The notes under the pieces: generated by a model
The model's database searches: none
What the model was told of the DNA's origin: nothing
Seen by the model: the letters and a program-made list of their open reading frames with translations, nothing else
Shown here: piece after piece, positions 1-64,000 of the stretch
Numbering within the stretch: the first letter of the stretch is position 1
Layout of the letters: the number at the start of each line of letters is the position of its first letter
IMG/VR virus record: IMGVR_UViG_3300042922_000542
Coordinates: 1 to 64,000 of that record
DNA: 64,000 nucleotides
Reading direction: 5' to 3' (one strand)
Made by a program: the position numbers and the translations under genes

Positions 1-515
1 AAATCTTCATATTCAACGTCTTTCTTAACATCAATAAGCTGATTTTCCATATCATCATCTTGATCAGAAATCGGTTCAGGTGGGACATCTAAACCATCAT
101 CAGCATCTTCTTTTAATTTTTCCATAGCTGATTCAAAATGTTCTGCACCAATATTATTTATAGATCTGAGTACAAATTCAAGCAATGGTGCTTTAGTTGA
201 ATCGTATGCAGATTTAAGATACTGCAGACCTGATGTATTTTTATAGCCTATAAAATCATTAATATCTTTTTTCATAGCACCACGATTGCCATCACAATAG
301 CCAGGATCAAATGGTAAAACTTTCATATAGATGTCTAACAAAATGTGTTTTGCACATTCCTCTTTGAATTTCTCAACATCATCACTTATCTGTTGACGGT
401 ATGCGTGGAATTTAGGATGTGCTCTATTTATAGCACCACCATTCATATTATCATGTTTAATATTACCACTTATTGATGGAATATTATCATATGATTCTAT
501 TAGTTTATTATTCAT
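1..515 (-). CDS. Hypothetical protein, runs off the left window edge (partial)
   Basis: Not in ORF track. ATG at 515 preceded by AAGGAG; reads MNNKLIESYDNIPSISG... open to position 1. Confidence 0.75.
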   Translation of the reverse strand, partial: MNNKLIESYDNIPSISGNIKHDNMNGGAINRAHPKFHAYRQQISDDVEKFKEECAKHILLDIYMKVLPFDPGYCDGNRGAMKKDINDFIGYKNTSGLQYLKSAYDSTKAPLLEFVLRSINNIGAEHFESAMEKLKEDADDGLDVPPEPISDQDDDMENQLIDVKKDVEYED

Positions 516-540
516 ATCGTATCTCCTTAATATTTATTTT

Positions 541-3360
541 TTATGATTCTTCTATTAATATTATATCCGCTACATCGACCATAAGGTGTTCAGGAACATA
601 GATAAACAACTCATTTTCTTGAAGATTACTTATATCGTCATACTTTACACGGATGTACTGCTGATTAGCATCATAATCATTTATACCTAAGAATTTTAAA
701 TGATCTACATTAGGATTATTTGATTCAATTAGATTGATCAGATTTGAGATATATACATTTAATAATTTATTATTATTAAGATTCTCAAAATAACTCTTTA
801 TTTGGGTTATTACAGATTGTGCTGTTTGTGTATATGCAGTTCTATCTATTACTGATAATTTGAATCGAATTTTTAGGTGTAGATTATCAAGTAACATATT
901 ACTATCAGGATCTCCAATATAATAACTATTAGATCTTCCATATGTATTAAATAATTTGAAATCTAAATGGGAATTATTATCTAATCGTTCAAATATCATA
1001 GGTTTAACAGCAGCATATTGTTCTGTAAATGCTCGGATGAAATATGACATCTTAGCATCATCTAGTGGAATATCATATTTTATAAAAGGCATTAATGATG
1101 CTCTTAGAGTATAGTTTCCGATTGATCCAGCAAATGATAATGTTGATCTCATCATACTTAGTGGGTTATATAATACAAGCTCACGATAATCATTAGAAAA
1201 TTTATTTGCCATAACATGCTCGCTATAATTCGGATCATCATATAATCCTTTTGTCGAGTTTGTAGGCTCTGATGGTTTAACTAAGACAGCGAAATCGATC
1301 ATACTCTCAGATGAGTCTAATAATACTTGTCCTGTTCTTGGTCCATTTTTTAATAATGATATCGCGTTTATAGTTTTAGCTAAATCTAAAGATAGCAGTC
1401 CATCATCTTTCATATTATCATCAACATTGATGATAGCTTCAAATTCAATCAGACCACCTTCACTAATGGATATTGGATACATTTCAATATATCCTGTTTC
1501 GCCATAACGACGAGTTTTCAATATCATCACTATTCGCAAGTTATTTAATTTATAATCAGGGAAGTCATAAACATTACCACTTACATATTGATATGTCTCT
1601 GAAATCATATCCTGTGGTATGACAGGAGAACATAGTACTCTTATAGTATAACAATTATTAGTACTACTTGACAATGTTCTATCAATTGACATTGTTGAAA
1701 GTTGGAAATGTAAAAATTCCTGATTATTAATATATATTTCCGTTGGCCATGATGTATCATGTATTAAATAATTATACAATATGGATGTTCCTGGTTTTCT
1801 ATTAATTTTAATATAAAATGGATTGACGAACATAAATGGTCGACTATCAGTTATTTGTGGGATAACAGAATCTGTTATAAATGCACTATTACTAGTATCG
1901 ACACCGGTACACATAACCACTGTATCTCTAGATAATTTATCCATTTTTGAATAATCTACTGGTAATGCTGGATCATAATCAATAGATGAAGGGTCATATT
2001 TAGAGTCATAATATGGATTTGATTTGTATTCCCATATATGGCCTGGCTTAATAATAAATTCATTATCATCATTGATAAAATCAAATTCATCATTATTCAC
2101 TTCTATTGATAGTGTGTTAGTTGGATAAATATATGAGTTATCAGTAATAGCAACGAATTGTGAAAATAATTTACCAGATGGGTCATCTCTTCTCTTAAAG
2201 AAATAAGATTTAGTATCATAACGTTTTGCAAAATTGTTGAACCATTCATCCAAATCATGGTCTGTTGCTAATACATTTGCTGTATTATACGCAAGTTTAA
2301 CATCATCTCTTAATAATTCAATATCTTTTTTATCAGATCCCATCGTTGAACCTGAATAACATAATGCAACAATTCTAGTATTAGCATTGTATTCATATTT
2401 TTCAGAACTTTTTTCAACACTGACTTGGGCCTGCGGATTATATAAGTCGAAATTAGCACTTTTACCATGACAGGTATAAATTGTATATTCGATTTTACTA
2501 TTAAAGCTAGGTCTAAAGAAACTTTTTGATGCCGAGAAACTCAATCTGATGATATTGTCATCATAAAAACTATAAAACGCAAAAGGATTTTGTTCTGGAT
2601 CACTATATTGTATTTTAAGTTTCATTGGTAAACGTTCACCAGTAGGAGTAATATAAGTTAAATCTATTCCTGCTATCTGATCAGTCCATGTAATATCTAC
2701 ATCTGAGTTTGTAGTAACAAGGTTGTCTGATAATGTTTCTTGATCTATTTTCCTATCAAATTCTTGTAGTGTAACAAATAGCACAACCCAGCCATTATTA
2801 GTAACTTTACACTTAATATATCTATTTGTAACAATTGATATTGAGTTTGCAATGCTCATATCATACTGAGATTCAAATGTAGGTTTACCATTAATATACC
2901 TATGATTTATTATTATATCATAATCCAAATGGTATATATTATTTCCGATGATAACTTTTGTATCTCGATCTAATTTGTATTGAAATATATCAGTTCCTGG
3001 TAGTTTAGATGAATTTTTTATAACATCTTCTGCCCATAACTGAATTGCGAAATTACATCTACTAGGTGTTGCGAAAGTATAACCTAGATCGAACAAAGCA
3101 GCTTCAGAATATATTGAATTTGGTAAAATTGCTTTCGTTATGAAGTTTTCATTTAACATCAATGAAGATGTGTAATATGAATCTTCTATTGCTTGTGATA
3201 TATATTCGGATACAACTCCGACGAATCCAGCATTTAATTTATTAATCGGAATATTGGGAAATGCTTTTGGGATTAATCCATTTGATATATAGTCTTTAAC
3301 TGAAAAATTATCAGTATAATCCCTAACTATAATTTTTTGATTATTATACGTTTCCAGCAT
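541..3360 (-). CDS. Large virion structural protein, probable baseplate wedge-like
   Basis: About 939 aa from ATG 3360 (RBS GAAAGGT; track start 3405). N-terminal 'NENFITKAILPNSIYSEA' and C-terminal 'IKSYFENLN..VYISNLINLIE' resemble baseplate wedge/J-like proteins; structural context. Confidence 0.55.
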   Translation of the reverse strand: MLETYNNQKIIVRDYTDNFSVKDYISNGLIPKAFPNIPINKLNAGFVGVVSEYISQAIEDSYYTSSLMLNENFITKAILPNSIYSEAALFDLGYTFATPSRCNFAIQLWAEDVIKNSSKLPGTDIFQYKLDRDTKVIIGNNIYHLDYDIIINHRYINGKPTFESQYDMSIANSISIVTNRYIKCKVTNNGWVVLFVTLQEFDRKIDQETLSDNLVTTNSDVDITWTDQIAGIDLTYITPTGERLPMKLKIQYSDPEQNPFAFYSFYDDNIIRLSFSASKSFFRPSFNSKIEYTIYTCHGKSANFDLYNPQAQVSVEKSSEKYEYNANTRIVALCYSGSTMGSDKKDIELLRDDVKLAYNTANVLATDHDLDEWFNNFAKRYDTKSYFFKRRDDPSGKLFSQFVAITDNSYIYPTNTLSIEVNNDEFDFINDDNEFIIKPGHIWEYKSNPYYDSKYDPSSIDYDPALPVDYSKMDKLSRDTVVMCTGVDTSNSAFITDSVIPQITDSRPFMFVNPFYIKINRKPGTSILYNYLIHDTSWPTEIYINNQEFLHFQLSTMSIDRTLSSSTNNCYTIRVLCSPVIPQDMISETYQYVSGNVYDFPDYKLNNLRIVMILKTRRYGETGYIEMYPISISEGGLIEFEAIINVDDNMKDDGLLSLDLAKTINAISLLKNGPRTGQVLLDSSESMIDFAVLVKPSEPTNSTKGLYDDPNYSEHVMANKFSNDYRELVLYNPLSMMRSTLSFAGSIGNYTLRASLMPFIKYDIPLDDAKMSYFIRAFTEQYAAVKPMIFERLDNNSHLDFKLFNTYGRSNSYYIGDPDSNMLLDNLHLKIRFKLSVIDRTAYTQTAQSVITQIKSYFENLNNNKLLNVYISNLINLIESNNPNVDHLKFLGINDYDANQQYIRVKYDDISNLQENELFIYVPEHLMVDVADIILIEES

Positions 3361-3376
3361 TATATCATACCTTTCT

Positions 3377-5290
3377 TTATTTAATTTTATAACCAAATAA
3401 ATCATTATCTTTAAAACCTATTACATCAGGTCTATTCATAAATTGTAAACGAAGCGTTGCTAAATTATAATCTCGCTTATCAATAGCATCCCTTATTAAA
3501 GTAGGATCGCTTAAAGGCATTTTCATTTGAATAAATGGTACGCCTACATATGGTCTAGCACTATGAGCATATTCAGTATTAAACTGAGTTTCATATACAG
3601 TTTTATTAGATTTACGAGATAAACTATCCCACGAACCTGGTAAACCACTACAATTATTAAATTCTAATAATGATATCGGTGACAAATCTCGTTTAAATGA
3701 ATATTTAAATCTGATATCTAATCTAGGTGCATCACCAGGACTATTATTAGAATTCCAACTTAACGCATTTGCTCCGGTATTAACAGGGAACACACCATAA
3801 TATTTTGTCCAATATAATAAGTCTGATCCATCTTCACCAGTTTTAAGTACATATACTGATGCTGCATAATCCAATGTTTTTGTATACACGTGACTATTAT
3901 TTATATTAGGGGTATCCATACTATTTTCATTTAATGAATATGACGGAGACCACGCTCCTCTAGATACATTATCAATGTATATTACCCACAATTTCAATAA
4001 ATTAATTATAGAATAATACTTATCATCTGTAAAACTAACGCTGAATTCTCCAGCAGATCTGCCAGTATACGTATTTCCATACTGCATGCTATATTCATTC
4101 CATGATTTTCCTGCAGTATTAGTACCAATCGTTTCATCTTCAATTTGAAAAGATGATGCCGCATTAGACAATAACATATTAAAATTATTACTATCATTGC
4201 AATGACGTTTATCTACTAATAATTTAAATAGTGCAGGATTTCGCATCCACAACATTGCAGATTCTGTATGATTTAAACATTGAGCTGCTGCATTTAAACC
4301 TTGTCCTCGTCTTTCGAGAATATTCAAATCGGGACGTGTAAAAAATACGTGTGTAAATGATTTATTATGAGCTAAATTCGGATCAGGTGTTTTAAATCTA
4401 TTATATAAAAAATATCTCATATATTTTGCAATAGCGTTATCACCATGTACCGGAATACCCAATGCTGCTCTAAGTTCAGTCATACTCTCTTCCAATGTTC
4501 TTGTTTTTTTATTAGCACCCAATGATGTAGGACCAGTTTCTATTCTATAGTCATATGATGCAGGTATATAATCTTTATAATTTGCCGAACTGATTTTATT
4601 TGGAAAAGCTTGATTATTTTGTATAACATTTTTATTATCATTTAACATTTCAGCTAATTTTGATTTATCTGATGCAGCTGTAGGAGTTTCTAATCGCATT
4701 ATACTATTATCTAATTTAATTTTGGTAGCGCCACTATCAGATAAATTTACATCATATTGTATTTTTTTAAACTTAACTGGAGCAATTTTATTATCCATTG
4801 ATGTTTCAGCGATCAATGTATTTAATGCCAACTCATTTTTTAATGAACCAGTTTGATGAATTTGGGTAGTCGTAGTCTGTTTTGTGTTAGCAGGCGGTTT
4901 CCAAGACAAGGCATGTTCGGTAGTTGTAAATAATCCTTGGACTTGAGGCGCCTTTGATAATACAGTAACAGCTTCTTTCTCTACCTTAGATTTACCTATA
5001 GCTGGTATAGGTTTTGGTTCTGTAATAATAACCATTTCAGGATGAATTATATTGTTAGCGATACCATCGGGCTCTACTTGCCAAACAACAACATTTTTAC
5101 CACCACTCTCAGTATATACGCGAACCTTAGTCTTTCCATAGAAATTTGATACAGATTCGACTGTTCCCCATAGTGCGCCACCTTCAATGTATTTAGACAC
5201 ATGTGTTGCAATTTTGTTATTTGTTATATCTTTGGCTCCAATTTTAATTTGTACTTTGTCACCGGGATGTATATCTTTTACATTCGCCAT
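3377..5290 (-). CDS. Virion protein with tail-tube/baseplate-hub-like C-terminal domain
   Basis: 637 aa; motifs FFTRPDLNI, EFSVSFTDD, LDYAASVY, YWTKYYGVFP resemble jumbo-phage tube-fold proteins; RBS AGGAGG. Confidence 0.55.
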   Translation of the reverse strand: MANVKDIHPGDKVQIKIGAKDITNNKIATHVSKYIEGGALWGTVESVSNFYGKTKVRVYTESGGKNVVVWQVEPDGIANNIIHPEMVIITEPKPIPAIGKSKVEKEAVTVLSKAPQVQGLFTTTEHALSWKPPANTKQTTTTQIHQTGSLKNELALNTLIAETSMDNKIAPVKFKKIQYDVNLSDSGATKIKLDNSIMRLETPTAASDKSKLAEMLNDNKNVIQNNQAFPNKISSANYKDYIPASYDYRIETGPTSLGANKKTRTLEESMTELRAALGIPVHGDNAIAKYMRYFLYNRFKTPDPNLAHNKSFTHVFFTRPDLNILERRGQGLNAAAQCLNHTESAMLWMRNPALFKLLVDKRHCNDSNNFNMLLSNAASSFQIEDETIGTNTAGKSWNEYSMQYGNTYTGRSAGEFSVSFTDDKYYSIINLLKLWVIYIDNVSRGAWSPSYSLNENSMDTPNINNSHVYTKTLDYAASVYVLKTGEDGSDLLYWTKYYGVFPVNTGANALSWNSNNSPGDAPRLDIRFKYSFKRDLSPISLLEFNNCSGLPGSWDSLSRKSNKTVYETQFNTEYAHSARPYVGVPFIQMKMPLSDPTLIRDAIDKRDYNLATLRLQFMNRPDVIGFKDNDLFGYKIK

Positions 5291-5360
5291 TAAAGGAACC
5301 TCCTTTATAAATATACTTTAATAAATACTTAAAAATTAGTAAAAGGGAGATGCAATAGTT

Positions 5361-8300
5361 ATGGGCAAACAAATAGCCAAAAAAATTATACAATCTAGAA
5401 CATATATGGATCCAGATCAACGACCAATACCTGATCATGACTACTATCTTACGTATCCAATAACTACATTTGATGGTGTTAAGAAAAATGATAATGATGA
5501 TTCATCAAATTTAACTGATGAATTCGAACTCATTGATCAAAAATTAGCATTAAAACAGAATCAAATTCCAGCAAATAATTCAGGTCATATTGTAACATAT
5601 ACTAATGAACCTGGGGTAATTGGCACTAGGCCTGTTGTATCAAGTATTAACTTGGATCCTGCATTAAGAAATAATATTAATATTCCAACTGAAGCTGCAG
5701 TTGGTGCATTGAGTGATAGTAAAGTAAATAATAGAGATTTTAATACTCACGTGTCAGATGAAATTATTCATACATCCGAATATGAAAAAACGAATTGGAA
5801 TAATATGACACCCATTGGTGACTTCAATATACATACACATGATAAAGATATTCATATCACACCAAATGAACGTGCATCATGGAATGCCAAGGCGAATCAA
5901 AGTGATTTGAACTTGCACATCAATAATATCAACAATCCACATAGCGTTACCGCAGCCCAGATCAATACTTATACGAAACCTGAAATTGATACTAAGTTAT
6001 TATCAATACAAACTAAGTTCTTCAACTATTTGAATATAATATGGGATCAAAAACTTGGTATCGCCAAATTAGTTGAATATGATGCTATTAATTGGGATCC
6101 AAATTATATCTTAGGTTATAACGAAAGATTACCAGATATTGGAGATCCAACTGGTGTGTATTTTGCGCTAGCTCCTGCTACAAATTATCTCAACAATCAA
6201 ACAAATGATGTTATTATTTATATTAAAAAACCATCTATGGTATGGGTTGAGATAGGTCGTCAAACATTAGATCCTGGTGATCTAGTTGTAAGATATCCCG
6301 ATACGGCAATGTTTGTATGGATGGGAGGACGATTTGTAGAACTTATAACACGAAATAGCGATAGTCCTGATGATCCTGGTGGTGGCCTTAATGAACCTAT
6401 GCCGCCGTATACTGTAAAAGCTAATAATACAAACATTACGACTACACCACAAGATGTAAAATATGATGATATTTTGAGTAAATTAATTAGTATGATGAAT
6501 CCACAAGATATGGCGGATTTAATAAAACCACATCTAGATATTAAGGCTAGTGGTGACAAAGATATTTTAGGCAAAAGATGGATTAAGAGTAATTTTGATA
6601 GTGATGCAAATAGTGATAACGTCAAAGAGGCTATCAAAACGTATTATTTCAATGGAATATGGTTATTATACAATCACCATAAAGGTATATATTATTCCAC
6701 TGGTGGAAAATACTGGATGCCGACTAATGTAACTGATGCTAGTATCGTTTACTATTATGAAGAAAATGGATTATTATATGCCCTTTCAGTATTGATGAGC
6801 GACATGTTCGATATATCATTATCTTTATATTATTCAACTGATGGTATAAATTGGAGTGAATATAAACAGAATGGTGGGTACAATCTAATGTATCAAAATG
6901 GAATATGGCTATCTGGTGCTAGATCTTATATGCGTGAAGCACAAGAAGGTCATGCTATAACTGATCAATATAGTGGATTTGGGATACGCTATTCAGAAGA
7001 CGGTATAAATTGGATAAATAGTAATATTGCATCTGGAATTTTACAAAAATGCTATTACTATAATAATGTATGGATCGCAATCATGGAATACGTTGGTTCA
7101 AGTGGTCAGAGTCTTATGTTCCAAGTATATTATTCACGAGATGGTAAATTTTGGAGCAGCGGAATCAACATACCATCATCGGATTATGAAATAAGTATTG
7201 ATGTCAAAGATAATGTTTTATTCATTTTCAATATAAGTGACACTACCTATTATTCGTCCGATGGTATACAATGGCATAATACTAATCATGATTTTGGAAA
7301 GTGTATATGTACAGATGATGTATGGGTTGCATCTATAAGTTATGAAGGTTTATATTATTCAATTGATGCAGGAGTATCATGGAATAGTACAATTAATACT
7401 GATATACAAGATTTAGATTATAATAATAATATGTGGATTGTAGCCACAAATAAGAATATCTATTATTCTACAGATGGAATTAATTGGACTATAACAAACG
7501 CATCTCCAGGCAGTGAAACTTATAATTATTTCGACGATATTTATTATGGTAATGGCACATGGATAGTTCGAGGTTATAAGAAACTGTGTTATTCAACTGA
7601 TGGTGTAACTTGGAATGATTCCACAGCAATTTATAATGCGACTAGTTCTTTAGATATGATTGAATGTTATGGTGAATTATGGCTTGCTAATACTTCTACC
7701 GGATTTTACTATTCTACAAATGGCATCAACTGGACAACAATCGGTATAACACCATCTATGTTTTCTACTATCTATTATGAAAATAATATGTGGCTGTTAT
7801 TCGATAATGATAACAATGTAATATATTATTCAACCGATGGTATATTGTGGTCGCTATGTAGTATACCTGAAGGTATACTTCAATATGGTATTTATCATAA
7901 AAATAATATGTGGTTTGTAATTATTATGGATGACGATGGATCAGATTTAATGCATTTATGCCAATCTACTGATGGTATAACATGGACACTAACTAACATT
8001 TCTGCCAATTATATAAATATTAAATATGTTATTGATAAATGGATTGTGACCACGTATAATGAAATCGGATTAGTGTCATACTATTCTCTTGATGGCATAA
8101 CTTGGAATAATGGACCTACTACAAATTTCAATTATTCATCATATTACCCAGCAAATGGAATGGTTGTATCATGGGATAACACGGGTATAAAATATTCTAT
8201 AGATGGAGAAATATTTCATCCAACAAATATTACAGATCCAATTAAAATGTGTTGGAATGAAGGTGGAGTATGGTTTGCAACAAAGATTCAAATTTCAGAA

Positions 8301-9107
8301 AATGGTAACATTATTTCGGTTGCATCATATTATTCGATAGATGGTATATTATGGCAAATGATGGATATTCTTATAGCACCTAGTTATGTTATGAATATGG
8401 GTGACGTTGCCGAATATTATAATGATGGCAAATGGATAAAGGTGAACGCATTACCGATAATGGGCGGAGGTTCTGATCCTGAATATCAATATTATCATTC
8501 CACAAATGGAATCGATTGGGATTATATTAATTTATTCGATATTCCTTATAATTATTTTAAATATATTTATTATGCGAATAACTTATGGGTCGCAAATATA
8601 TATATACTCAATGATAGTCAGGACGGATGGTATGGATGCACATGTTATTCAGAAGATGGTATAAATTGGGTAAAAAGTAATATGGGGGTTAATACAAGTT
8701 ATATGATACAGGATGAAATACAATGTTGTTACTATGCAAATAATATATGGGTAGCAGCTGGTATGATGGGAATATATTATTCTTATGATGGGAAAACGTG
8801 GCAACAAACTGCCAGAGATAACAACTCAATTTGGAACTTTCATATATGCTATTATATTGAAGATAGTCATACATGGATATGTAATGGTCGTTGGAACGAT
8901 GGTAATGCTACTCATGTTAATCGAGATACAGAATTGTTTTATTCGCATGATGGTAAAACTTGGCATTATGTTAACGAAATACCATTTGACAAAATAGATC
9001 GTATCGTATCATATGATGCTCATGATGGAGTTATCGTAGCAGGTGGAGTTAAAACTGTATTCTTTTCATCAGGTAATGAATTAAATTATCGACCAAAACT
9101 AGAATAA
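5361..9107 (+). CDS. Tail fibre / receptor-binding protein with Asp-box (BNR-like) repeats
   Basis: 1248 aa; His-rich fibre repeats (HxxDxxIHxT..E...WN, HINNINNPHSVT), then about 18 copies of YYSxDGxxW. Confidence 0.75.
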   Translation: MGKQIAKKIIQSRTYMDPDQRPIPDHDYYLTYPITTFDGVKKNDNDDSSNLTDEFELIDQKLALKQNQIPANNSGHIVTYTNEPGVIGTRPVVSSINLDPALRNNINIPTEAAVGALSDSKVNNRDFNTHVSDEIIHTSEYEKTNWNNMTPIGDFNIHTHDKDIHITPNERASWNAKANQSDLNLHINNINNPHSVTAAQINTYTKPEIDTKLLSIQTKFFNYLNIIWDQKLGIAKLVEYDAINWDPNYILGYNERLPDIGDPTGVYFALAPATNYLNNQTNDVIIYIKKPSMVWVEIGRQTLDPGDLVVRYPDTAMFVWMGGRFVELITRNSDSPDDPGGGLNEPMPPYTVKANNTNITTTPQDVKYDDILSKLISMMNPQDMADLIKPHLDIKASGDKDILGKRWIKSNFDSDANSDNVKEAIKTYYFNGIWLLYNHHKGIYYSTGGKYWMPTNVTDASIVYYYEENGLLYALSVLMSDMFDISLSLYYSTDGINWSEYKQNGGYNLMYQNGIWLSGARSYMREAQEGHAITDQYSGFGIRYSEDGINWINSNIASGILQKCYYYNNVWIAIMEYVGSSGQSLMFQVYYSRDGKFWSSGINIPSSDYEISIDVKDNVLFIFNISDTTYYSSDGIQWHNTNHDFGKCICTDDVWVASISYEGLYYSIDAGVSWNSTINTDIQDLDYNNNMWIVATNKNIYYSTDGINWTITNASPGSETYNYFDDIYYGNGTWIVRGYKKLCYSTDGVTWNDSTAIYNATSSLDMIECYGELWLANTSTGFYYSTNGINWTTIGITPSMFSTIYYENNMWLLFDNDNNVIYYSTDGILWSLCSIPEGILQYGIYHKNNMWFVIIMDDDGSDLMHLCQSTDGITWTLTNISANYINIKYVIDKWIVTTYNEIGLVSYYSLDGITWNNGPTTNFNYSSYYPANGMVVSWDNTGIKYSIDGEIFHPTNITDPIKMCWNEGGVWFATKIQISENGNIISVASYYSIDGILWQMMDILIAPSYVMNMGDVAEYYNDGKWIKVNALPIMGGGSDPEYQYYHSTNGIDWDYINLFDIPYNYFKYIYYANNLWVANIYILNDSQDGWYGCTCYSEDGINWVKSNMGVNTSYMIQDEIQCCYYANNIWVAAGMMGIYYSYDGKTWQQTARDNNSIWNFHICYYIEDSHTWICNGRWNDGNATHVNRDTELFYSHDGKTWHYVNEIPFDKIDRIVSYDAHDGVIVAGGVKTVFFSSGNELNYRPKLE

Positions 9108-9114
9108 ACTAATT

Positions 9115-9154
9115 AATATTATAGATAGATCCAAATGGATCTATCTATAATATT
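9115..9154. terminator. Intrinsic terminator hairpin
   Basis: AATATTATAGATAGATCCA-AA-TGGATCTATCTATAATATT followed by a T run, just after the fibre stop. Confidence 0.8.
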
Positions 9155-9219
9155 TTTATGTTTGTATATTATAACATAACATTATATGAAGCAATATTAT
9201 ATAAGGCGGTATTATAGAT

Positions 9220-10104
9220 ATGGATCGTAAATTAATTTTAGGAATAGATTATAATAATATAATGTTTGCAAGTTATTATAGTCCAGAAAAGATTAATAGT
9301 AAATTAATTAACACAAATGCAATTAATGGATTCTTCTTTAAATTAAAAAAACTGAAGGAATATGTTAATCCTGATTATATTGTAATATGTAATGATTTAG
9401 GACGGGAAAAAACATTCAGGAGAAAGATTTACCCAGGGTATAAAGCTAATAGGCAATCAACACCTTCATCGATAGGTGAACAATTTGCATATGGTTTACA
9501 GATTGCCCAGGCATTAGGATATCCAATTATAAATGATGATAATTATGAAGCAGATGATACACTAGGTATGATATCAAGATATGCTATAGATAATAATATG
9601 GATATGATTATAGCATCATCAGATAGAGACTATTTTCAATTAGTTACTGATGAAATTAATATATTTAATATGAAACATCAGGAATTAATCGATATTGAAT
9701 GGATTCAAAATAAATACGGACTAACACCCGATCAATTGATAGATTTAAAGGCACTAATTGGTGATAAATCGGACAATATCCCAGGGGCTAGAGGGATAGG
9801 TGAATATACAGGCCTAGAATTATTACAGACATGGGGTTCGATTGAAAAAATATATAAGAATTTAGAATGCATTAAACCCGCATTACGAAATAGACTTGAA
9901 CTTGATAAGAAGAATGTCGATATGAGTAAATTTTTAGGCACTATTATTACAGACTATAGTTTGATCGATATAAATATGAATAAGATTGAGCGTCAGCCAC
10001 AAGATACTAATCAACTACGAGATGTTATAAACTATTTAGAACTATATCAATTACATGATATTATGAAATATACATTGTTACACGATAAACTGATAACAGA
10101 ATAA
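9220..10104 (+). CDS. 5'-3' exonuclease / flap endonuclease (Pol I N-terminal domain family)
   Basis: Motifs FRRKIYPGYKANR, EADD, SSDRDYFQLV, LIGDKSDNIPGARGIG. Confidence 0.93.
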   Translation: MDRKLILGIDYNNIMFASYYSPEKINSKLINTNAINGFFFKLKKLKEYVNPDYIVICNDLGREKTFRRKIYPGYKANRQSTPSSIGEQFAYGLQIAQALGYPIINDDNYEADDTLGMISRYAIDNNMDMIIASSDRDYFQLVTDEINIFNMKHQELIDIEWIQNKYGLTPDQLIDLKALIGDKSDNIPGARGIGEYTGLELLQTWGSIEKIYKNLECIKPALRNRLELDKKNVDMSKFLGTIITDYSLIDINMNKIERQPQDTNQLRDVINYLELYQLHDIMKYTLLHDKLITE

Positions 10105-10190
10105 TGTAATTTAGGTACCAATTCAAACATATCTGTTAATACATAAAATTTATAAATGTTAAAAAATATAAAATTGAGGAGATAGATAAT

Positions 10191-11180
10191 ATGGCTATAA
10201 TCGGATATACTGAAAACACTGACTTGACTTCTTTCAATGAATCAACTCTTTCAAAGAGTGAAACATTTAAATTATTTCAAGCCATCGGCGACCCAATAGA
10301 AAAAGCAAAAAACCTCATCAAAAATGCACGGGTTTTAACAAATGAAGATATTGAAACAGCGTATATTCAAGTTAAACAATATTCAAATTCATTAAGTAGA
10401 TCTGCTGTTAAAGCATACGATACCGGTTCCGTAGTTCTTTTATACACCGAGTTACCGTCACTTAGAATGAGTCAAGCATTTCCATTTATTACATTTAGGC
10501 ATAAAGATAAATATATCACATATATATTTATCGATAAATATATATCTAAAAGAAAAGATGGTGGATTGGATTTAAGCCCTGCGGTGTTACATGATTTATT
10601 AATAGGCGGAGTTATCGCCAATAAATTAAAAACTAATTATGATTCATTAGCAAGTAATCAATACCTACAAAAAATGTTAATGGAAATTTACACAAAATTC
10701 GTTACCCGTATTATTAATAAAGAATATGGAATCGGTGCAGATAAACAAATATCTGATTCAGCGCAATATTTTATAAATAGATTTTTCCTGGAAAAGATAT
10801 TTGAAACTAATGATGTGCCAGAAAACATTGAACGTCTTAGTATAAATAAATTAAAATATTTAGATGAAATGCTCATAAATGAAATAAAAATTAAATATGA
10901 AACTGCAAACCCATCATCATTTAGTGAATTATTGGAATTAGTTAAATCATTAAGTGTGAGGATGAATTCATTAACATTAAAATTATTTACAGATAAATGG
11001 ATTAATTATTATTACGCACCTGCAACATTAGCAATTGACAACATGGAATATTTAATATTCATGATAATTGCATTACTGCATGGAAATAATACGATTATAT
11101 CAATTAAAGCATCTGAAATAGTTAAGGAAACAAAAGGTATTAAAATGTTACAAGAAGAAATGCTGAAATTAATAAATTAA
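10191..11180 (+). CDS. Hypothetical protein
   Basis: 329 aa ORF with GAGGAG RBS. Confidence 0.7.
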   Translation: MAIIGYTENTDLTSFNESTLSKSETFKLFQAIGDPIEKAKNLIKNARVLTNEDIETAYIQVKQYSNSLSRSAVKAYDTGSVVLLYTELPSLRMSQAFPFITFRHKDKYITYIFIDKYISKRKDGGLDLSPAVLHDLLIGGVIANKLKTNYDSLASNQYLQKMLMEIYTKFVTRIINKEYGIGADKQISDSAQYFINRFFLEKIFETNDVPENIERLSINKLKYLDEMLINEIKIKYETANPSSFSELLELVKSLSVRMNSLTLKLFTDKWINYYYAPATLAIDNMEYLIFMIIALLHGNNTIISIKASEIVKETKGIKMLQEEMLKLIN

Positions 11181-11243
11181 ATTTATATACTTATAGGAAC
11201 TATTAGATTAATTCAATAATAATATAAAAGGAGTGTTCAAACT

Positions 11244-11546
11244 ATGGCAGCAATTATAAAAAATGTAGTAATCGATGAATTTGAAATACCTGAGGAGTTA
11301 GCCAAAGAACTTAGCTCATTATTAACAGAATCTTCTATTAAGAAAGCATTGCTTGTGGAATTAGTTGAAGTGCCGGCTAAATATGATATCATTGAAAATG
11401 CAGTAATTATACTTGAAGATAAAATAACTGCATTAAAGAATATGATCACTAGAGAATATGTTCCAAATCATTACAGATCTTCTGAATATTCTTGGAACTA
11501 TGATGGTTATGCCACTGCAGGTCGCATTGTTCAAATTATGAAATAA
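11244..11546 (+). CDS. Small accessory protein resembling CXXX-repeat peptide modification system protein (TIGR04116-like)
   Basis: 100 aa; helical N-part, then 'REYVPNHYRSSEYSWNYDG..IVQI'; converges on the Cys-rich/rSAM cassette; resemblance judged by eye. Confidence 0.5.
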   Translation: MAAIIKNVVIDEFEIPEELAKELSSLLTESSIKKALLVELVEVPAKYDIIENAVIILEDKITALKNMITREYVPNHYRSSEYSWNYDGYATAGRIVQIMK

Positions 11547-11557
11547 CATATACTAAA

Positions 11558-11589
11558 AATAATGGGGGACAATCAAGTCCCCCATTATT
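11558..11589. terminator. Bidirectional terminator
   Basis: AATAATGGGGGAC-AATCAA-GTCCCCCATTATT between convergent genes. Confidence 0.85.
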
Positions 11590-11607
11590 ATTTATTTTTT
11601 TATTTTA

Positions 11608-11901
11608 TTAGCAATTGCATCCACGACTAGTACAAGAGCAGCCATCATTATCTTCAACTAATATCATTCCGCAGTTATTGACAAACGAAATATACAAATC
11701 CGATTTTTTATCAGATGTAGACGAAACGTAGCCCTTACTTAATTCTTGTCTTAATACACTTAGACGAGTTGTTATATCAACCCATTCATTCGTGAATGAT
11801 TCATGCACGCCAACAAATTGTTCAACCGCATTAGCACGCCCAATCAATTCTAGTGGCAATACATTTGTATCAATTAATTCATATTGAACTTTCTTAACCA
11901 T
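11608..11901 (-). CDS. Small accessory protein (TIGR04116-like) with Cys-rich tail
   Basis: 97 aa; 'EW..ITTRLSVLRQELSKGY...LYISFVNNCGMIL' and tail GCSCTSRGCNC; last gene of the cassette. Confidence 0.55.
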   Translation of the reverse strand: MVKKVQYELIDTNVLPLELIGRANAVEQFVGVHESFTNEWVDITTRLSVLRQELSKGYVSSTSDKKSDLYISFVNNCGMILVEDNDGCSCTSRGCNC

Positions 11902-11915
11902 TATATTTCTCCTGA

Positions 11916-13181
11916 TTAATAATTTATTTTTCTGAATGATCTCTGTTGATCTTCTCGATTCATAGGTTGAGGATATCCAATTGTAGTCGGTTCTGTATGA
12001 TATGATTTCTCTGAAATATCTGCAGATGTATTAGATTGTAAATACGTTGTACAATGTCCTACGCATGTACTAATGCATTTATCAGTACAATTATTAAAAC
12101 AATCTCTATTACAACTTGAGTCACACCACCAACCACATAAATTGGCACAATTAGAACAAGTACCCTGACATTTAACTGAGCATAAACCAATACACATACC
12201 CACACATGAGTAGCAAAGATCACTACAACCACCACATGAGTCAGTGCAATTATCATAACAATGATTCACACATTTATTTACGCATGTTTGAGTACAATAA
12301 ATATTACATGCTTGGCCACATTGAACCGAACATTGACTTGAACAAGGTCCACAATTAAATCCACAATTGTTAGCGCATGTTCTACATAATGATGAACATG
12401 CATTTGAACATAGTGCTGTACATGATTTACCAACACAATTAACACTACATGTATTTACACATGCACCCTTACTTGCACCGCATGATGAACGACAAGCTTC
12501 TAGATGACAACTCGTGTTACAATCCTTTTGACATAGACCGGTACACGAACCACCGCAATTTCCACATCCCGTTGATCCAGGCGGTTTAGCATCCTCTTGG
12601 GATGATGCATGACCATCACATGTTGTACATATACCAGTGTTTGCATTACAATCACTTGCACAATTTGTACAACCGCCACCACCAGAACTAGTAGTTGCAC
12701 ATTCTTCTCTACACGATGTTCCACATCCTGTGCATGCACCACTACAACCACTACAACCATCTCCAGTACTAGTGCCGCTACATCCTCCACCACAGGTACC
12801 ACCGCATCCACCTTCACATCCATTTCCACAACTAGAGCTACACATAGAACAGTCACCTGAACAACTTCCAGGGCAACTAGTATCTCCAGGATCTGGTGCA
12901 GCAGATGACGATCCTTTACAAGTACCAGTACAACCACTACACCCTCCACTGCATCCATTAGAACATGATCCGGACCCAGCATTACAAGTATCTCTACACA
13001 TACCTTTACATGTTGTACCACAACTATCAGAACTACAACCTGCACCGCATCTAGATTGACAAGATGTTCCACAACTACCACATCCAGTACCAATACTCTT
13101 TGTTGCTGTGGTACTACTAGAACTACTAGCAGCATCTTTTGCTTGTTTTATAGCACCTATTATTCCTGACAATAAACTCAT
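11916..13181 (-). CDS. CxxxC-repeat Cys-rich protein, putative radical SAM substrate
   Basis: 421 aa, about 78 Cys (hand count), mostly spaced CxxxC/CxxC; RBS AAGGTGAT. Confidence 0.85.
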   Translation of the reverse strand: MSLLSGIIGAIKQAKDAASSSSSTTATKSIGTGCGSCGTSCQSRCGAGCSSDSCGTTCKGMCRDTCNAGSGSCSNGCSGGCSGCTGTCKGSSSAAPDPGDTSCPGSCSGDCSMCSSSCGNGCEGGCGGTCGGGCSGTSTGDGCSGCSGACTGCGTSCREECATTSSGGGGCTNCASDCNANTGICTTCDGHASSQEDAKPPGSTGCGNCGGSCTGLCQKDCNTSCHLEACRSSCGASKGACVNTCSVNCVGKSCTALCSNACSSLCRTCANNCGFNCGPCSSQCSVQCGQACNIYCTQTCVNKCVNHCYDNCTDSCGGCSDLCYSCVGMCIGLCSVKCQGTCSNCANLCGWWCDSSCNRDCFNNCTDKCISTCVGHCTTYLQSNTSADISEKSYHTEPTTIGYPQPMNREDQQRSFRKINY

Positions 13182-13214
13182 TTATCAATCACCTTCTTTA
13201 CACAATGATCTGTA

Positions 13215-14852
13215 TCAAACACGTATACCCGTATTTGCATTACAATCTATTTTACATGTAGCTGTACAAGCACTAGTACAACCAAAACACGTTCCAGTAC
13301 ATGTTAAATTACATGATCCAGTACAACCATCACAAGCTGTACACCCATTTGAACATCCAGTGTCACAGTTACCACAATTATTACTGCAGGTTACAGTACA
13401 ATTATCGTAGCAACTATTTTTACAAGTACTGAAACATGACAATGTACATACACCCTCACATACACCAGCACAATCACCTGTACAATCTGCAACACAACCC
13501 TCTTTACACGATTGACCCTTTCCAGATTTATAACCACCATTATGTTCATTATCATTACTAATGCATCCACCAAAACAACTAGTTGAACAATATGTATTAC
13601 AAGTTGTAAAACATAATGCTGAGCATACTGAATCCCAACATGTCGTTTTTTTATTAGGATAATATTGACATGAGAATGAACATCCACTGCATGTATACGT
13701 TGATGATATTACTGTATTTTGGATAACTGCACTTGAGGCTGTCTGTCCACAATTATTACTACATCCGCTAGGGTTACCTGTAGATTTAATAGAAACTGTA
13801 TCAGCTCCTGCATTCAAACAAGATTTACCACCAATATCACTACATTTGGTTTTACATCCAGAATAACATTGTGTCGTACATCCTGTACATATATTACCAC
13901 AATCTGAATGACATGCATTACCGCATCTGCTCCAACATGTGGATGCACAACCTTCGGAACATTGATTATCACATGTTAGATAACATAAACCTGTACATGC
14001 TACATTACACAATCCTTTAGATCCTGTTGAAATTTGTCTTGATGGATATTCTGATCCTCTATTAGGGTTTCTAGGATTAGCTCCAAATCTAGATGCTGAA
14101 CTAATGCCACCTGTCACTTGATCAACTACTGTTTCATTTCGTTGATCGTCCTGAGTAATTATATGACGATGAACAATCGGTGAAACATATGGGTTTATCG
14201 GATGATGATCAATAACACCAGGACTTGCTCCATAATCATCATAGAAGTTAGTCTCATCAGGACCACTATGACCTGGTAATATTTCTTCACCATCATATTC
14301 TCCAGATGGATATTCTACTGGAACTGTTACGGTTTTACCATTATTTGCAATAGGGTATAAACCATATCCTGTATACATACCATTCGTAACTCCATTATTA
14401 GGGTCATATTTCTGAAAAGATTCAGTAACGGGCACATTTAAAATATCATTTTCAGCAGCTTCTATTTTTGTTGATATATCTTCAGGATCTCTAAACACTA
14501 AACCCGCAACCTCATCTCTGCCATAGAATAAATCTATGTCATGGATCTTAGATAAACCAACTAAATAGTTTTGTATTTCATCAACATCAATTCTAGCACT
14601 AGATGAATTAATATCTCCAACAGGATTATCTCCTTGCGCAGGATATTTGATATTTCTTGTAGGTTCTATGGATCCGGTAGATGGAGTATTAATGGTATAT
14701 GTTTTATCTGTGACTTCACTAGTCCTATCAGCTCCGACTGCAGGTGTAGTTAACGGATCCCACCATTTAAATGTTCCACGACGTTTAATCTCAGCATTTA
14801 ATTTATCCTTAATTGCATCAAATTCTGTTTTTGAATATAATTTATCATTCAC
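13215..14852 (-). CDS. Protein with Cys-free N-half and CxxxC-repeat C-half, putative radical SAM substrate
   Basis: About 545 aa from GTG 14852 (RBS GAGGTG); about 52 Cys, all in the C-half starting at GLCNVACTGLC. Confidence 0.85.
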   Translation of the reverse strand: MNDKLYSKTEFDAIKDKLNAEIKRRGTFKWWDPLTTPAVGADRTSEVTDKTYTINTPSTGSIEPTRNIKYPAQGDNPVGDINSSSARIDVDEIQNYLVGLSKIHDIDLFYGRDEVAGLVFRDPEDISTKIEAAENDILNVPVTESFQKYDPNNGVTNGMYTGYGLYPIANNGKTVTVPVEYPSGEYDGEEILPGHSGPDETNFYDDYGASPGVIDHHPINPYVSPIVHRHIITQDDQRNETVVDQVTGGISSASRFGANPRNPNRGSEYPSRQISTGSKGLCNVACTGLCYLTCDNQCSEGCASTCWSRCGNACHSDCGNICTGCTTQCYSGCKTKCSDIGGKSCLNAGADTVSIKSTGNPSGCSNNCGQTASSAVIQNTVISSTYTCSGCSFSCQYYPNKKTTCWDSVCSALCFTTCNTYCSTSCFGGCISNDNEHNGGYKSGKGQSCKEGCVADCTGDCAGVCEGVCTLSCFSTCKNSCYDNCTVTCSNNCGNCDTGCSNGCTACDGCTGSCNLTCTGTCFGCTSACTATCKIDCNANTGIRV

Positions 14853-14915
14853 ACTTATCACCTCAATCACATTTATATTTGCATTTATTTAATTTTAAAG
14901 AGTCTGCAAATTCAA

Positions 14916-16727
14916 TTATTGGTTTTCCAATACGGTAATTGTAGAACGAGCCACTATCATTTTTAATAATTTTAACTCTTCCTCATTAATAACCATCAAT
15001 GCCCATTCGTCGGGTAATTGTAATTTTCTTACTCCCAAATTATAATGTGGTTTCTTTATAGCTAACAGGTTCCAGTAATATACATTGGCTAAGTGTTCGG
15101 CAAACATTTGTAAACATATGAATTGAGTTCTCTTATTTGCAGTCCCATATGTTTGATGGCATAACCCACTACACCAAGAGCAAGAAGATCCAATTGGACA
15201 ATCATAACAAATATCATTTGATTGTGAACGCCTTGTTACACTATCCATCATCGACAATATTTCGGATCCTTCTTCTCTACCAACCATACCAGTATCAATA
15301 TGACCTATACATTGCTCTTTGCATTTCGTTCCAAGTGATGATGGCATATATCTAATACATGGATAAAATTTACCCTTGTAGTCTAGTGCCAACATTGATC
15401 CTAATCCTCCACACCAATTTTGATCCGAAGTGTGTTTAAGCCTAGTCTCAGGTTTATCATCGAATATAGCAATATATAGATGCTCTAAATTATTTTCCAG
15501 CAAGTAGTTCGCTAGTTTCTTTAATTGTTCATATTCTAGTGTAGCAGTTTCTTGTGTCCAAACATCTTCAAACACGCAGTTTAAATTGATAGATTCCATA
15601 TCCTCATTGATGAAATTAATAACTGAATCATATAAATATTTCATATTTTCTGGAGCCAATGTCATCTTTGAATTTCTTTCGGTAGTATGATATTTATTAA
15701 AATGATTTAATGCAAGAATATCGATATCATACGAGCCTTCACCATTAGGCTGGATTCTACATGAGTCTTGTAATTCTTTATTACCATCTATTGATATATT
15801 AAATGAAACATGTTTAGCATATTTTTTAAAGAAATCTTGCACGTCTCTATCAAAATATAACATCCCATTGGTACATATAGAAATTCTATGCATTGCAAAC
15901 CATGGATGGTTTAATTCATAGCATCTTTCTAAAAAATATTCATAAATCTTTTTGGTAAGATTAATTTCTAACAATGGGTCCCCACCAATAAACTCAATGA
16001 TTATTGCAGGTGAATTGTGTTTATTAATATAACTATATTCATCATTTAAAAGTTTATCGATAAATGCTTTAGCTGTTGGAAATTTCATTCTTCCACATGT
16101 TTTATTTATCTGATAACAATATGTGCAGGATAAATTACAATCCTCAGTTGTTTGGAATGTAAAGTTGTGTACATATATTGATGTATCCTTATTAGTAGGA
16201 TCTACTGTATCTTGAGTAAACAATTCAGGGTAAACTTTTTGAATGGCATCACTATAACTTTCAACATTAAATCTAAAAAATTGATTTGGCATTATATTAA
16301 ATACTTCATCATCCTTTATTTTATCATCAATATAATTTAAACAATTTTCATCATCAGATAATATTATTACATCAAATCCAATCTCTTGATTTTTGAAATC
16401 AATATGTTTAACAATTACCTCAGATATATTATCAATATTATATGAGGAAACTCCAGATGATTCGATTATATCATTTAAGAATACTGCAACTATTTCACAG
16501 AATCCATAACGTACCTCGTCCAAGATACTAGTAAGTTTTTCATGTAATTCCGGGATTTTATCTAGATCCTTATTATGGTCATACATATAATTTATTCTAA
16601 ATGATATCGCATCAGCTTCATATCGTAACCTGGTTGTTTTATGATACCCGAATGTCTGCATTTCAAATATATCGAATTGCTGATTGTATAATTTAATTTT
16701 TTTATATAATGCATTTGTCTCTTTCAT
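14916..16727 (-). CDS. Radical SAM/SPASM peptide maturase, CXXX-repeat target family (TIGR04115-like), with N-terminal extension
   Basis: CxxxCxxC (TEDCNLSCTYCYQ), IEFIGGDPLL, SIDG; SPASM (NWCGG..FYPCIRY..CYDCPIGSSCSWCSG..FIC); C-terminal LANVYYWN signature. Confidence 0.9.
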   Translation of the reverse strand: MKETNALYKKIKLYNQQFDIFEMQTFGYHKTTRLRYEADAISFRINYMYDHNKDLDKIPELHEKLTSILDEVRYGFCEIVAVFLNDIIESSGVSSYNIDNISEVIVKHIDFKNQEIGFDVIILSDDENCLNYIDDKIKDDEVFNIMPNQFFRFNVESYSDAIQKVYPELFTQDTVDPTNKDTSIYVHNFTFQTTEDCNLSCTYCYQINKTCGRMKFPTAKAFIDKLLNDEYSYINKHNSPAIIIEFIGGDPLLEINLTKKIYEYFLERCYELNHPWFAMHRISICTNGMLYFDRDVQDFFKKYAKHVSFNISIDGNKELQDSCRIQPNGEGSYDIDILALNHFNKYHTTERNSKMTLAPENMKYLYDSVINFINEDMESINLNCVFEDVWTQETATLEYEQLKKLANYLLENNLEHLYIAIFDDKPETRLKHTSDQNWCGGLGSMLALDYKGKFYPCIRYMPSSLGTKCKEQCIGHIDTGMVGREEGSEILSMMDSVTRRSQSNDICYDCPIGSSCSWCSGLCHQTYGTANKRTQFICLQMFAEHLANVYYWNLLAIKKPHYNLGVRKLQLPDEWALMVINEEELKLLKMIVARSTITVLENQ

Positions 16728-16794
16728 TATAATACCTCCTGTTATATATTAACTTTATTTAGCTTAATTCTTAGTAATATTAAAATCATATAAA

Positions 16795-16824
16795 GATAAT
16801 GGATGGGCAATCCCATCCATTATC
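16795..16824. terminator. Terminator hairpin between the two rSAM cassettes
   Basis: GATAATGGATGGG-CAAT-CCCATCCATTATC. Confidence 0.8.
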
Positions 16825-16825
16825 A

Positions 16826-17662
16826 CTATCTATTATTTGATATGTATTCTTGATATATCATGGATAGTTCTTGATCAACTTTATTCCGCTCAGTTAATTT
16901 TGTATCATCATATTTTTGCTCGGATAACAATTGACCATTACAGTCCTTCGTTGAAATTACATAATGTGAATTGACATTAACGGTATTAATATTCTCAATA
17001 GTGATTTCATTATCGATAAAATAATTATCATAGATTAATTGTTTCATAATACTCATATAATGATCTCTAATAATATTGAAATCATCACTGACAAATCCAA
17101 ATTCAATTCGTTTAAATCCAATAGAAACTAAATTATTGATACTTTCTTTAAGATATCCAATATTAGATTTATTTAAAGTACAATGTGCAATTAGGTTAAT
17201 CCCACTCTTTATGAATTTGCCTATATTGTCTATTATATAATCATATGATCCTTTCCCGTTTTTAAGTATACGATTAATATTGTGCGATAATTTATTACCA
17301 TCTATTGAAATACATAATAAAATATTATATTTTTTAATGGTATTAATAATTTCATCTGAATACATCATACCGTTAGTTGAAGTTACAAATTTAAATTTAT
17401 ATTCAGAATAATGATCAATAATATATTTACATATTTGATTTAGTCGATCTATAAATAAAAATGGTTCACCGCCTAATAATTCAACAGTAATCGACCTACC
17501 CGTAATATGCAACATACTTTCATCGAATATCCGAATTATATCATCTATGGTACTATCTGATTCAATATCACTATCAAGCATATTATTATATACATAACAA
17601 TATTTACATCTCATATTGCAGAGCTTAGTAATATACATATTTATATGTCGACATTCAGACAT
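16826..17662 (-). CDS. Radical SAM protein lacking a SPASM domain
   Basis: TKLCNMRCKYCYV, LLGGEPFL, TNG, ISIDG; no C-terminal Cys cluster; ATG overlaps upstream TAA. Confidence 0.85.
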   Translation of the reverse strand: MSECRHINMYITKLCNMRCKYCYVYNNMLDSDIESDSTIDDIIRIFDESMLHITGRSITVELLGGEPFLFIDRLNQICKYIIDHYSEYKFKFVTSTNGMMYSDEIINTIKKYNILLCISIDGNKLSHNINRILKNGKGSYDYIIDNIGKFIKSGINLIAHCTLNKSNIGYLKESINNLVSIGFKRIEFGFVSDDFNIIRDHYMSIMKQLIYDNYFIDNEITIENINTVNVNSHYVISTKDCNGQLLSEQKYDDTKLTERNKVDQELSMIYQEYISNNR

Positions 17663-18783
17663 TAATCATCATCCTTCAAATTAAATTTAATACGAATATT
17701 GTCATATCCAATTTTATTAATAAACATTTCAGATGCATCATAAAAAAGTTTTATTGCTTTACATACACCATCTATGGGTTCACATATATTTTTCTTACCA
17801 TGTTCCATTATTGCTGCAAAACATTGACCATAGCATACGCCATATAATTCACAATTTCTACATTTTGGAGATATATCATGTGAAAAGTTTTTATATATAT
17901 TTGCAATATTATTGGTTTCATCAATATCAGTAAATATGGAACCAAGTTTAGTATGTTCAAAGCGGTTATTGAAAAAACGTTGACAAGGATATATGTCACC
18001 ATTGGGTGCTAATGCAATTGTAGATGAACCAGCTGAACAGAAGTAGGTTCTACCGTGGGCTTTACATCTATATGGTAATAGTAAGCCAGTATCAAGAAAT
18101 GGAGTTTCCGAGTAAAATTTATCAACTAGAAATTCTACATATTCAATATAAAAATTCTTTAATCTCTCCAATTGCACATCATTCCAATCGCAATCTCGGA
18201 CAATACTCAAATTAATACGCCTGAATCCATCTTTGATGTAATCTTTAATACCATCTAGGACATAATCAATATTATCAGGTGATATCATAAATTTAAATAT
18301 TTTAGAGCTGATTGGTCTGTTATTAGCTTCACAATATAGTGTAGCACCTTTTATACAGTCATCATAGCTACCTTTACCATTTGGATATACCCGACATCTA
18401 TCATGGCTGCTTCTCCCACCATCTAGGGACATACTAATCCCTATTTCATTATTCTTGAGATATTCAACCTTCTCTTTATTTAATAATGTCAAATTACTTG
18501 TAGTCATAATTGCAATATTTACATCTGGTCGCATTTTTTTTACTTCATTGATATTATCAACTATTTTACAGAATTTTTCCCATTCCATTATAGCCTCTCC
18601 ACCGAATAAATCAATATGAAGAGATTTTATATCATTTTTAACGATAATATTATTAAGAAATACGGGCAAATATTCAATAACATCATCCGATATTGTTAAC
18701 CCGTTTGTTTTATTAACATAGCAATATTTACAACGCAAATTGCATTTCTCAGTTACAATAATAATGATTGTACTAATTTTCAT
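17662..18783 (-). CDS. Radical SAM/SPASM maturase
   Basis: TEKCNLRCKYCYV, FGGE, SLDG; SPASM CSAG..GDIYPCQRF..CRNCELYGVCYGQC..VC. Confidence 0.92.
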   Translation of the reverse strand: MKISTIIIIVTEKCNLRCKYCYVNKTNGLTISDDVIEYLPVFLNNIIVKNDIKSLHIDLFGGEAIMEWEKFCKIVDNINEVKKMRPDVNIAIMTTSNLTLLNKEKVEYLKNNEIGISMSLDGGRSSHDRCRVYPNGKGSYDDCIKGATLYCEANNRPISSKIFKFMISPDNIDYVLDGIKDYIKDGFRRINLSIVRDCDWNDVQLERLKNFYIEYVEFLVDKFYSETPFLDTGLLLPYRCKAHGRTYFCSAGSSTIALAPNGDIYPCQRFFNNRFEHTKLGSIFTDIDETNNIANIYKNFSHDISPKCRNCELYGVCYGQCFAAIMEHGKKNICEPIDGVCKAIKLFYDASEMFINKIGYDNIRIKFNLKDDD

Positions 18784-18794
18784 TTTTTATACCT

Positions 18795-19208
18795 CTAATT
18801 ATCACCTATTACCAAACCACATTGATCACAATCACATGCACATCTATCACAATTGCAAGAACATCTATCGCAATCACAATCACAATTATCGCAATTACAT
18901 TGACATGTATTATTGTATATTGTCGTAGCAGCTATACTGGCATTATTAAAAACTGTAGCAAGTATATATTTGCCTTGTTCAAAATTTATCAATGAACTAA
19001 GATCTGCCTTGGGATATACCGCTGAATGACCATTTGCAGCAACTAAATTATTTTTAATTGATGTAAACAAAGTGCTAGTTATTAAATTACCTTTCACGGC
19101 TCTTTCTGTATTTGCAGGTTGACCAAGTCGTATTCGAGTTTGATCAACCGATGCAGCAACAACATTTGCATCATCCGCTAACATTTTCTGACCTTTAACT
19201 ATTGCCAA
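18795..19208 (-). CDS. Small protein with C-terminal (CxCxCDx)4 repeat, putative rSAM substrate
   Basis: Likely TTG start 19208 after GGGTGA; tail CQCNCDN-CDCDCDR-CSCNCDR-CACDCDQ-C. Confidence 0.85.
   Translation of the reverse strand: MAIVKGQKMLADDANVVAASVDQTRIRLGQPANTERAVKGNLITSTLFTSIKNNLVAANGHSAVYPKADLSSLINFEQGKYILATVFNNASIAATTIYNNTCQCNCDNCDCDCDRCSCNCDRCACDCDQCGLVIGDN
18829..18905 (-). repeat. Imperfect 21-bp tandem repeat encoding CxCxCDx heptads
   Basis: Four 7-codon units visible in both DNA and protein. Confidence 0.75.
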
Positions 19209-19518
19209 TGTTATCACCCACTTTTACAATAAAATCAATAGACTCATATAAAATATCACTGATTGAGAAGTGATATATATTCTTTACAATATTACTTATA
19301 GATTTAACGATGGTACCATTTACCAATACCTGAACTGATTTTACTGGTTTATCCCTAAAATATTGATTTAAAACTGTACCTGTTGTTGGAACAACATCAT
19401 TTATGATACGTAATTGAGTTAATTCACTCCCAACATTCATAAAAAAATTTATCCCCGCAGTTTTATCAATTATAACATCTTCATCAATATATTCAATTTT
19501 TATTTTTACACCTTCCAT
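19195..19518 (-). CDS. Small beta-rich hypothetical protein in rSAM cassette
   Basis: 107 aa, RBS AGGAGG; resembles the neighbouring ORF. Confidence 0.7.
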   Translation of the reverse strand: MEGVKIKIEYIDEDVIIDKTAGINFFMNVGSELTQLRIINDVVPTTGTVLNQYFRDKPVKSVQVLVNGTIVKSISNIVKNIYHFSISDILYESIDFIVKVGDNIGNS

Positions 19519-19549
19519 AATTTAACCCTCCTGTTTATAATAATTAATC

Positions 19550-19951
19550 TTATTCATAATTAAAATGGAGTTCGGAATTAGATAAATATATTCGATCTAT
19601 TATTATATCATCCATAATATTTATACCATATGAGATACTCTTTACGCCTAATATTTCATCACATATTTCATCTCCATTAAACATTTGAACATTGATTACT
19701 TTTCGATCCATCAATGCTTGACGAATTATATCAAATTTTTCATGAAAGTCGTTAACTGTGACATTTCTAATGATTAATGCATTTGATATCATTTTGCTTA
19801 AACTATTTGCCACTGTGAGACTATCATCTCGGTATCGTACGGCCGATACTACCGGGGATTGAGGTAGGGATGTTGGATCTATATTAATATTAGGCACCAC
19901 ATCTAATGTCATCGTCACCATTGGTTCGATTATTATTTTTACACGTGTCAT
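19550..19951 (-). CDS. Small beta-rich hypothetical protein in rSAM cassette
   Basis: Likely start MTRVK at 19951 (RBS AAGGGG); overlaps the 3' end of the upstream rSAM gene. Confidence 0.65.
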   Translation of the reverse strand: MTRVKIIIEPMVTMTLDVVPNINIDPTSLPQSPVVSAVRYRDDSLTVANSLSKMISNALIIRNVTVNDFHEKFDIIRQALMDRKVINVQMFNGDEICDEILGVKSISYGINIMDDIIIDRIYLSNSELHFNYE

Positions 19952-21224
19952 TGCATGAACACCCCTTTTCATTTATCATACGAGAAACTTTTTCTGTTAT
20001 TAATAATTCATGTAATTCTAATAAATGTTGTAGCGTTATTATTTGACCTTCCGTAAAATTATCAGTTAGAAGTCTACCCATTTCTTGCAAAACTGTAATT
20101 GAGACTTCGTGATCTCTATGAATTTTACCAAATAGTCGTTCATATACATAAATCGATAATTCCATTTCAACCTCTAATAATTTACAATACTTAGGAAAAC
20201 CATATGCGATATTTCCATTTTCTATATAATTAATAGCCATACAGCTCTTGCAGTTATAATTCTTACATTCAGAACATGCCTTGTATCCAGTCATATATTT
20301 TTTATACATCTCTTCATATGGTGCACATTTTAATGTATTTATACCATTAAATACATCACCAATTATAGTATCTGGGTCATTCATGAATGCATGGCATGGA
20401 TATATATAACCATCTGGAGCTACAGTGCAAAATGATACACCCGCACCGCATGTTTTATCGGCATGTCGCTCTTTATATACCATTGATGAAAATTGTTTAT
20501 AATTCCCTCCACTATTTTCACAATCCTCAATGATTGCATTGGCAATATGGGTATATTGCTCTCTAAATATAACATAATCATTTTCATCCCAATTCTCTTC
20601 ATGAAGAGGCATAAACCATATCTTATCAAATCTTAAGATATTTTTAAAGAAGATGTATGACTCATGTGCATATGGTAATGTTGCTTTGGTTATAACACTA
20701 TGCACTGATAATTTATTAGATGGAATGTCTAATTTATCAAATAATGCTCTAAGTTTTTTTATCGTCTCTATTATATTATGAGATGAACCATTACCCGCAT
20801 GATCAATTCTTTGCAGATCATTAATCCTAGGAATTGAATCAAATGATAATTGAATTGAAAAACTTTCAGGATTATTTACCCACCAATTGGTTAGAAATTG
20901 TTCGTATTCATTATTGTATAATACACCATTTGTTATCAATTCACTATTATATTTCAAACCATGTTTTTTACATTGATCCATAGCATAATTGAATATGTGG
21001 TTCATAGTATTTATATTGAGTGTAGGCTCCCCTCCAAAATATGACACACTAATACTTGTTTTATTATTAACTAAAGCATCATGGATAAGTAAATCAATTG
21101 TTTTTTCACCAATCTCATTACTCATAAATTTACCCTTTGATGAATTATTTTTTTCAAAACAATATTTACAATTAAGATTACATGTGTCTGTTAATAGTAT
21201 CGATGCACTCGTAAATGATGACAT
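19890..21224 (-). CDS. Radical SAM/SPASM maturase
   Basis: TDTCNLNCKYCFE, YFGGEP, ITNG; SPASM CGAG..GYIYPCHAF..CSECKNYNCKSC..YC. Confidence 0.92.
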   Translation of the reverse strand: MSSFTSASILLTDTCNLNCKYCFEKNNSSKGKFMSNEIGEKTIDLLIHDALVNNKTSISVSYFGGEPTLNINTMNHIFNYAMDQCKKHGLKYNSELITNGVLYNNEYEQFLTNWWVNNPESFSIQLSFDSIPRINDLQRIDHAGNGSSHNIIETIKKLRALFDKLDIPSNKLSVHSVITKATLPYAHESYIFFKNILRFDKIWFMPLHEENWDENDYVIFREQYTHIANAIIEDCENSGGNYKQFSSMVYKERHADKTCGAGVSFCTVAPDGYIYPCHAFMNDPDTIIGDVFNGINTLKCAPYEEMYKKYMTGYKACSECKNYNCKSCMAINYIENGNIAYGFPKYCKLLEVEMELSIYVYERLFGKIHRDHEVSITVLQEMGRLLTDNFTEGQIITLQHLLELHELLITEKVSRMINEKGCSCNDTCKNNNRTNGDDDIRCGA

Positions 21225-21285
21225 TTATTACGCCTCCTGATAATTATAGAAATTAATATTGTATGTTGTTTAAGATTCCTATATT

Positions 21286-21320
21286 TAAATAGTTAATCCG
21301 ATTGTCGGATTAACTATTTA
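21286..21320. terminator. Hairpin at end of tail-fibre gene
   Basis: TAAATAGTTAATCCGA-TTG-TCGGATTAACTATTTA. Confidence 0.7.
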
Positions 21321-23634
21321 AAATTAATATTTTTACTCTTTGAATATCTTCCGTATCTTTATTCTCTAATGCCTTACCTATTATAGATCCTGGAATACTT
21401 GATACTGAACTTTTTCCAACGCCTTTGATAGACGATGTTGTTATTAAATCTCCAGCTTTAACCTTGCCGGTAATATATGCAGATACTCTTCCTGTTAATC
21501 CTATAGGTATATTTCTTTCTAAGTTTTCCTCAGTGGTATATCCTTCTTCCAAACCTAATAAATATCCATATGTATCAGATACTACACCAACAACCAATGT
21601 CGAATATTCACCAGTGCTTTTTCGATAATTACCAGTTTCTGGATTTAATTCTATAATATCGCCAGGTTTAAAATCTTCAGACATATCATCCTTTTTAAAT
21701 AACTCGGCAACGTCACCCCATACTGCATTCTGAACTAAAGAGCCTGTTATGGTACCGGTAACTGTTAAATTACCAGTGATCGTTCCGCCAGTGAGTGGTA
21801 AATATGGATGGGTGTGTCCATTATCAGATTTATTATTCCATGCTGCTATTTGAGCATCTGTTACAAATCTATTAGTAGTATTTTGAGTTATAATCGATGC
21901 TGGGTGGCTCGCAGGATGTTGATATGAATATGGAGCGAGTTTAGATGCCAAAGCTTGTAGTTGTTCCACCGTGGATCTACTACTAATAGAATCGATTATA
22001 GTTGCAAATGATACATCAGTTGGTGCTGCAGCAGCACTAGTCATATTTCCTTTAATAGAAAATGCAGGTATATCTGCTAATTTTATATTCGTTACAGCTT
22101 TATCTCGTATTTTTGTAGTTAATATAGATAAATCTGCAATATTATAATCAGTTACAGCATTCATTTGAATTTTATGATTATTTACACAACCCTCACCCAA
22201 TTCATCGGAAGTTATAGTAAATGCAGCAATCTTTATACCAGTAACAGCCCTATCTGCAATAGCTGGCGTTTTAACGGACCCTTGCAATATATGATAATCG
22301 CGTATTGCATTACCAGCTATCTTTGAAGCAATGATCGTCCCATCTAATAAGTGATTATACATTACATTATTATCAGCTATATGTTCGGCAAGAATTGCAC
22401 CTGCTTTAATATCAACACTGTCCGCAACGGCTTTGTATGCTAAGTTTTGTAATCCTGTAACGTGTATTTCATCAACTACCGTACTGACATCACCATTTAT
22501 CATGTATGATATAGAACCATTATTTGAACCAGATCCTATCTCTATAGATTGTATAAATCTGCCATCAGCTTCAGCTTTACTGTATACATCTGTAGCCTGT
22601 GGTAGTGCTGCCACATTTATTGATAGACCGTTAGGTGTTTCAGAAAAATAAGTTGCATCATATTTTGATATTGTGAAATCCTGTATATCCCACCAATAAT
22701 TATCACCATCATGTTTACATGCAGCAATTGCACTATAATTAGAATTTTCTTTATTTTTAATCAGATATATATGTCTTTGTAATAATGGCGATGCCATCGG
22801 TAAATCTGAAACTTTATTTACAATATCAATAAATTCAACGTAGTCAGTTAAATCAGGTCCAACTATGGTATCAACATATGATGTCACGAAGTCAACTACT
22901 GCTTTAGATGATGGATATTTAACATCATCATAGTTTGTAGTATGTGATATAGTCACTGATTTGTTAGCAATATTTTCTTTAGCTGCAAATAATGGTCCAT
23001 GTGAAAATGGATTTGTCAAATGTGTTGTATAATCATTTAATAAATTAACCATTCTGGCATCTAGTAAATCAATACTATCGTTTAATTCAGTTTGTACATT
23101 AGATAATGCATTACGTATATCACTATGTGCTGTATTGCTAGTATCATGAATACCAATAATATTATTAATTGTATTTGAAACACTACCATCCGAATCTAAT
23201 TGATCTATTGTAACGTTGTGAGGATTATTAAAATTTGCAAGATGTGCGGTTAATGATGATAGGTCTATATTAAAATTATAATTTTCTAATATCGACATTA
23301 CTGCATTTCTCTGATTATATGATAATGGCTTCTCCAAATCAGATGTATTGTTAACCCGACCGAGTCCTATATCTTCAGATGTAATATTAATATCGCCGTA
23401 CATCCCATTTACAGATGTTACTGGGAATGTAATATATCCAATACCACCTTCTTTTATTTCTTCACGTATATCATCTAGTATTTGACGTAATGTTATTTCG
23501 TTCGCATCCTGTTGGTCATATATAGCATCTAATACACTTCTAGGCCAAATTATATCGGCCATACTAGTACTCGGATTATTCTCATCATCAAATACAATTT
23601 GATCGCGGATAACTTTATTCCTAATATTATTCAT
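21310..23634 (-). CDS. Tail fibre protein with C-terminal intramolecular-chaperone (peptidase G2-like) domain
   Basis: PVTSVNG..G, GLGRVNNTSDLEKP, NPHNVT, 10-aa IxxxAVTxxK repeats, HPASHPAS, HTHPYLPLTGGTITG; C-terminal DVAELF..PGD..VVGVVSD..GRV..GDL..IIGKALE; start ATG 23634 with AGGAGG. Confidence 0.85.
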   Translation of the reverse strand: MNNIRNKVIRDQIVFDDENNPSTSMADIIWPRSVLDAIYDQQDANEITLRQILDDIREEIKEGGIGYITFPVTSVNGMYGDINITSEDIGLGRVNNTSDLEKPLSYNQRNAVMSILENYNFNIDLSSLTAHLANFNNPHNVTIDQLDSDGSVSNTINNIIGIHDTSNTAHSDIRNALSNVQTELNDSIDLLDARMVNLLNDYTTHLTNPFSHGPLFAAKENIANKSVTISHTTNYDDVKYPSSKAVVDFVTSYVDTIVGPDLTDYVEFIDIVNKVSDLPMASPLLQRHIYLIKNKENSNYSAIAACKHDGDNYWWDIQDFTISKYDATYFSETPNGLSINVAALPQATDVYSKAEADGRFIQSIEIGSGSNNGSISYMINGDVSTVVDEIHVTGLQNLAYKAVADSVDIKAGAILAEHIADNNVMYNHLLDGTIIASKIAGNAIRDYHILQGSVKTPAIADRAVTGIKIAAFTITSDELGEGCVNNHKIQMNAVTDYNIADLSILTTKIRDKAVTNIKLADIPAFSIKGNMTSAAAAPTDVSFATIIDSISSRSTVEQLQALASKLAPYSYQHPASHPASIITQNTTNRFVTDAQIAAWNNKSDNGHTHPYLPLTGGTITGNLTVTGTITGSLVQNAVWGDVAELFKKDDMSEDFKPGDIIELNPETGNYRKSTGEYSTLVVGVVSDTYGYLLGLEEGYTTEENLERNIPIGLTGRVSAYITGKVKAGDLITTSSIKGVGKSSVSSIPGSIIGKALENKDTEDIQRVKILILNS

Positions 23635-23807
23635 TGTTATCATCCTCCTATATGTCATAAAATATAATTATTACTCTAATTTATATTAAACAAATGGTTT
23701 GAGTGCTGATGAAGAAAAGCAAAAAAATGAATTATTTAGATTATATATTATTCTATAAATATACCATAAAATCATATGGTATAATAAATAAAATGGAGGC
23801 ATCGCAG

Positions 23808-24179
23808 ATGAAAATATCAATTAAACGAGTATCACTTGAAAATAATATGGATGTTATAAACTATATAACTAAAGGTATGAGACCATCCAAAGAAGATTTC
23901 AATACAATGATAGGTAAAATACAGGCTGTAGATCCAAATCGAAATGTATTTAATACGAGTCTTAGTGTTGAAGAGTTAAAATTAATTTATGAGAATAAAA
24001 AAGAAAATGAGAATCGTGCAGCAATATTTGGATTATTACTAGCGTCGATGGCATTTTTATTTGGTGTTAAAAAGGGAAAAGAGGTTGGGTTTGAAGAATG
24101 CCGAGAACAATATGATGAAAGGGTAAACGATGCACTCGATTCGGCGGGACTTGGTAGAATAACGATTAAAACATTCTAA
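23808..24179 (+). CDS. Hypothetical membrane-anchored protein
   Basis: Start MKISIK after GGAGG; one hydrophobic segment AAIFGLLLASMAFLFGV. Confidence 0.65.
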   Translation: MKISIKRVSLENNMDVINYITKGMRPSKEDFNTMIGKIQAVDPNRNVFNTSLSVEELKLIYENKKENENRAAIFGLLLASMAFLFGVKKGKEVGFEECREQYDERVNDALDSAGLGRITIKTF

Positions 24180-24180
24180 A

Positions 24181-24211
24181 AAAATAAGGTGGTTAATAGC
24201 CACCTTATTTT
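24181..24211. terminator. Bidirectional terminator
   Basis: AAAATAAGGTGG-TTAATAG-CCACCTTATTTT. Confidence 0.85.
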
Positions 24212-24218
24212 ATTTTTT

Positions 24219-24449
24219 TTATTTTATATTAAGCATATTAATATTTGTATTAGCAGTGTTGACATATATTTTCATATCACCAATTAAAACTTTAAATATA
24301 GTCCCGCATGGGAGTAATGCTATACCAGCATCGCCTGTAAATTTTTGCCCGTTAGCTAATGTTATAACTGCAATGGGTCCTGATACTTCATCATTTTCTA
24401 TATCCAATCTTGCAGCAATAATAGGTATGTCTTTAATATTTGTACCCAT
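24219..24449 (-). CDS. Hypothetical protein
   Basis: Start MGTNIK overlapping the upstream TAA (TAATG). Confidence 0.55.
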   Translation of the reverse strand: MGTNIKDIPIIAARLDIENDEVSGPIAVITLANGQKFTGDAGIALLPCGTIFKVLIGDMKIYVNTANTNINMLNIK

Positions 24450-24736
24450 TAATTCATCCACCACCTATCATCTCGAATATTACCATCGTCTTTATCGTAG
24501 GTATTAAATATACTGGGTACTTCATGTTTATTATATGTATTATATGTATTTACTACTTCATTTTCATCATATGTTATATCATCATCACTATTAGAATCAC
24601 ATTCATTGGCCATTTCATCTTCTTCATATAATTTATCAATAAATAATTCACATGCCGATTGTTTTGTACATTCGTAGCATTCATTAGTAGTCGTTTTTAT
24701 ATTTAAATGTGTGCAATTGAATGCTAATCTATCCAT
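24449..24736 (-). CDS. Small acidic protein with Cys cluster
   Basis: MDRLAFNC.. after AAGGAG; C-x11-CxxC-x5-C. Confidence 0.6.
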   Translation of the reverse strand: MDRLAFNCTHLNIKTTTNECYECTKQSACELFIDKLYEEDEMANECDSNSDDDITYDENEVVNTYNTYNKHEVPSIFNTYDKDDGNIRDDRWWMN

Positions 24737-24756
24737 AATTACAACTCCTTGTGCCA

Positions 24757-25263
24757 TCATACCATTAATACAGAATCCATATTTTTTCTAGCGTATGTTA
24801 AAAATTTATATTGTAGACCTGTTGTAGATGTAAGAATTTCGCTAGATTTGACTAATTCGAATGTATCGTCATTAAAATTTGGCATGAATATATCGGCTTT
24901 AAATGTTGATTGTATTTGAGTGATCAATAATATGTCACACAAAGGGAGAAACTGTTTATATATCATGGAGCCTCCAATAACATATATGTCTTCATTAGAA
25001 TTCTTATATGCGTCATGGAACCCCTTAATTGAATCAAATTGTTCAATATCATCTCCAAGTAATGTGTCAGATGACGAGATAACTATATGATGCCTGTTTT
25101 TTAATGGCTTATGTAATGATTCATATGTACGTCTTCCCATCAATATTTTATGATGCTCCGTCATACATTTAAAATATCTAAGATCTTCTGGAAGACTCCA
25201 TGGCAATTTGCCATTGTTTCCAATTTCACGATTTAATCCCATTGCTCCAATCAATATAAACAT
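24757..25263 (-). CDS. folA: Dihydrofolate reductase
   Basis: IGNNGKLPW..EDLRYFK, LMGRRTYES, PLKNR, VIGGSMIY. Confidence 0.95.
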   Translation of the reverse strand: MFILIGAMGLNREIGNNGKLPWSLPEDLRYFKCMTEHHKILMGRRTYESLHKPLKNRHHIVISSSDTLLGDDIEQFDSIKGFHDAYKNSNEDIYVIGGSMIYKQFLPLCDILLITQIQSTFKADIFMPNFNDDTFELVKSSEILTSTTGLQYKFLTYARKNMDSVLMV

Positions 25264-25291
25264 AATTATCTCCTTATATATTTATTAATTA

Positions 25292-26080
25292 TTATACAGC
25301 AGCTTTACCTAGGTCAAGCTTGCCAGCATTTTGATAATTTTCTAAAACAAAGTCTTCAGCTTTAAATGCATAGAAATCGGTTGTATCATTTTTTATAATC
25401 AATTTTGGTGCATCATATCTAGGTCTTGTCAATTGTTCTTTTAATCCATCGATTTGATTTTCATAAATATGTGCATTATTTATTACATGAGTCAATGTGC
25501 CAACTTGTAAACCGCTCGATTGAGCTAACATGTGAACTAATACTGCAAATTGGCTAGTATTGAATGGCACACCTAATCCCCAGTCGGCACTACGTTGTAC
25601 CAACATACAATTCAGTTTACCCCATGCTACATCAAACATTGTTAAGAAACAACAAGGTGGAAGATTGCATTCAGGTAAATGTGGTATTTGCCATAAGTTT
25701 ACCATCATTCTTCTATCCTGTGGATTATTTCTTAAACTATCTAAAAGATTATCAATTTGATTGTACTTCTTAACAACAAATCCATATGATTCGCCGATTG
25801 TATTGTCTTCACGAGCCCATGAATCCCATATATGTATACCTTGGTTTTGTAATAAACTTACATCATTTGATTGCTGTTGATATATCCATAACATTTCTTT
25901 GACGGCAGTTTTAAATGCAACTGTTTTTGTAGTTAGTATAGGAAATTCCTCAGCTAAATTAAACTGCATTATTTGATGCGGCAATTTCCATGTTTTAATT
26001 CCAGTTCTGTTTTGATCAAAATATCCAGCATCAATAATGTTCTGTCCAATATTTAAATATTGATCATCGTATTTACTCAT
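25292..26080 (-). CDS. thyA: Thymidylate synthase
   Basis: RTG, FPILTTK, ExLW, LPPC, QRSAD.GLGVPFN, HIYEN. Confidence 0.96.
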   Translation of the reverse strand: MSKYDDQYLNIGQNIIDAGYFDQNRTGIKTWKLPHQIMQFNLAEEFPILTTKTVAFKTAVKEMLWIYQQQSNDVSLLQNQGIHIWDSWAREDNTIGESYGFVVKKYNQIDNLLDSLRNNPQDRRMMVNLWQIPHLPECNLPPCCFLTMFDVAWGKLNCMLVQRSADWGLGVPFNTSQFAVLVHMLAQSSGLQVGTLTHVINNAHIYENQIDGLKEQLTRPRYDAPKLIIKNDTTDFYAFKAEDFVLENYQNAGKLDLGKAAV

Positions 26081-26165
26081 AGTCTAGCTCCTTTATAAAA
26101 ATAATTTGTAAATTAATATTAAACGGGAAACCCCAATTATGAGGTTCCCCATTTTCTTATATTTT

Positions 26166-26735
26166 TTATTTTGTAATTACTTTGCCGCTCTGATCTCTTC
26201 TAACTTTTGTTTGAAGATGTGATGGCACTGGAGATTTAACTCTAACTTGAACGCTATCTTGAGTTGTTATTTCGGCTGTACCAACAACTTCTTTACTCTT
26301 GATATCACGAACTGTAATAGTCTTTGTTTTGCCTTTTACTGGCATTAAGTAAACTGATCCGCCAAAATCTTTTTGGTCAGCTAATGGTAATTTCTTACCA
26401 GTTCTCAACCACTCTGTTACAATTGCAGGTATCGCCTGAGCTAAACCGCTTGTAGCTATTTCGGATGTATTCAATACAGCAGCTTCTGATTTTTGTGGGT
26501 ATTTTGCATTGTCCAATGTTTTCTTCGCATCCGCAACAAATAATTCGCTTATGTTCTTTTCAACTTCTTTACCCTGAGCTTTATCATATGACTTAACCAT
26601 GAATTCTTTGTCATTAGCTAATGCATTTACAAAGGATCCAAATGTTTGAGATGAAAATGCTCCTTTTCCTGTAAGTGTTGTAGTGGCGTTATTTTCGCCT
26701 TTGATTTGTGTTAAAACTTCCATTACTGATTTCAT
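26166..26735 (-). CDS. Possible HU/IHF-like DNA-binding protein
   Basis: Basic C-half with helix followed by a beta-arm pattern (LRTGKKLPL..GSVYL..KTITVRDIK..EIT..VRVK). Confidence 0.4.
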   Translation of the reverse strand: MKSVMEVLTQIKGENNATTTLTGKGAFSSQTFGSFVNALANDKEFMVKSYDKAQGKEVEKNISELFVADAKKTLDNAKYPQKSEAAVLNTSEIATSGLAQAIPAIVTEWLRTGKKLPLADQKDFGGSVYLMPVKGKTKTITVRDIKSKEVVGTAEITTQDSVQVRVKSPVPSHLQTKVRRDQSGKVITK

Positions 26736-26875
26736 AATTTTTCCTCCTAGGATTTTTAATTGTATTTTAAGGACTTACACTACTAGTACTATGCTTAAAT
26801 ATTTTTAATATAAATAATATTTAATTGAAATACTTGCATGTATCCCTGTATCTTATTATAGAATATATAAGTATA

Positions 26876-26911
26876 TTTTAAGATAGCCGGAAGAACCCGG
26901 CTATCTTAAAA
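26876..26911. terminator. Terminator hairpin
   Basis: TTTTAAGATAGCCGG-AAGAAC-CCGGCTATCTTAAAA. Confidence 0.8.
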
Positions 26912-26918
26912 TCTAACA

Positions 26919-27338
26919 TTATTCCTTGCGAGACTGCTGTTCCTTCATCATATCTTTGAATTCATTTCCCATGTTTATTATTATATCATATTCCTTATTA
27001 GCATCTGCGATATCCTTTAATATATTACTATATTTAACTTCAATACTAGATATTCTTTCCATGATATCATTAATATCTGATTGTTGTATTTTAATATCCG
27101 AAAGGACTATTCTTAAAATTGCGTCAAGTTTTAGTAATGTCATTTCTTGAATGTAAATATCACGTTGACGATTTAATTCACTGATACGCTGTTTGATAGC
27201 TTTTTCTTTTTCCATGAATACTGTCTGTTCATCGATTTTGCTGAGCAGTTCACGTTGATCTTTTTGTATTAATAATGTTATAATAGAAAATATTCCTGTG
27301 AATAGGGCTACAATTACAGTTGCAACATTCGGATCCAT
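26919..27338 (-). CDS. Membrane-anchored coiled-coil protein (holin-like)
   Basis: N-terminal TM (VATVIVALFTGIFSIITLLI) plus coiled coil. Confidence 0.55.
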   Translation of the reverse strand: MDPNVATVIVALFTGIFSIITLLIQKDQRELLSKIDEQTVFMEKEKAIKQRISELNRQRDIYIQEMTLLKLDAILRIVLSDIKIQQSDINDIMERISSIEVKYSNILKDIADANKEYDIIINMGNEFKDMMKEQQSRKE

Positions 27339-27377
27339 AGATATATCAACCTTCTTTCCTTAAATATTCAAATCGTT

Positions 27378-27995
27378 CTAGCTATCACATGATGTCGTTA
27401 ACCGATATAATCTGATTAATGAACTAAAATAGTCTTGCCTATAGTTGATATATACCGTTATGGCTAATATTAGGACAAATACTATTAATAAATATGATAT
27501 TATAAATACAAACGAAAATTCATTTATTGCATCGAATTCCATGCTAAATACAATTAGAAGTCTCTTTGATCCATCATTGGTAGTTATCCAACTCCAAAAT
27601 ATATCCTCACTATGGTCATCTATAGTAAATTGATATTTCCCGGATTCTAAAGAATTTAATAATTTAAATAAATCAGAATTATCCTTGATACTGAAATCTT
27701 CAAATTGCTCTGGACAGGCTCGATGTAAATTATATTGTTCGTCATATATAGCTATTTTTCGATGAGGAATGTTGTCGATATATTCTATCATTGATGAACA
27801 CGTAGCGTCTATATCATTTGTATCAGAATTAATTATTATTGTCTTTAACATTGTCAGTACAGCAGAACTGCTATTATCTTTATAGCGTTCAATATAATTA
27901 TTCCACAATATCATTAAAATAATAACTAATAAATTTATCGCAACCACTGATAGAGCAATTGCCCATCTAATTAATTTAAGCCGCATTTTCCCCAT
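27378..27995 (-). CDS. Two-TM membrane protein with extracytoplasmic sensor-like domain
   Basis: TM near aa 10-32 and aa 160-184 flanking a soluble domain of about 125 aa. Confidence 0.6.
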   Translation of the reverse strand: MGKMRLKLIRWAIALSVVAINLLVIILMILWNNYIERYKDNSSSAVLTMLKTIIINSDTNDIDATCSSMIEYIDNIPHRKIAIYDEQYNLHRACPEQFEDFSIKDNSDLFKLLNSLESGKYQFTIDDHSEDIFWSWITTNDGSKRLLIVFSMEFDAINEFSFVFIISYLLIVFVLILAITVYINYRQDYFSSLIRLYRLTTSCDS

Positions 27996-28096
27996 AAAGT
28001 TTGAACCACCCCATCTATGCTTTTTAATATCATTTTATATTAATATTCTGTGATTATCTATAGAGCCCACATTTTGTTTAAATTAAAATTAAAAAA

Positions 28097-28124
28097 TTAT
28101 GAGGGGAGTTGTATCCCCTCATAA
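28097..28124. terminator. Terminator hairpin
   Basis: TTATGAGGGGA-GTTGTA-TCCCCTCATAA. Confidence 0.8.
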
Positions 28125-28127
28125 CTT

Positions 28128-29066
28128 TTATCTCGCATATAATCTATAAATTGCTTCTATCTCATCACCTTCATCTAATATGATTGAGGATCTTGTAAAA
28201 TGAGTAAATAATCTTAAACTTTCATAGTCTCGTATTTCATTATTATACCAGCCGGTCACTAACCCAATTTCATTAATTCTAGGTGTTGTACCACTCTGTG
28301 TAAAATATCCTTTACCATCTTTATTATTGATACTCCAATTCATTTCAACATATGACTCTATAGGAATTGATGAGGTTGATGCATATACCGAATCGTCAAC
28401 CAATTCAGATTCATCACCATTTTCAGTTACCCACGCGTGTACTATATGAGGTTTTGGATCATCAAATCTCTTAACATAGTATGATGTTACACCATTGAGA
28501 TCCTGATATTTACCAAAGTATTTTTCCTGATCAATCGTGGTACCATCATTACTCATTCTAAATGGGATTGCATGAAATAGTGTACGACGTTTATAGTCAG
28601 TAGCAATTGCTGTAACATTATCCTCTTTAGCACCACCATCCCCACACATAAACCCAAATATGAAGTTCATTGCAGAAATATTAACCCCTGCATTAATAGC
28701 AGATCCCGGTTGTGATCCATTTATTTCAGCATTAAACGATGATGATTTATACAATGCCTTAGGTATACCTATTTTCATTTGTGGAGCTTCCTCATTTAAG
28801 TCACCAACTCTTAATGTGGTTTCTTCATCTAAACCGATATTAAATAATTTATTAAATACAAATTGATATGCACCTATTGGGATAATATTATTTTCTCTGA
28901 ATAATACCTCACCTAATTTTGATCTATAGGATTTATTACCGAACGGATCAATAAATTCTTCAGTTATTCTATTTCTCCCAACGATCAATTCTCCCCTAAG
29001 GCCACTACCTAAATACTCCTTACTCAACGTTAAACGATCTGATATATTAATTAGACTCTCATACAT
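28128..29066 (-). CDS. Virion structural protein (baseplate/fibre-attachment-like)
   Basis: Pattern N.I...G, GxGDGG, IPFR, YYVKRF, INEIGL, IYRLY typical of baseplate proteins. Confidence 0.5.
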   Translation of the reverse strand: MYESLINISDRLTLSKEYLGSGLRGELIVGRNRITEEFIDPFGNKSYRSKLGEVLFRENNIIPIGAYQFVFNKLFNIGLDEETTLRVGDLNEEAPQMKIGIPKALYKSSSFNAEINGSQPGSAINAGVNISAMNFIFGFMCGDGGAKEDNVTAIATDYKRRTLFHAIPFRMSNDGTTIDQEKYFGKYQDLNGVTSYYVKRFDDPKPHIVHAWVTENGDESELVDDSVYASTSSIPIESYVEMNWSINNKDGKGYFTQSGTTPRINEIGLVTGWYNNEIRDYESLRLFTHFTRSSIILDEGDEIEAIYRLYAR

Positions 29067-29152
29067 GATAATTAATTTCCTTTCTTATAATAATTTCTTT
29101 TTATTGTAAAGTCAGTTATATAATATAACTTATATTACGGAGGTAACTCATA

Positions 29153-30436
29153 ATGAATATTAAACCTGGTACAAAAATATTTTTATGTAAATATATAATA
29201 AAAAATTTAATAATAATGAATAATGATGATGCAATGCAAATGGATCCAACAAATATACTTATGATCGAATATATTAATGATTATGAAAAGTCATTATTTG
29301 CGGTATTAAAAGTAACACTACGAATAGACGTTCGAAAGAAAATTTATATTCTCGCAAATAAAAGAGATATTAAATGTAAATTAGAAATTGATAAAATTGG
29401 TTATGACGTTGATGTTGAAAATCGTATCACTAATCCAGAACCTGTGATCTCATCTGTATTCTCAGTTTATTTTAATGATGATGATGAAAGTATTGATACA
29501 TCTATATTAGAAAAACGTCTGAATATGAATGATGGCAACGATTCAATTACTGCATCTCAGGATATAAATGATGAGAATTATTTTGAAACTCAAAATACTA
29601 TCGATTTATATTTATTTAATCCAACGTTATTAAAAGCATCCAGATATTCTCATAATGCCGTATATACTTCTGGTACATTACAAAATATAATAGGTCATGT
29701 ATTAACTGTAAGTAAACATGATAAAGTTTTAATGAGTCGAATTGAAAATACCGAGGTATATAAAGAACTATTGCTGCCAGCTAATCCAGCATATAAAAAT
29801 TTATTGTATCTAGATCAATATTATGGATTATATAAAACTGGAGCATTAATTTATTACGATATTGATGTTTTATACATATTAAATACTAATGGCAAAGTTA
29901 CGGCTAAACGAAAAAATGAATGGGGTGAATCAACATTTCTAATTCCAGAATTAGAAAATAGTATACCTGGTTCTGGGATGTTGCGCCAACCTGATGAAAA
30001 AATATTCTATTTAACTGTTGCCGAAGGTGATGTAAATCCACAAAAGACATCTATTATGAAAAATGTGGATGTTGGTAGTAAGTTAAAATTAGCATTATCT
30101 GATGATACAACTATAGACCTTATTACATCACAGCAATCATACATTGATAATCAAAATACTTCTGTAATAAATGTTAAAAAAGAAAATAAATATACTGGTA
30201 CTATGTTACAAGCAAGACTACAGGAAAATGAAGCTGTTATATACATAAGTGGTAATAATCTAGATATAAATGCTTTCACACCAAATAAAACATTTAAAAT
30301 TATTTATGACGAGCAATCAAAAAATACTAAATATAAAGGTGAGTATAGATTAGCATATGCATATCATTGCATTAAAGCTGAATCAGAATCTTATTCAACT
30401 GCATCGCATCATATCATATTAAAAAAAACTAAATAA
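29153..30436 (+). CDS. Probable virion protein (baseplate hub-like)
   Basis: 427 aa; LDQYYGLYKTG, DINAFTPNK..Y.GEYRL patterns; RBS GGAGG. Confidence 0.45.
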   Translation: MNIKPGTKIFLCKYIIKNLIIMNNDDAMQMDPTNILMIEYINDYEKSLFAVLKVTLRIDVRKKIYILANKRDIKCKLEIDKIGYDVDVENRITNPEPVISSVFSVYFNDDDESIDTSILEKRLNMNDGNDSITASQDINDENYFETQNTIDLYLFNPTLLKASRYSHNAVYTSGTLQNIIGHVLTVSKHDKVLMSRIENTEVYKELLLPANPAYKNLLYLDQYYGLYKTGALIYYDIDVLYILNTNGKVTAKRKNEWGESTFLIPELENSIPGSGMLRQPDEKIFYLTVAEGDVNPQKTSIMKNVDVGSKLKLALSDDTTIDLITSQQSYIDNQNTSVINVKKENKYTGTMLQARLQENEAVIYISGNNLDINAFTPNKTFKIIYDEQSKNTKYKGEYRLAYAYHCIKAESESYSTASHHIILKKTK

Positions 30437-30480
30437 AAAAATATAGGGGAATTTTATAATTCTCCTATATTTCTATTTTT

Positions 30481-30795
30481 TTATAAAATATTATTCTTTA
30501 ACATATTAATCCGTAATGCCTTACCATAAGCTATAGCTAAACGTTCATGGAGTATTTTCAGCAATGACATATCATCATTATACTTAGACGTCGTAATTTC
30601 ATCAAGTAGTTCAACACATGCATCATTAAATGCCTGCTTGTGTTCAGCATCACCAATTGACGCCTCAGTAGTTTCAACAAAATCTGTTTGAATTTCCCAG
30701 TAACGATTTTTTGCTGTATCCATGCTGTGGATAAAACTATATAGATGGTCAAGATTTGCATTTAAAACAGATGTTTTATTATCGGATCCACTCAT
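30481..30795 (-). CDS. Hypothetical protein
   Basis: 104 aa, RBS GAGGTG. Confidence 0.65.
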   Translation of the reverse strand: MSGSDNKTSVLNANLDHLYSFIHSMDTAKNRYWEIQTDFVETTEASIGDAEHKQAFNDACVELLDEITTSKYNDDMSLLKILHERLAIAYGKALRINMLKNNIL

Positions 30796-30835
30796 TTATT
30801 AAATCACCTCTTTTTATTTTTATAGATTAATTTTA

Positions 30836-31120
30836 TCACATTTCATTGATTGATTTTAGTTTCAATAATATATCGAGCATATAACCCTCAAGTTTAATCT
30901 TTTCTAGATTATAAACTGTATAAGATATAGGGCATAAAGGTTTAATTATTGCCATTTCGAACTTACTCAATCCGATAAAATATTTTTCACCATCTATTAT
31001 TACATACGATCGTTTAAATATGGTATTTGAATTATCGACCAAGTACATGCTCTTTCCAGATCGATCAACTTTAACGCTATTCTTATATTTATTTATACAT
31101 ATTTTATCATTTTTATCCAT
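30836..31120 (-). CDS. Hypothetical protein
   Basis: 94 aa, RBS AAGGTGG. Confidence 0.6.
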   Translation of the reverse strand: MDKNDKICINKYKNSVKVDRSGKSMYLVDNSNTIFKRSYVIIDGEKYFIGLSKFEMAIIKPLCPISYTVYNLEKIKLEGYMLDILLKLKSINEM

Positions 31121-31193
31121 AATCTATCCACCTTTATCATATTATATTTATATAGATAAAATATATAATATTAAATAGTCCATATACGATTTA

Positions 31194-32372
31194 TTATATA
31201 ATGATGTTTAACATTCTCTTAGCTCGGGTAATGCCGGTATAAATTAATCGTTTTTGTAAATCGATATCATTGTTGGTATTATCAATAATAAATGTGACCT
31301 TATCCCAATGACTAATTCTACTTATATTTGCAGATAAAGCATAAGCATATGAAAACTTCATAGGTTCATCTGGCACAATCTGTGTTGACTTTAGATCAAA
31401 ATTATTTAAATGGTGACGGTCCATTACTAAATCCAGAAATTCATCATGATAGAATTCAGGTTTAAAGTTTACTGTAACATATTTGGTTGTAGGTGCATGT
31501 TTATTGACTTTAGTTAAATAACCAACTAAGCCTTTAGTCAAATGAACTTTAACATTTTTATTATCATTATTTACCAATCCTTCATTATATATAGATGATT
31601 CTGTAATTACCCTCTCACCAACAACATTGACAATATCTTTTCTATGCATTACCCTGTTTCGATAAATGTTATTTATTGCATGGCGCAACTCTTCAGATAC
31701 GGTTATATTCATATCTGATACTTTTAAATTATAAAGATTCATTTGTCTTCTTGGCACTATACTAACATTGTCGTAATTTCCATATTTTAATGTTTCCCCA
31801 TTAATGATTTTATGTGCAAAATACACTATAGGATTTTTAATATATTCCGGATTTACTTCATTTAATTCAATATTTGCATCTCGTAAAAATGTAAAAGTAT
31901 TCGGTGCTGGTAACAGCATCGGATCTCTTATAAGTATTACTGGCAATCCGAAAGATGCCAAATCTTGAATTGTTTGTAAATCCAATAGCGTTGAATCAAA
32001 CACCACCATTAATTTATATCTAGGATTTATTTTTGATTTGCGTTTCTTTTTCCATTCAAATTTTGTATGATCACTGGCCGGATTGAGTATAGGAATTGTA
32101 TTGAAATCCGTGATTCTAATATATTCATATAGAACATGATTTATATAATATGCATGGTATCCCTTTATTGCTAAATCCAATACTTGTTTTTGGTTATATG
32201 ATAAATACATAATTTCTCTTTTATCAAGATTTGTTGATTCTACAAAACCCATTATAGTATCAAATACACCAGTACCCACAACACCGGATATTTCAATTAA
32301 CTGATGCTGATATTTATTATACCATGAATTGAGTTTTGATAATGCCACGTATTGATCATTCGTAAGCATCAT
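31194..32372 (-). CDS. RecD/Dda-like SF1B helicase homologue with degenerate ATPase motifs
   Basis: LTNDQ..A Q-motif, GVVGTGV (Walker A lacks Lys), GERVI, AYA and C-terminal LIYTGITRAKR. Confidence 0.8.
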   Translation of the reverse strand: MMLTNDQYVALSKLNSWYNKYQHQLIEISGVVGTGVFDTIMGFVESTNLDKREIMYLSYNQKQVLDLAIKGYHAYYINHVLYEYIRITDFNTIPILNPASDHTKFEWKKKRKSKINPRYKLMVVFDSTLLDLQTIQDLASFGLPVILIRDPMLLPAPNTFTFLRDANIELNEVNPEYIKNPIVYFAHKIINGETLKYGNYDNVSIVPRRQMNLYNLKVSDMNITVSEELRHAINNIYRNRVMHRKDIVNVVGERVITESSIYNEGLVNNDNKNVKVHLTKGLVGYLTKVNKHAPTTKYVTVNFKPEFYHDEFLDLVMDRHHLNNFDLKSTQIVPDEPMKFSYAYALSANISRISHWDKVTFIIDNTNNDIDLQKRLIYTGITRAKRMLNIII

Positions 32373-32475
32373 ATTGCTTCACCTACCTATTTCATTTAGA
32401 TTATATTACAGAGTTCATGTAGCATTTAAAGATAATATGATTATACATTCTTTTATTAAGAAGGAGGATTATAAT

Positions 32476-32805
32476 ATGAATATTATTGATAATATTAGAG
32501 TTGAATTACAAGAGTTAGATATTTTAGATAAAACAAGACAGTATATGAATTCATTAGACAATATAGATGATAAGAAAAAAATACTGTTTGATGTTATGCA
32601 TGCATTCAATCCAAAACAAGCTAAATATTTCGAAAACATGTATGAAAATCTTAATGAATCCGAAAAGAAAGAATTCATCGATTCTACTATATGTGATGGT
32701 ATAATAATCTCTGTAGGAAACTATGATGATGTAAAACGTAGTAGAACAATAAGGGATGTTAATGAAAAATTTGGTGATATTTTAAATAGAAATGAAAATA
32801 AATGA
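32476..32805 (+). CDS. Hypothetical protein (paralogue of 33304-33708)
   Basis: Start 32476 after AAGGAGG; shared LDNIDDKK..LF..M..P.Q.K.FE block. Confidence 0.75.
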   Translation: MNIIDNIRVELQELDILDKTRQYMNSLDNIDDKKKILFDVMHAFNPKQAKYFENMYENLNESEKKEFIDSTICDGIIISVGNYDDVKRSRTIRDVNEKFGDILNRNENK

Positions 32806-32836
32806 ATAATTTGATACTGGAGGGATATATTATATT

Positions 32837-33307
32837 ATGGAAATTAAAATTGAGAAGTATTTATCAGAAGAGCAGATGAAAACAATTGCTGAAGAGGTCT
32901 TTACCGAAAAAATGAAGGCTGATGTAGATCGAGTGATTCAAGCAAGAACATGTGGAAAACTCGTTGATAATATTTTTAACAAAATAGTGGAATCATATGT
33001 CACTGAGATTTCAGATAAGTATAAAGATGATATACTAAAGCTATGTAAATCTGAAATATCCAGGGATCAGAGTAATAACAATGATTGGGATGATACGTTG
33101 AGGGCAACCATCGATTATAAATTAAAGGAAACTTCAAATGTAATAATCGATGAACATATAGATGAAATAAAACCTATAGTATATTCCAAAATTTTAAGAT
33201 GTTGCAACGAAGTATCCGTAAATGCTTTCATTAGTGATATCATAAGGAAACTTGATTTAGATAAGGCGGTTAAAGAAGTATTAGGCGAATATGCCAAAAA
33301 AATATGA
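32837..33307 (+). CDS. Hypothetical protein
   Basis: 156 aa, RBS GGAGGG. Confidence 0.7.
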   Translation: MEIKIEKYLSEEQMKTIAEEVFTEKMKADVDRVIQARTCGKLVDNIFNKIVESYVTEISDKYKDDILKLCKSEISRDQSNNNDWDDTLRATIDYKLKETSNVIIDEHIDEIKPIVYSKILRCCNEVSVNAFISDIIRKLDLDKAVKEVLGEYAKKI

Positions 33308-33708
33308 GGTATAATATAATGAATAATAGTTATGATCACTCAAATAAATCTGACATCGAAGATCGTGCATTAGAAAAAACCAATGTTGCTAGTATTGGAA
33401 TCGATACAAGAATCATTTTTGCATGTAAAGATGTTAGGGAATGTATGATGACACTTGATAACATCGATGATAAGAAAAATGTATTATTCGCCACTATGAA
33501 AATTTTAGCCCCTATGCAGGTTAAACATTTTGAAGATTTATATGAATCACTTAGTGCAGAAGAGAAGCATAAATTTATCGAGATGACTATTAGGGATGGT
33601 ATATTTATAATTGATAATTCATCTAAAGATGATGCTATGATTACAAATGCTATAAATGAAATTCATGCCAAAATTAAGGATTTTGAATATAGTGAAAATC
33701 TAATATGA
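33304..33708 (+). CDS. Hypothetical protein (paralogue of 32476-32805)
   Basis: 134 aa; shared block with the upstream paralogue. Confidence 0.75.
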   Translation: MRYNIMNNSYDHSNKSDIEDRALEKTNVASIGIDTRIIFACKDVRECMMTLDNIDDKKNVLFATMKILAPMQVKHFEDLYESLSAEEKHKFIEMTIRDGIFIIDNSSKDDAMITNAINEIHAKIKDFEYSENLI

Positions 33709-33743
33709 TTATTCACATACTATAAAAAGAGAGGTAATACATA

Positions 33744-34340
33744 ATGGAAGAAAATCAGGTTTATTCAGTTAAGGGATGCGAAACTGGACATATATCAATT
33801 CGGAATCGTGTTATGCATAATGAAAATATACACTATGTCGAAAATGTCAATGTTCATATAGAATTGTTGGAAGGCGGTATAATGCCGCAATATAAACATT
33901 GCGGTGATGCTGGAATGGATGTATATGCGATAAATGATATGATTATAAAACCAGGAGCTACAGTTAGGGTTCGTACTGGTATAAAGTTAGCAGTGCCATT
34001 TGGATATGAGGTTCAGGTTAGACCTAGAAGTGGAATATCCTTTAACACACCATTGAGGGTTGCTAATGCACCTGGCACTATAGATAATAATTTTAAAGGT
34101 GAAATAGAAGTAATTATGACTAATACATCCCCTCATAATATGGATATAACAGGCATGCCACTATTAACATTAGAATCTGAAGGCAATCAATTTGGCACAT
34201 ATAACATAAGAAAAGGTGATAGAATAGCACAAATTGTATTAGAGAAAATTCCTATAATGGAATTGATTCAGGTTGATTCAATCGCGGATATTGGTGAAGA
34301 TAGAGGCGGTGGATTTGGTTCATCTGGTATAACTGGTTAA
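33744..34340 (+). CDS. dut: Trimeric dUTPase
   Basis: Five motifs: AGMD, RPRSG, GTIDNNFKGE, GDRIAQ, RGGGFGSSG. Confidence 0.95.
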   Translation: MEENQVYSVKGCETGHISIRNRVMHNENIHYVENVNVHIELLEGGIMPQYKHCGDAGMDVYAINDMIIKPGATVRVRTGIKLAVPFGYEVQVRPRSGISFNTPLRVANAPGTIDNNFKGEIEVIMTNTSPHNMDITGMPLLTLESEGNQFGTYNIRKGDRIAQIVLEKIPIMELIQVDSIADIGEDRGGGFGSSGITG

Positions 34341-34373
34341 AATAAGAGGGGGGGAAACAATCCCCCTCTTATT
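34341..34373. terminator. Bidirectional terminator
   Basis: AATAAGAGGGGG-(loop)-CCCCCTCTTATT. Confidence 0.8.
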
Positions 34374-35367
34374 ATTTTTTATCTTTTTTATCGCTTGTAG
34401 GTTCAAGTAGATTATGTTTATCCGATTTTTCTAATTGTTTAAGAGTCTTATCAATTGTTGAAATATCCGATATTATATATTTAACTAAATTTCCTATTAT
34501 TGATACAACTGTGGAAATCATTTGTATAGAATTCTTCGCTTTCAATTGATCCTCGGGCGATAATTTTGAAACTGTCCCTTTTATCTTATTCGCATCAAAT
34601 TTGGTCTCAGCCATTTTAGCCAACTCTTCAAATTTAGGTTTATCTGCTTTTAATGAATTTAAAACATTATTTATTCCAGTATAATATACGGACTTTGGAG
34701 ATAAATATGTTTCAACTACCTGTTTATTATTAACATGAATTACGGTTTTTTCAAATTTGATTTTAGATATTTTATTATAGATATTATTCATTTTATTATA
34801 AGTCACAAAATCATTTCCATTAAATATAAATAACCCTTTAGAATAATCACCTTCAGTAGTAAATGAGGTTGCCAGTGTCATGAAATCTTTTAGATATTTA
34901 ATAATATCAGTTTGTAGCAATGGCATATCATCTATAGTTATATACAATTCGATATTTTTATTAACTTTATTATATATTTTTTCTGGAATTTTTGTTAAAT
35001 ATTTAATCATTTTAGCTAATGCCAAAGGTATTTTAACTAAATTTACAATTATAAATTTTAGTATTTTTGTAATCAGATTCATGGAATTAACAGTTAGCTG
35101 ATATATTGTATCAATTATTGCTCCTCCTGCATCTGTTATATTATTATACACCTCTAATGCATCTTTAGTACCTTTACCAGCGCGATTAGCTGCATTCTTA
35201 ACACCTCGTATAATTCCTTGAGACTGTCCAACTGCAGCTTCATTAAATAATAAATCAGTAGATAATAACATGTCTAATGATTCAATATGCGATGTGAATT
35301 CATTGAATGAATTATTATCTATATCAAATTCAGTAAATATGTTTAATTCAAAAATGTCATTTGACAT
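34372..35367 (-). CDS. Hypothetical helical protein, possible internal head protein
   Basis: Start MSNDIF after AGGAGG; acidic N-terminus followed by a basic helical body. Confidence 0.6.
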   Translation of the reverse strand: MSNDIFELNIFTEFDIDNNSFNEFTSHIESLDMLLSTDLLFNEAAVGQSQGIIRGVKNAANRAGKGTKDALEVYNNITDAGGAIIDTIYQLTVNSMNLITKILKFIIVNLVKIPLALAKMIKYLTKIPEKIYNKVNKNIELYITIDDMPLLQTDIIKYLKDFMTLATSFTTEGDYSKGLFIFNGNDFVTYNKMNNIYNKISKIKFEKTVIHVNNKQVVETYLSPKSVYYTGINNVLNSLKADKPKFEELAKMAETKFDANKIKGTVSKLSPEDQLKAKNSIQMISTVVSIIGNLVKYIISDISTIDKTLKQLEKSDKHNLLEPTSDKKDKK

Positions 35368-35487
35368 AAGTATTTTCCTCCTTATTAGAATCATTTAAAT
35401 ATATCGTATTAATATTTTGGTTCAAAAATAGTATACTAAGTATCTACTATTATATATTATAAATACAGTAGAATATGGAGGTATATT

Positions 35488-35658
35488 ATGAAAAATCATG
35501 TAATAGAAAAAGTTGTCAAGACAAGAATAATAGATAATACTATATTTAGTGGATTTAAACCCGGTTATCTTTATATTGGACAGTGTCCAAATTGTAATTT
35601 ACCAAGGATTATATGCGGTCATGAAATAAAAGTAAATCAGGAGAATACTAATGAATAA
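35488..35658 (+). CDS. Small protein (56 aa) with CPNC..CGH motif
   Basis: Not in track; RBS GGAGG; MKNHVIEKVVKTRIIDNTIFSGFKPGYLYIGQCPNCNLPRIICGHEIKVNQENTNE. Confidence 0.6.
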   Translation: MKNHVIEKVVKTRIIDNTIFSGFKPGYLYIGQCPNCNLPRIICGHEIKVNQENTNE

Positions 35659-35824
35659 TATAGATAGATTAGAAGAATATGAAAATATTGATTTTGATCG
35701 ATTAATTATCGATATCAATAGAGGTAAAGTTAAATGTGGTAAATATGCACATCTTGTTAAAATTAAAGAAAATAATAAAAAGGAGAATAACCATGGATCA
35801 AAAAATAACGACAAATTCAAATAA
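35651..35824 (+). CDS. Small protein (57 aa)
   Basis: Not in track; RBS AGGAG; MNNIDRLEEYENIDFDRLIIDINRGKVKCG... Confidence 0.55.
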   Translation: MNNIDRLEEYENIDFDRLIIDINRGKVKCGKYAHLVKIKENNKKENNHGSKNNDKFK

Positions 35825-35960
35825 TAATTTAAAATTCGATGAATTACTTAAAACGAATAAAGATAATAATACAGTTGGAAAAAATCATAATGAGAGTGCT
35901 ATAAATAATGAATCATTAAGTTCAGAACCAACCGGCAAATTACAATATTTCACCGAATAA
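35793..35960 (+). CDS. Small protein (55 aa)
   Basis: ATG 35793 after AAGGAG; MDQKITTNSN...GKLQYFTE. Confidence 0.55.
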   Translation: MDQKITTNSNNNLKFDELLKTNKDNNTVGKNHNESAINNESLSSEPTGKLQYFTE

Positions 35961-35990
35961 TATAGTAGGTGGGTTTCCACCTACTATATT
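35959..35990. terminator. Terminator hairpin
   Basis: AATATAGTAGGTGG-GTTT-CCACCTACTATATT. Confidence 0.8.
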
Positions 35991-36017
35991 AATTTTCATT
36001 TACTAGGAGGGATTATA

Positions 36018-36764
36018 ATGATATTAATGTTAACTTCAAGATGCAATGGCAATTGTACTCACTGTATGTCTAGATGCACTGAAGATGGAATTGATATGAG
36101 TATGAAGGTACTCAAAGATAGTATAGAATTTATTAAGAAATTATATGTTAATACTATAAATATTGGCGGCGGTGAACCGACAATGCACCCTGCATTTATA
36201 GAATGTTTAAAGCTTATCAAAAATGAGATTGGTGACCGCATCATCACATTATGTACAAATGGGATTTTTGTACGTAATGAATATTTATTCAATGAAATAA
36301 AGGAATTAGATATATTAATTCAAACTACATATAATGCAGATTTATATAAGACTGGTTTGACTGATGAGGAAATAAATAAATTAAAAGATATAAGTGTTGT
36401 TGTATTGGATGAACCATCTAAGGAGAGATTACTTGAATATGGTAGAGCATTAGACAATAATCTTGAAACATCAACTACGAGAATATCACCATTATGTTTT
36501 AATATAAGATCCCTAGTTAAGGCTAGTGAATTTGAGCTGGATGCTGCTATTAATAGACTTGAATGGATGAATAAATTCTGCTGCCCAACAATTAGACCTG
36601 ATGGATCAATCAGTTTAAGTGAATCATTATGTTGTCCATCAATCGGGACAATATATGATAGTATTGATACTCTTACAGAAAATATAAAAAAATTTAATTG
36701 TACCAATTGTGTTTATGCCAAACGATTACTCAATGATGATCGATATTCATCAATATTAAAATAA
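36018..36764 (+). CDS. Radical SAM protein with short twitch-like C-terminus
   Basis: TSRCNGNCTHC, GGGEPTMHP, CTNG, FCCPTIRPDG..CTNC. Confidence 0.88.
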   Translation: MILMLTSRCNGNCTHCMSRCTEDGIDMSMKVLKDSIEFIKKLYVNTINIGGGEPTMHPAFIECLKLIKNEIGDRIITLCTNGIFVRNEYLFNEIKELDILIQTTYNADLYKTGLTDEEINKLKDISVVVLDEPSKERLLEYGRALDNNLETSTTRISPLCFNIRSLVKASEFELDAAINRLEWMNKFCCPTIRPDGSISLSESLCCPSIGTIYDSIDTLTENIKKFNCTNCVYAKRLLNDDRYSSILK

Positions 36765-36786
36765 TAAAATATAACGGGGGTATTAC

Positions 36787-37344
36787 ATGGAAAATATTAC
36801 AACAATAATCAATACATCAAATATCATACAGGAACATTTAGAACCTATCGTATTAAAAGTACGAAAAGAGATGTCTGAAATTTATGATATTACAAAATCA
36901 GAATATGCTGAATATGCAGGTCTATGCAATGTAGGTTGCGCGATGTTTAAATTTGAAATACAAGAACTAGCGAAGAAATATGATTTAGATATTAAGACTA
37001 TGATAATACACGGTGAGCAAAGACATAATCATCGCATTAAACCTGATGATTGGTATATTCAACATACATGGATTTCTGTATATGGTTTATGTTTGAATGA
37101 AAATATTTATGTGGATTTAACATCGCAACAATTTAAGTATTTATATGATGATATTCCTGATTATTACATATCAACAACTCCACCGCCATGGTATATGCCA
37201 GATAAAGAAAATGGTTTCTTTAAGATATATGATTTTAACAAATGGATCGCAATCCATATCATTGAAAATATTGATTATCATATATGGGGTGGAATTTGCA
37301 AATTGTATAATAAATTATTAAAAATAAATAAAAAGAATAAATAA
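36787..37344 (+). CDS. Possible transglutaminase/papain-fold protein
   Basis: GLCNV, HTW and YVDLTSQQF give a candidate Cys-His-Asp triad. Confidence 0.5.
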   Translation: MENITTIINTSNIIQEHLEPIVLKVRKEMSEIYDITKSEYAEYAGLCNVGCAMFKFEIQELAKKYDLDIKTMIIHGEQRHNHRIKPDDWYIQHTWISVYGLCLNENIYVDLTSQQFKYLYDDIPDYYISTTPPPWYMPDKENGFFKIYDFNKWIAIHIIENIDYHIWGGICKLYNKLLKINKKNK

Positions 37345-37370
37345 AGAAGGGTTTAAACCCTTCTTTATTT
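37339..37370. terminator. Bidirectional terminator
   Basis: AAATAAAGAAGGGTTT/AAACCCTTCTTTATTT palindrome between convergent genes. Confidence 0.85.
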
Positions 37371-37375
37371 TTTTA

Positions 37376-40300
37376 TTAGGGATTATATGATTCTACATGC
37401 ATCTTCCAAGCTTCAGTATCAACAGGGGCATATAATACTCGGTCAGTTCCTTTATATGATGATTTTGTATGATCCGAATCATCTATATAGCGTCCAACTC
37501 CAACTTCACCTGATATCCAACTCGAAGACTGTCCACTAGGATCCACTTCTTTACCATTCTTGAAAAATTTACATTCATCAATCATTCTAAGTGAACCCAT
37601 GCTATACTTACGGAGATTTATTATTTTATCCCCATTATTTAAAATTCCGTTTTGAATAATATCGGATGCATCGGATATCACCAGATTATATTTTGATTTA
37701 TGTTTAGTATCATATAAACCAAATTCAACATTCTCACCTCTACCGGCAAGTGTTATATTATATATCAATGAATGAATTGCATCAAACACTTTTACCATAT
37801 TCGAATTTCCGCCAGCATCCATTTTATCAGCAAATATATATCGGATAGAAGATCCAGCAAAATCGATCATGTGTGATTTAAAATATTTAATTAATGTGAT
37901 TAATGGTTTAAAAAACATATCATTTCCTACAGCAGTTTGTTCAAAATATTTTAAATGCATATTTAATTCATTTTCAATTGCAATTACGATATTCATCAAA
38001 TCATTCATCCAGCTATCTCTCGAAGTTTCAGCCTTATCAAATAATGCTTCAAATCTAGGATTTTTACGAATGATATAATCTTTATATGTAGCTGCAGGTT
38101 GGGCTTCACCATTCATATCCATTCTAACTTTAGATATTAGAATTTTCTTGAATATTTCATTTCTAATTGCAACTGGTAACTTTTCACCAATTGTATACGC
38201 TCTATTCGAATTTGGAACTACTGTTGTAACTTTAAAATATGCATTATTTAATTCATTATCATTTAATGCATTTATTTGTCCTATAACGGATCTAACAATT
38301 GATTCATCAACCTTATCCCCATTCCACCAGATTGGATTTTTTATGAGAGTTCCATTATTATTAATATATCTGAGATCTGGACTATTGATGATATCAAAAA
38401 AATATACATTATCACCATTCGGTGTAGTAACATACCATTTTTTAGATTCACCCAAACCTGTTCCCAGAAATGGGAAATATGAAGGATACATTACCATCTC
38501 TTCAACTGTTATAGCACTACCTGATGGTTTATGTGGATAAAATAAACTAAATGCTTGCCAATCATCATTTGATAACCTAAACTCAGCTAAAATCTTATCT
38601 ACTGGAGAAATAAAGTTATCAACAAATACTGAACGAACTGCATCATATACAAATAGTGCACGGTATATCTTTTCATACTCGTTAAACTGATCCTTATTGT
38701 TAGTCCTAGAAATTTCATAAGTGAGCCAGTCTCTTAGAGGTATCATAACATCATTAAATAATCGATTTATATCAGATGGGCTTTTCATAGATAAATTATT
38801 GATCAACCCTAATATTCGATCTTTATCAGTATATTTAGTTGTATTGATAAATTGTCTGAACAGATCTAGATCCAACTCGAAATTAAACCCAGCAACAGCT
38901 AATAATCCTGAAGCGGATGATATGATTTCACCAGTTAAATTGTTATTTTCACACATTGCGGCCATTATAAATACTGAGAGGTCAAATAATGATATTTTCT
39001 CATTACTAAATACCTCAGGTACAGATATCATGAATGTATCAGTGAAGTTTTTATTATCCACAAGCATCCTTAGGAAATATATTGATTCAAATAATGAAGC
39101 CGTTTGGTCAACCATTGATTCGATCATAATATATTTAGAATCTGAATATGAATAATATTTGTTTTTAATAGCGGCTTGGGTATCTGGTAGTTCCCACCAT
39201 CTAGGATCGGCACCGGTTACATCGCTATAATTAAAAGTCTTTGATTTGGATGTTATCATATCATTATAAGTATTTTTAGATTTTAAATCAACCGCCTCGA
39301 AGTATATATCTGTATTTAATGATTTAAATGGGGTTCCAGTTTCAGGATTGATTGTTGTCAGTAAATCTAAATCCTCAGAAGAATTAATTGGGGTTCCATC
39401 TGAGAATAATGCCTGACCATCATCACCAAATATCTGTTGTTTAATCATCATAAATTTACTTATCGTAATATTATCATATTTTAAAATTTTGACTAAATCA
39501 TAGAATACCGGATTTGTTGCTTTGCTTCTTATAAGTTTATTTAATGATACAACAAGTTTTCTTTTAACTTCTTGAGTCATTATTAATGATCGTGGAATAC
39601 CATACATCTGAAATATTGTTTGAATTATCGTATCATCTATAAATCTATTATCTGAAGTATGTTCCACTGATTTACTGCATAGCTGCATTAGTACAAACGC
39701 AACTATAATAAGTGATATAAATTCTCTGTAGTTCTCAAATAGATCAATGTATTCAACGTTGTATATCGTACGCACAACATAATCACGATACTGATTATAC
39801 AATGTTGCAAATTCTTTAAGAAGATATGGGTTTACATCATTTCTATCCATGGGAATATAACGTATTAATTGAAAATCTCTCGCTCGTCTTGCAATATATA
39901 TGTCGATACGATATAGGCCTAAATAGCGGAGATATTCTTTATCCGGATTATTTGCAAGTATTTCATTGTATTCATCTGTTAGTATATATTTATTCTGTAT
40001 TGCATCTGTTAATTCATGAACTGGAATATTAGTAGTTATCCCATATAGCTGTTTTAAGTTATCTGATAAATAAATAAAATCCTTACTGGTTGCATTGATT
40101 GGTGGTTGTCCATTAAGCATTCTATAATAATCATTCTTTTCTACATAATTATTGATTACGGTGCTTCTCCCAATCTCTAATAAATGATCCCGATATATTA
40201 ATGGAACATTGTATATATTTTTTAACCATGAATCTATAATTTGATATTTGAGATTAGGTGTAATTTGTTGAAACATCGCATGTGTATATAAATGTTGATA

Positions 40301-40471
40301 TGTTAAATATGAATCCTCTTTCATCATTGCATGTATCCATAATGCAGCTTCTTTAGAAGTTTCCACCGTCTCATATTTATCAGCTTCTATTTTATTTTTT
40401 ATAGCTATAAAATTCATAATTTTTTCTATGTCTGTAAAGAGATTTTGGATAGGATTAATTAATTTTGGCAT
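37376..40471 (-). CDS. Large virion structural protein (jumbo-phage baseplate type)
   Basis: 1031 aa; YVEKNDYYRMLNGQP, YLRYLG, IDIYIARRA, DPRWW patterns. Confidence 0.55.
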   Translation of the reverse strand: MPKLINPIQNLFTDIEKIMNFIAIKNKIEADKYETVETSKEAALWIHAMMKEDSYLTYQHLYTHAMFQQITPNLKYQIIDSWLKNIYNVPLIYRDHLLEIGRSTVINNYVEKNDYYRMLNGQPPINATSKDFIYLSDNLKQLYGITTNIPVHELTDAIQNKYILTDEYNEILANNPDKEYLRYLGLYRIDIYIARRARDFQLIRYIPMDRNDVNPYLLKEFATLYNQYRDYVVRTIYNVEYIDLFENYREFISLIIVAFVLMQLCSKSVEHTSDNRFIDDTIIQTIFQMYGIPRSLIMTQEVKRKLVVSLNKLIRSKATNPVFYDLVKILKYDNITISKFMMIKQQIFGDDGQALFSDGTPINSSEDLDLLTTINPETGTPFKSLNTDIYFEAVDLKSKNTYNDMITSKSKTFNYSDVTGADPRWWELPDTQAAIKNKYYSYSDSKYIMIESMVDQTASLFESIYFLRMLVDNKNFTDTFMISVPEVFSNEKISLFDLSVFIMAAMCENNNLTGEIISSASGLLAVAGFNFELDLDLFRQFINTTKYTDKDRILGLINNLSMKSPSDINRLFNDVMIPLRDWLTYEISRTNNKDQFNEYEKIYRALFVYDAVRSVFVDNFISPVDKILAEFRLSNDDWQAFSLFYPHKPSGSAITVEEMVMYPSYFPFLGTGLGESKKWYVTTPNGDNVYFFDIINSPDLRYINNNGTLIKNPIWWNGDKVDESIVRSVIGQINALNDNELNNAYFKVTTVVPNSNRAYTIGEKLPVAIRNEIFKKILISKVRMDMNGEAQPAATYKDYIIRKNPRFEALFDKAETSRDSWMNDLMNIVIAIENELNMHLKYFEQTAVGNDMFFKPLITLIKYFKSHMIDFAGSSIRYIFADKMDAGGNSNMVKVFDAIHSLIYNITLAGRGENVEFGLYDTKHKSKYNLVISDASDIIQNGILNNGDKIINLRKYSMGSLRMIDECKFFKNGKEVDPSGQSSSWISGEVGVGRYIDDSDHTKSSYKGTDRVLYAPVDTEAWKMHVESYNP

Positions 40472-40495
40472 ATGTAAATCATTCCCTTCCTTATT

Positions 40496-41587
40496 TTAAT
40501 TTATTATCTCTACTTCGTATATGGAATCAAAAGAGTCTCTCGCAACTTTATTCTTTTGATCTATATTCTTTATCTGAAATGTTGGATTTGGATAATCCCT
40601 TATTTCTTCACCAGTGCTAGTATTTATAGTTTTATAACGATGCTTATTGTCAGCCGCATTATATTCAACAACTGTCTTTTTTGGAATATTTTCATATTTA
40701 ATATGGTTGCTAGCTTCGATTCCTTCAAAAGCAAATTTATCTGGATCGAAATCCTCAAATACCATATTACCTGATGATATCGATGAATTGACTGGAGCGG
40801 CTGCTGCTTGTGCAGTATTATTTGACTGTGGAGTCGGTGCACTAGGATAGGCGGCGCCACTACCCATGTTTGATATTATTGATGAACCCAATAATGTTAA
40901 GTCGGTTTGATCAAATCCTCCACTACCGTTACCAAGTTCTTGTTGTAGTTTTTTATCCTTCATATAAAGATCTGCAACAGTTTTCTTGATGTTAGTGATC
41001 TCTTTAATTACTGATAATGCATTAGCTCTTGAACTAATTACAGTTGCTGCTAATTCAACCGCAGTTTTATTTAATGGCATAGCATCCTTAGTATTTGGAC
41101 CTACCATTGTTTTGTATCGTCTTTGTAGATCATCAGTAAATTTGTTCTGCTCCGATACTATAGATTTTAACATATTTAATTCATTCTCAAATTCTTTAGT
41201 AAAATTTGCTTTTTTCTTCTTTTTTGATTTCTCTACCAATATCATATTTCCGGTAGAATCTTCATCGATCCACTGTTTATATTTCTTCTTATTTTTCTTA
41301 GGTTTAACATAATCTAGATCGTCCCCAGTTAGATTAACTATAACGTCTTTCCAACTATCTAATGCTCTTTCCTGTTTTTCTTTTTTAGTTAATGGACGGT
41401 CTTCATTTTCTCCATTCTCAGATGTCTTAGATTCTTGATCTCGTTCGGCTTGTTTGGCTTCTTTTAATGCACGTTTCTCTTCAGCCAACTTATTGTGTTC
41501 ATCCGCTCTATTTTTTAATATCCCTGAATAAATTTGTAATACTGATTGTTGTACATCATCAGGTGATGTTGATGTTTGTTTTTTCAT
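40496..41587 (-). CDS. Hypothetical protein with coiled coil
   Basis: 363 aa, Lys-rich and coiled-coil segments. Confidence 0.7.
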   Translation of the reverse strand: MKKQTSTSPDDVQQSVLQIYSGILKNRADEHNKLAEEKRALKEAKQAERDQESKTSENGENEDRPLTKKEKQERALDSWKDVIVNLTGDDLDYVKPKKNKKKYKQWIDEDSTGNMILVEKSKKKKKANFTKEFENELNMLKSIVSEQNKFTDDLQRRYKTMVGPNTKDAMPLNKTAVELAATVISSRANALSVIKEITNIKKTVADLYMKDKKLQQELGNGSGGFDQTDLTLLGSSIISNMGSGAAYPSAPTPQSNNTAQAAAAPVNSSISSGNMVFEDFDPDKFAFEGIEASNHIKYENIPKKTVVEYNAADNKHRYKTINTSTGEEIRDYPNPTFQIKNIDQKNKVARDSFDSIYEVEIIN

Positions 41588-41754
41588 ATTAAAACATTCC
41601 TTTCTAGGTATTTTATCATAATCTATAAAGATTTATAGTCTTAATGACATTGTTTCATAAGGTGAAATTATAATAATATTTAAATATATGAATTCAAAAC
41701 GACATTTATATATTATATAAATAAGAATAATAAATAAAGGGGACTTAAAAGATT

Positions 41755-44079
41755 ATGGCAAAGAAAAATCTCGAACAAAATATTGAACTCGAATTAAGTA
41801 ATTCGACGACATTCAATCCATTAATAAATGCATTAAGGGAGAATGATAAGAAAAATTTATTTAAATCAAATGTCGTTACTTACTTTCACAAGACGGGATT
41901 TCCACTATTTGATTATTATTTTGGATCGGTCATAAATATTCATGATGAATTGGGTGCAGTTATACGACAAGAGCCTATGATTGGTCAAGCTGCTGGAACA
42001 TTTAATTTAGTTTTAGCAAACTCTGGTGCGGGAAAGGCCCAACCATTAAGTACTCTTATACCAACACCATATGGCGTCAAACCAATGGGTAGTATAAATA
42101 AGGGGGACCGTGTATTTGGACGCAATGGTAAACCAACCAAAGTAGTTGGTGTATTTGATCAAGGTGAAAAAGATATTTATAAGATCACATTCCAAGATAA
42201 TAGAACTGCATATTGTTGTAAGGATCATCTATGGAATGTTAAAATAGGAAAGTCTGCTTATAAAACATTATCACTAGAAGAAATAATAGATATTAGAAAT
42301 GATAATCCTAATGAATATTATGGCATTCCGATGTTGAGTAAACCGGTATCATACTCAAGTAAAAAAGTCCCGGTACACCCATACGTATTAGGTACAATGA
42401 TTGCAAATAACTGTTTAGATTCAGCAACTTTAACTCTTATGAAAGATGATAGTTTTATTCCTAATAAAATAGCCGAGTTGGGTAATTTCCATGTTATACA
42501 AGCTGGATTTGATCCTACATTATTTACATTCCATGAGAAAGATAATAAAATATTCCGTATTATGACTGTTGATATATTAAAGGAACTGCCTGAGTTAATA
42601 GGTATTGATGAGGCATCAGTATATATACCTGATATTTATATGTATAATGATATTAATACTAGAATGGAATTATTAAAAGGATTGATGGATTCACTTGGAT
42701 ACATACTATACTCGAATGGCAGATACTGTGTTAGATTTGGAGCGAAATCAGAAAAATTAATGAAGCAAGTTAGAGAATTGATATGGGGATTAGGATATAG
42801 TACATCTAAGATATCTAAAGCTTTCGGAAACAATAAAGCATTTATGATGTCGATTAATATACCTCACATATTCAAAAAACAATTATTTTCTCTTCCATTA
42901 AAATTAGATTTTGCAGAGAAAGCTGCTCAGTCTCCTAGCACTAAACGTTATAATCAATTATCAATTACTAATATTGAATATAGCCATAAAGAACAGGCAA
43001 GATGTATTAAAGTTGAAAATAGTGATGGGTTATATATAACTGAAGATTACATAGTTACACATAATACAACATTAGTTGTACAAATGGCAGCAAATATCAT
43101 ACGTCAATATAGAAATAGCATTATTATTCATTATGATTGTGAAAGCAGGTTTGATATATCAAGAGGTGAAAATATATCTCAACTTCCAATTAGTGATTTT
43201 AATAATGGCACATATACATTAAAATCCGGACTTGTAACGTTAGATATTATGCAAGAATCGATAGTCGATTTATATGCCAATAAAATGAAAATGAAAGATG
43301 AATTAATGATAAAGACTGGGAGAATGAACGAATTTGGTGAGGAAATAGAGATTCTTGAGCCAACTGTTATAATAATAGATTCAATAACATCTGTTATCAA
43401 CGAATCATTCTCAGTTAATGACTCTAAAGATATGAATAAATTAGGTGGATTACGAAGCAATACAGCTGGAGCTAGAGATGCTAAAACACTTAAAGGATTC
43501 TTAAAAGATATAATTCCGTTATGTAAAGAGGCTAATATAATAATATACGCAATCAATCATATCAATGGAAATATGAGTATGAATGCATTTAGTGGACCGA
43601 CAAAACAACAGAATTTTATGAAACAGGATGAAGCAATTCCAGGCGGAAAAGTTTTAATATTTTATCCATATAATATAATTAAGATGATTGCTAAGACATC
43701 TGATGACTTTACAGAGGACAGTGATGGATTTAATGGTCATATGGTTGCATTCGAACCGGTAAAGAGTTCATCAAATCAATCAGGAAATACATCAAAAGGT
43801 GTTTCATTTGAGATGGTGTTCTCATATAAGGATGGATTCGATTCATTAAGGAGTTTAATTTTATATGGGAAGGAAAAAGGAATAATAGAAGGTAATAAGC
43901 CAAGAATGAAATTTAAGGATGATCCCTCATTCACATTTTCATTTAAAAATATACACGCCGAGAAAAATGAAAAACCAATATGGGATAATATTAAAAAATA
44001 CATAATGCCCGAATTAGAAACACATTTAAGTTTTGTTGAACCTAATGTAAAATTTGATAATAGACAATTAGATTATTAA
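41755..44079 (+). CDS. RecA/UvsX-like recombinase containing an intein
   Basis: After splicing the P-loop reads ANSGAGK|TT; HYDCE, IIIDSIT, IYAINHI, PGG motifs; mature protein about 431 aa. Confidence 0.88.
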   Translation: MAKKNLEQNIELELSNSTTFNPLINALRENDKKNLFKSNVVTYFHKTGFPLFDYYFGSVINIHDELGAVIRQEPMIGQAAGTFNLVLANSGAGKAQPLSTLIPTPYGVKPMGSINKGDRVFGRNGKPTKVVGVFDQGEKDIYKITFQDNRTAYCCKDHLWNVKIGKSAYKTLSLEEIIDIRNDNPNEYYGIPMLSKPVSYSSKKVPVHPYVLGTMIANNCLDSATLTLMKDDSFIPNKIAELGNFHVIQAGFDPTLFTFHEKDNKIFRIMTVDILKELPELIGIDEASVYIPDIYMYNDINTRMELLKGLMDSLGYILYSNGRYCVRFGAKSEKLMKQVRELIWGLGYSTSKISKAFGNNKAFMMSINIPHIFKKQLFSLPLKLDFAEKAAQSPSTKRYNQLSITNIEYSHKEQARCIKVENSDGLYITEDYIVTHNTTLVVQMAANIIRQYRNSIIIHYDCESRFDISRGENISQLPISDFNNGTYTLKSGLVTLDIMQESIVDLYANKMKMKDELMIKTGRMNEFGEEIEILEPTVIIIDSITSVINESFSVNDSKDMNKLGGLRSNTAGARDAKTLKGFLKDIIPLCKEANIIIYAINHINGNMSMNAFSGPTKQQNFMKQDEAIPGGKVLIFYPYNIIKMIAKTSDDFTEDSDGFNGHMVAFEPVKSSSNQSGNTSKGVSFEMVFSYKDGFDSLRSLILYGKEKGIIEGNKPRMKFKDDPSFTFSFKNIHAEKNEKPIWDNIKKYIMPELETHLSFVEPNVKFDNRQLDY
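42037..43065 (+). mobile_element. Class 3 intein (343 aa) with degenerate LAGLIDADG endonuclease
   Basis: Starts AQPLST, block B CCKDHLW, block F ARCIKV, ends YIVTHN with Thr at +1. Confidence 0.9.
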
Positions 44080-44089
44080 AAATATTAAG

Positions 44090-44332
44090 GTGGTAAATAT
44101 GGAAATAACATTAGCTATTAAATTTGAAGAACCTCCCGAAGACTTTCTATTCTTTAATAATATATTAAAAATACCAGAGTGCTCGAAACACCATATCCAT
44201 TATGATAGAGATAGTGTTTATAGGCATCAAGGTAATATTACATATCTATCCGGTGAGTTTTTAACAAACATAGTTAAGGTTTTTAGCGATGCCAATATGA
44301 GTATCGTCGAATTAGAATTTAAAATAAAATAA
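44090..44332 (+). CDS. Hypothetical protein
   Basis: About 80 aa, RBS AAGGTGG. Confidence 0.55.
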   Translation: MVNMEITLAIKFEEPPEDFLFFNNILKIPECSKHHIHYDRDSVYRHQGNITYLSGEFLTNIVKVFSDANMSIVELEFKIK

Positions 44333-44382
44333 AAAAAATAGACGGGTGATATTCCCGTCTATTTTAATTTAATATGAGGTGA

Positions 44383-44733
44383 TTGAGTATGGCAATTATG
44401 CATAAGGAAGAATCCGATACATTAATTAATACGGTAACATCATTAGTATCAAGTAATAATGCATGGGAAAGTGTATTAAAATTTTTCAATAATGATAAAA
44501 TAGGAAAAGGATATCTTGAAAAAGCCCGACGGGAAGTTTTTGATAATAATCAAGAATATTCTATAATGATTATAACTGCCTTGGAAGACATGAGTGAGCG
44601 TATACAGGATGCAATTGATGATGAAGATAATATGGATAACAATAAATTACGTAATGAAATATATAAACTAGAATCAGAAAATACAAAATTAAAGAAAAAA
44701 CTTTATAATATTAAAAATGCCATGTATGAATAA
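44383..44733 (+). CDS. Hypothetical protein with C-terminal coiled coil
   Basis: 116 aa, RBS GAGGTG. Confidence 0.6.
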   Translation: MSMAIMHKEESDTLINTVTSLVSSNNAWESVLKFFNNDKIGKGYLEKARREVFDNNQEYSIMIITALEDMSERIQDAIDDEDNMDNNKLRNEIYKLESENTKLKKKLYNIKNAMYE

Positions 44734-44766
44734 AAAATAAAGGAGGCAACACCTCCTTTATTTTTT
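44733..44766. terminator. Bidirectional terminator
   Basis: AAAAATAAAGGAGG-CAACA-CCTCCTTTATTTTT. Confidence 0.85.
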
Positions 44767-45351
44767 TTAATCGGAATTTGGATATGTTAATATGGCTTGA
44801 AATTCTGTGATTTTCAAATCTTCAAAAACTGCTATTCTAGGCTTGGTATAATTATACGGATCTACCTCTTTACGTTTAAATATCAAACTGACCCAAGCCT
44901 CTTCCTGAGGATCGTCTCTATTTATTATTACTTCATATCCAGTATTAGCTACTGTAAATATTTCTCTAATTCGCGATTCAATTATATCATAGTGTTTATT
45001 AATTTTTATTTTTCTTTCATTTTCAGGTTCCCCATACCACCATGCATTAGACCAATCATCAGGAAAATCTGAAAGTATAGCATCAAATTCAATGTCTGAT
45101 GGTAATGGAATAAGCACACCTTCAATTTCAGGATGATGACAACAAATTCCTCCCGTTTGATTAGAATAATAAATTCCGCTTGGGATTTTAATAATAATGT
45201 GTGAATTGTGACTACTCCATAATTGAATAATACGTTTAATATCATAAATTGGTTGCATTTCACAACCACATTTAGCACACATATGAGTGAGTAATCCTTT
45301 ATCATCTGAACTAATAAATACAGAATTACATTTGGGACATTGATATTTCAT
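44767..45351 (-). CDS. Zn-ribbon plus DUF6210-like protein
   Basis: CPKC..CAKC; SGIYYSNQTGG.CC.HPEIEG, EAWV, LTYPNSD. Confidence 0.6.
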   Translation of the reverse strand: MKYQCPKCNSVFISSDDKGLLTHMCAKCGCEMQPIYDIKRIIQLWSSHNSHIIIKIPSGIYYSNQTGGICCHHPEIEGVLIPLPSDIEFDAILSDFPDDWSNAWWYGEPENERKIKINKHYDIIESRIREIFTVANTGYEVIINRDDPQEEAWVSLIFKRKEVDPYNYTKPRIAVFEDLKITEFQAILTYPNSD

Positions 45352-45718
45352 TTAAATCACCTCCATTGATAGACTCTAATATCAATTCAATGACATCGTC
45401 TTTTTCGTTAATTGAATATTTATAATGATTATTAAATGCAGTAGATGTAAGTGTATAAATACCATCACTATATAATAGTTGATACACATATCTTGTTATA
45501 TTTTCAGATATTTGCAATCCGTCTCGAATGCCTCTAATTACGATATGTACTGGTTTTTTCTGCATGATTAATAGATATCTATGATTCTCATACCATAATG
45601 ATTCATTTATTTCATTATTCTCAGGTGGAGAACCGCATAATAAAAATTTAGATGCTTCATAAATATATTTTTTATCACTGTCTGTTAATGGTTTAAAATT
45701 ACCCATAATAAAAGTCAT
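45326..45718 (-). CDS. Hypothetical protein
   Basis: 130 aa, RBS AGGAG. Confidence 0.6.
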   Translation of the reverse strand: MTFIMGNFKPLTDSDKKYIYEASKFLLCGSPPENNEINESLWYENHRYLLIMQKKPVHIVIRGIRDGLQISENITRYVYQLLYSDGIYTLTSTAFNNHYKYSINEKDDVIELILESINGGDLNEISMSQM

Positions 45719-45736
45719 CTCCTAATACATTAATAA

Positions 45737-45772
45737 AAAATAAATAGGGGATACGTATCCCCTATTTATTTT
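45737..45772. terminator. Terminator hairpin
   Basis: AAAATAAATAGGGGATAC/GTATCCCCTATTTATTTT. Confidence 0.85.
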
Positions 45773-45786
45773 ATTTATTTAAATTT

Positions 45787-46461
45787 TTATTTCTTTAAAT
45801 CATTTTGCAGCAGCTTTCTAACTTCTGGATTTTCAGATGATTCCACTTCATTAACATGTACATACACTGTATACTCTACAGTATCTTTTGTTATCGGAAC
45901 GATATCAACTATTTCCATTCTACCATTAACTTTATTTGTAGTTGGGTCAGTTAACATATTCTTGATAACAGCATCAGGTCTAGCAGCAAATACTATCCAT
46001 GAATCTTTTGTACCAGTTTTGATTCTTCGAGGAACTGAATAATACATCATCTGTTTAATTTGGTCTTCAGTTAATCCAAATGATTCTTCCAACTGATCCA
46101 ATTTTCTGTAATCATTCAACATCGATTCTAATTCTTTTTTATCATAACTGTATTGTCTAACGATGAAATCCCAAATTTTCTTAACAAATTTTATATCACT
46201 CTCACTGTCAACCATTCTAATGATCCAGCTATTATCTTCTTTCTTTTCAATAACATCATCAGACATTGCAACCTTAAGCATTGCATATGAACGACGTGGT
46301 ACCGATTTTTTCTTCTCCCAGTAATCTACTGACATTTCAACTTTTGTTCCAGGTTGCATTGCTGCAGCCTTAGCAGCTATAAATATTTTCATTTGATCTG
46401 ATGTAATCTTATATACATCAATTTGTCCATTTGGTTGAATATTAGCTCTGTTTAAACTCAT
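45787..46461 (-). CDS. Hypothetical protein
   Basis: 224 aa, RBS AGGAGG, upstream TATATATTAT motifs. Confidence 0.75.
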   Translation of the reverse strand: MSLNRANIQPNGQIDVYKITSDQMKIFIAAKAAAMQPGTKVEMSVDYWEKKKSVPRRSYAMLKVAMSDDVIEKKEDNSWIIRMVDSESDIKFVKKIWDFIVRQYSYDKKELESMLNDYRKLDQLEESFGLTEDQIKQMMYYSVPRRIKTGTKDSWIVFAARPDAVIKNMLTDPTTNKVNGRMEIVDIVPITKDTVEYTVYVHVNEVESSENPEVRKLLQNDLKK

Positions 46462-46632
46462 GATAATTGTAATCCTCCTACGATTTTTTTGATCTTGTTA
46501 AATTCATTGTATTATTAATATTATAATAATAAATAGGTATGTATGCTATTATAATATATAACTTAGATTAAATAATAATTCATGATTAAAACCCCTTACT
46601 ATTATACTACTAATTCGATAATATATAATTAA

Positions 46633-46666
46633 TATGATAGTGTAGGGTAAACCCTACACTATCATA
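46633..46666. terminator. Terminator hairpin after the RNAP gene
   Basis: TATGATAGTGTAGGGT-AA-ACCCTACACTATCATA. Confidence 0.8.
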
Positions 46667-46670
46667 CATT

Positions 46671-49472
46671 CTATATATCTTCTATAATAGTATCTAGATT
46701 TAAATTTCCAACATTTACTGTTTGTACGTGCTTTGCTTTTAGATTTAGATTTAAGTCTGAATATGCCAGTTGTGAAACCAATAAACCTAAATATCTAGTA
46801 TCTAATTTATAGAATAGCGTTCCCGCACATTTACTACAGATCTTTTTATTGGTGCATACCATCGGTGATCTAAAATTTAACACCTTGCCAACATACCCAT
46901 TGACATTTTCGGATGTTAACATCTTTAATTGATCACCCTCAATGAAATATGAATCAACTAATTCTTTTTTGTTTCTACTACTTACAGTAATAGGTATACT
47001 TCTCTTTGTGCCGCAATCAGTACCAGGATCATCAACTTCAATCATTTGTAATAACGCAAGGAGCTGTTTACCCATATAGCCGGCACTAGCAGTTGCAATT
47101 GCACTTGGGTACGCACCAGATACTATCGAGTTTGCATGTGCTGGTATATCTTTAACATTTATACCATTCATAAAACTTGTTTCGATAAAGTCAAATTCAT
47201 TGGTAATCTTATTTAATACTGGACCTTTTAGTATAGAATTGTTTTTATAGTTATTAGCAAAATCAAGATCACCAGATAGGTATAAATCCATTCCTGGATC
47301 ATCCTTCAATATTTCCCTAGCATATGCAACTAACTCTTTCTCAATCCTATTCATTATCACAATATTTTTATCAGCGATTTCTTTTTCATATTGTTTATAT
47401 AATTCAGCTTTTCGTTTTTCAATCTCTGGTAATGGTTTAGCCATACGAATAGAAATAGTATGTGCTAACATTCCGTTTAACCAGTAACCTAAATTATCTC
47501 TTCGATTTGTATAATCATCAAACTGGGCTCTATTTATTTTATCATTCATATATAGTTGACCTATTAGTTGATCAGTAAATGATAAACCCGATTTACCCAT
47601 CTCTATATCAATAAATTTAGTTTCTGATATAACCCCAGATCCATGTAATATATACCTATTGAATATGAATCTACCCAATGTTGTAGTAAATTCACCATGA
47701 CCATCATAAAAATAATTTGCTGGCACGATCATAGTATCCCAAGTGTTATATCTAGATTGTCTTTTTACTGTATTTTTAGTATGAGATATATCTGCCGTAT
47801 CAGAAACAATATCAGCAATAAATGTACGTGTATAATCACCAACTGGTGTTTTCAGATATACATCGGTATCATATGCATTTACTTTCTTAGAATTAATTCT
47901 AATTTTAGTAAGTTCATAATATGAATTGTAAACCTCTTTAGAAACTACACGTATATTAGAACCCGTAACAGTTAATGCCGATAATTTTCTATTCATTATA
48001 ACTTCGGCTTCTCTATTAGCTTCATCTGTCCATAAACCTCTAACAGAACATTGGTCACCATCGTAGTCAGCACCTTGTCCTTCGAGATTGGAGTTTGAGT
48101 ATACCAATGTATCTATAAATTGTACACCGACCTTATCAGGATCAGTATTCATATCAATATGTGGATAGAATCGATACTCAACTCCATTGAAAATAACGTG
48201 ATCGTGTGTCTTGGTAGATTGCACTCGAACCTTATTAAAAAATAAACCTTTGTCCGTTCCAACCGGATAACGACTAATCATTATATGTCGCTTTTCACAT
48301 ACATCAACACATGCTAAATATAAAATGTCTGTAATTGTTAAAGGTCTTTTCAAATCACTATGATTATTACCAATGATTTGTTTTCCCTTTAATACCATCA
48401 TAACTTTAATCGCATCTTTTTTAGCATTTGGAGATATAGCTTCTACTATAATTGGTTTAAATCTATTATCTGGATTACGTACATAATCCAAAATCATTTT
48501 CTTAACAACCTTTTCTGAAAATTGCAATTCTGGATTTTTTAATGAAATTGAAACTTCCTTTTGCTTTTCAGGATCATAATACCTTACTAAATTTGCATCA
48601 TTAATAATTTCTCTAGTAAAAAAATTCTTGACCCATGATTCTACAAATGGATAGAACGCAGCGCAGCATTGGGCGATTGGTAATGCAGCATGATTAATGT
48701 CGACCATATTATCTTCTAATCGTTCATTATTGTAAGTAGGTGCAGATATAACTGAACGGGTTCCATATGTAATATTTTTACCCATAAGATACCGTTTTAT
48801 CATTCCATACTTACCCCTTATACGATCTTTGAAATAATTATAAACTTCACCTAATGTCTCTTGTATTCTTGCCTGGGTTGTATACTGCCTTCTTGCAAAA
48901 ATACCTCCCTCTGACAATAGACCAACCATTCTAATGATTGCGGTATAATGTTTATTTAATTGATTAATACGGTCAGAATTATCATCATCGGTTGATACAA
49001 ATACGTCCCTATAGAATGGAGGACATATAACGAGTCTTGTTATAAATATATCATCTTTATTAGTATTCTTTAAAAATGTTAATGATCTTTCATTTGATGA
49101 TGCTGATTTACTCCAATCTATTTCATCCCAATGGTCATATAATTGATGTAGTCCAGTCCATCCATTTTCATTATCTTCAACCAACATGCTATCCTTGATA
49201 CTATAACGTCTGGTTCCAGAGACAATATATATTACACCTTTAAACAATCTTTTTAAGAATGCTTCATACACATGTGGGTGGATAAATGGATTTTTTAAAT
49301 CAATATAAGCATATGTTCCCAATCTGTCACTTTTGCTTATACCAAATATTTCATTTGATAATACGCCCCCTGGATCAAATAATCCTTTATTCGAAAATAA
49401 TCTTGGAGATGTACATTCCTGAATTGCATTTACTTGAATAAATCTATTTACATCTAACAATTCCAGTTTCAT
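46671..49472 (-). CDS. Phage multisubunit DNA-directed RNA polymerase beta-prime subunit
   Basis: Start MKLELLD after GAAAGGAG (933 aa); GVLSNEIFG, K.G.IK..LMGK...GTRSVI, RYP, catalytic GADYDGDQ, DCGT, RSPMVC..ICSKCAG. Confidence 0.92.
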   Translation of the reverse strand: MKLELLDVNRFIQVNAIQECTSPRLFSNKGLFDPGGVLSNEIFGISKSDRLGTYAYIDLKNPFIHPHVYEAFLKRLFKGVIYIVSGTRRYSIKDSMLVEDNENGWTGLHQLYDHWDEIDWSKSASSNERSLTFLKNTNKDDIFITRLVICPPFYRDVFVSTDDDNSDRINQLNKHYTAIIRMVGLLSEGGIFARRQYTTQARIQETLGEVYNYFKDRIRGKYGMIKRYLMGKNITYGTRSVISAPTYNNERLEDNMVDINHAALPIAQCCAAFYPFVESWVKNFFTREIINDANLVRYYDPEKQKEVSISLKNPELQFSEKVVKKMILDYVRNPDNRFKPIIVEAISPNAKKDAIKVMMVLKGKQIIGNNHSDLKRPLTITDILYLACVDVCEKRHIMISRYPVGTDKGLFFNKVRVQSTKTHDHVIFNGVEYRFYPHIDMNTDPDKVGVQFIDTLVYSNSNLEGQGADYDGDQCSVRGLWTDEANREAEVIMNRKLSALTVTGSNIRVVSKEVYNSYYELTKIRINSKKVNAYDTDVYLKTPVGDYTRTFIADIVSDTADISHTKNTVKRQSRYNTWDTMIVPANYFYDGHGEFTTTLGRFIFNRYILHGSGVISETKFIDIEMGKSGLSFTDQLIGQLYMNDKINRAQFDDYTNRRDNLGYWLNGMLAHTISIRMAKPLPEIEKRKAELYKQYEKEIADKNIVIMNRIEKELVAYAREILKDDPGMDLYLSGDLDFANNYKNNSILKGPVLNKITNEFDFIETSFMNGINVKDIPAHANSIVSGAYPSAIATASAGYMGKQLLALLQMIEVDDPGTDCGTKRSIPITVSSRNKKELVDSYFIEGDQLKMLTSENVNGYVGKVLNFRSPMVCTNKKICSKCAGTLFYKLDTRYLGLLVSQLAYSDLNLNLKAKHVQTVNVGNLNLDTIIEDI

Positions 49473-49542
49473 AAAGTAATTAACTCCTTTCTGTATTATA
49501 TAATACGGTTTTATAATTGCGTTACTGCTATAAATGAAGTTA

Positions 49543-49574
49543 TATGTGATAGAGGGAATTCCCTCTATCACATA
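49543..49574. terminator. Perfect 32-bp palindrome (terminator-like)
   Basis: TATGTGATAGAGGGAA|TTCCCTCTATCACATA. Confidence 0.75.
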
Positions 49575-49615
49575 CACCTTATTTTGTTCTAGGAGGAACA
49601 TTTATGTCAGCAAAT

Positions 49616-50077
49616 TTAATTTGGTGATGATTTTTTCATGTCCAACAGTACTTTTTCAATCATAGAAGATATTAATTTATCAAGAGCTATTTGACCACCT
49701 AATATCTCTAAGAGATTTCCCTGCTGGAATCCTATCGGTAGGGTATCATAAATTAATTGTTTAGCCAATTCATTCAATTCGATAATTTCATCTTCAGTTA
49801 ATTTTCCATCATTAGCAGCAGCTTTATATCTTTCTGCAAATACCATGTTTGCCGAAACTGCTGTTTTTACGATAGTTTCTAATTGTGCTAATGCCTGTAA
49901 AACTATTTCATTTAAAGCAGAAATGGAGTCATTTTGATTTTTTTCAGTCATTGAAACTATTAATGCTTTGATATAGTCCTGAAATTTAATTAGCAATATT
50001 GGAACTATTGTTAAAATTAATGGGATAAGGATATTATTAACTACCAATGGTATTAGTTGTTCTAAAAATTTACCCAT
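49616..50077 (-). CDS. Holin, LL-H family-like
   Basis: N-terminal TM, then 'IVKTAVSA..DGKLTEDE..LISSMIEKVL'. Confidence 0.65.
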   Translation of the reverse strand: MGKFLEQLIPLVVNNILIPLILTIVPILLIKFQDYIKALIVSMTEKNQNDSISALNEIVLQALAQLETIVKTAVSANMVFAERYKAAANDGKLTEDEIIELNELAKQLIYDTLPIGFQQGNLLEILGGQIALDKLISSMIEKVLLDMKKSSPN

Positions 50078-50183
50078 AATTCTAAACCTCTCTTTTTGTA
50101 ATATTTTTATTTATAATATAGTGACACTTATTTTTTTGATATCTATACAAAAAAAATATATTGCAATTATATGCAATATATTT

Positions 50184-51278
50184 CTATTCAGTATCTGATG
50201 AATCTTCAACGATCATATATATCGCTGTTATATTACCAGTTAATTGAGATATTGAACTGGAGTTTACACTACCACTATTTCTTATGGACTTCTCTAATGT
50301 AGATGTATTCACAATGAATTCTATTAATCCACCATATTGGCGATTAACACCATGACTACTGTACATTCTTTTTGCATCCGTATGTAAATCTGATTTATGA
50401 TCCCCTATTTTTGCGGTGTACATACCATTTTCACCAACAATAAGAAATCGTTGACCTTCGATACCATCTCTGGTATATGCCGATCCTAAAGCTACCAGAT
50501 AATCATCTCCGCTATCATTTACGGTGAATTGATTTTCCTGTAATGTGAATCGTCTAAATCCATTAGTATCAGTGTAGGCTGATGCGGAATGACTTACTCT
50601 ATATGCCGCTGAGCTACGTTTTGTAATTGCCCTATAATCTTCATAAGGTTTAAAAGATGCAATATTGATATTATCACCATAATCTACGGGTAATGGATAT
50701 TTTACCAGTTTACCAGATTCTATATTTATCACTTCATTACCAATATTTTCAATCCATGTTTTATTTTCATCGGATTCAACCATCGAATTGTCTAGATGTT
50801 GAATAGCGATATCTTGAATATTTCTATTAATGAATCCACCCCTACTAGCTAATAGTACTGAGGTTTGTGGAGAAGTTACAACTTCTGATACTTCTTGTTT
50901 TTGTACATCATTTTCATTAACTTGTAATTCTTGTGTATTGTACATATTAGATTCAAATGAATTAGTAATATCTTCAATATGTCTATTTTGATCGGCTTCT
51001 ATTTCCTCTAATATGGGTAGTACATCATATTCATTTAATACTGATACCATTTCAACTTCTTCGATCTTATCACTATCATGTGTCATGATATATAAATCGT
51101 CACTCATTACTGTGGCGTGACCTGTAGGTTTACCAGTTGTAATAGATGCGACAATTAAAATAGCTATGACCCATTTAAATGGAGTGATTGATTTTCTTGT
51201 AGCTTTTTTGGTTATCACCATAATAAATAATGTAAGAAGCATAATAAACTCGATAATATTTTTAAATATTTTTTTCAT
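50184..51278 (-). CDS. Membrane-anchored cell-wall-active protein (3D/double-psi-barrel-like C-domain)
   Basis: N-terminal hydrophobic segments, LASRGG linker, C-domain FKPYEDYRAIT..YLVALGS..IGDHKSD..IEFIV. Confidence 0.5.
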   Translation of the reverse strand: MKKIFKNIIEFIMLLTLFIMVITKKATRKSITPFKWVIAILIVASITTGKPTGHATVMSDDLYIMTHDSDKIEEVEMVSVLNEYDVLPILEEIEADQNRHIEDITNSFESNMYNTQELQVNENDVQKQEVSEVVTSPQTSVLLASRGGFINRNIQDIAIQHLDNSMVESDENKTWIENIGNEVINIESGKLVKYPLPVDYGDNINIASFKPYEDYRAITKRSSAAYRVSHSASAYTDTNGFRRFTLQENQFTVNDSGDDYLVALGSAYTRDGIEGQRFLIVGENGMYTAKIGDHKSDLHTDAKRMYSSHGVNRQYGGLIEFIVNTSTLEKSIRNSGSVNSSSISQLTGNITAIYMIVEDSSDTE

Positions 51279-51393
51279 TTTGAAATACCTCCGAAGTATA
51301 ATTTATATTCTTATCGTAGTATATTTACAATATATAATTTTATATTATAAATATGCCATGACACAAATAATATTAAAAGGAGCTCGATAGTAC

Positions 51394-52161
51394 ATGTCTA
51401 GAATAGTAAAACCTGAAATCCAAAAATATAATTTAATACAATTAAACAATTTGATCCATTCGGATCCAAGACGTAGTACATACCATCTAAATCATATAAG
51501 ATTAACGTGCAAATACGCAATAATGTTAGCTAGAAAATTATCTTTAGATGTGGATATAAATAAATTACGTTATGCGGCGTTAGCTCATGACATATTGAAA
51601 GAAAAAAGTTTCAATATCAGTGTCAGAGAAATCAACATAGGAGGAATTAATATCCCTCAAGATTTAAATTGGTATGTTAGAAAAAATCTAGATATATTAG
51701 AATTATATGGTTTGGATGATTACTTTAATAGTGATGCGCAATTGCATGCATTATCAGCAGGAATATTCCTACATAAGGAATTAAATATAACCGATCCAGA
51801 TATAATATATCCAGTATTCTTTCACTCATGCCCTATAATATCCATATATGAAACACTGGATCCACATACACAGGCACTTGTTGATATTATAATGCTATCA
51901 GATAAATTATCATCAAATAAACTCAAACGAGAGTTGAAAAAAATATCATATAATCTCGAGGTTGCTGTTTTCGGTGAGAGCAATACTGAGTTAAATTATT
52001 CACTTGGATTATTATTAGCTAGATTAATAGCACAAGGTAATTCTCCAGGCAAACATGCAATAATTGCTACTGATTTCTATCACAGAAGATTAATGAAGAC
52101 TCAGCCATTTATGACAGAAAAATCATTGGAGGTAATAAAATTATGGCTAAAAAAACAATAA
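51394..52161 (+). CDS. HD-domain hydrolase, YqeK-like
   Basis: H..HI, AALAHDILKE, LHALSAG, FFHS, IIMLSDK. Confidence 0.75.
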   Translation: MSRIVKPEIQKYNLIQLNNLIHSDPRRSTYHLNHIRLTCKYAIMLARKLSLDVDINKLRYAALAHDILKEKSFNISVREINIGGINIPQDLNWYVRKNLDILELYGLDDYFNSDAQLHALSAGIFLHKELNITDPDIIYPVFFHSCPIISIYETLDPHTQALVDIIMLSDKLSSNKLKRELKKISYNLEVAVFGESNTELNYSLGLLLARLIAQGNSPGKHAIIATDFYHRRLMKTQPFMTEKSLEVIKLWLKKQ

Positions 52162-52658
52162 CACCTGAAATGGAACTAAAAACTGCAATCGAATCAATCC
52201 TTAACGGATCGGGATCTGTTTATTTTAATGTTAACGGAATATTACTTTCTAAAAACAAATTAGATCGTATTGTAATAGTAGTTCCAGATAAGTTATTACT
52301 TGAGGGATTAATTGAGGATAAAACCATTAACATTGAAGAATTAACTATAGATCATCAGTATTTTAAATATTATAATAATTTATTTAAGTATGGTGAAGGA
52401 ATTGATAGCGATGATTGGATATCATTACAATCTGATGAATTATATGCTGGAAATACAATTGATATTAATATTAAGGATTATGAATGCCCAATTCAAATTA
52501 ATAAAGATTTACTTCCGATAAAATTAAAGAAATCTGAATATGAAAATATATTTTATCGTATATTTATGGATCCACTAATAATTGGATTACGAAAGGATTT
52601 TAAATCAATAAATGAAGGCTATTCATTCTCAATGTTAACATTGTTTAGAATTATATGA
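52143..52658 (+). CDS. Hypothetical protein
   Basis: 171 aa, RBS GGAGG. Confidence 0.7.
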   Translation: MAKKTITPEMELKTAIESILNGSGSVYFNVNGILLSKNKLDRIVIVVPDKLLLEGLIEDKTINIEELTIDHQYFKYYNNLFKYGEGIDSDDWISLQSDELYAGNTIDINIKDYECPIQINKDLLPIKLKKSEYENIFYRIFMDPLIIGLRKDFKSINEGYSFSMLTLFRII

Positions 52659-52671
52659 GGGGGACTTTTAT

Positions 52672-52989
52672 ATGGGTATGTATTATTATTTCTATAAATC
52701 AGATACTGATAAAGATGATTTTGAAAGTGGTAAAATTGCCGGTATTCCGGATGATCTAGGTACTAAATATGGGCTCGAATCAATAAATCACTATAGGGAA
52801 AATTGTTCATTGCGAAAGAATGACAATGGTGCATGTTCATGTTGTGATTGTAGTAGCGTAACTAGATATAAAATATCAAGGGAAAATGGTAGAGAAATCG
52901 CTAAGGATATGTATGTAAATCAAACATTATTTGATGATTTAATGAATTTCATAATGCAAGATTTTCTTTGGATACGATTGGATTATTGA
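52672..52989 (+). CDS. Hypothetical protein with Cys cluster
   Basis: 105 aa; C..ACSCCDC. Confidence 0.65.
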   Translation: MGMYYYFYKSDTDKDDFESGKIAGIPDDLGTKYGLESINHYRENCSLRKNDNGACSCCDCSSVTRYKISRENGREIAKDMYVNQTLFDDLMNFIMQDFLWIRLDY

Positions 52990-53149
52990 AATGATAATTC
53001 AAATACTAGTAAATTATCAAACAGAGCTAGAATAAATAAAATATAGGAAGTGGGTTAAATACCCACTTCTTATTTAATTAGAATTAACAATTATTTATTT
53101 TTTTTATTAACTTATATATTATAGCAACAAGAAGGAGAGTGGCTTACTA

Positions 53150-54577
53150 ATGACATTCGAAATATTTAATACTCACATGGAATTATATCCATATACAAAG
53201 GATGATTATCCAGTTATAGAGTTTATGTATACAGCTATTGATAAATTTTCACAAAATGAATTTCCATGCGGTTATACAATTACTGAAAATAAATTATTCT
53301 TACCCCGGGGCACGAGTGTAAGTAAGATCGAGCAAATCACAGGTGAAACTGCTCTTTATAATAAGGAAAGTGATCCATCATCAGAAATGAATAAAAAGCA
53401 CCACTGTTTCTATGATCTGCGAAATAAATTACAAGAAGATACGGTTTTATTTTTAACAGAAAATTCTAATAAACAATTAGCTGTCAATCTTTCTACAGGT
53501 TTCGGTAAAACATTATGTACGGCATATGCTATAACTAGATTAGGCGAACGAGCATTAATAATAACACCAAATGAAGGTTTAAAACAACAATGGATGAAAA
53601 CATTTTTAACAATGTTTGATTATAAAAAAACAGAAGGGTTGAATATATCTGGATCTGATATTATGGAAGATATTATGAATGATTTAATTGACCCATGCGA
53701 TGTTTATTTTGTTAATCATCAAACTCTTCAGAGTTATTTATCCAATCATACACCGTACATGTTACATCAATTCTTTAAAAAATTGAAGATAGGTATAAAA
53801 GTATATGATGAATCTCATCTTCAATTCGCCAATATATTATTTATGGATTTCTTTAGTAATACTAACAGAACTTGGTATCTTACGGCGACATTTGATAGAA
53901 GTGATAAAACAGAATCAGCTTGTTTTAAGAGAGCATTTAATTCGGTTGAAACATTCGGTGAAATGGAATCATATAATGAACAACGTAAACATGTCATATA
54001 TCATGTAACTCATATTAGAAGCAGGATTAATAATAAACAATTGAGAAAGCTATTAGGATATCAAGGTTTAACATCAGCATCATATGGTAAATATGCTTTC
54101 TTTGAAGATACCAATGAAACAGCATATATGGCAATCAGAACTATAGTTGATAAAATTAAAGATATTGATGGTAAGATGCTGATATTAGTTCCATTAATAA
54201 GTGTCATTGAAGATGTTGTAGCTAAATTAAAGAAAGATTTTCCTGATAAACGAATTGGGGAATATCATTCAAAAATAAGTAAAGATGAAAAAGAAGATAC
54301 ATTGAAGAAAGATATTATAGTATCAACAATTGCATCTTGTGGTACTGGTGTCGATATTAAACGATTACGTTCAGTAATTTGTATAGAACCTTATGCATCA
54401 AAAGTAACAGCACAACAGGTTATTGGTCGTTTGAGGGAATTCGCACCAGATAAAGATACATATTATTTTGATATTGTGGATATCTCAATTCCTCAGCTTG
54501 GATGGTGGTTTAGAGGTAGATTCAAAAAAATAGAGGCATTGGTAAAATCAGTAATATACTTAAATTTGGATGAGTAA
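53150..54577 (+). CDS. Superfamily 2 DExH helicase (UvsW-like)
   Basis: STGFGKT, YDESH, LTAT, GTGVDI, QVIGRLR. Confidence 0.9.
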   Translation: MTFEIFNTHMELYPYTKDDYPVIEFMYTAIDKFSQNEFPCGYTITENKLFLPRGTSVSKIEQITGETALYNKESDPSSEMNKKHHCFYDLRNKLQEDTVLFLTENSNKQLAVNLSTGFGKTLCTAYAITRLGERALIITPNEGLKQQWMKTFLTMFDYKKTEGLNISGSDIMEDIMNDLIDPCDVYFVNHQTLQSYLSNHTPYMLHQFFKKLKIGIKVYDESHLQFANILFMDFFSNTNRTWYLTATFDRSDKTESACFKRAFNSVETFGEMESYNEQRKHVIYHVTHIRSRINNKQLRKLLGYQGLTSASYGKYAFFEDTNETAYMAIRTIVDKIKDIDGKMLILVPLISVIEDVVAKLKKDFPDKRIGEYHSKISKDEKEDTLKKDIIVSTIASCGTGVDIKRLRSVICIEPYASKVTAQQVIGRLREFAPDKDTYYFDIVDISIPQLGWWFRGRFKKIEALVKSVIYLNLDE

Positions 54578-54633
54578 TGATAATTGCTGATAATATATTA
54601 ATTAAAAAATAATCGCATATGTCTAATAATATC

Positions 54634-54779
54634 AATTATATATTATTAATATAATATATATTATAATAATATTATATAATATTATTATATATATTAATAT
54701 ATATATATATAATATATATAGTATATTATATTAAATATATAATATATATATAATATAATAATAATTATATATAATTATT
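54634..54779. other. Nearly pure A/T low-complexity intergenic tract
   Basis: About 145 bp with a single G; TATA/ATAAT repeats. Confidence 0.8.
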
Positions 54780-54882
54780 CGAATACATCATATACGATTT
54801 ATTTCTAATATATTTAGTAAATAACCGTAAAAGACAAGTAATATTCAAAAATCTATTAAAAAATATTCTAGGAGGAACTAAG

Positions 54883-55713
54883 ATGGGTAATGAAAAAAAG
54901 ATTTATATTATTAATGGTAATGGTATTGCAGGTGACGGTAGACATATTTCAAATATGCTAATGAATATTGTTAAATACAATGCAATGCTAAATGCTGAAC
55001 AAGCTGCTATTGATGAAGCTGATTTTAAAAAATCTACAAATAATCAGGAGGAAGTAAATTTGAATAAAATGGTTAAATTATATGATTTAAATGATGAATC
55101 ATTATTATCATTAATTAATGATATAAATGATATATTAGTATCTAGAAATGCTGAAGAAAATAATAAAAGCGATAATATAACTACATATGATGTTAATGAT
55201 AAATGCTGCCAGGCATGTCAAATTCAAGAACTATGTGCACCCATTGCTAAAGATATGAATGAAGCACAAAGAGTTAAGTCCATGAATTCAATAATGGATA
55301 TTAATAAAAATATGATGGAACTTCATACAACACCAATTCAATCATATCCATTCGAAATTAAAAGTGAAAGTATTAAACCAATTATGAGTGAAGCAAGAGG
55401 TGTTAATCTATACGGCATTCGTAAAAAAAGACTAAATAAAATAATTAAGAAGGCTGTAAGATCTGAACTGGCAGGTGTTGTAAATAAATTGGCACTTATA
55501 ATCGAATCTATAGATGATTTAGGGTATCTTGTGGATGATAAATATAAAGAAATTAATCAACGTGTTGATGTGTTATATCAGCCATTAAATAAAATCTTAA
55601 CTAAGACTGATCATGCAGAATGTAATAAGGGCAATGCACCTATTATAACAAGCGTTACAAGTATGCCTCTTAACAATGATCAATCGGATAAACATGATTG
55701 CTGCAAACATTAA
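54883..55713 (+). CDS. Hypothetical protein
   Basis: 276 aa, RBS AGGAGG; CCQAC..C motif. Confidence 0.65.
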   Translation: MGNEKKIYIINGNGIAGDGRHISNMLMNIVKYNAMLNAEQAAIDEADFKKSTNNQEEVNLNKMVKLYDLNDESLLSLINDINDILVSRNAEENNKSDNITTYDVNDKCCQACQIQELCAPIAKDMNEAQRVKSMNSIMDINKNMMELHTTPIQSYPFEIKSESIKPIMSEARGVNLYGIRKKRLNKIIKKAVRSELAGVVNKLALIIESIDDLGYLVDDKYKEINQRVDVLYQPLNKILTKTDHAECNKGNAPIITSVTSMPLNNDQSDKHDCCKH

Positions 55714-55742
55714 ACTGTGAGCTAAGGAGATTTTAATATTTT

Positions 55743-56300
55743 ATGAAAAATAATAAATCTATGAGTAATGGAGTTATACATAAATCAATATTTATTATAA
55801 ATGGTGCCGGTGGTACAGGTAAGGATGAATTTATAAAATGCTGCAGTGAATATAAACGTATATTAAATATATCATCTGTTGATCATGTAAAGGATGCATT
55901 GGCAATGTTATGTCCAACATATCATTGGGGTTTAGAAAAGCAGAAAGATGAAATCGGTAAAACATGGAGACAAAATCTTCATGATTTAAAAACGTTATCT
56001 ATAAATATGGATGATGGTCCTTTTAAAGTTATAGATGATAAAATTCTAAACTTCTTGTGTGATGATGGGGAACACGATGTATTATTTATACATGTACGTG
56101 AACCTGAGGAGATCTCCAAGATACAACGTTGTTATTCATGTAAAACATTATTAATTACTAATATCAATGCATACCCACTCGATTCATTAGATTTTGAAAA
56201 GAATGTTGTAAATTTTAATTACGATATTACAATTGATAATGATAGTACTATAGATAATTTGCGTGAAAACGTAAAAAAGTTTATAAAAAATTATTGTTAA
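55743..56300 (+). CDS. P-loop nucleotide kinase (dNMP kinase-like)
   Basis: IINGAGGTGKD, FIHVREPEE, YDITIDND. Confidence 0.7.
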   Translation: MKNNKSMSNGVIHKSIFIINGAGGTGKDEFIKCCSEYKRILNISSVDHVKDALAMLCPTYHWGLEKQKDEIGKTWRQNLHDLKTLSINMDDGPFKVIDDKILNFLCDDGEHDVLFIHVREPEEISKIQRCYSCKTLLITNINAYPLDSLDFEKNVVNFNYDITIDNDSTIDNLRENVKKFIKNYC

Positions 56301-56332
56301 ATAATGGGCGGGATATCCCGCCCATTATTTAA
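56297..56332. terminator. Bidirectional terminator, perfect 36-bp palindrome
   Basis: TTAAATAATGGGCGGGAT|ATCCCGCCCATTATTTAA. Confidence 0.85.
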
Positions 56333-56334
56333 AT

Positions 56335-56979
56335 TTAATATCTAGGAATTAATTTTTCATATGTTTTCATAAATAATTGATCGTCTTCTGCAATGACACT
56401 CAGAGCATTCATAAATTTTTGATTTTTTTCGTTTGGAAAATAAAACTTGACATAACCATTTCTCCCAAATTTTTTTATCATGTGTTTTTTAACGCGATCT
56501 CGCTCTTCATCATATGTATAATTAGGATTAAGATTGGCACCATGGTGATATGCGCGAATTATAACCCTATGTACATCATCTATATCTTTATCAGCATCTG
56601 CTACTATTTTACCATAAATACTTCTTGGTTCTCTAGTAGAACTTGCACGATGATCTTCGACAGCTTCTTTAATAATTTGAATTTCTTCACTGGTAAACCA
56701 GGAATCTAATATTGAATCATTTTTAACCAATACGCCTGAATTTCTTTCATGTATATCCCTAGGCCCTATAGTTAATCCTAGATCATGATATGCTGCAACC
56801 GTATAAACAATATTGGGGTTAATGTCGTGCATATCTAATAATACGATTAGCTCCATTGATCTAGATATGACTTTTAATATGTGATCCCTCCCATGTCCTT
56901 TATCGCAAGTATCATACAACGGTATGATTGCATTTTCAATATATAATTGTAAATTAGGTTGCACTGAATCGTATTTCAT
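56335..56979 (-). CDS. HD-domain phosphohydrolase
   Basis: GHGRDH, AAYHDLG, HERNS, EDHRAS, IVADAD. Confidence 0.85.
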   Translation of the reverse strand: MKYDSVQPNLQLYIENAIIPLYDTCDKGHGRDHILKVISRSMELIVLLDMHDINPNIVYTVAAYHDLGLTIGPRDIHERNSGVLVKNDSILDSWFTSEEIQIIKEAVEDHRASSTREPRSIYGKIVADADKDIDDVHRVIIRAYHHGANLNPNYTYDEERDRVKKHMIKKFGRNGYVKFYFPNEKNQKFMNALSVIAEDDQLFMKTYEKLIPRY

Positions 56980-57288
56980 AATAATATTATTCCTCCTAAG
57001 ATTTTAATATGTCATAAATTTGTGTATAATGTTTTTTATAAAAATATTAGTACTTATTATTTTTTGATTCCTCCTATTTTATATTATTTTTATATATTTA
57101 TTTTTATTTAGTAATTATATTATTAATTTAAATAGTAACGAAGTATACATTTTTTGATATATATTCCTATACTATTATTAAATTAATAATATATAAGGTA
57201 TTATCACTCATATACGATATCAAGATCGCATATTGAATATATCTAAATATATATTATGATATTAATAAATTAATGGAGGATTATTATA

Positions 57289-57744
57289 ATGAAAGAAATA
57301 AATTTAAATGTAACATCATTTGTTATACCAAATACAGCTTCAAAAATGACTGAATTTCATGGTAAAGAGTTATATTTTAAAAATATACATGAATTGAATA
57401 ATATTGAATATAATGAAAATAATAAGATTGTACAACTGTGGTCATATAATCATGAAGAACTAAAATGTGATAATATTGGAAATCATAAATTTAAATTAGA
57501 AATTGATGGTATTACTGAAACTATGTTTATGGTAGATCTAACTTGGATACCTTATGAATTGATTAAAGATTGTAAAGAAGGGGATGTTGTAACATTTAAA
57601 TTTCCATATATGACTCATGATATTCATGACGTTACTTCAATTAATATGATATTCAATATTAATATGAAATGTCAACAAGCAGAATCTAGATATCGCAGAT
57701 TTGGTAATTTTGAAGATGTTGTTAAATCGGTTATGCGAATATAA
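57289..57744 (+). CDS. Hypothetical protein
   Basis: 151 aa, RBS GGAGG. Confidence 0.7.
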   Translation: MKEINLNVTSFVIPNTASKMTEFHGKELYFKNIHELNNIEYNENNKIVQLWSYNHEELKCDNIGNHKFKLEIDGITETMFMVDLTWIPYELIKDCKEGDVVTFKFPYMTHDIHDVTSINMIFNINMKCQQAESRYRRFGNFEDVVKSVMRI

Positions 57745-57780
57745 AATAAATAAGGTGGGTAAGCCCACCTTATTTATTTT
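57743..57780. terminator. Bidirectional terminator
   Basis: AAAATAAATAAGGTGGG-TAAG-CCCACCTTATTTATTTT. Confidence 0.85.
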
Positions 57781-57781
57781 T

Positions 57782-60700
57782 TTAATCTAAATTTATATTT
57801 ATTTCATTTTTTATAATGTTGATAGTATTTTTTGTACTATTGATACTTATAATGTTTGGATCGTATACTTTATATAGAGCTTCATTTAGATTGTGTGTTA
57901 GTATACCATATTCATCATACAATCTAACTGACATTCCATACCATTCATTCTTATCAATTATTACATGTGATTGTAGGTATGGATCGTTATTAATTTCTTC
58001 TTTCCATTCATCATTTAATAGATTAACTATAGTTATATAATCGATTGGCTTCCATTTAAATTGGCTCCATACCATTGATCGACCTGTTAAAGGAATTCCC
58101 TCTAACGTTGGAGCATTTAATACCATATACTGGAATGGTGTATTTACTATATCCGGTAACGGTAAATCTTCTGATGTATATAATCTTAATAGTATATCTC
58201 TATCGGTATCAACATTCTCAGGATAATCTTTATAATCAGGATGATCTCTACCAACTTGTCGCCAAACAGGTGTTAATAATTTTTCTTGTTCATCAATTGC
58301 ATAGTTATCATCAGGCAATGTACCTTTTAACGCATCATCCAAATATGTTGAATAATTCCATACCGGATATGGTCTTAAACTATCTTCAGAATCTATTACT
58401 TCTAGAAACTCGTCACTGAAATACTCATCTTGTGATCTATTAATTTCAAGAATTTCTAAATTTTTTAATGAAGTTAATCCATGCAAAAATATTTTTGTTG
58501 GTGAAATAATCGTAACTTCATCATCTAATAATTTACCGTTTACCCAGAATTCAAAATATGTTTTGTTTAAAGGTTTATTTATTTTACCTTCAAGATTGAT
58601 ATAACCATGTTTGGGAATGTTTCTCTGTACATAAACTGATCTAACTGGGTAAGGTAGGGTTCTAATCTCAACTTGTTCATTGCGTCTATATAGATTTAAG
58701 AATGTAACATCAGTTCCAGTTTCAGTTAAATTGGTATCTAATGTAGGTTTCTCTGTTGAGCAATTAACTATTGGCATTCTAATATTATTTAGTAACATAT
58801 AAAATCTATCTTGCGGTGCTTGATAGTTTGGTATTTTATATGTTGGGGTCATTTCCCAGTCATTACCCATAAATCTCCATCTATGAGGAGTCTTATCTAT
58901 TGTAATAGTATAATTTGTCGGTTCTGGAATATTATATTTCGGAATTATCTTGAATTCACCTTTAGGTGGAACTGCCATTGCATCCGTTATATTTTTTATC
59001 CAACCATCATCGATTGATTCAATTTCAAATGTTCTAAACTCAACATACATTTTTGCAGCAGTATGGGTTCCTATATATTCACTCTGGTATATTATAAATT
59101 CATAATTTCCAGCATCAGGAATTTCAGGAATATGTCTAGGTGTAAATGATAGCACATGGCTTGACATATCGGATTTGATATCGCCAAATATCTGGATATT
59201 ATGATCCTTATTGTATGCCCATGCTGAACCGGTTGTATATCCATCCCCAGGATATGTTACAATATGTGATGTAATTTTGGTATAGGTTTCGGTTCCTTCA
59301 TATATAACATCAATTGGATCTGCAACTATTCTTATTTCATCTGATCCAACAATAGGAATTGCAGTACTGTCCTGATTTATTACTTGGACATCATCTATAT
59401 TGATTGTATTACCTACATCATCAATGACTGCTGTATTTTCATCTAGTATTACCTCAGTATTTTTTTCTTTGTATGATATATTTCTAAACCATACATCGAA
59501 TCTGCTGCTATCCATTACATTTTCGAAGCTATTTGTATTATTATTAAATAATATTATATCTTCTAAATGTATCTCATTACGATAATGCATATAATCAGCT
59601 AATTTGAATAGCATTCCATCTTCTTTAGTGTGTTCAGATATTGTATAGTTTTTAGTCTGTGTATATGGAAATAGTTTTCTAATACGAATTGATCTTCCGG
59701 TATTAATATTCACTCTAGCAGGTAATATGTTTATTTCATCAATGATAGATGTAAATATATCCAATTTTGCGTTACGTAATAATGAATTATTACGCTTTTG
59801 AGTATCAGCTGTTTTGTTTAGATATAATTTCATGTCATATTTGAAATATTCATCATCTTTTAGAAATGTTAATGTAAAACCTAAATCATTATCGTCATCA
59901 TCGAATATTGATTCCAATTCCCATCTACTTTGATCATTTAAATCCTCCCATTCTTTAGTAGTCCAGTTAAATACAGAGATATCATTAGGACCTATATTGT
60001 GAATGTAGGTAGAATTATTTTCATAATGTGGAACATATGTCGGTTTCCATTTTCTAGTATTTATGTTTCTTTTAATCATATCATATGATCTGACTGTCAT
60101 CCACGGTGCATCTGGATACTGTTGGCGGATGTTTGGATATCCGGGTTTATAATCAGAATCCATCCAAAATACATCAAACCATCTCCATGTCTCATCTGAG
60201 ATTATACCATCATCATATATTAATTCACCTAATCCATTTATACCTGTTATTTTATATATGCAACGATGTAAATCCCTAGTTTCGTCCACATTAATCCCGA
60301 CAGTTTTACCTATAATAACATTAGGTAGTTGTGATTTATTAACAGGCCTTTCTGCAAATGTTTCGAAATTATAATCGGTGACTACTGAATTTTCAGAGTT
60401 ACACATTAACACTTGGCTTATAAATTGATATTCCCCTTTAACTGGTTGATTTGGTGGAATTCTTTTAGTATCATCTATAAATGGGTGCGTAACTTCTTCA
60501 ACGTTTTGAATGCCATTCCACTTATCATTGATATCGCCTGTTATTGAATTATCAATACGATTTCCTTGGTAAAAGTGATGTTCTGGATCCCCATCGTCAC
60601 ATGCAGGGTCAGGTAATGGATCAAGCATTGGAATTGAAGGGTACATAAATGTATCATTACGATCATCCATTGGAAGATTATCATGACGATGTTCAATAAA

Positions 60701-63700
60701 TGTTATATCAGGCCACTTAGGTGATATTGGCTTTGATACACCGTCTGCCGTTAGTTTATCATAATTTGATACATGAAATTCATCATCAATGTTATTTTGC
60801 TGATCATCCACAGCATTTAAATTTTCCCCAGCTATATCATAGCGTTCATATATTAATTTACCATCAGTCAAACTTATTTCTGCGATACCTTTATATGGAT
60901 CCATTATAAGTTTAGATACTAATAATTTTAAACAATATTCATCAGCATCCACATATATTTCTTGACCATTATGGTATCCGGCTCCAGGGTCTTGAATTGT
61001 GATAGAATTGATTTTGTATATGAAATGTTGATCTCCGGAAATATACAATGAAGAATTCTTCAGATTGTTAATTTTATTTGCGTTGATGTATAAAACATCA
61101 AGTTTTCTAGAATTTAAATGTGAATTATCTTCATGACGTTGGTAGAAGTCTGTAACCTGTTTACCACCAATAAAGACTTCATAGTTTAATTCTAGATCAT
61201 GAATGTTATCGAATTTGAATGTCATTAATTCACTATCATCGAATTTATTTGGTGCATCTACGAAATAATTATCAGGATCTATTAACAGTTCTGGAGTAAT
61301 TGATTCAGTTTTTATATCGATCTTTAATCCATCTCCAGATATTTCATTTGTAAATGTTTCGAATACGCCCCATATCTTTTCACTCAATGCATATTCTATC
61401 ATTGGCTTAACTGATGCCACGCCTTCAGCATCAATCGATATAATTTCGAAGCATAATGAATATCCTTTCATCAATACATATTTATCTGGTATGGCTATAG
61501 ATACGATTTGTCCTACTGAATAATTGTTGCCAGGGGATGCTATAGAAGCTTCATATATTCGATAATACAGATTATCATTTATATTTGTATGATCCAATGG
61601 GTCCAAAATTGATTTCAATTCAACATCTAATGTATTTATTGTTACATTTGAAATATTAATTTCATCAATGCCGGTATTAATTTCAATGATTATATTCTTT
61701 AATTCATTTATCAAATTTACACAAATTATTTTTGCTTCTGAATTACTATACGCACTTAACATCAATGAATATTTATTAAGTACAGATGATACGTATTGTG
61801 TTATAAGCCTTAATGTGCTTTCGCTGTCCCATGCTTCACCACTGTTACATGCTATTTGTATATTATCACGTACTTCCTCAGCCATTTTATCTATAAACTG
61901 AGGATCACTCCACCCTAATAAATGCCTATAGTGTTTTATTGTTTCAATTAGATGATTATATTTTTTCAATAGTAATCTAATATCAAGTTTCGAACGTGAT
62001 TCAATTAGTTGATCTCCGGCCGTTTGAACATCTGGCAATTTATCGATTGCTAAATTAATAGATTCAATAAGATTTGAAGTGATATTACTACTATATTTAG
62101 CCAATATATAATTCCATCGTTCTTGGATATCATTAATCTTTGATATTACTTTAGATAATGCGAAGTTCTCAATTGGATTTGGGTTATTGGCTGATATTAC
62201 TAAAGCATTTAATATTTCATATATAAATGAAACAGTTGGTATTATTATTCTATTTGCAACTATTGGTATATCAGTTACTGAATTTACGTTAACCGTTAAC
62301 CCCATGCCAACATCCCCATTATCACGACTCATGTATGATTCTAATCTCGATGGATCATTAAATGATAATTGATAATAATTTATATGAGGTATAAGGCTTG
62401 TAACAGTTCCGTTAGGTAGCGTTTCATTAACTTCAAATGTTCCTACATCTGGAATATTGATAATATCATTATTGTTATATGAAACTCCGCTCGACTGGAT
62501 CGACAGATCATTTATACTATACATATTCATGTATGTCGGCCATTCGTTACAAGGTATATACGCTGTGTTTGCTAAATCGATATATGATATGCATGCATTT
62601 ATTTTATCCTGTAATATTGTATCGGATGTTTCATAATTCTGAAGTATTATTTTTATTTTATTTAATAATACAACGGAATATATTTCTTGATCGTATTTAC
62701 ATTGATCTAGTATATTAACGATATCGGTCGGTAAATTATTATCAAATGTATTTTTTAATGAATTTTCTAGTGTGAGAATATTAAATGTCAATGGAGGTCT
62801 CTTAACAATTCGATTTGTCATGTCCGAATCATCCAATATTTTTGTCATATAGTCAAAATATGATGGTATCCATTGATTATATAGGTATATTTCGAAATTT
62901 GATATTTTATCGTAACCATTCCATTTTAGTTTAATAATCTCTTTCATTTTATTCACTACATCATCAAATGGAAATCCAAAATCGTCACTTTTTAAATATG
63001 TCTCAAGACCCAATTTATAATATGGCTCCATTGTGTTAGTAAACAATTCATTGAATCTAACATATGATGGATTATCTGCAACGTATTCCATCATCTCCCA
63101 TTTACTACCAGTCAATAGCAATCCTTTATATATGGAATTCAATGCCATCCAATAGAAGCGTTCCATAAACACATTGTGATAAGCCCCTCTCATTTCTTCA
63201 TATCTATATAATACATCATCATATGAAGGGGTTAAGGGCATAATATCATTCGAGAGTTCTCTTGGATTAATCGTATCACTATAAAAAAAGAATGCCTTGT
63301 ATACACCATTTGGATTTATAGTTTCATTACTTAAGGGCTTGACAAAGTATACATCTGGAAAATGTTGGATAATTTCTCTTGCTTTTGGCCTCCATACCTG
63401 ATCTACGGTATCGTATTCGAAACACCAAAAGTTATTTACATCAACTGGGCGTTGAAAACGTACCTTTCCTTTATATTCATCAGGGTCACACCATAGGTAT
63501 TTCCTAGTAATAGATCTTATTATGTTGGCTATATAGAATTTTTCAGTTAAGCTAACACATTTTTGAATTATCGTATTGCATGTTGGATAAAAATCATATG
63601 GTATATATATTTCATTCCACCCAGCAGCTCGTATCATTTCTATTTCTTTAATAAATACATCCCATGCATCTTCCGTAACTTTATCACGTGGAGATAGACG

Positions 63701-64000
63701 TTTATCCAAAAATATACCTTGAGTATTATATAAATTTTCTCCATGATTTTTTAATAACTCAATCCATTGATTCCAATTTTCAGCATTCTTTAAATTGTCA
63801 TTTTTTATATAATGTTTGAAATTGCTTACTGTATTTGAAAATATCCCTATCGTAGATTTAAATGTATCTATTTCATCTCGAATAACATCATAGGGTTCAA
63901 TATGATTGGTATATGCATCAGATAATACTATAGGTCTTATTATATTCATCCATCCATCATAATTTTTTTGAGTACTAGGATTTTCATCGATGTATATCTG
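57782..64000 (-). CDS. Very large virion structural protein, 5' end beyond the window
   Basis: More than 2070 aa; frame stays open upstream of ATG 63949 to the edge (QIYIDENPSTQKNYDGW-M); repeated I..PG.GY..G motifs. Confidence 0.75.
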   Translation of the reverse strand, partial: QIYIDENPSTQKNYDGWMNIIRPIVLSDAYTNHIEPYDVIRDEIDTFKSTIGIFSNTVSNFKHYIKNDNLKNAENWNQWIELLKNHGENLYNTQGIFLDKRLSPRDKVTEDAWDVFIKEIEMIRAAGWNEIYIPYDFYPTCNTIIQKCVSLTEKFYIANIIRSITRKYLWCDPDEYKGKVRFQRPVDVNNFWCFEYDTVDQVWRPKAREIIQHFPDVYFVKPLSNETINPNGVYKAFFFYSDTINPRELSNDIMPLTPSYDDVLYRYEEMRGAYHNVFMERFYWMALNSIYKGLLLTGSKWEMMEYVADNPSYVRFNELFTNTMEPYYKLGLETYLKSDDFGFPFDDVVNKMKEIIKLKWNGYDKISNFEIYLYNQWIPSYFDYMTKILDDSDMTNRIVKRPPLTFNILTLENSLKNTFDNNLPTDIVNILDQCKYDQEIYSVVLLNKIKIILQNYETSDTILQDKINACISYIDLANTAYIPCNEWPTYMNMYSINDLSIQSSGVSYNNNDIINIPDVGTFEVNETLPNGTVTSLIPHINYYQLSFNDPSRLESYMSRDNGDVGMGLTVNVNSVTDIPIVANRIIIPTVSFIYEILNALVISANNPNPIENFALSKVISKINDIQERWNYILAKYSSNITSNLIESINLAIDKLPDVQTAGDQLIESRSKLDIRLLLKKYNHLIETIKHYRHLLGWSDPQFIDKMAEEVRDNIQIACNSGEAWDSESTLRLITQYVSSVLNKYSLMLSAYSNSEAKIICVNLINELKNIIIEINTGIDEINISNVTINTLDVELKSILDPLDHTNINDNLYYRIYEASIASPGNNYSVGQIVSIAIPDKYVLMKGYSLCFEIISIDAEGVASVKPMIEYALSEKIWGVFETFTNEISGDGLKIDIKTESITPELLIDPDNYFVDAPNKFDDSELMTFKFDNIHDLELNYEVFIGGKQVTDFYQRHEDNSHLNSRKLDVLYINANKINNLKNSSLYISGDQHFIYKINSITIQDPGAGYHNGQEIYVDADEYCLKLLVSKLIMDPYKGIAEISLTDGKLIYERYDIAGENLNAVDDQQNNIDDEFHVSNYDKLTADGVSKPISPKWPDITFIEHRHDNLPMDDRNDTFMYPSIPMLDPLPDPACDDGDPEHHFYQGNRIDNSITGDINDKWNGIQNVEEVTHPFIDDTKRIPPNQPVKGEYQFISQVLMCNSENSVVTDYNFETFAERPVNKSQLPNVIIGKTVGINVDETRDLHRCIYKITGINGLGELIYDDGIISDETWRWFDVFWMDSDYKPGYPNIRQQYPDAPWMTVRSYDMIKRNINTRKWKPTYVPHYENNSTYIHNIGPNDISVFNWTTKEWEDLNDQSRWELESIFDDDDNDLGFTLTFLKDDEYFKYDMKLYLNKTADTQKRNNSLLRNAKLDIFTSIIDEINILPARVNINTGRSIRIRKLFPYTQTKNYTISEHTKEDGMLFKLADYMHYRNEIHLEDIILFNNNTNSFENVMDSSRFDVWFRNISYKEKNTEVILDENTAVIDDVGNTINIDDVQVINQDSTAIPIVGSDEIRIVADPIDVIYEGTETYTKITSHIVTYPGDGYTTGSAWAYNKDHNIQIFGDIKSDMSSHVLSFTPRHIPEIPDAGNYEFIIYQSEYIGTHTAAKMYVEFRTFEIESIDDGWIKNITDAMAVPPKGEFKIIPKYNIPEPTNYTITIDKTPHRWRFMGNDWEMTPTYKIPNYQAPQDRFYMLLNNIRMPIVNCSTEKPTLDTNLTETGTDVTFLNLYRRNEQVEIRTLPYPVRSVYVQRNIPKHGYINLEGKINKPLNKTYFEFWVNGKLLDDEVTIISPTKIFLHGLTSLKNLEILEINRSQDEYFSDEFLEVIDSEDSLRPYPVWNYSTYLDDALKGTLPDDNYAIDEQEKLLTPVWRQVGRDHPDYKDYPENVDTDRDILLRLYTSEDLPLPDIVNTPFQYMVLNAPTLEGIPLTGRSMVWSQFKWKPIDYITIVNLLNDEWKEEINNDPYLQSHVIIDKNEWYGMSVRLYDEYGILTHNLNEALYKVYDPNIISINSTKNTINIIKNEININLD

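What the first reader, a model, noticed from the sequence alone, without database searches (positions are those of the whole stretch)
11244..21224. Phage-encoded multi-radical-SAM system with giant Cys-repeat substrates, adjoining a tail-fibre gene
Seen: four rSAM genes (603, 278, 373 and 444 aa), three Cys-repeat proteins and four small accessory ORFs lie directly downstream of a tail-fibre gene. No transporter, leader peptidase or immunity gene is visible. Established: rSAM/SPASM enzymes install Cys thioether cross-links in sactipeptides and ranthipeptides, and bacterial CXXX-repeat systems (TIGR04114/04115/04116 families) pair such a maturase with short Cys-repeat targets. Inference: the phage has repurposed RiPP chemistry to modify large proteins that are probably virion-associated, for example a thioether-stapled fibre tip or a metal-loaded appendage. 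This is the best candidate for the undescribed system.
Basis: partly seen in the sequence, partly recalled or inferred. Interest (0 to 1): 0.95.

Follow-up and report, generated by a model that had tools for sequence, protein, structure and literature searches.

The report
Phage radical-SAM cassettes for Cys-repeat fibre proteins
A 246-kb jumbo phage carries two gene cassettes, with four radical-SAM enzymes in all, that most likely cross-link very cysteine-rich phage proteins; comparison with hundreds of other phages places such proteins at or on tail fibres, a kind of virion chemistry nobody has yet tested.

Summary
On the minus strand of 11244-21224 lie four intact radical-SAM (rSAM) genes, three Cys-repeat proteins and four small ORFs, just downstream of a tail-fibre-like gene. 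It is two cassettes separated by terminator-like hairpins.

Module A (rs603, Cys proteins of 551 and 421 aa, a 97-aa ORF, convergent 100-aa helper) is a phage form of the catalogued but uncharacterised CXXX-repeat system (TIGR04114/04115/04116; Pfam PF27846). In related jumbo phages the two Cys proteins are one ~890-aa protein next to the fibre gene.

Module B (rSAMs of 444, 373 and 278 aa, two small ORFs, a 129/140-aa protein ending in four CxC[N/D]CDx heptads) recurs as the same six genes in another jumbo-phage contig, behind three fibre paralogues.

At least 461 viral contigs and many Clostridia prophages hold such rSAM/target pairs at the end of tail gene blocks. Two contigs have canonical tail-fibre proteins ending in a CXXX repeat. 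In SPN3US the targets are mis-annotated and follow tail protein gp168.

Best reading: rSAM/SPASM enzymes staple Cys-repeat stretches, probably by thioethers, in tail-fibre-associated proteins. Chemistry and virion location are inferred. This is a new variant of a known kind.

The parts
21310..23658 (-). tf782: tail-fibre-like protein with a C-terminal IMC-type (self-cleaving chaperone) domain. Upstream neighbour and context, not part of the cassettes.
   Evidence: phrog_892 tail fiber 1.8e-13 and other tail PHROGs. Weak Peptidase_G2 IMC hit. N-terminal 460 aa is 35-37% identical to the gene directly upstream of the rs603 homologue in related jumbo phages. C-terminal 160 aa is 40-50% identical to fibre paralogues next to rSAM cassettes elsewhere.
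21284..21322 (.). Terminator-like hairpin (18-bp stem) between the fibre gene and module B.
19890..21224 (-). rs444: rSAM/SPASM maturase, first gene of module B.
   Evidence: PapB family 7e-54 (183 bits, cut-off 340), SCIFF maturase 2.6e-41, TIGR04115 1.2e-36. Closest solved structure is 5WGG at 4.2e-25. 65% identical homologue in L182.
19550..19972 (-). a140: small accessory ORF of module B. Probably starts at 19912, giving 120 aa.
   Evidence: No family hit. The public gene call is 120 aa. 35% identical homologue at the same position in L182.
19195..19518 (-). a107: small accessory ORF of module B.
   Evidence: No family hit. 56% identical homologue at the same position in L182. Only a weak Ig-like lead from the Atlas.
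18795..19217 (-). cys140: target of module B. A three-helix N-domain followed by four heptads CxC[N/D]CDx. Probably starts at 19184, giving 129 aa.
   Evidence: Sequence. Heptads and family alignment. 26 relatives at E<=1e-3. AF2 N-domain pLDDT about 90, three helices. N-domain homologous to that of CXXX targets, hhalign 95.8%, E 7.7e-9.
17662..18783 (-). rs373: rSAM/SPASM maturase of module B.
   Evidence: PapB family 6.8e-54, TIGR04115 7.5e-35, SPASM Pfam 1.4e-5. 68% identical homologue in L182.
16826..17662 (-). rs278: short rSAM without SPASM domain. Last gene of module B; its start overlaps the stop of rs373.
   Evidence: Radical_SAM 3.7e-16 and no SPASM hit. PapB 2.1e-34, TIGR04115 3.2e-31, HxsB 1.9e-27. 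59% identical homologue in L182.
16795..16824 (.). Terminator-like hairpin (13-bp stem, read on both strands) between module B and module A.
14916..16727 (-). rs603: CXXX-repeat-family rSAM/SPASM maturase with a 185-aa N-terminal extension.
   Evidence: TIGR04115 9.7e-103, 344.4 bits (cut-off 350), profile 3-359 of 359; 346.5 bits. 5WGG 6.9e-15. 2638 relatives, many with inteins.
13215..14870 (-). cys551: target, first part. A 287-aa N-domain followed by 52 Cys, mostly every fourth residue.
   Evidence: Family of 121 proteins carrying PF27846. Equals the first ~550 residues of the ~890-aa protein of relatives.
11916..13181 (-). cys421: target, second part. 78 Cys, mostly every fourth residue.
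   Evidence: Aligns to residues ~320-750 of the ~890-aa relatives.
11608..11901 (-). s97: small ORF ending in CSCTSRGCNC. Role unknown; possibly a further small target.
   Evidence: No family hit. No detectable similarity to the C-terminal domain or the 92-aa neighbour of relatives.
11558..11589 (.). Bidirectional terminator-like hairpin between s97 and the convergent helper gene.
11244..11546 (+). p100: probable helper, a distant relative of the ~100-aa protein that lies between target and rSAM in small phages (TIGR04116-like).
   Evidence: hmmsearch best hit in the window. hhalign 67%, E 5e-5 over 74 columns. Alignment A4. Conserved beside the module in five related jumbo loci. No direct TIGR04116 hit.

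Best explanation
The region holds two independent phage cassettes. Each pairs radical-SAM maturases with their own Cys-repeat protein substrates.

Module A:
- rs603, a CXXX-repeat-family rSAM/SPASM enzyme, acts on cys551 and cys421. These are a split version of one ~890-aa protein in relatives. s97 may be a further substrate.
- The small helical protein p100 probably helps.

Module B:
- rs444, rs373 and the SPASM-less rs278 act on cys140, whose tail is four CxC[N/D]CDx heptads.

Proposed course (inferred):
1. A conserved N-terminal helix of each substrate (consensus F/M-x-x-L-K-x-+-h-x-x-E-h-x-R-R, or I-x-A-x-D-x-N in module B) is the recognition element. It is never cut off, because no protease is encoded.
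2. The enzyme cleaves SAM. The 5'-deoxyadenosyl radical takes a hydrogen from a residue beside each Cys. The Cys sulfur, held on an auxiliary Fe-S cluster of the SPASM domain, closes a thioether.
3. Repeated along up to 130 Cys, this turns a Gly/Ser/Thr/Cys-rich stretch with no hydrophobic core into a ladder of small rings, stiff and resistant to proteases and reductants.
4. The product is a structural, tail-fibre-associated part of the virion (a shaft or tip), not a released peptide.

Shown: gene content, family relations, the Cys register and its conservation, and recurrent placement with tail genes. Inferred: that the enzymes act on these proteins, the thioether chemistry, and the virion location.
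For: Enzymes:
- rs603 matches TIGR04115 end to end at 344-346 bits, about 195 bits above the next family.
- rs444 and rs373 are closest to the thioether-forming PapB family. All four have the SAM-cluster motif.
- The nearest solved structure is 5WGG, which from my own knowledge is the thioether-forming SCIFF maturase CteB.

Substrates:
- The Cys spacing is far from chance.
- In 61 relatives of 50-70% identity, about 90 Cys columns are invariant while the residues between them vary.
- The family carries PF27846 tSAM_targ_Cxxx_rpt.

Pairing:
- 69-73 of the 80 best viral loci and 59 of 80 genome loci have a Cys-repeat ORF within three genes of the rSAM.
- Module B recurs as the same six genes in L182.

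Tail link:
- In related jumbo phages the order is fibre-like gene, rs603 homologue, ~890-aa Cys protein.
- In small phages the pair closes the tape-measure/baseplate/fibre block. Every annotated PHROG among the top 25 hit by the two upstream genes of 26 loci is tail, baseplate, fibre, structural or head.
- SPN3US has two unannotated CXXX ORFs and two rSAMs just after gp167 (virion protein) and gp168, a tail protein like phiKZ gp131 at the baseplate periphery (PMC5105663).
- L208 and L203 encode canonical tail-fibre proteins (phrog_6722 2e-40; phrog_11011 2e-10) whose last 40-60 residues are a CXXX repeat, with an rSAM two genes downstream.
- IMC-type fibre genes directly adjoin 11 of 36 module-B-like loci.

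Other:
- The ~890-aa relatives have an N-domain, a Cys stretch and a C-terminal beta domain, the layout of a fibre.
- Phage targets have no signal peptide, and no export or protease gene is present.
- Many rs603 homologues carry inteins, which usually sit in conserved, important genes (the generalisation is my own knowledge).
Against: - No experiment or proteome places any of these proteins in a virion. The SPN3US targets were never annotated in the right frame, so published proteomes could not have found them.
- The chemistry of the TIGR04115 family is, to my knowledge, uncharacterised. Homology to thioether-formers is 22-26% identity at best.
- cys551, cys421 and cys140 themselves hit no tail PHROG. 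Fold searches with the N- and C-domains found nothing.
- Fibre/Cys-repeat fusions are only 2 of 86 targets examined.
- In five of the 80 listed loci (L025, L026, L028, L030, L032), from related jumbo phages, the rs603 homologue has no Cys ORF within 10 kb.
- In the loci fetched, the N-domain occurs only together with Cys repeats. That fits a pure recognition (leader-like) role as well as an anchoring role.
- AlphaFold gives the Cys stretch pLDDT 20-40, so nothing is known of its shape.
Confidence: 0.5

Rival explanations
1. The Cys arrays bind metal or iron-sulfur clusters: a metallothionein-like or cluster-carrying appendage, possibly still on the fibre. The rSAM enzymes prepare or load them rather than forming thioether ladders.
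For: 20-45% Cys in strict register, invariant across relatives. The cellular form in L019 has a twin-arginine signal and adjacent TatA/TatC genes, and Tat is the route for folded, often cofactor-bearing proteins (own knowledge). Phage fibres and tail tips are known to hold metal ions or an Fe-S cluster (T4 gp37, lambda gpL; own knowledge).
Against: Metal binding alone needs no rSAM, yet rSAM genes accompany the targets in 69-73 of 80 viral loci. The enzymes are nearest to peptide cross-linking maturases, not to known cluster-assembly proteins. Two to five rSAMs per cassette suggest several covalent steps.
Confidence: 0.15
2. The products are not virion parts. They are infection-time or lysis-released factors, for example a bacteriocin-like product against competitors, an anti-defence or superinfection-exclusion protein, or an assembly aid. 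They are encoded at the end of the late operon like many morons.
For: rSAM-matured repeat products usually act as free peptides. An rSAM pair maturing a repeat protein into a phage-host conflict effector is documented for the bacterial HXS defence system (PMC13128918). The short rSAM plus SPASM rSAM pairing of module B and of SPN3US gp163/gp164 resembles HxsB/HxsC. Ends of tail operons are common moron sites (own knowledge). The N-domain is found only with Cys repeats in the loci fetched.
Against: There is no signal peptide, protease, transporter or immunity gene. Targets are 165-1072 aa, not peptides. Two tail-fibre proteins carry the repeat as their own C-terminus. The module is conserved in position next to fibre genes in phage lineages as far apart as SPN3US, gut jumbo phages and small Clostridia prophages. 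PADLOC gives only generic viperin-type rSAM similarity.
Confidence: 0.15
3. The enzymes do act on the Cys-repeat proteins, but the chemistry differs: Cys oxidation to formylglycine as in anaerobic sulfatase maturases, epimerisation, C-C cross-links of the cyclophane type, or inter-chain links.
For: The same enzymes also hit the anaerobic sulfatase maturase, cyclophane-forming and other SPASM families at 1e-12 to 1e-26. Family scores for PapB are about half the cut-off. TIGR04115 chemistry is unknown to me, and no paper on it was found.
Against: The top-ranked characterised relatives (PapB, SCIFF/CteB, QhpD) all make Cys thioethers (their chemistry from my own knowledge). The only invariant feature of the substrates is Cys itself. 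Aromatic residues needed for cyclophanes are rare in the X positions.
Confidence: 0.2

Closest known systems
CXXX-repeat peptide modification system defined in silico (NCBIfam TIGR04114 target repeat, TIGR04115 rSAM, TIGR04116 associated protein, TIGR04119 second maturase; Pfam PF27846)
   Same: rs603 matches TIGR04115 over its whole length at 344-346 bits. cys551 and cys421 have Cys every fourth residue and their family carries PF27846. p100 is a distant relative of the small associated protein. The cellular forms seen in L019 and L163-L181 show the classic layout.
   Different: Targets here are 421-551 aa (~890 aa in relatives) with a large N-domain, against 59-190-aa peptides in cellular loci. 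There is no Tat/Sec signal, no ABC transporter and no TIGR04119 partner. rs603 has a 185-aa N-terminal extension. The helper is convergent, not in line. The setting is a phage tail-gene block. All curated cut-offs are narrowly or clearly missed.
Ranthipeptide / SCIFF thioether maturases (PapB with freyrasin; CteB, PDB 5WGG)
   Same: rs444 and rs373 score best on the PapB family (7e-54). rs444 matches 5WGG at 4.2e-25. The module B target is rich in Cys and Asp/Asn, the residue pair PapB links (own knowledge).
   Different: Scores are about half the PapB cut-off (183 against 340 bits). Three rSAMs serve one target, one of them without SPASM. The target keeps a folded 95-residue three-helix domain. 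No leader protease or exporter is present.
QhpD/QhpC of quinohemoprotein amine dehydrogenase: an rSAM/SPASM enzyme that puts Cys-to-Asp/Glu thioethers into a protein subunit (own knowledge)
   Same: It is a precedent for rSAM thioethers acting as structural staples in a protein that stays part of a larger assembly. TIGR03906 hits rs444 at 3.5e-33 and rs373 at 5.6e-29.
   Different: QhpC has three cross-links and is periplasmic. Here there are up to 130 Cys in regular register, in a phage, and scores are far below the cut-off.
HXS anti-phage system: HxsB/HxsC rSAM pair maturing the repeat protein HxsA (PMC13128918)
   Same: An rSAM pair (one SPASM, one short) plus a small protein matures a repeat-bearing protein rather than a peptide. 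rs278 hits HxsB at 1.9e-27 and SPN3US gp164 (ACQ60_gp102), the short rSAM, hits HxsC at 6e-12.
   Different: The repeats are His-x-Ser, not Cys. The effector is exported and cleaved. The system is bacterial and defensive. All scores here are below the cut-offs.
Covalently or metal-stapled virion proteins (HK97 capsid isopeptide chainmail; iron-binding His-x-His needle of the T4 gp37 fibre tip; own knowledge)
   Same: The functional idea is the same: a phage reinforces an exposed structural element by bonds beyond ordinary folding. The CXXX repeat sits at the C-terminal tip of the fibre proteins in L208 and L203, where gp37 has its needle.
   Different: Those staples are autocatalytic or metal-mediated and need no dedicated enzyme. 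Here dedicated Fe-S radical enzymes are encoded alongside. There is no sequence relation.

Membership tests
CXXX-repeat rSAM modification system (TIGR04114-04116, 04119) | rSAM/SPASM maturase reaching the TIGR04115 cut-off of 350 bits | tested here: inconclusive
   rs603 scores 344.4 bits and 346.5 bits over profile positions 3-359 of 359. That is 1-2% under the cut-off and about 195 bits above the next family. The phage relative in L006 scores 300.6 bits.
CXXX-repeat rSAM modification system (TIGR04114-04116, 04119) | Adjacent target with Cys every fourth residue (TIGR04114 cut-off 20 bits; PF27846) | tested here: met
   Spacing of 4 in 39 of 51 and 54 of 77 gaps, against 5.3 and 8.2 by chance. 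The cys551 family carries precomputed PF27846. The short TIGR04114 model itself gives only 14.2 bits in cys551, but 21.3 bits in the L006 phage target.
CXXX-repeat rSAM modification system (TIGR04114-04116, 04119) | Small associated protein TIGR04116 (cut-off 50 bits) | tested here: not met
   No hit in the whole genome at E<=10, and none for p100. Only remote similarity of p100 to the phage helper family (hhalign 67%, E 5e-5). Two members of alignment A4 (which pools p100, the phage helpers and the L019 91-aa ORF) hit TIGR04116, best 2.3e-30.
CXXX-repeat rSAM modification system (TIGR04114-04116, 04119) | Second maturase TIGR04119 (cut-off 150 bits) | tested here: not met
   Only rs444 hits it, at 61.5 bits over its SPASM region. 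rs444 belongs to the other cassette.
Radical SAM / SPASM superfamily | CX3CX2C SAM-cluster motif, plus a Cys-rich SPASM domain for auxiliary clusters | tested here: met
   The motif is present in all four. Radical_SAM and Fer4_12 Pfam hits in all four. SPASM passes in rs373 and is weak in rs444. The SPASM part of TIGR04115 is matched in rs603. rs278 lacks SPASM.
PapB-type ranthipeptide maturases (NF047865) | Score at or above 340 bits, with a short precursor carrying Cys-X3-Asp motifs | tested here: not met
   rs444 and rs373 score 183.3 bits each. The target is Cys/Asp-rich but in CxC[N/D]CDx heptads on a 129-aa protein.
RiPP in the strict sense (leader-guided, cleaved, exported peptide) | Leader peptidase and/or exporter present; small mature product | tested here: not met
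   No protease or transporter family in or beside the cluster. Targets are 129-551 aa.
Phage tail fibre or fibre-associated protein | Similarity of the Cys proteins themselves to tail-fibre families | tested here: not met
   cys551, cys421 and cys140 hit no PHROG. Fold searches were empty. Support is indirect: synteny and two fibre/CXXX fusions elsewhere.
Phage tail fibre or fibre-associated protein | Physical presence in purified virions | not testable with these tools
   No proteome covers these ORFs. In SPN3US and Erwinia phage records they are annotated in the wrong frame or strand.
Thioether (sactionine/ranthionine) cross-linked product | Loss of 2 Da per Cys and an S-C bond to a neighbouring residue | not testable with these tools
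   Inferred only from the nearest characterised enzyme families.

The most novel reading that the evidence does not exclude
Cys-repeat stretches matured by phage-encoded radical-SAM enzymes form a so far unrecognised kind of virion material: covalently laddered, core-less fibre shafts or tips. This kind is spread over at least 461 viral contigs, SPN3US-like and gut jumbo phages, and many Clostridia prophages. In multi-enzyme cassettes such as module B, each of the three rSAMs would install one of the three Cys registers of the heptad. That would be the first enzyme-installed radical cross-linking of a virus particle.
Probability: 0.35. Interest if true: 0.85.

Novelty: new variant of a known kind. 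Interest (0 to 1): 0.66.

Why it matters
If the Cys-repeat proteins are modified virion parts, phages use oxygen-sensitive radical enzymes to build their adsorption apparatus. That would add a new class of virion post-translational modification beside HK97-type chainmail.

It would give the uncharacterised TIGR04115 family a biological role and a tractable substrate. It would also explain a gene set that automatic annotation mislabels as RiPP clusters in prophage-rich Clostridia genomes.

It is directly testable in a cultured phage, SPN3US, whose targets have simply been missed by annotation. A polypeptide stapled at every fourth residue would interest protein engineers as well. If instead the products are not structural, the finding still marks a widespread, unstudied phage function.

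Tried and rejected
- **Near-identical or protein-level matches in cultured phages.** Megablast of the region found nothing. tblastn of cys551 and of a small-phage N-domain found nothing. A single-protein scan of viral contigs found nothing, so alignments were needed.
- **Structure.** AF2 of an ~890-aa relative gave pLDDT 20-40 for the Cys stretch. Foldseek against BFVD and VIA against PDB gave no match above noise for its N- or C-domain. Foldseek against PDB with the confident three-helix N-domain of cys140 gave nothing. Atlas shape hits to N-termini of phage Ig-like/fn3 proteins are only a lead, because three-helix bundles are common, and an HMM search of the fetched loci found the N-domain only in Cys proteins.
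- **Small ORFs.** a140, a107 and s97 have no family, no relation to each other, none to the C-terminal domain of the ~890-aa relatives and none to the small ORFs of L043 or L015.
- **rs603 N-terminal extension as a fused helper.** Inconclusive (hhalign 28%).
- **IMC-type fibre adjacency as a general rule.** Rejected. It holds for 11 of 36 module-B-like loci but only 1 of 57 module-A-like viral loci.
- **Defence-system reading.** PADLOC gives only generic viperin-type rSAM similarity. rs278 is nearer to peptide maturases than to viperins.
- **Literature.** Nine searches found no paper on phage CXXX or Cys-repeat rSAM systems.
- **'Tail fiber' PHROG tally among targets.** Most of these hits came from one protein, L208, so I count two fusion proteins, not a dozen.

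Full report
**1. What is there**

The window is the first 64 kb of a 246,147-bp viral record with direct terminal repeats, about 30% G+C. It encodes a phiKZ-type split RNA polymerase beta subunit, so it belongs to the phiKZ-like jumbo phages.

Between 11244 and 23658 the minus strand carries, in order of transcription:
- a 782-aa tail-fibre-like gene (tf782);
- rs444, a140, a107, cys140, rs373 and rs278;
- rs603, cys551, cys421 and s97.

The 100-aa ORF p100 converges on them from the plus strand.

All four rSAM genes have the CX3CX2C motif and hit Radical_SAM/Fer4_12. Three also have a SPASM region; rs278 does not. No transporter, protease or immunity family appears in or next to the cluster.

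cys551 and cys421 contain 52 and 78 Cys. Of the gaps between neighbouring Cys, 39 of 51 and 54 of 77 are exactly four residues. Shuffles of the same stretches give 5.3+-2.1 and 8.2+-2.7.

**2. Two cassettes, not one**

Terminator-like hairpins with 13-18-bp stems lie at three places:
- 21284-21322, after the fibre gene;
- 16795-16824, between rs278 and rs603;
- 11558-11589, between s97 and p100.

In related jumbo phages (L015, L017, L023, L024, L029) the homologue of tf782 is followed directly by the homologue of rs603 and then by the Cys protein. The six genes from rs444 to rs278 are therefore an insertion here.

The same six genes, in the same order, occur in another jumbo-phage contig (L182, 232 kb). 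Identities are 65, 35, 56, 56, 68 and 59%. There they lie behind three paralogous fibre genes that share tf782's C-terminal domain, and no module A follows them.

**3. Module A**

- rs603 matches the NCBIfam model for 'radical SAM peptide maturase, CXXX-repeat target family' (TIGR04115) over positions 3-359 of 359. It scores 344.4-346.5 bits, just under the curated cut-off of 350 and far above the next family, PapB at 148.7 bits.
- cys551 has 121 relatives, all carrying Pfam PF27846, which the Atlas names tSAM_targ_Cxxx_rpt.
- The usual relative is one protein of about 890 aa: an N-domain of about 300 residues, about 420 residues of Cys repeats, and a C-terminal beta-rich domain.
- Here, and in the closest relative (70% identity, 544 aa), the gene is split. 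cys551 covers the first part and cys421 the second. The C-terminal domain is absent or unrecognisable.
- In an alignment of 61 relatives that are 50-70% identical, about 90 Cys columns are invariant while the residues between them vary. Each Cys therefore matters.
- p100 is conserved beside the module in five related loci. It aligns end to end with the ~100-125-aa protein that sits between target and rSAM in small phages (hhalign 67%, E 5e-5).
- Alignment A4 pools p100, those helpers and the 91-aa ORF of the cellular locus L019. Two of its 23 members hit TIGR04116, best 2.3e-30. p100 itself does not hit TIGR04116.

**4. Module B**

- cys140 probably starts at Met12, since the public gene call is 129 aa.
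- It consists of a confidently predicted three-helix domain (pLDDT about 90) followed by four heptads CxC[N/D]CDx.
- Its N-domain is homologous to the N-domain of the CXXX targets of small phages (hhalign 95.8%, E 7.7e-9).
- The much larger N-domain of the cys551 family shares only the first helix with them (81%, E 1.2e-5 over 24 columns). That helix is the one element common to all targets, and is my candidate for the enzyme-recognition element.
- rs444 and rs373 are closest to the PapB ranthipeptide maturase family (7e-54) but reach only half its cut-off. rs278 is a short rSAM without SPASM.
- A short rSAM paired with a SPASM rSAM also occurs in SPN3US: gp164 (ACQ60_gp102) is the short rSAM and gp163 (ACQ60_gp103) the SPASM enzyme.
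- Other viral contigs carry cassettes of two to five rSAMs with Cys proteins of other registers.

**5. How common, and where**

- Of the best 80, 73 have a CXXX ORF in the locus. By a stricter count, 69 have it within three genes of the rSAM. Target length is 165-1072 aa, median 268.
- In five listed loci from related jumbo phages (L025, L026, L028, L030, L032) no Cys ORF lies within 10 kb of the rs603 homologue.
- The best of these are prophage-like regions of Clostridia (Oscillospiraceae, Lachnospiraceae, Faecalibacterium and others) with the same layout.
- The weakest genome loci show the cellular form: a 707-727-aa rSAM, Cys peptides of 59-190 aa, sometimes a twin-arginine-like signal, and large neighbouring genes that look like transporters by size only.
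- L019, filed as 'Bacteriophage sp.', is such a cellular locus. It holds a Tat-signal CXXX protein, the rSAM, a second SPASM protein, a 91-aa ORF (presumably the A4 member that scores 2.3e-30 on TIGR04116), TatA and TatC.

**6. The link to tails**

- In small phages the order is typically tape measure, baseplate or distal tail genes, target, helper, rSAM, followed by a strand switch or lysis-type genes.
- I scanned the two genes upstream of the pair in 26 diverse loci against PHROGs. Every annotated family among the 25 most often hit is tail, baseplate, tail fibre, structural or head.
- In SPN3US two CXXX ORFs of 130 and 134 aa lie between gp167 ('virion structural protein') and the rSAM genes. 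The records annotate a wrong-frame ORF there, and an Erwinia phage record annotates opposite-strand ORFs.
- The gene before gp167, gp168, is reported as a tail protein similar to phiKZ gp131, which sits at the baseplate periphery and may associate with fibres (PMC5105663).
- Two viral contigs (L208, L203) encode proteins with strong tail-fibre matches (phrog_6722 2.3e-40; phrog_11011 1.8e-10). Their last 40-60 residues are a CXXX repeat, and an rSAM lies two genes downstream.
- Fibre genes with tf782's C-terminal IMC-type domain directly adjoin 11 of 36 module-B-like loci, but only 1 of 57 module-A-like viral loci. That particular pairing is frequent, not general.

**7. Most likely mechanism**

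See the best explanation. In short, the enzymes recognise the N-terminal helix, possibly with the small helper, and convert the Cys repeats into a ladder of thioether rings. The product stays attached to its N-domain and is built into or onto a tail fibre.

The thioether step rests on the nearest characterised families (PapB, SCIFF/CteB, QhpD) and on my knowledge of their chemistry. The structural role rests on section 6. Neither is demonstrated.

A speculative detail: the heptad of cys140 has three Cys positions and the cassette has three rSAMs.

**8. Rivals**

- Metal or cluster binding. The Tat link of the cellular form favours it; the constant company of rSAMs argues against it.
- A non-structural, released or intracellular factor. 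The HXS system shows that rSAM-matured repeat proteins can be conflict effectors. Against it stand the missing export genes and the fibre fusions.
- A different radical chemistry.

**9. Comparison with the known, and novelty**

At family level this is the CXXX-repeat system that was defined in silico and is already in NCBIfam, Pfam and PHROGs (phrog_1802 for the enzymes; phrog_6085, 'unknown function', for 32 of 86 targets). NCBI already names a 58%-identical relative accordingly, on a 153-kb contig binned as Lachnospiraceae. I found no paper on its chemistry or on its phage form.

What I believe is new:
- phage targets are large proteins with a conserved N-domain;
- the genes sit at the end of tail modules, and in two cases the repeat sits on fibre proteins;
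- multi-rSAM cassettes such as module B exist;
- this genome combines two cassettes with 143 target Cys.

Hence 'new variant of a known kind'.

**10. Limits**

- Gene calling in the surveys is my own simple ORF picker.
- The scans returned only the best 80 loci each.
- PHROG names are annotations, not tests.
- The source run is labelled soil metagenome, and the host is unknown.

Noticed in passing
relatives of window 14916-16727 (P0162, P0170, P0181, P0196, P0248 and others): Many homologues of rs603 in related jumbo phages are 745-958 aa. They carry intein-type domains (Hint_2, Intein_splicing, LAGLIDADG_3, Hom_end_hint, PT-HINT) inserted in the rSAM gene. The window's own copy has none.
   Followed up: no
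L005 5130-5522 and 5533-5937 (SPN3US, NC_027402); L021 about 5030-6150 (Erwinia phage pEa_SNUABM_29): The CXXX-repeat ORFs of SPN3US-like phages are missing from the records. SPN3US gp166/gp100 is annotated in a wrong overlapping frame, and the Erwinia record annotates opposite-strand ORFs. Published proteomes therefore could not have detected these proteins.
   Followed up: partly
P0271, P0273, P0279 (relatives of window 18795-19217): Some relatives of cys140 continue, right after the Cys heptads, into a ~300-residue C-terminal domain. It begins with a Cys-(Phe/Val/Leu)-Leu-Pro motif and looks like a Hint/intein-type self-cleaving domain. It might cut itself off and leave an activated C-terminus.
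   Followed up: no
L019 (MT837480, filed as Bacteriophage sp.): This 6.8-kb record looks like a bacterial chromosome fragment. It holds a Tat-signal CXXX protein, a TIGR04115-type rSAM, a SPASM-only protein, a 91-aa ORF (probably the TIGR04116 hit), TatA and TatC. The cellular form of the system thus seems tied to Tat export.
   Followed up: partly
window 5361-9107 (+): A 1248-aa protein with a tail-fibre-like N-terminus (weak PHROG hits). It then has some two dozen repeats of the type YYS-x-DG-x-x-W, reminiscent of BNR/sialidase propeller blades. No Pfam hit.
   Followed up: no
window 11558-11589 and 16795-16824: The two 13-bp-stem hairpins that bound module A share the outer stem sequence ATAATGG...CCATTAT. 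They may be a phage-specific terminator type or a recombination scar of cassette insertion.
   Followed up: no
L183 about 7968-15517: A 136-kb viral contig carries five rSAM genes around two Cys proteins of 202 and 192 aa with CxCxC-type repeats. It is the largest such cassette seen.
   Followed up: no
P0172 (NCBI, 153,716-bp contig labelled MAG Lachnospiraceae bacterium): A 58%-identical rs603 homologue sits on a 153-kb contig binned as a Lachnospiraceae genome. This is probably a mis-binned jumbo phage, and possibly a hint to the host group of the clade.
   Followed up: no
window 57782-63949 (-), 46671-49601 (-), 24757-26080 (-): A 2055-aa ORF has no PHROG match. The window also holds a phiKZ-type RNA polymerase beta subunit with both halves fused in one 976-aa ORF, and adjacent dihydrofolate reductase and thymidylate synthase genes.
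   Followed up: partly
window 16826-17662 (-): rs278 covers nearly the whole prokaryotic viperin profile of PADLOC (71.5 bits, positions 2-225 of 257), although it scores higher on peptide-maturase families. A nucleotide-directed activity is unlikely but not excluded.
   Followed up: partly

What the first reader, a model, noticed from the sequence alone, without database searches (positions are those of the whole stretch)
11608..16727. Cassette A: CXXX-family maturase with two CxxxC-array proteins far larger than RiPP precursors
Seen: a unit bounded by hairpins at 16795 and 11558, in the order maturase, 545-aa protein (about 52 Cys), 421-aa protein (about 78 Cys), accessory protein. The two targets share the motifs CTGLC, GKSC, CYDNCT and DCNANTGI, which suggests duplication or common recognition sites. 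Typical RiPP precursors are under about 100 aa. Inference: dozens of cross-links per chain, or a long polynuclear metal-binding rod.
Basis: partly seen in the sequence, partly recalled or inferred. Interest (0 to 1): 0.85.

Follow-up and report, generated by a model that had tools for sequence, protein, structure and literature searches.

The report
Split phage cysteine-array protein with maturase
An uncultivated jumbo phage encodes a radical-SAM enzyme next to a protein, here split into two genes, that carries about 130 cysteines spaced every fourth residue; the pair belongs to a widespread, apparently undescribed phage family and may be the largest enzyme-cross-linked protein substrate of its kind.

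Summary
Between two 13-bp hairpins lie a 603-aa radical-SAM/SPASM enzyme (best match TIGR04115, 344 bits against a cutoff of 350), a 545-aa protein with 52 Cys, a 421-aa protein with 78 Cys, and a 97-aa ORF. The CxxxC spacing is far beyond chance.

The two "targets" are two halves of one gene. More than 100 relatives, on 220-300 kb phage contigs, encode a single protein of about 890 aa. It has an N-domain, 85 near-invariant Cys columns and a C-terminal beta domain. The shared DCNANTGI motif marks the duplicated break point. CTGLC is the conserved start of the array.

The enzyme orthologue sits on the same contig in 16 of 16 cases, usually adjacent. Inteins occur in both genes.

The same module is common in smaller phages. 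61 of 64 loci inspected, from 282 IMG/VR loci holding a relative of the enzyme, carry arrays of 68-574 aa. The neighbours scanned were mostly tail-fibre or tail genes.

Best explanation: the enzyme cross-links the Cys lattice through thioethers (chemistry inferred, untested) in a probably virion- or fibre-associated protein. CrpC/CrpA (2026) is an experimental precedent for protein substrates.

This is a new variant of a known kind. Interest 0.68.

The parts
16795..16824 (.). Upstream 13-bp palindromic hairpin. It is terminator-like on both strands and separates cassette B from rSAM603.
   Evidence: sequence
14916..16727 (-). rSAM603, a radical-SAM/SPASM enzyme of the CXXX-repeat-target type. 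It has a conserved N-terminal extension of about 185 aa. The CX3CX2C motif is at C197/C201/C204. The invariant SPASM Cys are C439, C457, C507, C510, C516, C519 and C538. An AGGAGG Shine-Dalgarno sequence precedes the ATG.
13215..14852 (-). C545, the N-terminal half of the split Cys-array protein. It has an N-domain of about 280 aa followed by a CxxxC array of 52 Cys. It aligns with residues 1-555 of the fused 890-aa homologue P0016. Start is the GTG at 14852; the mechanical ORF starts at 14870.
14775..14840 (-). N-terminal helix of C545 (residues 5-26, LYSKTEFDAIKDKLNAEIKRRG). It is shared with the N-termini of small-phage CXXX-array proteins and is a candidate recognition ('leader') element.
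   Evidence: helix 8-24, pLDDT about 89; hhalign probability 84%, E 8e-6
13242..14009 (-). CxxxC array of C545. It begins with the conserved entry motif C-N-V-A-C-T-G-L-C and ends at the duplicated junction DCNANTGI.
13182..13214 (-). Split junction. After the TGA stop of C545 come nine codons, then TGA TAA in the same frame. A GAAGGTGAT Shine-Dalgarno sequence lies before the ATG of C421. This is a true gene split, not read-through.
12570..13181 (-). C421 residues 1-204. This is a lineage-specific extra Gly/Ser/Cys array of about 41 Cys with no counterpart in the fused homologues. It holds the second copy of DCNANTGI (residues 177-184).
11916..12569 (-). C421 residues 205-421, the conserved C-terminal half of the array. 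It aligns with P0016 residues 533-748 and includes CGGSCTGLC at residues 209-217. The C-terminal beta domain of about 130 aa found in the fused forms is absent.
11608..11901 (-). acc97, a small ORF at the conserved position downstream of the Cys protein. It is 43% identical to the 95-aa ORF of L011. It resembles the 92-99-aa ORFs of other relatives only in position and weakly at the N-terminus. It is not TIGR04116. It ends in CSCTSRGCNC.
11558..11589 (.). Downstream 13-bp palindromic hairpin between convergent genes; a bidirectional terminator-like site.
21310..23658 (-). 782-aa tail-fibre-like protein. In relatives its orthologue lies directly upstream of the rSAM603 orthologue, so it is the ancestral neighbour of the cassette.

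Best explanation
Cassette A is the local, split version of a module that is conserved throughout one lineage of uncultivated jumbo phages of about 250-300 kb. The module has three genes: a dedicated radical-SAM/SPASM enzyme, one large Cys-array protein, and a small ORF of 92-99 aa.

The Cys-array protein is normally about 890 aa. It consists of an N-domain, about 89 Cys in a fixed CxxxC lattice, and a C-terminal beta domain. In this phage and a few relatives the gene has broken in the middle of the lattice into two separately translated genes (545 aa and 421 aa). The break point is duplicated, an extra Gly/Ser/Cys array has been added, and the C-terminal domain has been lost.

Proposed mechanism, step by step:

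- Shown: the enzyme has the fold and cluster ligands of RiPP-type SPASM maturases. Its closest solved relative is the thioether synthase CteB.
- Inferred: it binds the conserved N-terminal helix and N-domain of the substrate.
- Inferred: it enters the array at the conserved CxxACTGLC motif.
- Inferred: it works along the lattice and turns Cys thiols into intramolecular thioether (ranthionine-type) cross-links. This would give a covalently stapled, reduction-proof rod or lattice.
- Inferred from gene neighbourhood only: the product is part of, or assembled with, the tail-fibre or virion apparatus. Radical-SAM cross-links could replace disulfides, which cannot form in the reducing cytoplasm of a probably anaerobic host.

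My confidence in the separate steps:

- split gene of a conserved family: 0.95
- the enzyme acts on the arrays: 0.75
- the product is a thioether: 0.5
- structural or fibre-associated role: 0.35
For: Split gene:
- C545 residues 7-546 align with P0016 1-555, and C421 residues 205-417 align with P0016 533-748.
- The junction carries TGA, then TGA TAA, then its own Shine-Dalgarno sequence.
- Independent samples show the same split: L011 (544+448 aa) and L012 (722+385 aa).

Conservation:
- 86 fused homologues share 85 Cys columns at 90% or more and hold a constant 84-92 Cys each.
- The N-domain profile finds only this family among 1.84 billion representatives and nothing in 185,579 species genomes.

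Linkage to the enzyme:
- The enzyme orthologue is adjacent in L004, L007, L011 and L012 and in 12 of 15 further IMG/VR loci. It is on the same contig in 16 of 16.
- Inteins occur in both genes.

Enzyme identity:
- TIGR04115 at 344 bits.
- NCBI gives that name to a 58%-identical orthologue.
- phmmer's best PDB hit is CteB, 5wgg.
- The AF2 model has pTM 0.86, and its best Foldseek hits are CteB, ChlB, SuiB and SkfB.
- The CX3CX2C and SPASM Cys are invariant.

Wider family:
- 282 IMG/VR loci encode a relative of the enzyme. L047's enzyme scores 506 bits on TIGR04115.
- 61 of 64 inspected carry an adjacent CxxxC-array ORF.
- These ORFs share the N-helix and the ACTGLC entry motif with C545.

Structural context:
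- The fibre-gene orthologue lies directly upstream in relatives.
- Of 10 flanking proteins scanned from small-phage loci, 5 hit tail-fibre or tail PHROGs, 1 hit endolysin, and 4 hit neither. In L001, by my reading of the ORFs, the array gene directly follows a fibre-like gene.

Chemical precedent:
- CrpC installs ranthionine cross-links on the Cys-rich protein CrpA and depends on the substrate's N-terminal domain (PMC13692751).

Anaerobic host hint:
- NrdD lies next to the module in L011.
Against: - No experimental or expression data exist for any member, and no isolate carries the protein.
- No inter-Cys position carries a dominant acceptor residue of the kind PapB uses (CX3D). The positions are a Ser/Thr/Gly/Asn mix, so the site and even the type of modification are open.
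- The enzyme scores 5.6 bits below the TIGR04115 cutoff. The canonical partners TIGR04119 and TIGR04116 are absent from the cassette.
- C421 has no N-helix, so how it would be recognised after the split is unexplained.
- In 3 of 16 genomes the enzyme and the substrate gene lie about 40-85 kb apart.
- No PHROG, Pfam, PDB or BFVD match ties the N- or C-domain to a known virion protein.
- The region next to tail-fibre genes is also where phages carry accessory 'moron' genes.
- AF2 gives no fold for the array: pLDDT is 21-40.
Confidence: 0.5

Rival explanations
1. The lattice is a metal or iron-sulfur binding scaffold, that is, a polynuclear rod, store or electron wire. The Cys stay as thiolate ligands. 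The radical-SAM enzyme would modify only a few sites or serve another role.
For: - Cys density is 9-18%, and the Cys positions and number are invariant.
- AF2 cannot fold the array without cofactors.
- The bacterial CXXX target in L002 carries what I read as a twin-arginine signal, and what I read as TatA and TatC genes lie next to it. By my own knowledge, that route exports pre-folded, often cofactor-bearing proteins. I ran no signal or Tat predictor.
- The authors of the CrpA study suggest a metal-related function.
Against: - CxxxC is not a known Fe-S or metallothionein spacing. This rests on my own knowledge; no Pfam or NCBIfam metal-binding family matched.
- The strict co-inheritance with a CteB/PapB-like maturase (16 of 16 contigs) needs a role for that enzyme.
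- CrpA, the one tested Cys-rich protein with such a partner, is cross-linked.
Confidence: 0.2
2. It is an accessory ('moron') module rather than a virion part. The modified Cys-rich protein would be a released or intracellular effector, for example an antimicrobial, a host-takeover factor or an anti-defence factor. Alternatively it is a multi-core precursor that is cut into many small thioether peptides.
For: - In small phages the module lies between tail-fibre and lysis genes, a classic moron site.
- The enzymes are RiPP-type maturases.
- The length and number of arrays vary greatly between phages.
Against: - No protease, transporter or immunity gene was seen in the cassette, and the N-termini as read show no obvious signal peptide. 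No predictor was run.
- In the jumbo lineage the lattice is not a repeat of identical cores. It is a fixed sequence of about 400 residues with many invariant non-Cys positions and flanking globular domains.
- The family is retained on all 16 related contigs, and both genes host inteins. By my own knowledge, inteins favour conserved, essential genes.
Confidence: 0.17
3. The arrays simply form disulfide ladders after lysis, giving an oxidatively hardened extracellular protein. The neighbouring radical-SAM enzyme would act on something else.
For: The Cys are dense and regularly spaced. The enzyme gene is unlinked, 40-85 kb away, in 3 of 16 genomes.
Against: - Co-occurrence on the same contig is 16 of 16, and adjacency to an array holds in 61 of 64 other phage loci.
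- Anaerobic markers argue against an oxidising setting: NrdD in L011 and O2-labile radical-SAM enzymes.
- Enterobacterial jumbo phages that have related radical-SAM genes but no Cys-rich neighbour do not have this protein either.
Confidence: 0.08

Closest known systems
CXXX-repeat radical-SAM target system (NCBIfam TIGR04114/TIGR04117 targets, TIGR04115 rSAM, TIGR04119 maturase, TIGR04116 associated protein). It was defined in silico; from my own memory, by Haft and Basu 2011, a paper not held in the library.
   Same: The enzyme's best model is TIGR04115. The substrate is a CxxxC lattice that starts with the same entry motif: CNGSCYGLC in the bacterial L002 target and CNVACTGLC here. A small third ORF of about 90-100 aa is present.
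   Different: - The system is phage-encoded.
- The substrate is 5-20 times longer and has globular N- and C-domains in place of what I read as a Tat signal.
- No TIGR04119 or TIGR04116 homologue is present.
- The enzyme carries a 185-aa N-extension and scores just under the cutoff.
- In this window the substrate gene is split.
CrpC/CrpA of Methanococcus voltae (TIGR04463 family; PMC13692751, 2026)
   Same: A SPASM radical-SAM enzyme sits next to a Cys-rich protein rather than a peptide. The Cys repeats are C-terminal to a recognition domain. The structure prediction for the Cys region has low confidence. The function is unknown.
   Different: - The enzyme belongs to a different family: TIGR04463 scores only 41.7 bits here.
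- CrpA uses 17-residue repeats with C-X-X-Q/D, not a CxxxC lattice.
- CrpA is 28.8 kDa, against about 95 kDa for a fused homologue of about 890 aa (my estimate from its length).
- CrpA is archaeal and chromosomal, not viral.
PapB/freyrasin and CteB/SCIFF thioether (ranthipeptide) maturases
   Same: PapB is the second-best NCBIfam hit at 149 bits. CteB is the closest solved structure by both sequence and fold. The SPASM domain has the full Cys set.
   Different: Their substrates are peptides of about 40-50 aa with 1-6 cross-links and defined acceptors (Asp in CX3D; Thr). These substrate details are from my own knowledge. Here no fixed acceptor is evident.
QhpD/QhpC and anaerobic sulfatase-maturating enzymes. 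These are SPASM enzymes that act on proteins.
   Same: They set a precedent for SPASM enzymes modifying Cys in folded-protein-sized substrates. TIGR03906 scores 85 bits and TIGR03942 52 bits.
   Different: They modify one to three sites per substrate and have enzymatic rather than repetitive targets (from my own knowledge). The sequence relationship to rSAM603 is distant.

Membership tests
CXXX-repeat rSAM system (NCBIfam TIGR04114-04119) | Radical-SAM enzyme reaching the TIGR04115 cutoff (350 bits) | tested here: inconclusive
   The score is 344.4 bits, E 1e-102, over positions 3-359 of the 359-position model, and this is by far the best family. That is 5.6 bits short of the cutoff. NCBI gives a 58%-identical orthologue (P0158) this name. 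Small-phage relatives pass: L047 scores 506 bits.
CXXX-repeat rSAM system (NCBIfam TIGR04114-04119) | Adjacent target protein made of Cys-Xaa-Xaa-Xaa repeats | tested here: met
   39 of 51 and 54 of 77 Cys intervals are exactly 4 residues, against 5.2 and 8.1 in shuffles. The homologues carry precomputed, faint PF27846 tSAM_targ_Cxxx_rpt hits. hmmscan of TIGR04114/04117 reported nothing for C551 and C421 themselves.
CXXX-repeat rSAM system (NCBIfam TIGR04114-04119) | TIGR04119 'CXXX repeat peptide maturase' partner | tested here: not met
   There is none in cassette A. rSAM444 of the neighbouring cassette B gives only a sub-threshold 61.5 bits against a cutoff of 150.
CXXX-repeat rSAM system (NCBIfam TIGR04114-04119) | TIGR04116 'CXXX repeat peptide modification system protein' partner | tested here: not met
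   acc97 has no NCBIfam hit at E<=1 and no BLAST similarity to the TIGR04116 member of L002. Eight small ORFs from small-phage modules also miss the model.
SPASM-domain radical-SAM peptide/protein maturases | CX3CX2C radical-SAM motif plus a C-terminal 7-Cys SPASM region, and a fold like solved members | tested here: met
   C197/C201/C204 and C439, C457, C507, C510, C516, C519 and C538 are invariant in 53 orthologues. The AF2 model has pTM 0.86. Foldseek gives CteB at E 7e-16, followed by ChlB, SuiB and SkfB.
Thioether (ranthionine/sactionine) cross-linked products | A -2 Da change per modified Cys, loss of thiol reactivity, and identification of the acceptor carbon | not testable with these tools
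   This needs mass spectrometry of co-expressed proteins. Here there is only analogy to CteB, PapB and CrpC.
Classical RiPP precursor | Short precursor (about <100 aa) with a leader and a core, plus a leader protease and/or exporter in the cluster | tested here: not met
   The substrates are 545 and 421 aa, or about 890 aa when fused. No protease or transporter family was found in the cassette. A leader-like N-helix is present.
Phage tail fibre / virion structural protein | Sequence or fold similarity to known fibre or virion proteins, or detection in virions | tested here: not met
   C551 and C421 have no PHROG or Pfam hit. Foldseek found no significant PDB or BFVD match for the N- and C-domains. 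The only link is neighbourhood to fibre genes. Virion detection cannot be tested here.

The most novel reading that the evidence does not exclude
This would be a virus-encoded radical-SAM enzyme that staples one of the phage's own virion proteins with tens to more than a hundred thioether bridges. The result would be an enzymatically built 'chain-mail' rod in the fibre apparatus, serving as an anaerobe's substitute for disulfides. It would be the most heavily cross-linked ribosomal product known and the first radical-SAM-matured viral structural protein.
Probability: 0.25. Interest if true: 0.9.

Novelty: new variant of a known kind. Interest (0 to 1): 0.68.

Why it matters
Radical-SAM thioether chemistry has been studied almost only on short peptides. 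The first demonstration on a Cys-rich protein dates from September 2026 (PMC13692751).

This locus points to a large phage-borne branch of the uncharacterised CXXX-repeat system. I could find no paper on that branch. Its substrates are proteins of 200-900 aa with up to about 130 Cys. The branch is conserved as a core feature of a jumbo-phage lineage and lies repeatedly beside tail-fibre genes in smaller phages.

If the lattice is cross-linked, three things follow:
- the size range of RiPP-like modification grows by an order of magnitude;
- phages gain a new way to harden proteins without oxygen;
- a defined enzyme-substrate pair becomes available, with a candidate recognition helix and entry motif, for making hyper-stapled protein scaffolds.

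If the lattice instead binds metals, it would be a new kind of viral metalloprotein.

Tried and rejected
- **Stop-codon read-through or recoding joining C545 and C421.** Rejected. The gap is in frame but holds TGA, then TGA TAA, and C421 has its own Shine-Dalgarno sequence.
- **acc97 as the detached C-terminal beta domain of the fused proteins.** Rejected. hhalign against A1 finds nothing.
- **acc97 or the small-phage small ORFs as TIGR04116.** No hit.
- **C421 carrying its own N-helix.** No similarity: score 15 against shuffles of 14.9.
- **The same system in the enterobacterial jumbo phages (CR5, SPLA5c) that share PHROG 1802 enzymes.** Their neighbours are not Cys-rich.
- **Nucleotide or protein matches in GenBank phages.** None for the locus or for C551. 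Only the enzyme matches, distantly.
- **Fold of the array.** The AF2 model had low confidence there, and Foldseek PDB and BFVD searches gave nothing significant.
- **Remote homology of the N-domain.** PDB profile search, ESM Atlas and the 1.84-billion representative search returned only the family itself.
- **A fixed acceptor residue between Cys.** None found.
- **Literature.** Searches for 'CXXX repeat', TIGR04115, jumbo phage plus radical SAM, and ranthipeptide plus phage found nothing on this.
- **Sequencing runs.** Only one DNA run holds the window, labelled soil metagenome and probably its source, so no expression test was possible.
- I removed those rows and did not send them to any other remote job.


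Full report
**What the window is**

The window has about 30% G+C. It encodes phiKZ-type multisubunit RNA polymerase beta pieces, a large terminase, thymidylate synthase, DHFR, several 'virion structural' PHROGs and fibre-like proteins. It is part of a 246-kb IMG/VR contig. It is therefore from an uncultivated jumbo phage. No GenBank phage matches the locus at nucleotide level, and none encodes the first Cys protein.

**The observation**

A minus-strand unit lies between two perfect 13-bp hairpins at 16795-16824 and 11558-11589. It encodes four proteins.

- A 603-aa radical-SAM enzyme.
- A Cys-array protein. The mechanical ORF is 551 aa, but the Shine-Dalgarno sequence and the homologues support a GTG start that gives 545 aa.
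- A 421-aa Cys-array protein.
- A 97-aa ORF.

The Cys counts are 52 and 78. Of the intervals between Cys, 39 of 51 and 54 of 77 are exactly four residues, against about 5 and 8 in shuffles. The four shared motifs are present.

**The enzyme**

The best family is TIGR04115, 'radical SAM peptide maturase, CXXX-repeat target family', at 344.4 bits against a cutoff of 350. PapB follows at 149 bits. The closest solved relative by sequence is the thioether synthase CteB.

An AF2 model built on 53 orthologues is confident (pTM 0.86). Its best fold matches are CteB, ChlB, SuiB and SkfB. The CX3CX2C motif and seven SPASM Cys are invariant.

A 185-aa N-terminal extension is conserved in all jumbo-phage orthologues. 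It is absent from the small-phage and bacterial enzymes. The model predicts strand-helix-helix-helix-strand-strand-helix at pLDDT of about 80-97. I could not test whether this is an RRE-like recognition domain.

**The two 'targets' are one gene**

A search with the N-domain of the first protein returned more than 120 clusters. Nearly all are about 870-900 aa and lie on contigs of 220-300 kb.

These proteins are collinear with C545 followed by the C-terminal half of C421. C545 residues 7-546 align with P0016 1-555. C421 residues 205-417 align with P0016 533-748. The fused proteins then carry a further beta-rich domain of about 130 aa, which the window lacks.

C421 residues 1-204 form an extra Gly/Ser/Cys array with no counterpart in the fused proteins. 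DCNANTGI is the last motif of C545 and recurs at C421 residues 177-184, so it marks a duplicated break point.

The 33-nt gap between the two genes is in frame. It contains TGA, then TGA TAA, and C421 has its own ribosome-binding site. The split is therefore real and is not read-through. Independent samples show equivalent splits: L011 (544+448 aa) and L012 (722+385 aa).

**A fixed lattice, not low complexity**

In 86 fused homologues at 49-71% identity, 85 Cys columns are at least 90% conserved and each protein holds 84-92 Cys. Many non-Cys positions are invariant too, for example the island Y-P-N-K-x-T-x-C-W-D.

The positions between Cys are rich in Ser, Thr, Gly and Asn. None is dominated by one residue, so no PapB-like CX3D acceptor is evident.

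AF2 models the N-domain (pLDDT 65-89) and the C-domain (67-86). For the 400-residue lattice it gives pLDDT 21-40 and no secondary structure. Foldseek finds nothing significant in PDB or BFVD. The authors of the CrpA study report the same low confidence for their Cys-rich region.

**Linkage and distribution**

The order fibre-like gene, rSAM, Cys protein, small ORF is conserved in L004, L007, L011 and L012. On the other strand, the order 100-aa ORF, 329-aa 'virion structural' protein, 5'-3' exonuclease and a fibre-like protein of more than 1000 aa is also conserved.

Among 15 further IMG/VR loci, 12 have the enzyme within 6 kb. In the other three the orthologue lies about 40-85 kb away on the same contig. 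Co-occurrence is therefore 16 of 16.

Many orthologues of the enzyme carry Hint or LAGLIDADG inteins, and two Cys proteins carry inteins inside the lattice. By my own knowledge, inteins favour conserved, important genes.

The N-domain profile finds only 27 representative clusters among 1.84 billion proteins. The significant ones inspected all belong to this family; the few weakest hits are unrelated repetitive proteins. It finds nothing in 185,579 species genomes.

In this window a block of three more radical-SAM genes and a CxC-tailed protein (16826-21224) has been inserted between the fibre gene and rSAM603. It is absent from the relatives examined.

**The wider phage family**

The enzyme profile retrieves 282 IMG/VR loci. 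In 61 of 64 inspected, mostly on 30-150-kb contigs, a CxxxC-array ORF of 68-574 aa (median 359, up to 86 Cys) lies beside a 440-480-aa enzyme, usually with an ORF of about 90-125 aa between them. The one such enzyme I scanned, L047's, is a bona fide TIGR04115 member at 506 bits.

These array proteins share three things with C545.

- An N-terminal helix of the form x-x-L-K-x-K-I-x-x-E-x-x-R-R. hhalign gives probability 84%, E 8e-6. The pairwise score against the array protein of L001 (a GenBank fecal-phage contig) is 49, against shuffles of 21.9+-4.2.
- The array entry motif C-x-x-A-C-T-G-L-C. This also appears, as CNGSCYGLC, in the canonical bacterial target of L002. By my reading, that protein has a twin-arginine signal instead of an N-domain.
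- A recurring neighbourhood. Of 10 flanking proteins scanned from these loci, 5 hit tail-fibre or tail PHROGs, 1 hit endolysin and 4 hit neither. In L001 the array gene directly follows a fibre-like gene, and that gene's C-terminus matches the C-terminus of the window's 782-aa fibre protein.

**Interpretation**

I commit to the following. rSAM603 is the dedicated maturase of the Cys lattice. It recognises the N-helix and N-domain, enters at the ACTGLC motif and converts Cys into intramolecular thioether cross-links. The product is probably associated with the fibre or virion apparatus.

- Shown: the identity and fold of the enzyme, the split-gene history, the conservation, the linkage, and the shared helix and entry motif.
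- Inferred: substrate recognition, the chemistry, the number of cross-links and the structural role.

Experimental precedent for a SPASM enzyme cross-linking a Cys-rich protein through its N-terminal domain is CrpC/CrpA (PMC13692751). That paper does not mention phages or CXXX arrays.

The rivals are a metal or Fe-S scaffold, an accessory or effector module (or a multi-core precursor), and simple disulfide ladders. None is excluded. I weight them at 0.20, 0.17 and 0.08.

**Novelty**

The CXXX-repeat system exists as NCBIfam and Pfam models, and PGAP already names some orthologues. Membership of the 'kind' is therefore known in silico.

I found no paper on phage CXXX arrays or on this jumbo-phage protein. 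The apparently new points are these:
- a phage-borne branch with protein-sized substrates;
- an 890-aa, 89-Cys core protein of a jumbo-phage lineage;
- its split form in this window;
- the candidate recognition helix and entry motif.

My verdict is a new variant of a known kind.

Noticed in passing
window 16826-21224 (-): This is 'cassette B'. It holds three further radical-SAM genes: 444 aa (PapB/SCIFF-like), 373 aa (PapB-like with SPASM) and 278 aa (no SPASM). It also holds two small ORFs and a 140-aa protein that ends in 13 Cys spaced CxC/CxxC. Residues 42-60 of that protein resemble the N-helix of phage CXXX targets. The block has no counterpart in four related phages, so it looks like an insertion between the fibre gene and rSAM603.
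   Followed up: partly
L007 7100-9973; L012 2991-6380; proteins P0255, P0258 and many entries: Inteins (Hint, LAGLIDADG) interrupt many orthologues of the radical-SAM enzyme. In two cases they interrupt the Cys lattice itself, inserted directly before a lattice Cys.
   Followed up: partly
window 5361-9107 (+): A 1248-aa fibre-like protein carries 11 copies of a YYSxDGxxW motif that resembles Asp-box/BNR repeats. That suggests a beta-propeller head. No Pfam hit.
   Followed up: no
L045-L108 (IMG/VR loci): Some small-phage modules carry two array genes in tandem (for example L045, L051, L072, L081). Some arrays have no N-domain at all (L052, L072, L081, L085).
   Followed up: partly
protein P0257 (1564 aa): One family member has an insertion of about 700 aa, acidic and repetitive with scattered CxC motifs, between the lattice and the C-terminal domain.
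   Followed up: no
window 12531-12557 (-), C421 residues 209-217: CGGSCTGLC in the second half resembles the array entry motif. The fused homologues have a different sequence at that point (CTSMC in P0016). It might be a secondary entry site acquired after the split.
   Followed up: no
window 19890-19972: The ORF list shows an 83-nt overlap between the 3' end of the 444-aa radical-SAM gene and the 140-aa ORF downstream of it. The true start of the latter is probably further in.
   Followed up: no
L009, L010 (Cronobacter phage CR5, Salmonella phage SPLA5c): Enterobacterial jumbo phages carry paired radical-SAM genes of the same PHROG (1802) but have no Cys-rich neighbour. Their substrate is therefore something else.
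   Followed up: partly
window 12001-14000: G+C rises to 0.39 and GC skew falls to -0.32 over the array genes. The likely cause is their Cys/Gly/Ser codon content.
   Followed up: no

Follow-up and report, generated by a model that had tools for sequence, protein, structure and literature searches.

The window, that is, the whole stretch of 64,000 nucleotides that was analysed, belongs to a 246-kb contig of a soil jumbo phage. On its minus strand, between two hairpins, lies an operon of six genes (16795-21322) in which three radical-SAM (rSAM) enzymes are placed around a small protein of the tail-fibre type that carries four CxCxCDx repeats near its C-terminus. In this analysis all the open reading frames given in the preliminary description were found, and its observation of a hairpin-bounded unit with three rSAMs and a cysteine-heptad protein is confirmed.

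Organization of the cassette

Immediately upstream of the operon there is a gene encoding a 782-aa tail-fibre protein (21310-23658, minus strand), which gave PHROG tail-fibre hits and a sub-threshold hit to a Peptidase_G2 chaperone domain. The hairpin at 21284-21322 (18-bp stem) lies directly after this gene and acts as its terminator. Between this hairpin and the first gene of the cassette a promoter-like site was found (21243-21272; TAAACA, 18 nt, TATAAT; 10 of 12 matches), although this is a consensus match only and such sites are not enriched over shuffles in this AT-rich region, so that the evidence is weak. The downstream boundary is a hairpin at 16795-16824, which resembles an intrinsic terminator with a 13-bp stem followed by a T-rich tail.

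The first gene (19890-21224) encodes an rSAM enzyme of 444 aa (r444) and its 3' end is overlapped by a gene (19550-19972) encoding a small protein of 140 aa (sA), for which an alternative start at 19951 gives 133 aa. No Pfam, NCBIfam or PHROG hit was obtained for sA. An ORF of about 120 aa occupies the same position in locus L002 and in contig P0002. The next gene (19195-19518) encodes a protein of 107 aa (sB) that has only three family members among 1.84 billion representatives. Its AF2 model is all-beta with nine strands (pLDDT 70), showed no significant fold match in the PDB and, unlike an RRE, contains no helices.

The cysteine-heptad protein is encoded at 18795-19208 if the TTG start at 19208 is taken (137 aa), or at 18795-19217 from a GTG start (140 aa). 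We consider the former, which was the version given in the preliminary description, to be the best start, since the ortholog in a related phage begins exactly there, its residue 1 aligning to residue 4 of the GTG ORF; the public gene call of 129 aa is probably too short. The N-terminal domain is confidently predicted to be a three-helix unit and carries the GxxIxAxxxN motifs of its family. It is followed by the heptad array (18819-18905), which reads CQCNCDN-CDCDCDR-CSCNCDR-CACDCDQ-C, with 13 Cys in total and Asp at position 6 in four of four heptads. The protein does not end on this array, as had been stated, because seven more residues (GLVIGDN) follow. At the DNA level three consecutive CxCxC[DN]x heptads occur twice (overlapping) in the window and 0 times in 100 shuffles, and TRF found a 21-bp period with 3.9 copies.

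The operon continues with an rSAM-SPASM enzyme of 373 aa (r373; 17662-18783) and ends with an rSAM of 278 aa (r278; 16826-17662), whose start codon overlaps the r373 stop. The neighbouring cassette A of the same window pairs an rSAM-SPASM (344.4 bits against a cut-off of 350 for the CXXX-repeat peptide maturase family, TIGR04115) with CxxxC-repeat proteins, and its different periodicity, which had been pointed out in the preliminary description, is real.

The three radical-SAM enzymes

All three enzymes pass the Pfam Radical_SAM cut-off (PF04055; 38.6 bits for r444 and 60.2 bits for r278) and have the CX3CX2C motif at residues 14-15 (residue 15 in r444). Enzyme r373 has a canonical 7-Cys SPASM motif spanning residues 249-341 (PF13186, 25.7 bits against a cut-off of 21.5). 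The C-terminal domain of r444 is a variant, SPASM-like one that stays below this cut-off (16.8 bits), has the spacing CX2CX4CX2C with nine Cys in the region, and is followed by a tail of about 85 aa. Enzyme r278 has one Cys after residue 200 and therefore no auxiliary-cluster domain.

PapB (NF047865) is the best-scoring curated family for the three enzymes, but none of them reaches its cut-off of 340 bits (183.3 for r444, 183.3 for r373 and 119 for r278, the model matching the last only at positions 5-231 of 330). They are thus PapB-like and not members of the PapB type. The best curated hits, namely PapB, SCIFF/CteB, QhpD, CXXX-repeat and CcpM, are thioether-forming Cys-directed maturases, although no enzyme of the cassette reaches any curated family cut-off. 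The closest solved structure for the three enzymes is CteB (PDB 5WGG; E 1e-27, 4e-25 and 1e-12), a Cys-directed non-alpha thioether synthase, and the alignments start at CteB residue 102 for r444 and 98 for r373, so that the N-terminal RRE of CteB has no counterpart here; no RRE was found in any of the enzymes. Scores with the SCIFF maturase model (TIGR03974) are 72-142 bits against a cut-off of 425, the highest being that of r444.

Distribution of the heptad proteins and their linkage to radical-SAM enzymes

The 137-aa protein belongs to a large and essentially viral family, whose members have a helical N-terminal domain followed by (C-[T/P]-C-[N/D]-C-[N/D]-[Y/F])n heptads and often by a Peptidase_S74 trimerisation chaperone. 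A DNA scan for three consecutive heptads found 60 viral loci. Of 41 distinct IMG/VR loci with an in-frame heptad protein, 29 have at least one PapB/CteB-like rSAM within 8 kb and 16 have three or more. This is a conservative phmmer count, and most of the loci counted as lacking an rSAM have the heptad gene at a locus edge. The gene set is kept while its order varies: denoting the rSAM clades A, B and C, the heptad gene HEP, and other gene families of the module f4, f7 and f13, arrangements include A-B-f4-C-f7-HEP, HEP-A-B-f13-f4-C and B-x-C-A-HEP, whereas the window has A'-sA-sB-HEP-B'-r278. The family of the 782-aa tail-fibre protein flanks the module in 20 loci, including the window.

The three rSAM clades, each with SH-aLRT 99, usually contribute one member per locus. 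Enzyme r373 joins clade B (SH-aLRT 93) and r444 is nearest to clade A, but r278 sits on a long branch near clade B and does not group with clade C, the canonical SPASM-less clade. Moreover, sA and sB show no similarity to the small proteins f4, f7 and f2 of the canonical module. Some heptad proteins have only one rSAM nearby, as in CP220 and in a Clostridium rectalis contig where a 187-bit relative of r444 sits beside a heptad protein, and a scheme of one enzyme per cysteine is therefore not general.

In a related 232-kb phage (locus L097) all six genes are intact at 34-68% amino-acid identity, including a 277-aa ortholog of r278 (58% identical) and an ortholog of sA (34% identical). About 40% of the identical residues use different codons, which points to purifying selection. 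The cassette sits in the tail-fibre block in both phages, and in L097 cassette B persists without cassette A. The same local synteny appears in two further contigs.

Over 353 heptads, the only positions conserved besides Cys are 4 (98% N/D/Q) and 6 (N/D, partly by ascertainment), while positions 2 and 7 vary between subfamilies. The invariance of Asp at position 6 proposed in the preliminary description is local to this window: the ortholog has Asn in one heptad, and Asp and Asn interchange at positions 4 and 6, also within single arrays elsewhere. Of 51 family members, 24 continue into an SDxRLK motif, and five of five tested pass the Pfam Peptidase_S74 cut-off. The homolog in Campylobacter phage IBB_35 (gene 3-9) was found by mass spectrometry in purified virions (PMC3322345).

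Proposed role and related systems

The preliminary description interpreted the cassette as a second, orthogonal enzyme-substrate code, possibly producing Cys-Asp/Asn thioethers, and this interpretation is only partly supported. The unit is a discrete cassette, and a functional link between the three rSAMs and the heptad protein is supported by the conservation of the six-gene set in a related phage and by the recurrence of rSAM/heptad co-localisation in dozens of rearranged phage loci. However, the regular CX3D spacing of PapB substrates is absent, and the target is not a free-standing peptide precursor but a member of a tail-fibre-associated family with a confidently folded N-terminal domain.

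We propose, with a probability of roughly 0.55, that cassette B is a late-type operon and a rare variant of a widespread and apparently undescribed phage module that probably cross-links virion fibres enzymatically; no paper linking these repeats to rSAMs was found. In this view the 137-aa protein would be, by the architecture of its family, a virion fibre or fibre-accessory component, although it lacks the S74 chaperone and is only 137 aa long, so that its place in the virion is by analogy. The enzymes, which resemble RiPP maturases (PapB/CteB/QhpD-like), would act on the unassembled or assembling protein in the reducing host cytoplasm, most likely converting the heptad cysteines into thioether bridges to carbons of the flanking Asn/Asp residues at positions 4 and 6, within a chain or between chains. 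This would turn the repeat into a covalently stapled, redox- and protease-resistant rod or knot, with the uncleaved N-terminal domain playing the role of a leader, and sA and sB may be cassette-specific helpers, possibly a chaperone or adaptor. The N-terminal domain is modelled at pLDDT about 90 and the tail is unmodelled (below 50), which fits a region that needs partners or modification to fold. While the gene content, operon boundaries, family membership, conserved linkage and absence of an RRE are shown by our analysis, the heptads as substrate, the thioether chemistry, the acceptor residues, the division of labour among the enzymes and the incorporation of this particular protein into the virion are inferred, there being no biochemical datum for any member, no demonstrated recognition partner and no score that would allow the chemistry to be transferred with confidence.

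It is possible, though less likely, that the enzyme-substrate pairing is the same but the chemistry differs, for example S-C-alpha (sactionine) links, oxidation of Cys to formylglycine or a dehydro-residue as by anSME, epimerisation or another type of cross-link, with the SPASM-less enzyme performing a distinct step as in the paired HxsB/HxsC systems. All hits are indeed below family cut-offs, models of anSME (72-92 bits), sactisynthase (RumMC), cyclophane-forming enzymes and HxsB/HxsC also match, and r278 has no auxiliary cluster, unlike known thioether synthases. Nevertheless, the top hits for the three enzymes and for the canonical clades are consistently the non-alpha thioether group (PapB, SCIFF, QhpD), and the conserved N/D beside every Cys matches the acceptors of that group (PMC8326336).

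More doubtful is that the tail is a metal-binding or Fe-S-like (metallothionein-like) stalk, comparable in principle to metal-coordinating repeats on the axis of other trimeric phage fibres, and that the rSAMs act on glycans, cofactors or other proteins. The tail is 35% Cys with alternating Asp, a pattern that would put all Cys on one face of a beta-strand, a Cys-rich trimer axis could simply bind metal, AF2 cannot fold the tail alone, and canonical loci also carry glycosyltransferase-like and sugar-dehydrogenase genes and further rSAMs that are not PapB-like. This alternative is not excluded by any computation here, but PapB/CteB-like maturases stay linked to heptad genes through several rearrangements, including minimal rSAM-plus-heptad pairs and the compact operon of the window, which has no other plausible substrate; in addition no metallothionein family hit was obtained, and Asn, a poor metal ligand, is preferred over Asp family-wide. 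Least likely appears a classical diffusible RiPP carried as a phage moron, in which the first 95 or so residues would be a leader and the C-terminus would be cleaved off and exported as a ranthipeptide-like bacteriocin or signal. The small size, the C-terminal Cys-rich core, the RiPP-type maturases and the absence of S74 in this subfamily would agree with it, whereas no protease, transporter or immunity gene was found in the operon, the putative leader is a well-folded domain homologous to that of bona fide S74-bearing fibre proteins, the cassette lies in the tail-fibre block and the family is essentially viral.

Among described systems, PapB is an rSAM-SPASM enzyme that acts iteratively on a repeat-containing Cys/Asp-rich substrate, producing six Cys-Asp thioethers in freyrasin (PMC8326336), a ranthipeptide; there a single enzyme serves a short secreted peptide, while here three enzymes, one without SPASM, accompany a folded protein of a phage fibre family with CxCxCDx spacing. 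The established chemistry of the families that gave the best curated hits (PapB, SCIFF/CteB, QhpD, CXXX-repeat and CcpM) is the formation of thioethers from Cys to Asp, Asn, Thr or Glu. QhpD installs several Cys-Asp/Glu thioethers inside a structural protein subunit, QhpC (the quinohemoprotein amine dehydrogenase gamma subunit), rather than in a RiPP (PMC8326336), and is the best functional analogy for stapling a protein, although its model (TIGR03906) matches r373 and r444 at only 101-115 bits against a cut-off of 453, and QhpC has no heptad repeat, is not viral and is served by a single enzyme. Cassette A follows the same logic of a dedicated maturase plus a periodic Cys target in the same fibre block, but its period is four instead of seven with three Cys, its enzyme family differs and it has one enzyme. 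In the bacterial and itself uncharacterised His-Xaa-Ser system, SPASM (HxsB) and SPASM-less (HxsC) rSAMs serve a short-period repeat substrate, which is HxS and not Cys-based; r278 matches HxsB at 96 bits and canonical clade C matches HxsC at 43 bits, both below the cut-offs. Finally, in trimeric phage fibres and spikes with a C-terminal Peptidase_S74 intramolecular chaperone (endosialidase type) no Cys-heptad stalk or dedicated rSAMs are known, but the canonical heptad proteins carry this domain directly after the repeats, and the heptads therefore occupy the position of the trimeric stalk.

Organization of the operon and relationships of its enzymes

The DNA examined is part of the 246-kb viral contig IMGVR_UViG_3300042922_000542, which has about 30% G+C and carries a multisubunit-RNAP beta gene, helicases and large virion proteins, so it is a jumbo phage. 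A search of public sequencing runs found the cassette in a single soil metagenome, probably its source, with no RNA evidence. No near-identical DNA was found among GenBank phages. Six tightly packed or overlapping genes lie on the minus strand between a hairpin with an 18-bp stem (21284-21322) and a terminator-like hairpin with a 13-bp stem (16795-16824). These are r444 (19890-21224), encoding a radical-SAM (rSAM) enzyme of 444 aa, the small genes sA (19550-19972) and sB (19195-19518), the gene for the Cys-heptad protein (18795-19208), and r373 (17662-18783) and r278 (16826-17662), encoding rSAM enzymes of 373 and 278 aa. A gene for a 782-aa tail-fibre protein is placed immediately upstream, and a second rSAM unit, cassette A, is found downstream. 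The three enzymes and that of cassette A are the only rSAM genes in the window.

The preliminary description had reported a hairpin-bounded unit with a 137-aa protein ending in four Cys-rich heptads and flanked by two SPASM enzymes and one SPASM-less rSAM, and this observation is confirmed with small corrections. The Cys tail reads CQCNCDN-CDCDCDR-CSCNCDR-CACDCDQ-C, but it is followed by GLVIGDN. At the DNA level the heptad pattern is absent from 100 shuffles and has a 21-bp period. The proposed 137-aa start (TTG at 19208) is supported by an ortholog, whose Met1 aligns to that codon.

All three enzymes are bona fide radical-SAM proteins, with Pfam PF04055 scores of 60.2, 41.2 and 38.6 bits against a gathering cut-off of 29.5 and the CX3CX2C motif at residues 14-15 in each. 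r373 has a canonical 7-Cys SPASM motif at residues 249-341 (PF13186, 25.7 bits against a cut-off of 21.5), while r444 has a variant with CX2CX4CX2C spacing and 9 Cys that remains below the cut-off (16.8 bits), and r278, with only one Cys after residue 200, has none.

For all three enzymes the best curated family is the PapB family of ranthipeptide maturases (NF047865), but the scores of 183.3 (r373), 183.3 (r444) and 119.2 bits (r278) do not reach the cut-off of 340. This family is followed by the CXXX-repeat, SCIFF, QhpD, nif11 and CcpM maturases, every score being far below its cut-off. Scores were 142, 110 and 72 bits for the SCIFF maturase model (TIGR03974, cut-off 425) and 109-127 bits for the CXXX-repeat target maturase (TIGR04115, cut-off 350). 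The repeated Cys-X3-Asp/Glu motifs of PapB substrates are also missing, since Cys and Asp alternate in parity in the tail and only one C-x3-D occurs, across the junction of heptads 1 and 2. The closest solved structure is CteB (5WGG), but the alignments begin at CteB residue 98-102 and at residues 4-10 of the phage enzymes, so that the N-terminal RRE of CteB (described in PMC8326336) has no counterpart. We therefore regard these enzymes as PapB/CteB-like Cys-directed maturases that are not members of any named family.

A word search with sB found only itself and an exhaustive HMMER search found 3 members, whereas r278 found only itself in IMG/VR. The possibility that sA and sB are discrete RRE/PqqD-like proteins was considered, but neither gave a Pfam hit even at E up to 5. 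The sB model is all-beta with no PDB match, and the reading is rejected for sB only, so that sA may still be such a protein. The ESM Atlas gave only low-confidence leads (pLDDT 0.38 for the sA model). We also asked whether sA and sB correspond to the small proteins f4, f7 and f2 of the canonical phage module described below, and this was rejected at sequence level, the hhalign probabilities being at most 1.4%. No protease or transporter family was found in any of the six genes, and there is no fused RRE either, so the operon does not qualify as a classical RiPP cluster.

A phage Cys-heptad family linked to radical-SAM genes

The protein database contained only two distant relatives of the Cys protein. 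Both have (CxCxC[DN]x)n arrays and the same local synteny, namely an rSAM-SPASM, a protein of about 120 aa, one of about 110 aa, the heptad protein and an rSAM. A degenerate DNA scan for three consecutive heptads then found 60 IMG/VR loci, whose translation shows one family. It has an N-terminal domain with repeated GxxIxAxxxN and ExxRRG motifs, followed by 3 to about 30 heptads with consensus C-[T/P]-C-[N/D]-C-[N/D]-[Y/F] and, in 24 of 51 distinct proteins, by an SDxRLK continuation. This continuation is a Peptidase_S74 (PF13884) intramolecular chaperone, which passed the Pfam cut-off in 5 of 5 proteins tested (25.7-29.7 bits against 22). In fibres of the endosialidase/S74 family this domain trimerises the upstream stalk. 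In many canonical heptad genes (locus L018, 6653-7548, and also loci L027, L032, L039, L041 and L042) the ORF stops about 12 residues into the S74 motif (...SDExLKxxIxY[IFLM], then a stop), and the rest of the chaperone domain is a separate ORF of 88-99 aa starting 2-3 nt later, whereas in other members it is fused. This is a split intramolecular chaperone.

The protein of the window lacks the S74 domain and has no Pfam hit. Nevertheless it belongs to this family, which we define by the N-terminal domain whose last GxxIxAxxxN motif abuts at least 3 C-x-C-[NDQ]-C-[ND]-x heptads, together with PapB/CteB-like rSAMs encoded within a few kb. It aligns with the family through both the pre-heptad motif and the heptads, an alignment of 20 members has 10 invariant Cys columns and the shared pre-heptad motif, and phmmer with the window protein recovers canonical members at E 1e-5 to 1e-9. 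Its residues 1-95 are modelled by AF2 at pLDDT about 90 as three helices, while the heptads are left unmodelled. No solved fold in the PDB matches this domain, and only weak matches to uncharacterised phage proteins were found in BFVD.

A tblastn search with a canonical heptad protein found nothing in GenBank phages, and only the CP220-type member has isolate relatives. It is carried by the Campylobacter Firehammervirus phages CP220, CPt10, CP21 and IBB_35. Its 21-bp repeat was noted in 2010 and so were the rSAM genes of these phages, 11 in CP220 and 12 in CPt10, said to be "highly unusual", but the two were not connected (PMC2853527). The CP220-type protein (534 aa) is annotated as hypothetical or, in CP21, as 'putative N-acetylneuraminate pyruvate lyase'. 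The homolog in IBB_35 (gene 3-9, 60.3 kDa) is in the list of virion proteins detected by MS, although at only 2.6% sequence coverage, which could reflect cross-linked, unsearchable peptides.

In phmmer searches with the window enzymes against all ORFs of the loci, PapB-like rSAMs were found beside heptad genes almost everywhere the flank is long enough. Of 41 distinct loci, 29 have at least one within 8 kb and 16 have at least three. Most of the 12 loci without a hit are truncated at the relevant side or have more diverged rSAMs. The idea of one enzyme per cysteine (3 Cys, 3 rSAMs) is not general, since some heptad loci show a single adjacent rSAM. A canonical module recurs, composed of a SPASM rSAM of clade A (about 368 aa), a SPASM rSAM of clade B (about 374 aa), a protein of roughly 100 aa (f4), a SPASM-less rSAM of clade C (about 290 aa), a protein of roughly 130 aa (f7), one or more heptad proteins and a protein of roughly 134 aa (f2). 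It occurs in at least three different gene orders and often next to tail-fibre family f6, which is the family of the 782-aa protein. Downstream of the heptad genes of canonical loci (L047, L050, L018, L025, L048 and others) there is a second conserved block with further non-PapB-like rSAMs (about 330, 300 and 252 aa), a GT2-like protein (f8) and two other proteins (f5 and f3), while a truncated NDP-sugar dehydrogenase (f9) lies upstream. This could be a larger fibre-modification island.

In the tree, clades A, B and C each have SH-aLRT 99. r373 with its ortholog joins clade B (support 93), r444 with its ortholog is nearest clade A but unresolved, and r278 is a long branch near clade B, so that its orthology to the canonical SPASM-less clade C is not supported. 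The window has therefore the same composition, with two SPASM-type enzymes, one SPASM-less enzyme, two small proteins and a heptad protein, but its small proteins and its third enzyme are of different origin.

The cassette itself is conserved in the 232-kb relative IMGVR_UViG_3300042934_000547, which keeps all six genes in the same order downstream of three fibre paralogs and has no cassette A at the corresponding position. Identities are 34-68%, and about 40% of identical residues are encoded by different codons. All six genes, including sA, sB and r278, therefore appear to be under purifying selection.

Metagenome and genome scans added marine C-P-C-N-C-[D/N]-F arrays with adjacent A and B enzymes. 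Most of the 32 pattern hits in bacterial genomes are out-of-frame or belong to unrelated CD-repeat proteins, and only 4 are true members. One contig of a cultured bacterium, Clostridium rectalis Marseille-P4200 (NZ_UYZZ01000009.1, our locus L086, the same as L040), has a minimal pair, with a 411-aa rSAM (187 bits to r444) next to a 142-aa heptad protein and beside a 1197-aa ORF. Together with the Firehammervirus phages it offers a possible experimental entry point. Runs of the CxCxCDx type also exist in unrelated proteins (L074, L077, L062/L166, L152/L175/L178), which include acidic (CDCDCDD)n proteins with a zinc-ribbon-like CPxC...CPxC end in Eubacteriales MAGs and 131-aa CxCDCDH proteins. 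None of these has an adjacent rSAM, and the motif alone therefore does not define the family.

Inferred modification of the heptads

Over 353 heptads, the only conserved positions other than Cys are position 4 (N 62%, D 31%, Q 5%), which was not constrained by the search pattern, and position 6 (N/D), which was. Positions 2 (T, P, S, A) and 7 (Y, F, R, H) differ between subfamilies that all keep the rSAMs. D and N interchange within single arrays and between the window and its ortholog, so the invariant Asp claimed in the preliminary description is a local feature and the family-level rule is Cys flanked by Asn/Asp. Its interpretation, a distinct enzyme-substrate code possibly producing Cys-Asp/Asn thioethers, is supported only in part.

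Relatives of these enzymes link Cys sulfur to C-beta of Asp (freyrasin), C-beta of Asn (NxxcA), C-gamma of Thr (CteA) and Asp/Glu within a protein subunit (QhpD). Thioether formation to the Asn/Asp at positions 4 and 6 is the most economical hypothesis, but it is an inference. In this view the enzymes would act in the reducing cytoplasm on the heptad region of a fibre-type protein, the retained, folded N-terminal domain would substitute for a leader and RRE interaction, and sA and sB would be subfamily-specific helpers. The product would be a covalently stapled Cys/Asx repeat that does not depend on disulfides, with staples that may be within or between chains. The gene content of the operon, the family membership of its heptad protein, the conserved linkage and the lack of a fused RRE are established by the sequence analysis, whereas the heptads as the substrate, the chemistry, the part played by each enzyme and the presence of this 137-aa protein in the virion are inferred.

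Other explanations are not excluded experimentally. A different rSAM chemistry on the same target is possible, although we consider it less likely. A metal-binding stalk accompanied by unrelated rSAMs seems unlikely, given that the linkage is conserved through rearrangements, and although no metallothionein Pfam hit was obtained, the composition (35% Cys) would allow metal binding. Least likely is a cleaved, diffusible RiPP, against which stand the absence of protease or exporter genes and the fibre-type N-terminal domain.

We are tempted to suggest, as a possibility that we put at roughly one in three, that RiPP-type radical-SAM maturases are used by many phages to install covalent thioether staples, possibly between chains, in a Cys-heptad stalk of virion fibres. 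If so, this would be a general enzyme-catalysed post-translational cross-linking pathway for virus structural proteins, extending RiPP-type radical chemistry from small secreted peptides to virion architecture through non-reducible cross-links, and it would give a testable function to the long-noted excess of orphan radical-SAM genes in phages such as CP220 and CPt10. The cassette of the window would be a rare, compact variant with Asp-rich heptads, its own two helper proteins and a third enzyme of independent origin. It would also define a new repeat substrate, with three Cys per heptad flanked by Asn/Asp and served by up to three diverged maturases that lack an RRE, which is of interest for enzyme specificity and for peptide or protein stapling tools. 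No Pfam, NCBIfam or PHROG family covers the heptad proteins or the small proteins, and full-text literature searches, including the literal motifs but not covering subscription-only papers, found no work connecting Cys heptads with phage rSAMs. The enzyme class is known, but the substrate class, the multi-enzyme arrangement without an RRE and the virion context appear to be new, and there is a real chance that they mark a general and unrecognised pathway of virion modification.

Cassette A and other features of the window

Cassette A (11558-16727) is a third hairpin-bounded unit on the minus strand. Its 603-aa rSAM-SPASM has a 185-aa N-terminal extension and scores 344.4 bits against the cut-off of 350 on TIGR04115, being the only enzyme that comes close to it. 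It is followed by a 551-aa and a 421-aa (18.5% Cys) CxxxC-repeat protein, a 97-aa ORF ending CSCTSRGCNC and a terminator at 11558-11589. Residues 11-34 of the 551-aa protein weakly match the F..I...lN.E..RRG motif of the heptad family (hhalign E 0.0026, probability 12%). The two adjacent cassettes, one with CxxxC and the other with CxCxCDx repeats, offer a natural orthogonality experiment.

Elsewhere in the window, a 2055-aa ORF (57782-63949) gave no PHROG hit at E up to 1e-5. Host inference through the ORF that PHROGs labelled terminase was uninformative, as it is a helicase-like protein with only distant hits. The 774-aa ORF at 41755-44079 hits PHROGs labelled terminase, DnaC-like loader, UvsX-like recombinase and primase, but by tblastn it resembles jumbo-phage DNA helicases over only about half its length, and may be a composite or intein-containing helicase.

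Follow-up and report, generated by a model that had tools for sequence, protein, structure and literature searches.

Does the cysteine-free N-terminal part of a small phage protein, which precedes an array of cysteine heptads and is encoded among radical-SAM (rSAM) genes, serve as a disposable leader peptide, as in RiPP biosynthesis, or is it a lasting structural part of the mature protein? The gene lies on the minus strand of the window, the 64,000-nucleotide stretch analyzed here, which comprises the first 64 kb of the 246,147-bp IMG/VR virus record IMGVR_UViG_3300042922_000542 (direct terminal repeats, about 30% G+C). A sequence-only reading had noted three similar segments (G-x-x-hydrophobic followed by a helix) in the N-terminal domain, and had inferred that they look structural rather than leader-like, resemble short repeats of phage tail-associated proteins and may anchor a modified Cys tail on the neighboring fiber, and that the Cys-free N-half of a second, larger Cys-rich protein (551 aa in our analysis) may play the same role. 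The analysis described below indicates that the domain is more likely a lasting structural part than a disposable leader. The observation of three segments is confirmed, although only comparison with relatives shows it, while the interpretation is partly supported.

The minus strand carries a single run of genes encoding, in order, a 782-aa tail fiber, a 444-aa rSAM/SPASM enzyme, two small ORFs, the 137-aa target, two further rSAM enzymes, a 603-aa enzyme of the CXXX-repeat type, CxxxC-rich proteins of 551 and 421 aa, and a 97-aa ORF (Table 1). Three terminator-like hairpins divide this run into the fiber, a heptad module and a CXXX module, forming hairpin-bounded cassettes in the late, same-strand gene run. 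The two modules are separable, since locus L002 (L numbers denote loci fetched for comparison, and P numbers proteins recovered by sequence search) has the fiber and the CXXX module but no heptad module, while L004 has the heptad module with no CXXX genes directly after it.

Table 1. Coordinates of features in the window and in related loci (residues in TTG numbering).
Feature	Location	Strand	Description
Target gene	window 18795..19208	-	137 aa from TTG 19208, stop codon at 18795-18797; alternative starts GTG 19217 (140 aa) and ATG 19184 (129 aa, the database gene call)
Repeat unit 1	window 19125..19196	-	residues 5-28; K-G-Q-K, then predicted helix 11-27 (19128-19178)
Repeat unit 2	window 19023..19097	-	residues 38-62; K-G-N-L, then predicted helix 45-59 (19032-19076)
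Repeat unit 3	window 18906..18980	-	residues 77-101; Q-G-K-Y, then predicted helix 84-100 (18909-18959), running directly into the first Cys
Cys array	window 18819..18905	-	four C-x-C-[ND]-C-D-x heptads plus a closing Cys (13 Cys, spacing 2,2,3); modelled as disordered (pLDDT below 50)
C-terminal tail	window 18798..18818	-	seven residues (G-L-V-I-G-D-N); no S74 tag, unlike the L042-type relatives
rSAM/SPASM enzyme	window 19890..21224	-	444 aa; PapB model 183 bits (cut-off 340)
Small ORF	window 19550..19972	-	up to 140 aa; no family match; an ORF of similar size holds the same position in L003 and L004
Small ORF	window 19195..19518	-	107 aa; overlaps the target start by 14 nt; 56% identical to the L004 ORF in the same position; no family match
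Second rSAM/SPASM enzyme	window 17662..18783	-	373 aa; 68% identical to the L004 374-aa enzyme, 29% to the L042 364-aa enzyme
Third rSAM enzyme	window 16826..17662	-	278 aa; no SPASM domain detected; 59% identical to the L004 277-aa enzyme
Hairpin	window 16795..16824	-	terminator-like, 13-bp stem; closes the heptad module ahead of the CXXX module
Hairpin	window 21284-21322		terminator-like; separates the fiber gene from the heptad module
Hairpin	window 11558-11589		terminator-like; bounds the CXXX module
Tail-fiber gene	window 21310..23658	-	782 aa; PHROG tail-fiber hits; Peptidase_G2-like C-terminal chaperone region just below the Pfam cut-off; immediately upstream of the module
551-aa CxxxC-rich protein	window 13215..14870	-	N-terminal 25 or so residues (about 14766-14843) resemble unit 1
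551-aa and 421-aa proteins together	window 11916-14870	-	match one 975-aa protein at L002:10016-12943 (48% and 39% identity)
97-aa ORF	window 11608-11901	-	end of the CXXX module; short C-terminal Cys cluster (C-S-C-T-S-R-G-C-N-C)
ORFs just upstream of the fiber gene	window 24757-26080		resemble dihydrofolate reductase and thymidylate synthase on reading of the translations only
Split S74 target and following gene	L042:9411-10285; L061:3857-4841; L066:3887-4788; L077:3848-4726		target ends in the first 12 residues of S74, next gene encodes the rest
P0004	L003:3105-4604		residues about 160-499 with Hint/intein-like motifs
Tandem paralogous N-domain/heptad genes	L064:3380-3955 and 3959-4528; L069:3896-4657 and 4645-5064		two copies within one locus
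Second substrate type	L022:6377-6940 (example)		about 187 aa, next to related rSAMs

The three segments are present on the minus strand at 19164-19202, 19062-19100 and 18945-18983 (residues 6-18, 40-52 and 79-91 in numbering from the GTG at 19217). Within this one sequence their similarity is no better than chance, the triple scoring 37 against 34.5 +/- 6.4 in shuffles (32% of which reach it) and the best 16-mer pair giving p = 0.52. Relatives nevertheless show a true triplication. The same three positions give significant internal repeats in P0004 (p = 0.003) and in the L058 member (p = 0.006), and borderline ones in L004 (0.07) and L042 (0.05). Unit-versus-unit profile alignments built from six members fall in register (P = 1e-3, 5e-3 and 1.4e-4), and in the AlphaFold2 model the long helices each start five residues after the glycine of the unit (G6, G40 and G79). 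The reading in which the segments are a chance resemblance in an ordinary small helical protein, suggested by the shuffle tests alone, is contradicted by these findings and is very unlikely.

The database gene call would cut off the G-x-x part of the first unit. The ortholog in L004 instead starts at an ATG in exactly the register of TTG 19208 (M-A-x-x-K-G-x-x-x-L-A-x-D), with the same 14-nt overlap of the upstream gene, and the BLASTP alignment to P0004 also extends back to that glycine. Position 19208, the upper coordinate given by the sequence-only reading, is therefore the likely start.

Searches of Pfam, NCBIfam and PHROGs gave no hit for the target, including curated repeat or tail models such as PTR (PF12789), and a profile search of PDB sequences also gave none. 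Searches of GenBank phages by tblastn and megablast gave no match for the target, P0004 or the N-half of the 551-aa protein, word-index protein searches with two queries each found only the query itself, and pattern scans with the closest three N-domains found nothing in IMG/VR, the metagenome contigs or the GTDB genomes. An exhaustive HMMER search with the N-domain found one true relative, P0004, which is 35% identical over the whole domain and has the same Y-N-N-T-C junction, followed by C-x-C-N-C-N-x heptads. Its contig (L003) has the same gene order, with a fiber-gene end, an rSAM 34% identical to the 444-aa enzyme, two small ORFs, the target and another rSAM. A 3561-aa protein from the same search (P0003), matching in 14 stretches at E 9e-5, was set aside as summed weak matches to a cadherin-like repeat rather than kinship.

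Scanning IMG/VR with the rSAM alignment gave 56 loci, many with a Cys-dense ORF beside the enzyme, including a close relative, L004, whose rSAM is about 65% identical and whose target is 133 aa. Scanning with the L042 target added 17 more loci. A domain HMM built from both sets gives significant hits to 22 ORFs, some on near-identical contigs, representing at least 19 distinct proteins. All carry a Cys-rich array, in every member inspected the domain runs straight into it, and most of the loci also carry rSAM genes of the PapB/SCIFF-like group. Apart from one 66-aa ORF at E 0.016, the unit and domain HMMs hit only Cys-rich proteins, and no tail-fiber gene, in the 246 kb of the phage itself and in the fetched loci. 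The claimed resemblance to repeats of known tail proteins is thus not supported. The family motif is C-x-C-[DN]-C-[ND]-x, and over 107 strict heptads the consensus is C-T-C-[DN]-C-N-Y, with D or N at position 4 in 92% and N or D at position 6 in 99%.

With a six-sequence alignment, AlphaFold2 packs the three helices into one bundle (pLDDT about 80-90 over residues 11-100, pTM 0.64), with an additional short helix at 71-74, whereas a run with two sequences gave a mean pLDDT of 46 and was not used. Among solved structures, Foldseek found nothing and a wide VIA search found only generic helical bundles (Z at most 6.4), so that the fold says nothing about function. Libraries of predicted structures return phage proteins, including uncharacterized phage proteins in BFVD (probability up to 1.0, TM about 0.56), and, in the ESM Atlas, a viral cluster represented by a 206-aa protein in which 91% of members carry Peptidase_S74 (TM 0.64) and a cluster with the CXXX rSAM-target family (TM 0.61). 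The Atlas also gave matches of 90-97 residues at 2.0-2.7 Å to proteins that carry Ig, fn3 or Flg_new domains, which are treated as a lead because the position of the match within those proteins is not reported.

Peptidase_S74 is the self-cleaving chaperone that folds trimeric fiber and spike shafts, and provides the link to fibers. The 206-aa member in L075 consists of the N-domain, four heptad-like repeats and an intact C-terminal S74 domain (28.1 bits, cut-off 22, profile positions 1-49). The targets of L042, L061, L066 and L077 end in S-D-x-x-L-K-x-x-I-x-Y-x, the first 12 residues of S74, and a further ORF follows 15-40 nt later with its own ribosome-binding site and ATG, matching S74 at profile positions 16-55 in three loci and 19-57 in L066 (23-38 bits, all above the cut-off). 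This may be an intramolecular chaperone turned into a trans-acting one. The targets of L064, L069 and L074 end in the same tag. The window protein itself has no S74 domain or tag, so that its fiber nature rests on homology of the N-domain and the heptads. The N-domains of the window clade (window, L004, P0004, L058 and L014) align to those of the S74 clade at hhalign 94%, E 1.3e-7, over 84 columns with the units in order. In P0004 the array is followed by a region that we read, from motifs only, as a Hint/intein-like self-processing domain (a Cys-Val-Leu start, a T-x-x-H block and a C-terminal block, but no terminal His-Asn), which could cleave or transfer the N-terminal part. A phmmer search of PDB gave only E 0.8 to an intein.

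The genomic context is in agreement with a fiber-like protein. The locus follows tail-fiber genes in several phages. The module follows a fiber gene in the window, the upstream gene gives sub-threshold Peptidase_G2 hits in the window, L042 and L014, and in L014 the module lies between the fiber and lysis genes. In L003 the upstream gene end shows only weak similarity to the window fiber (E 0.022). Anchoring of the Cys tail on the 782-aa fiber remains a suggestion only.

The proposal of an equivalent role for the 551-aa protein is only partly true. It has a 48%-identical N-half in L002, where the single 975-aa protein has a further C-terminal domain of about 240 aa that the window lacks. Only its first 25 or so residues, a helix ending in an R-R-G motif, align to unit 1 of the family profile (hhalign 76%, E 2.2e-5; weaker with the window clade alone), and the other roughly 260 Cys-free residues have no counterpart, so that the idea holds for one unit and not for the whole N-half. 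Its nearest Atlas clusters by sequence features are CXXX-target proteins, mostly viral (0.86-0.88), which is a lead only. The 97-aa ORF at the end of the same module may be a further small substrate.

Three types of rSAM enzyme recur. The 444-aa type is found in L003, L004, L014 (where it is the only rSAM) and L042, and is the best match of the rSAM directly upstream of the target in the four S74-clade loci compared, while the 373-aa and 278-aa types recur in L004 and L042. The enzymes score best against the PapB, SCIFF and CXXX-repeat RiPP maturase models, with the QhpD model also among the hits, but all scores are below the equivalog cut-offs, indicating superfamily-level kinship only (best scores 183 bits for PapB, cut-off 340, and 142 for SCIFF, cut-off 425). 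The presence of three enzymes for three Cys per heptad is suggestive but unproven. The 107-aa and 140-aa ORFs, which are not present in all loci, are not detectably related to each other or to their positional counterparts in L003, and profile searches alone gave no PqqD/RRE hit for either.

The explanation we favor, with moderate confidence, is that the N-domain (residues about 5-101) is an internally triplicated three-helix bundle forming the permanent head of a small fiber-like phage protein. In this view the Cys heptads are the shaft or distal part, which the neighboring rSAM/SPASM enzymes probably modify, most plausibly by joining Cys to the invariant Asp/Asn positions through thioethers, for which only the motif gives support. 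What the analysis establishes is the repeat, the fold prediction and the family, the strict coupling of the domain to the Cys array, the S74 domain in homologs and the position next to tail-fiber genes, whereas retention of the domain on the mature protein, a trimeric state, membership of the virion and the chemistry of modification are inferred, in the absence of virion proteomics, structure or expression data (the only public run containing this sequence is a DNA soil metagenome, probably the source of the assembly). That a single chain with three equivalent helices could seat on a three-fold partner is speculation.

Two other accounts deserve consideration. The domain might stay on the product but be selected as a docking handle that recruits the enzymes to the Cys array, with any structural role secondary. 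This overlaps with the favored explanation and is not excluded, but appears unlikely as the main function. It would fit the absence of the domain from any protein without a Cys array in the loci searched (all 22 significant hits carry one), the lack of any tail-fiber gene among the unit and domain HMM hits, a pattern that fits this account equally well, the occurrence of one unit ending in R-R-G at the head of CXXX-type targets (the 551-aa protein, the L002 975-aa protein and L046), and the rSAM found directly upstream of the target in 6 of the 11 S74-clade loci where an upstream ORF was called (0-14 nt away or overlapping by 7 nt). In addition, the three enzymes align to the rSAM models from residues 2-12, leaving no N-terminal extension that could hold a leader-binding (RRE) domain, so that some part of the substrate may have to provide recognition. 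On the other hand, three units are kept in L014 where only one rSAM is present, and a 100-residue folded bundle is more than recognition usually needs. Co-folding of the 444-aa enzyme with residues 1-103 scored 0.00 against a mark of 0.32, an outcome without a verdict that counts neither way.

Alternatively, the domain might be a long, cleaved leader, comparable in size to NHLP or Nif11 leaders, releasing a cross-linked, ranthipeptide-like Cys-rich peptide at lysis as a cargo or weapon. The kinship of the enzymes, the Cys tail of only 36 residues and the L014 site between tail-fiber and lysis genes, where phages also carry accessory cargo, would be compatible with this, but we consider it improbable. 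The domain is not short or unstructured in the model (although size alone does not decide), and the residues before the first Cys vary between members (N-N-T, E-D-D, E-A-I, G-A-V, R-T-E) with no conserved cleavage motif and no Gly-Gly type site. No peptidase, exporter or transporter family matched the module proteins, although the two small ORFs without a family match could hide a protease or a chaperone. Homologs attach S74 or Hint-like domains at the C-terminal end, and their arrays reach 90 Cys (L065) and can be interrupted by other segments (L067 and L070), which is protein scale rather than peptide scale.

Phage fibers and spikes with a C-terminal S74 chaperone include the K1F endosialidase and the T5 L-shaped fiber pb1. 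Homologs of the window protein share the layout of N-terminal domain, repeat shaft and S74 domain with the S-D-x-R-x-K start (intact in L075), but have a shaft of Cys heptads beside dedicated rSAM genes, and in four loci S74 is split. In ranthipeptide and SCIFF systems (PapB/freyrasin, CteB) and the CXXX-repeat rSAM target family (TIGR04114-04119), SPASM-type enzymes likewise sit next to a Cys-rich repeat substrate with Asp/Asn close to each Cys. Here, however, the motif is not C-X3-D or CXXX, the substrate has a predicted folded N-domain of roughly 100 aa, and up to three enzymes are present per locus. The target lacks the Cys at every fourth residue of the CXXX-repeat targets (TIGR04114/PF27846), whereas the 551-aa and 421-aa proteins do show CxxxC runs, and their 603-aa enzyme scores 344 bits against the TIGR04115 cut-off of 350. 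QhpD, the rSAM/SPASM maturase of QhpC (gamma subunit of quinohemoprotein amine dehydrogenase), provides a precedent for Cys-to-Asp/Glu thioethers in a protein that remains a structural subunit, although QhpC is periplasmic, its leader is removed, and it has no repeat array and no phage context. The metal-stapled trimeric needle of the T4 gp37 tip, with H-x-H repeats, offers an analogy for short periodic metal-ligand residues in a fiber shaft, but the residues here are Cys, and the rSAM genes suggest covalent chemistry instead.

No paper describing such proteins was found in full-text literature searches. A possible but tentative reading is that they represent a so far undescribed class of phage fiber, with a single-chain, pseudo-three-fold head carrying a shaft of C-T-C-[DN]-C-N-Y heptads that up to three dedicated rSAM enzymes, perhaps one per Cys register, staple covalently, and that an S74 chaperone folds, in some phages as a 12-residue tag plus a trans-acting protein. 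If the domain is the lasting head of a fiber with an rSAM-modified shaft, phages use peptide-natural-product chemistry to build a virion part rather than a natural product, which would blur the line between RiPPs and ordinary protein maturation, and would mean that genome-mining tools mislabel such loci as bacteriocin or RiPP clusters. The family offers a compact test system of one substrate and one to three enzymes, and the split S74 would be a natural example of an intramolecular chaperone that has become intermolecular.

Further variation is seen among the relatives. Many S74-clade members (L064, L066, L069, L072 and L077) begin with a Cys/His knuckle (M-A-C-x-G-H-x-N-x-C-x-x-H) in the first 20 or so residues, ahead of unit 1, which looks like a small metal-binding site and is absent from the window protein. 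L064 and L069 contain tandem copies of the N-domain/heptad gene. In L022-L029 and L052, a second substrate type has three units that each end in an H-x-H motif, followed by a C-E-C-E/C-T-C-T dipeptide run, with a further large ORF after the rSAM.
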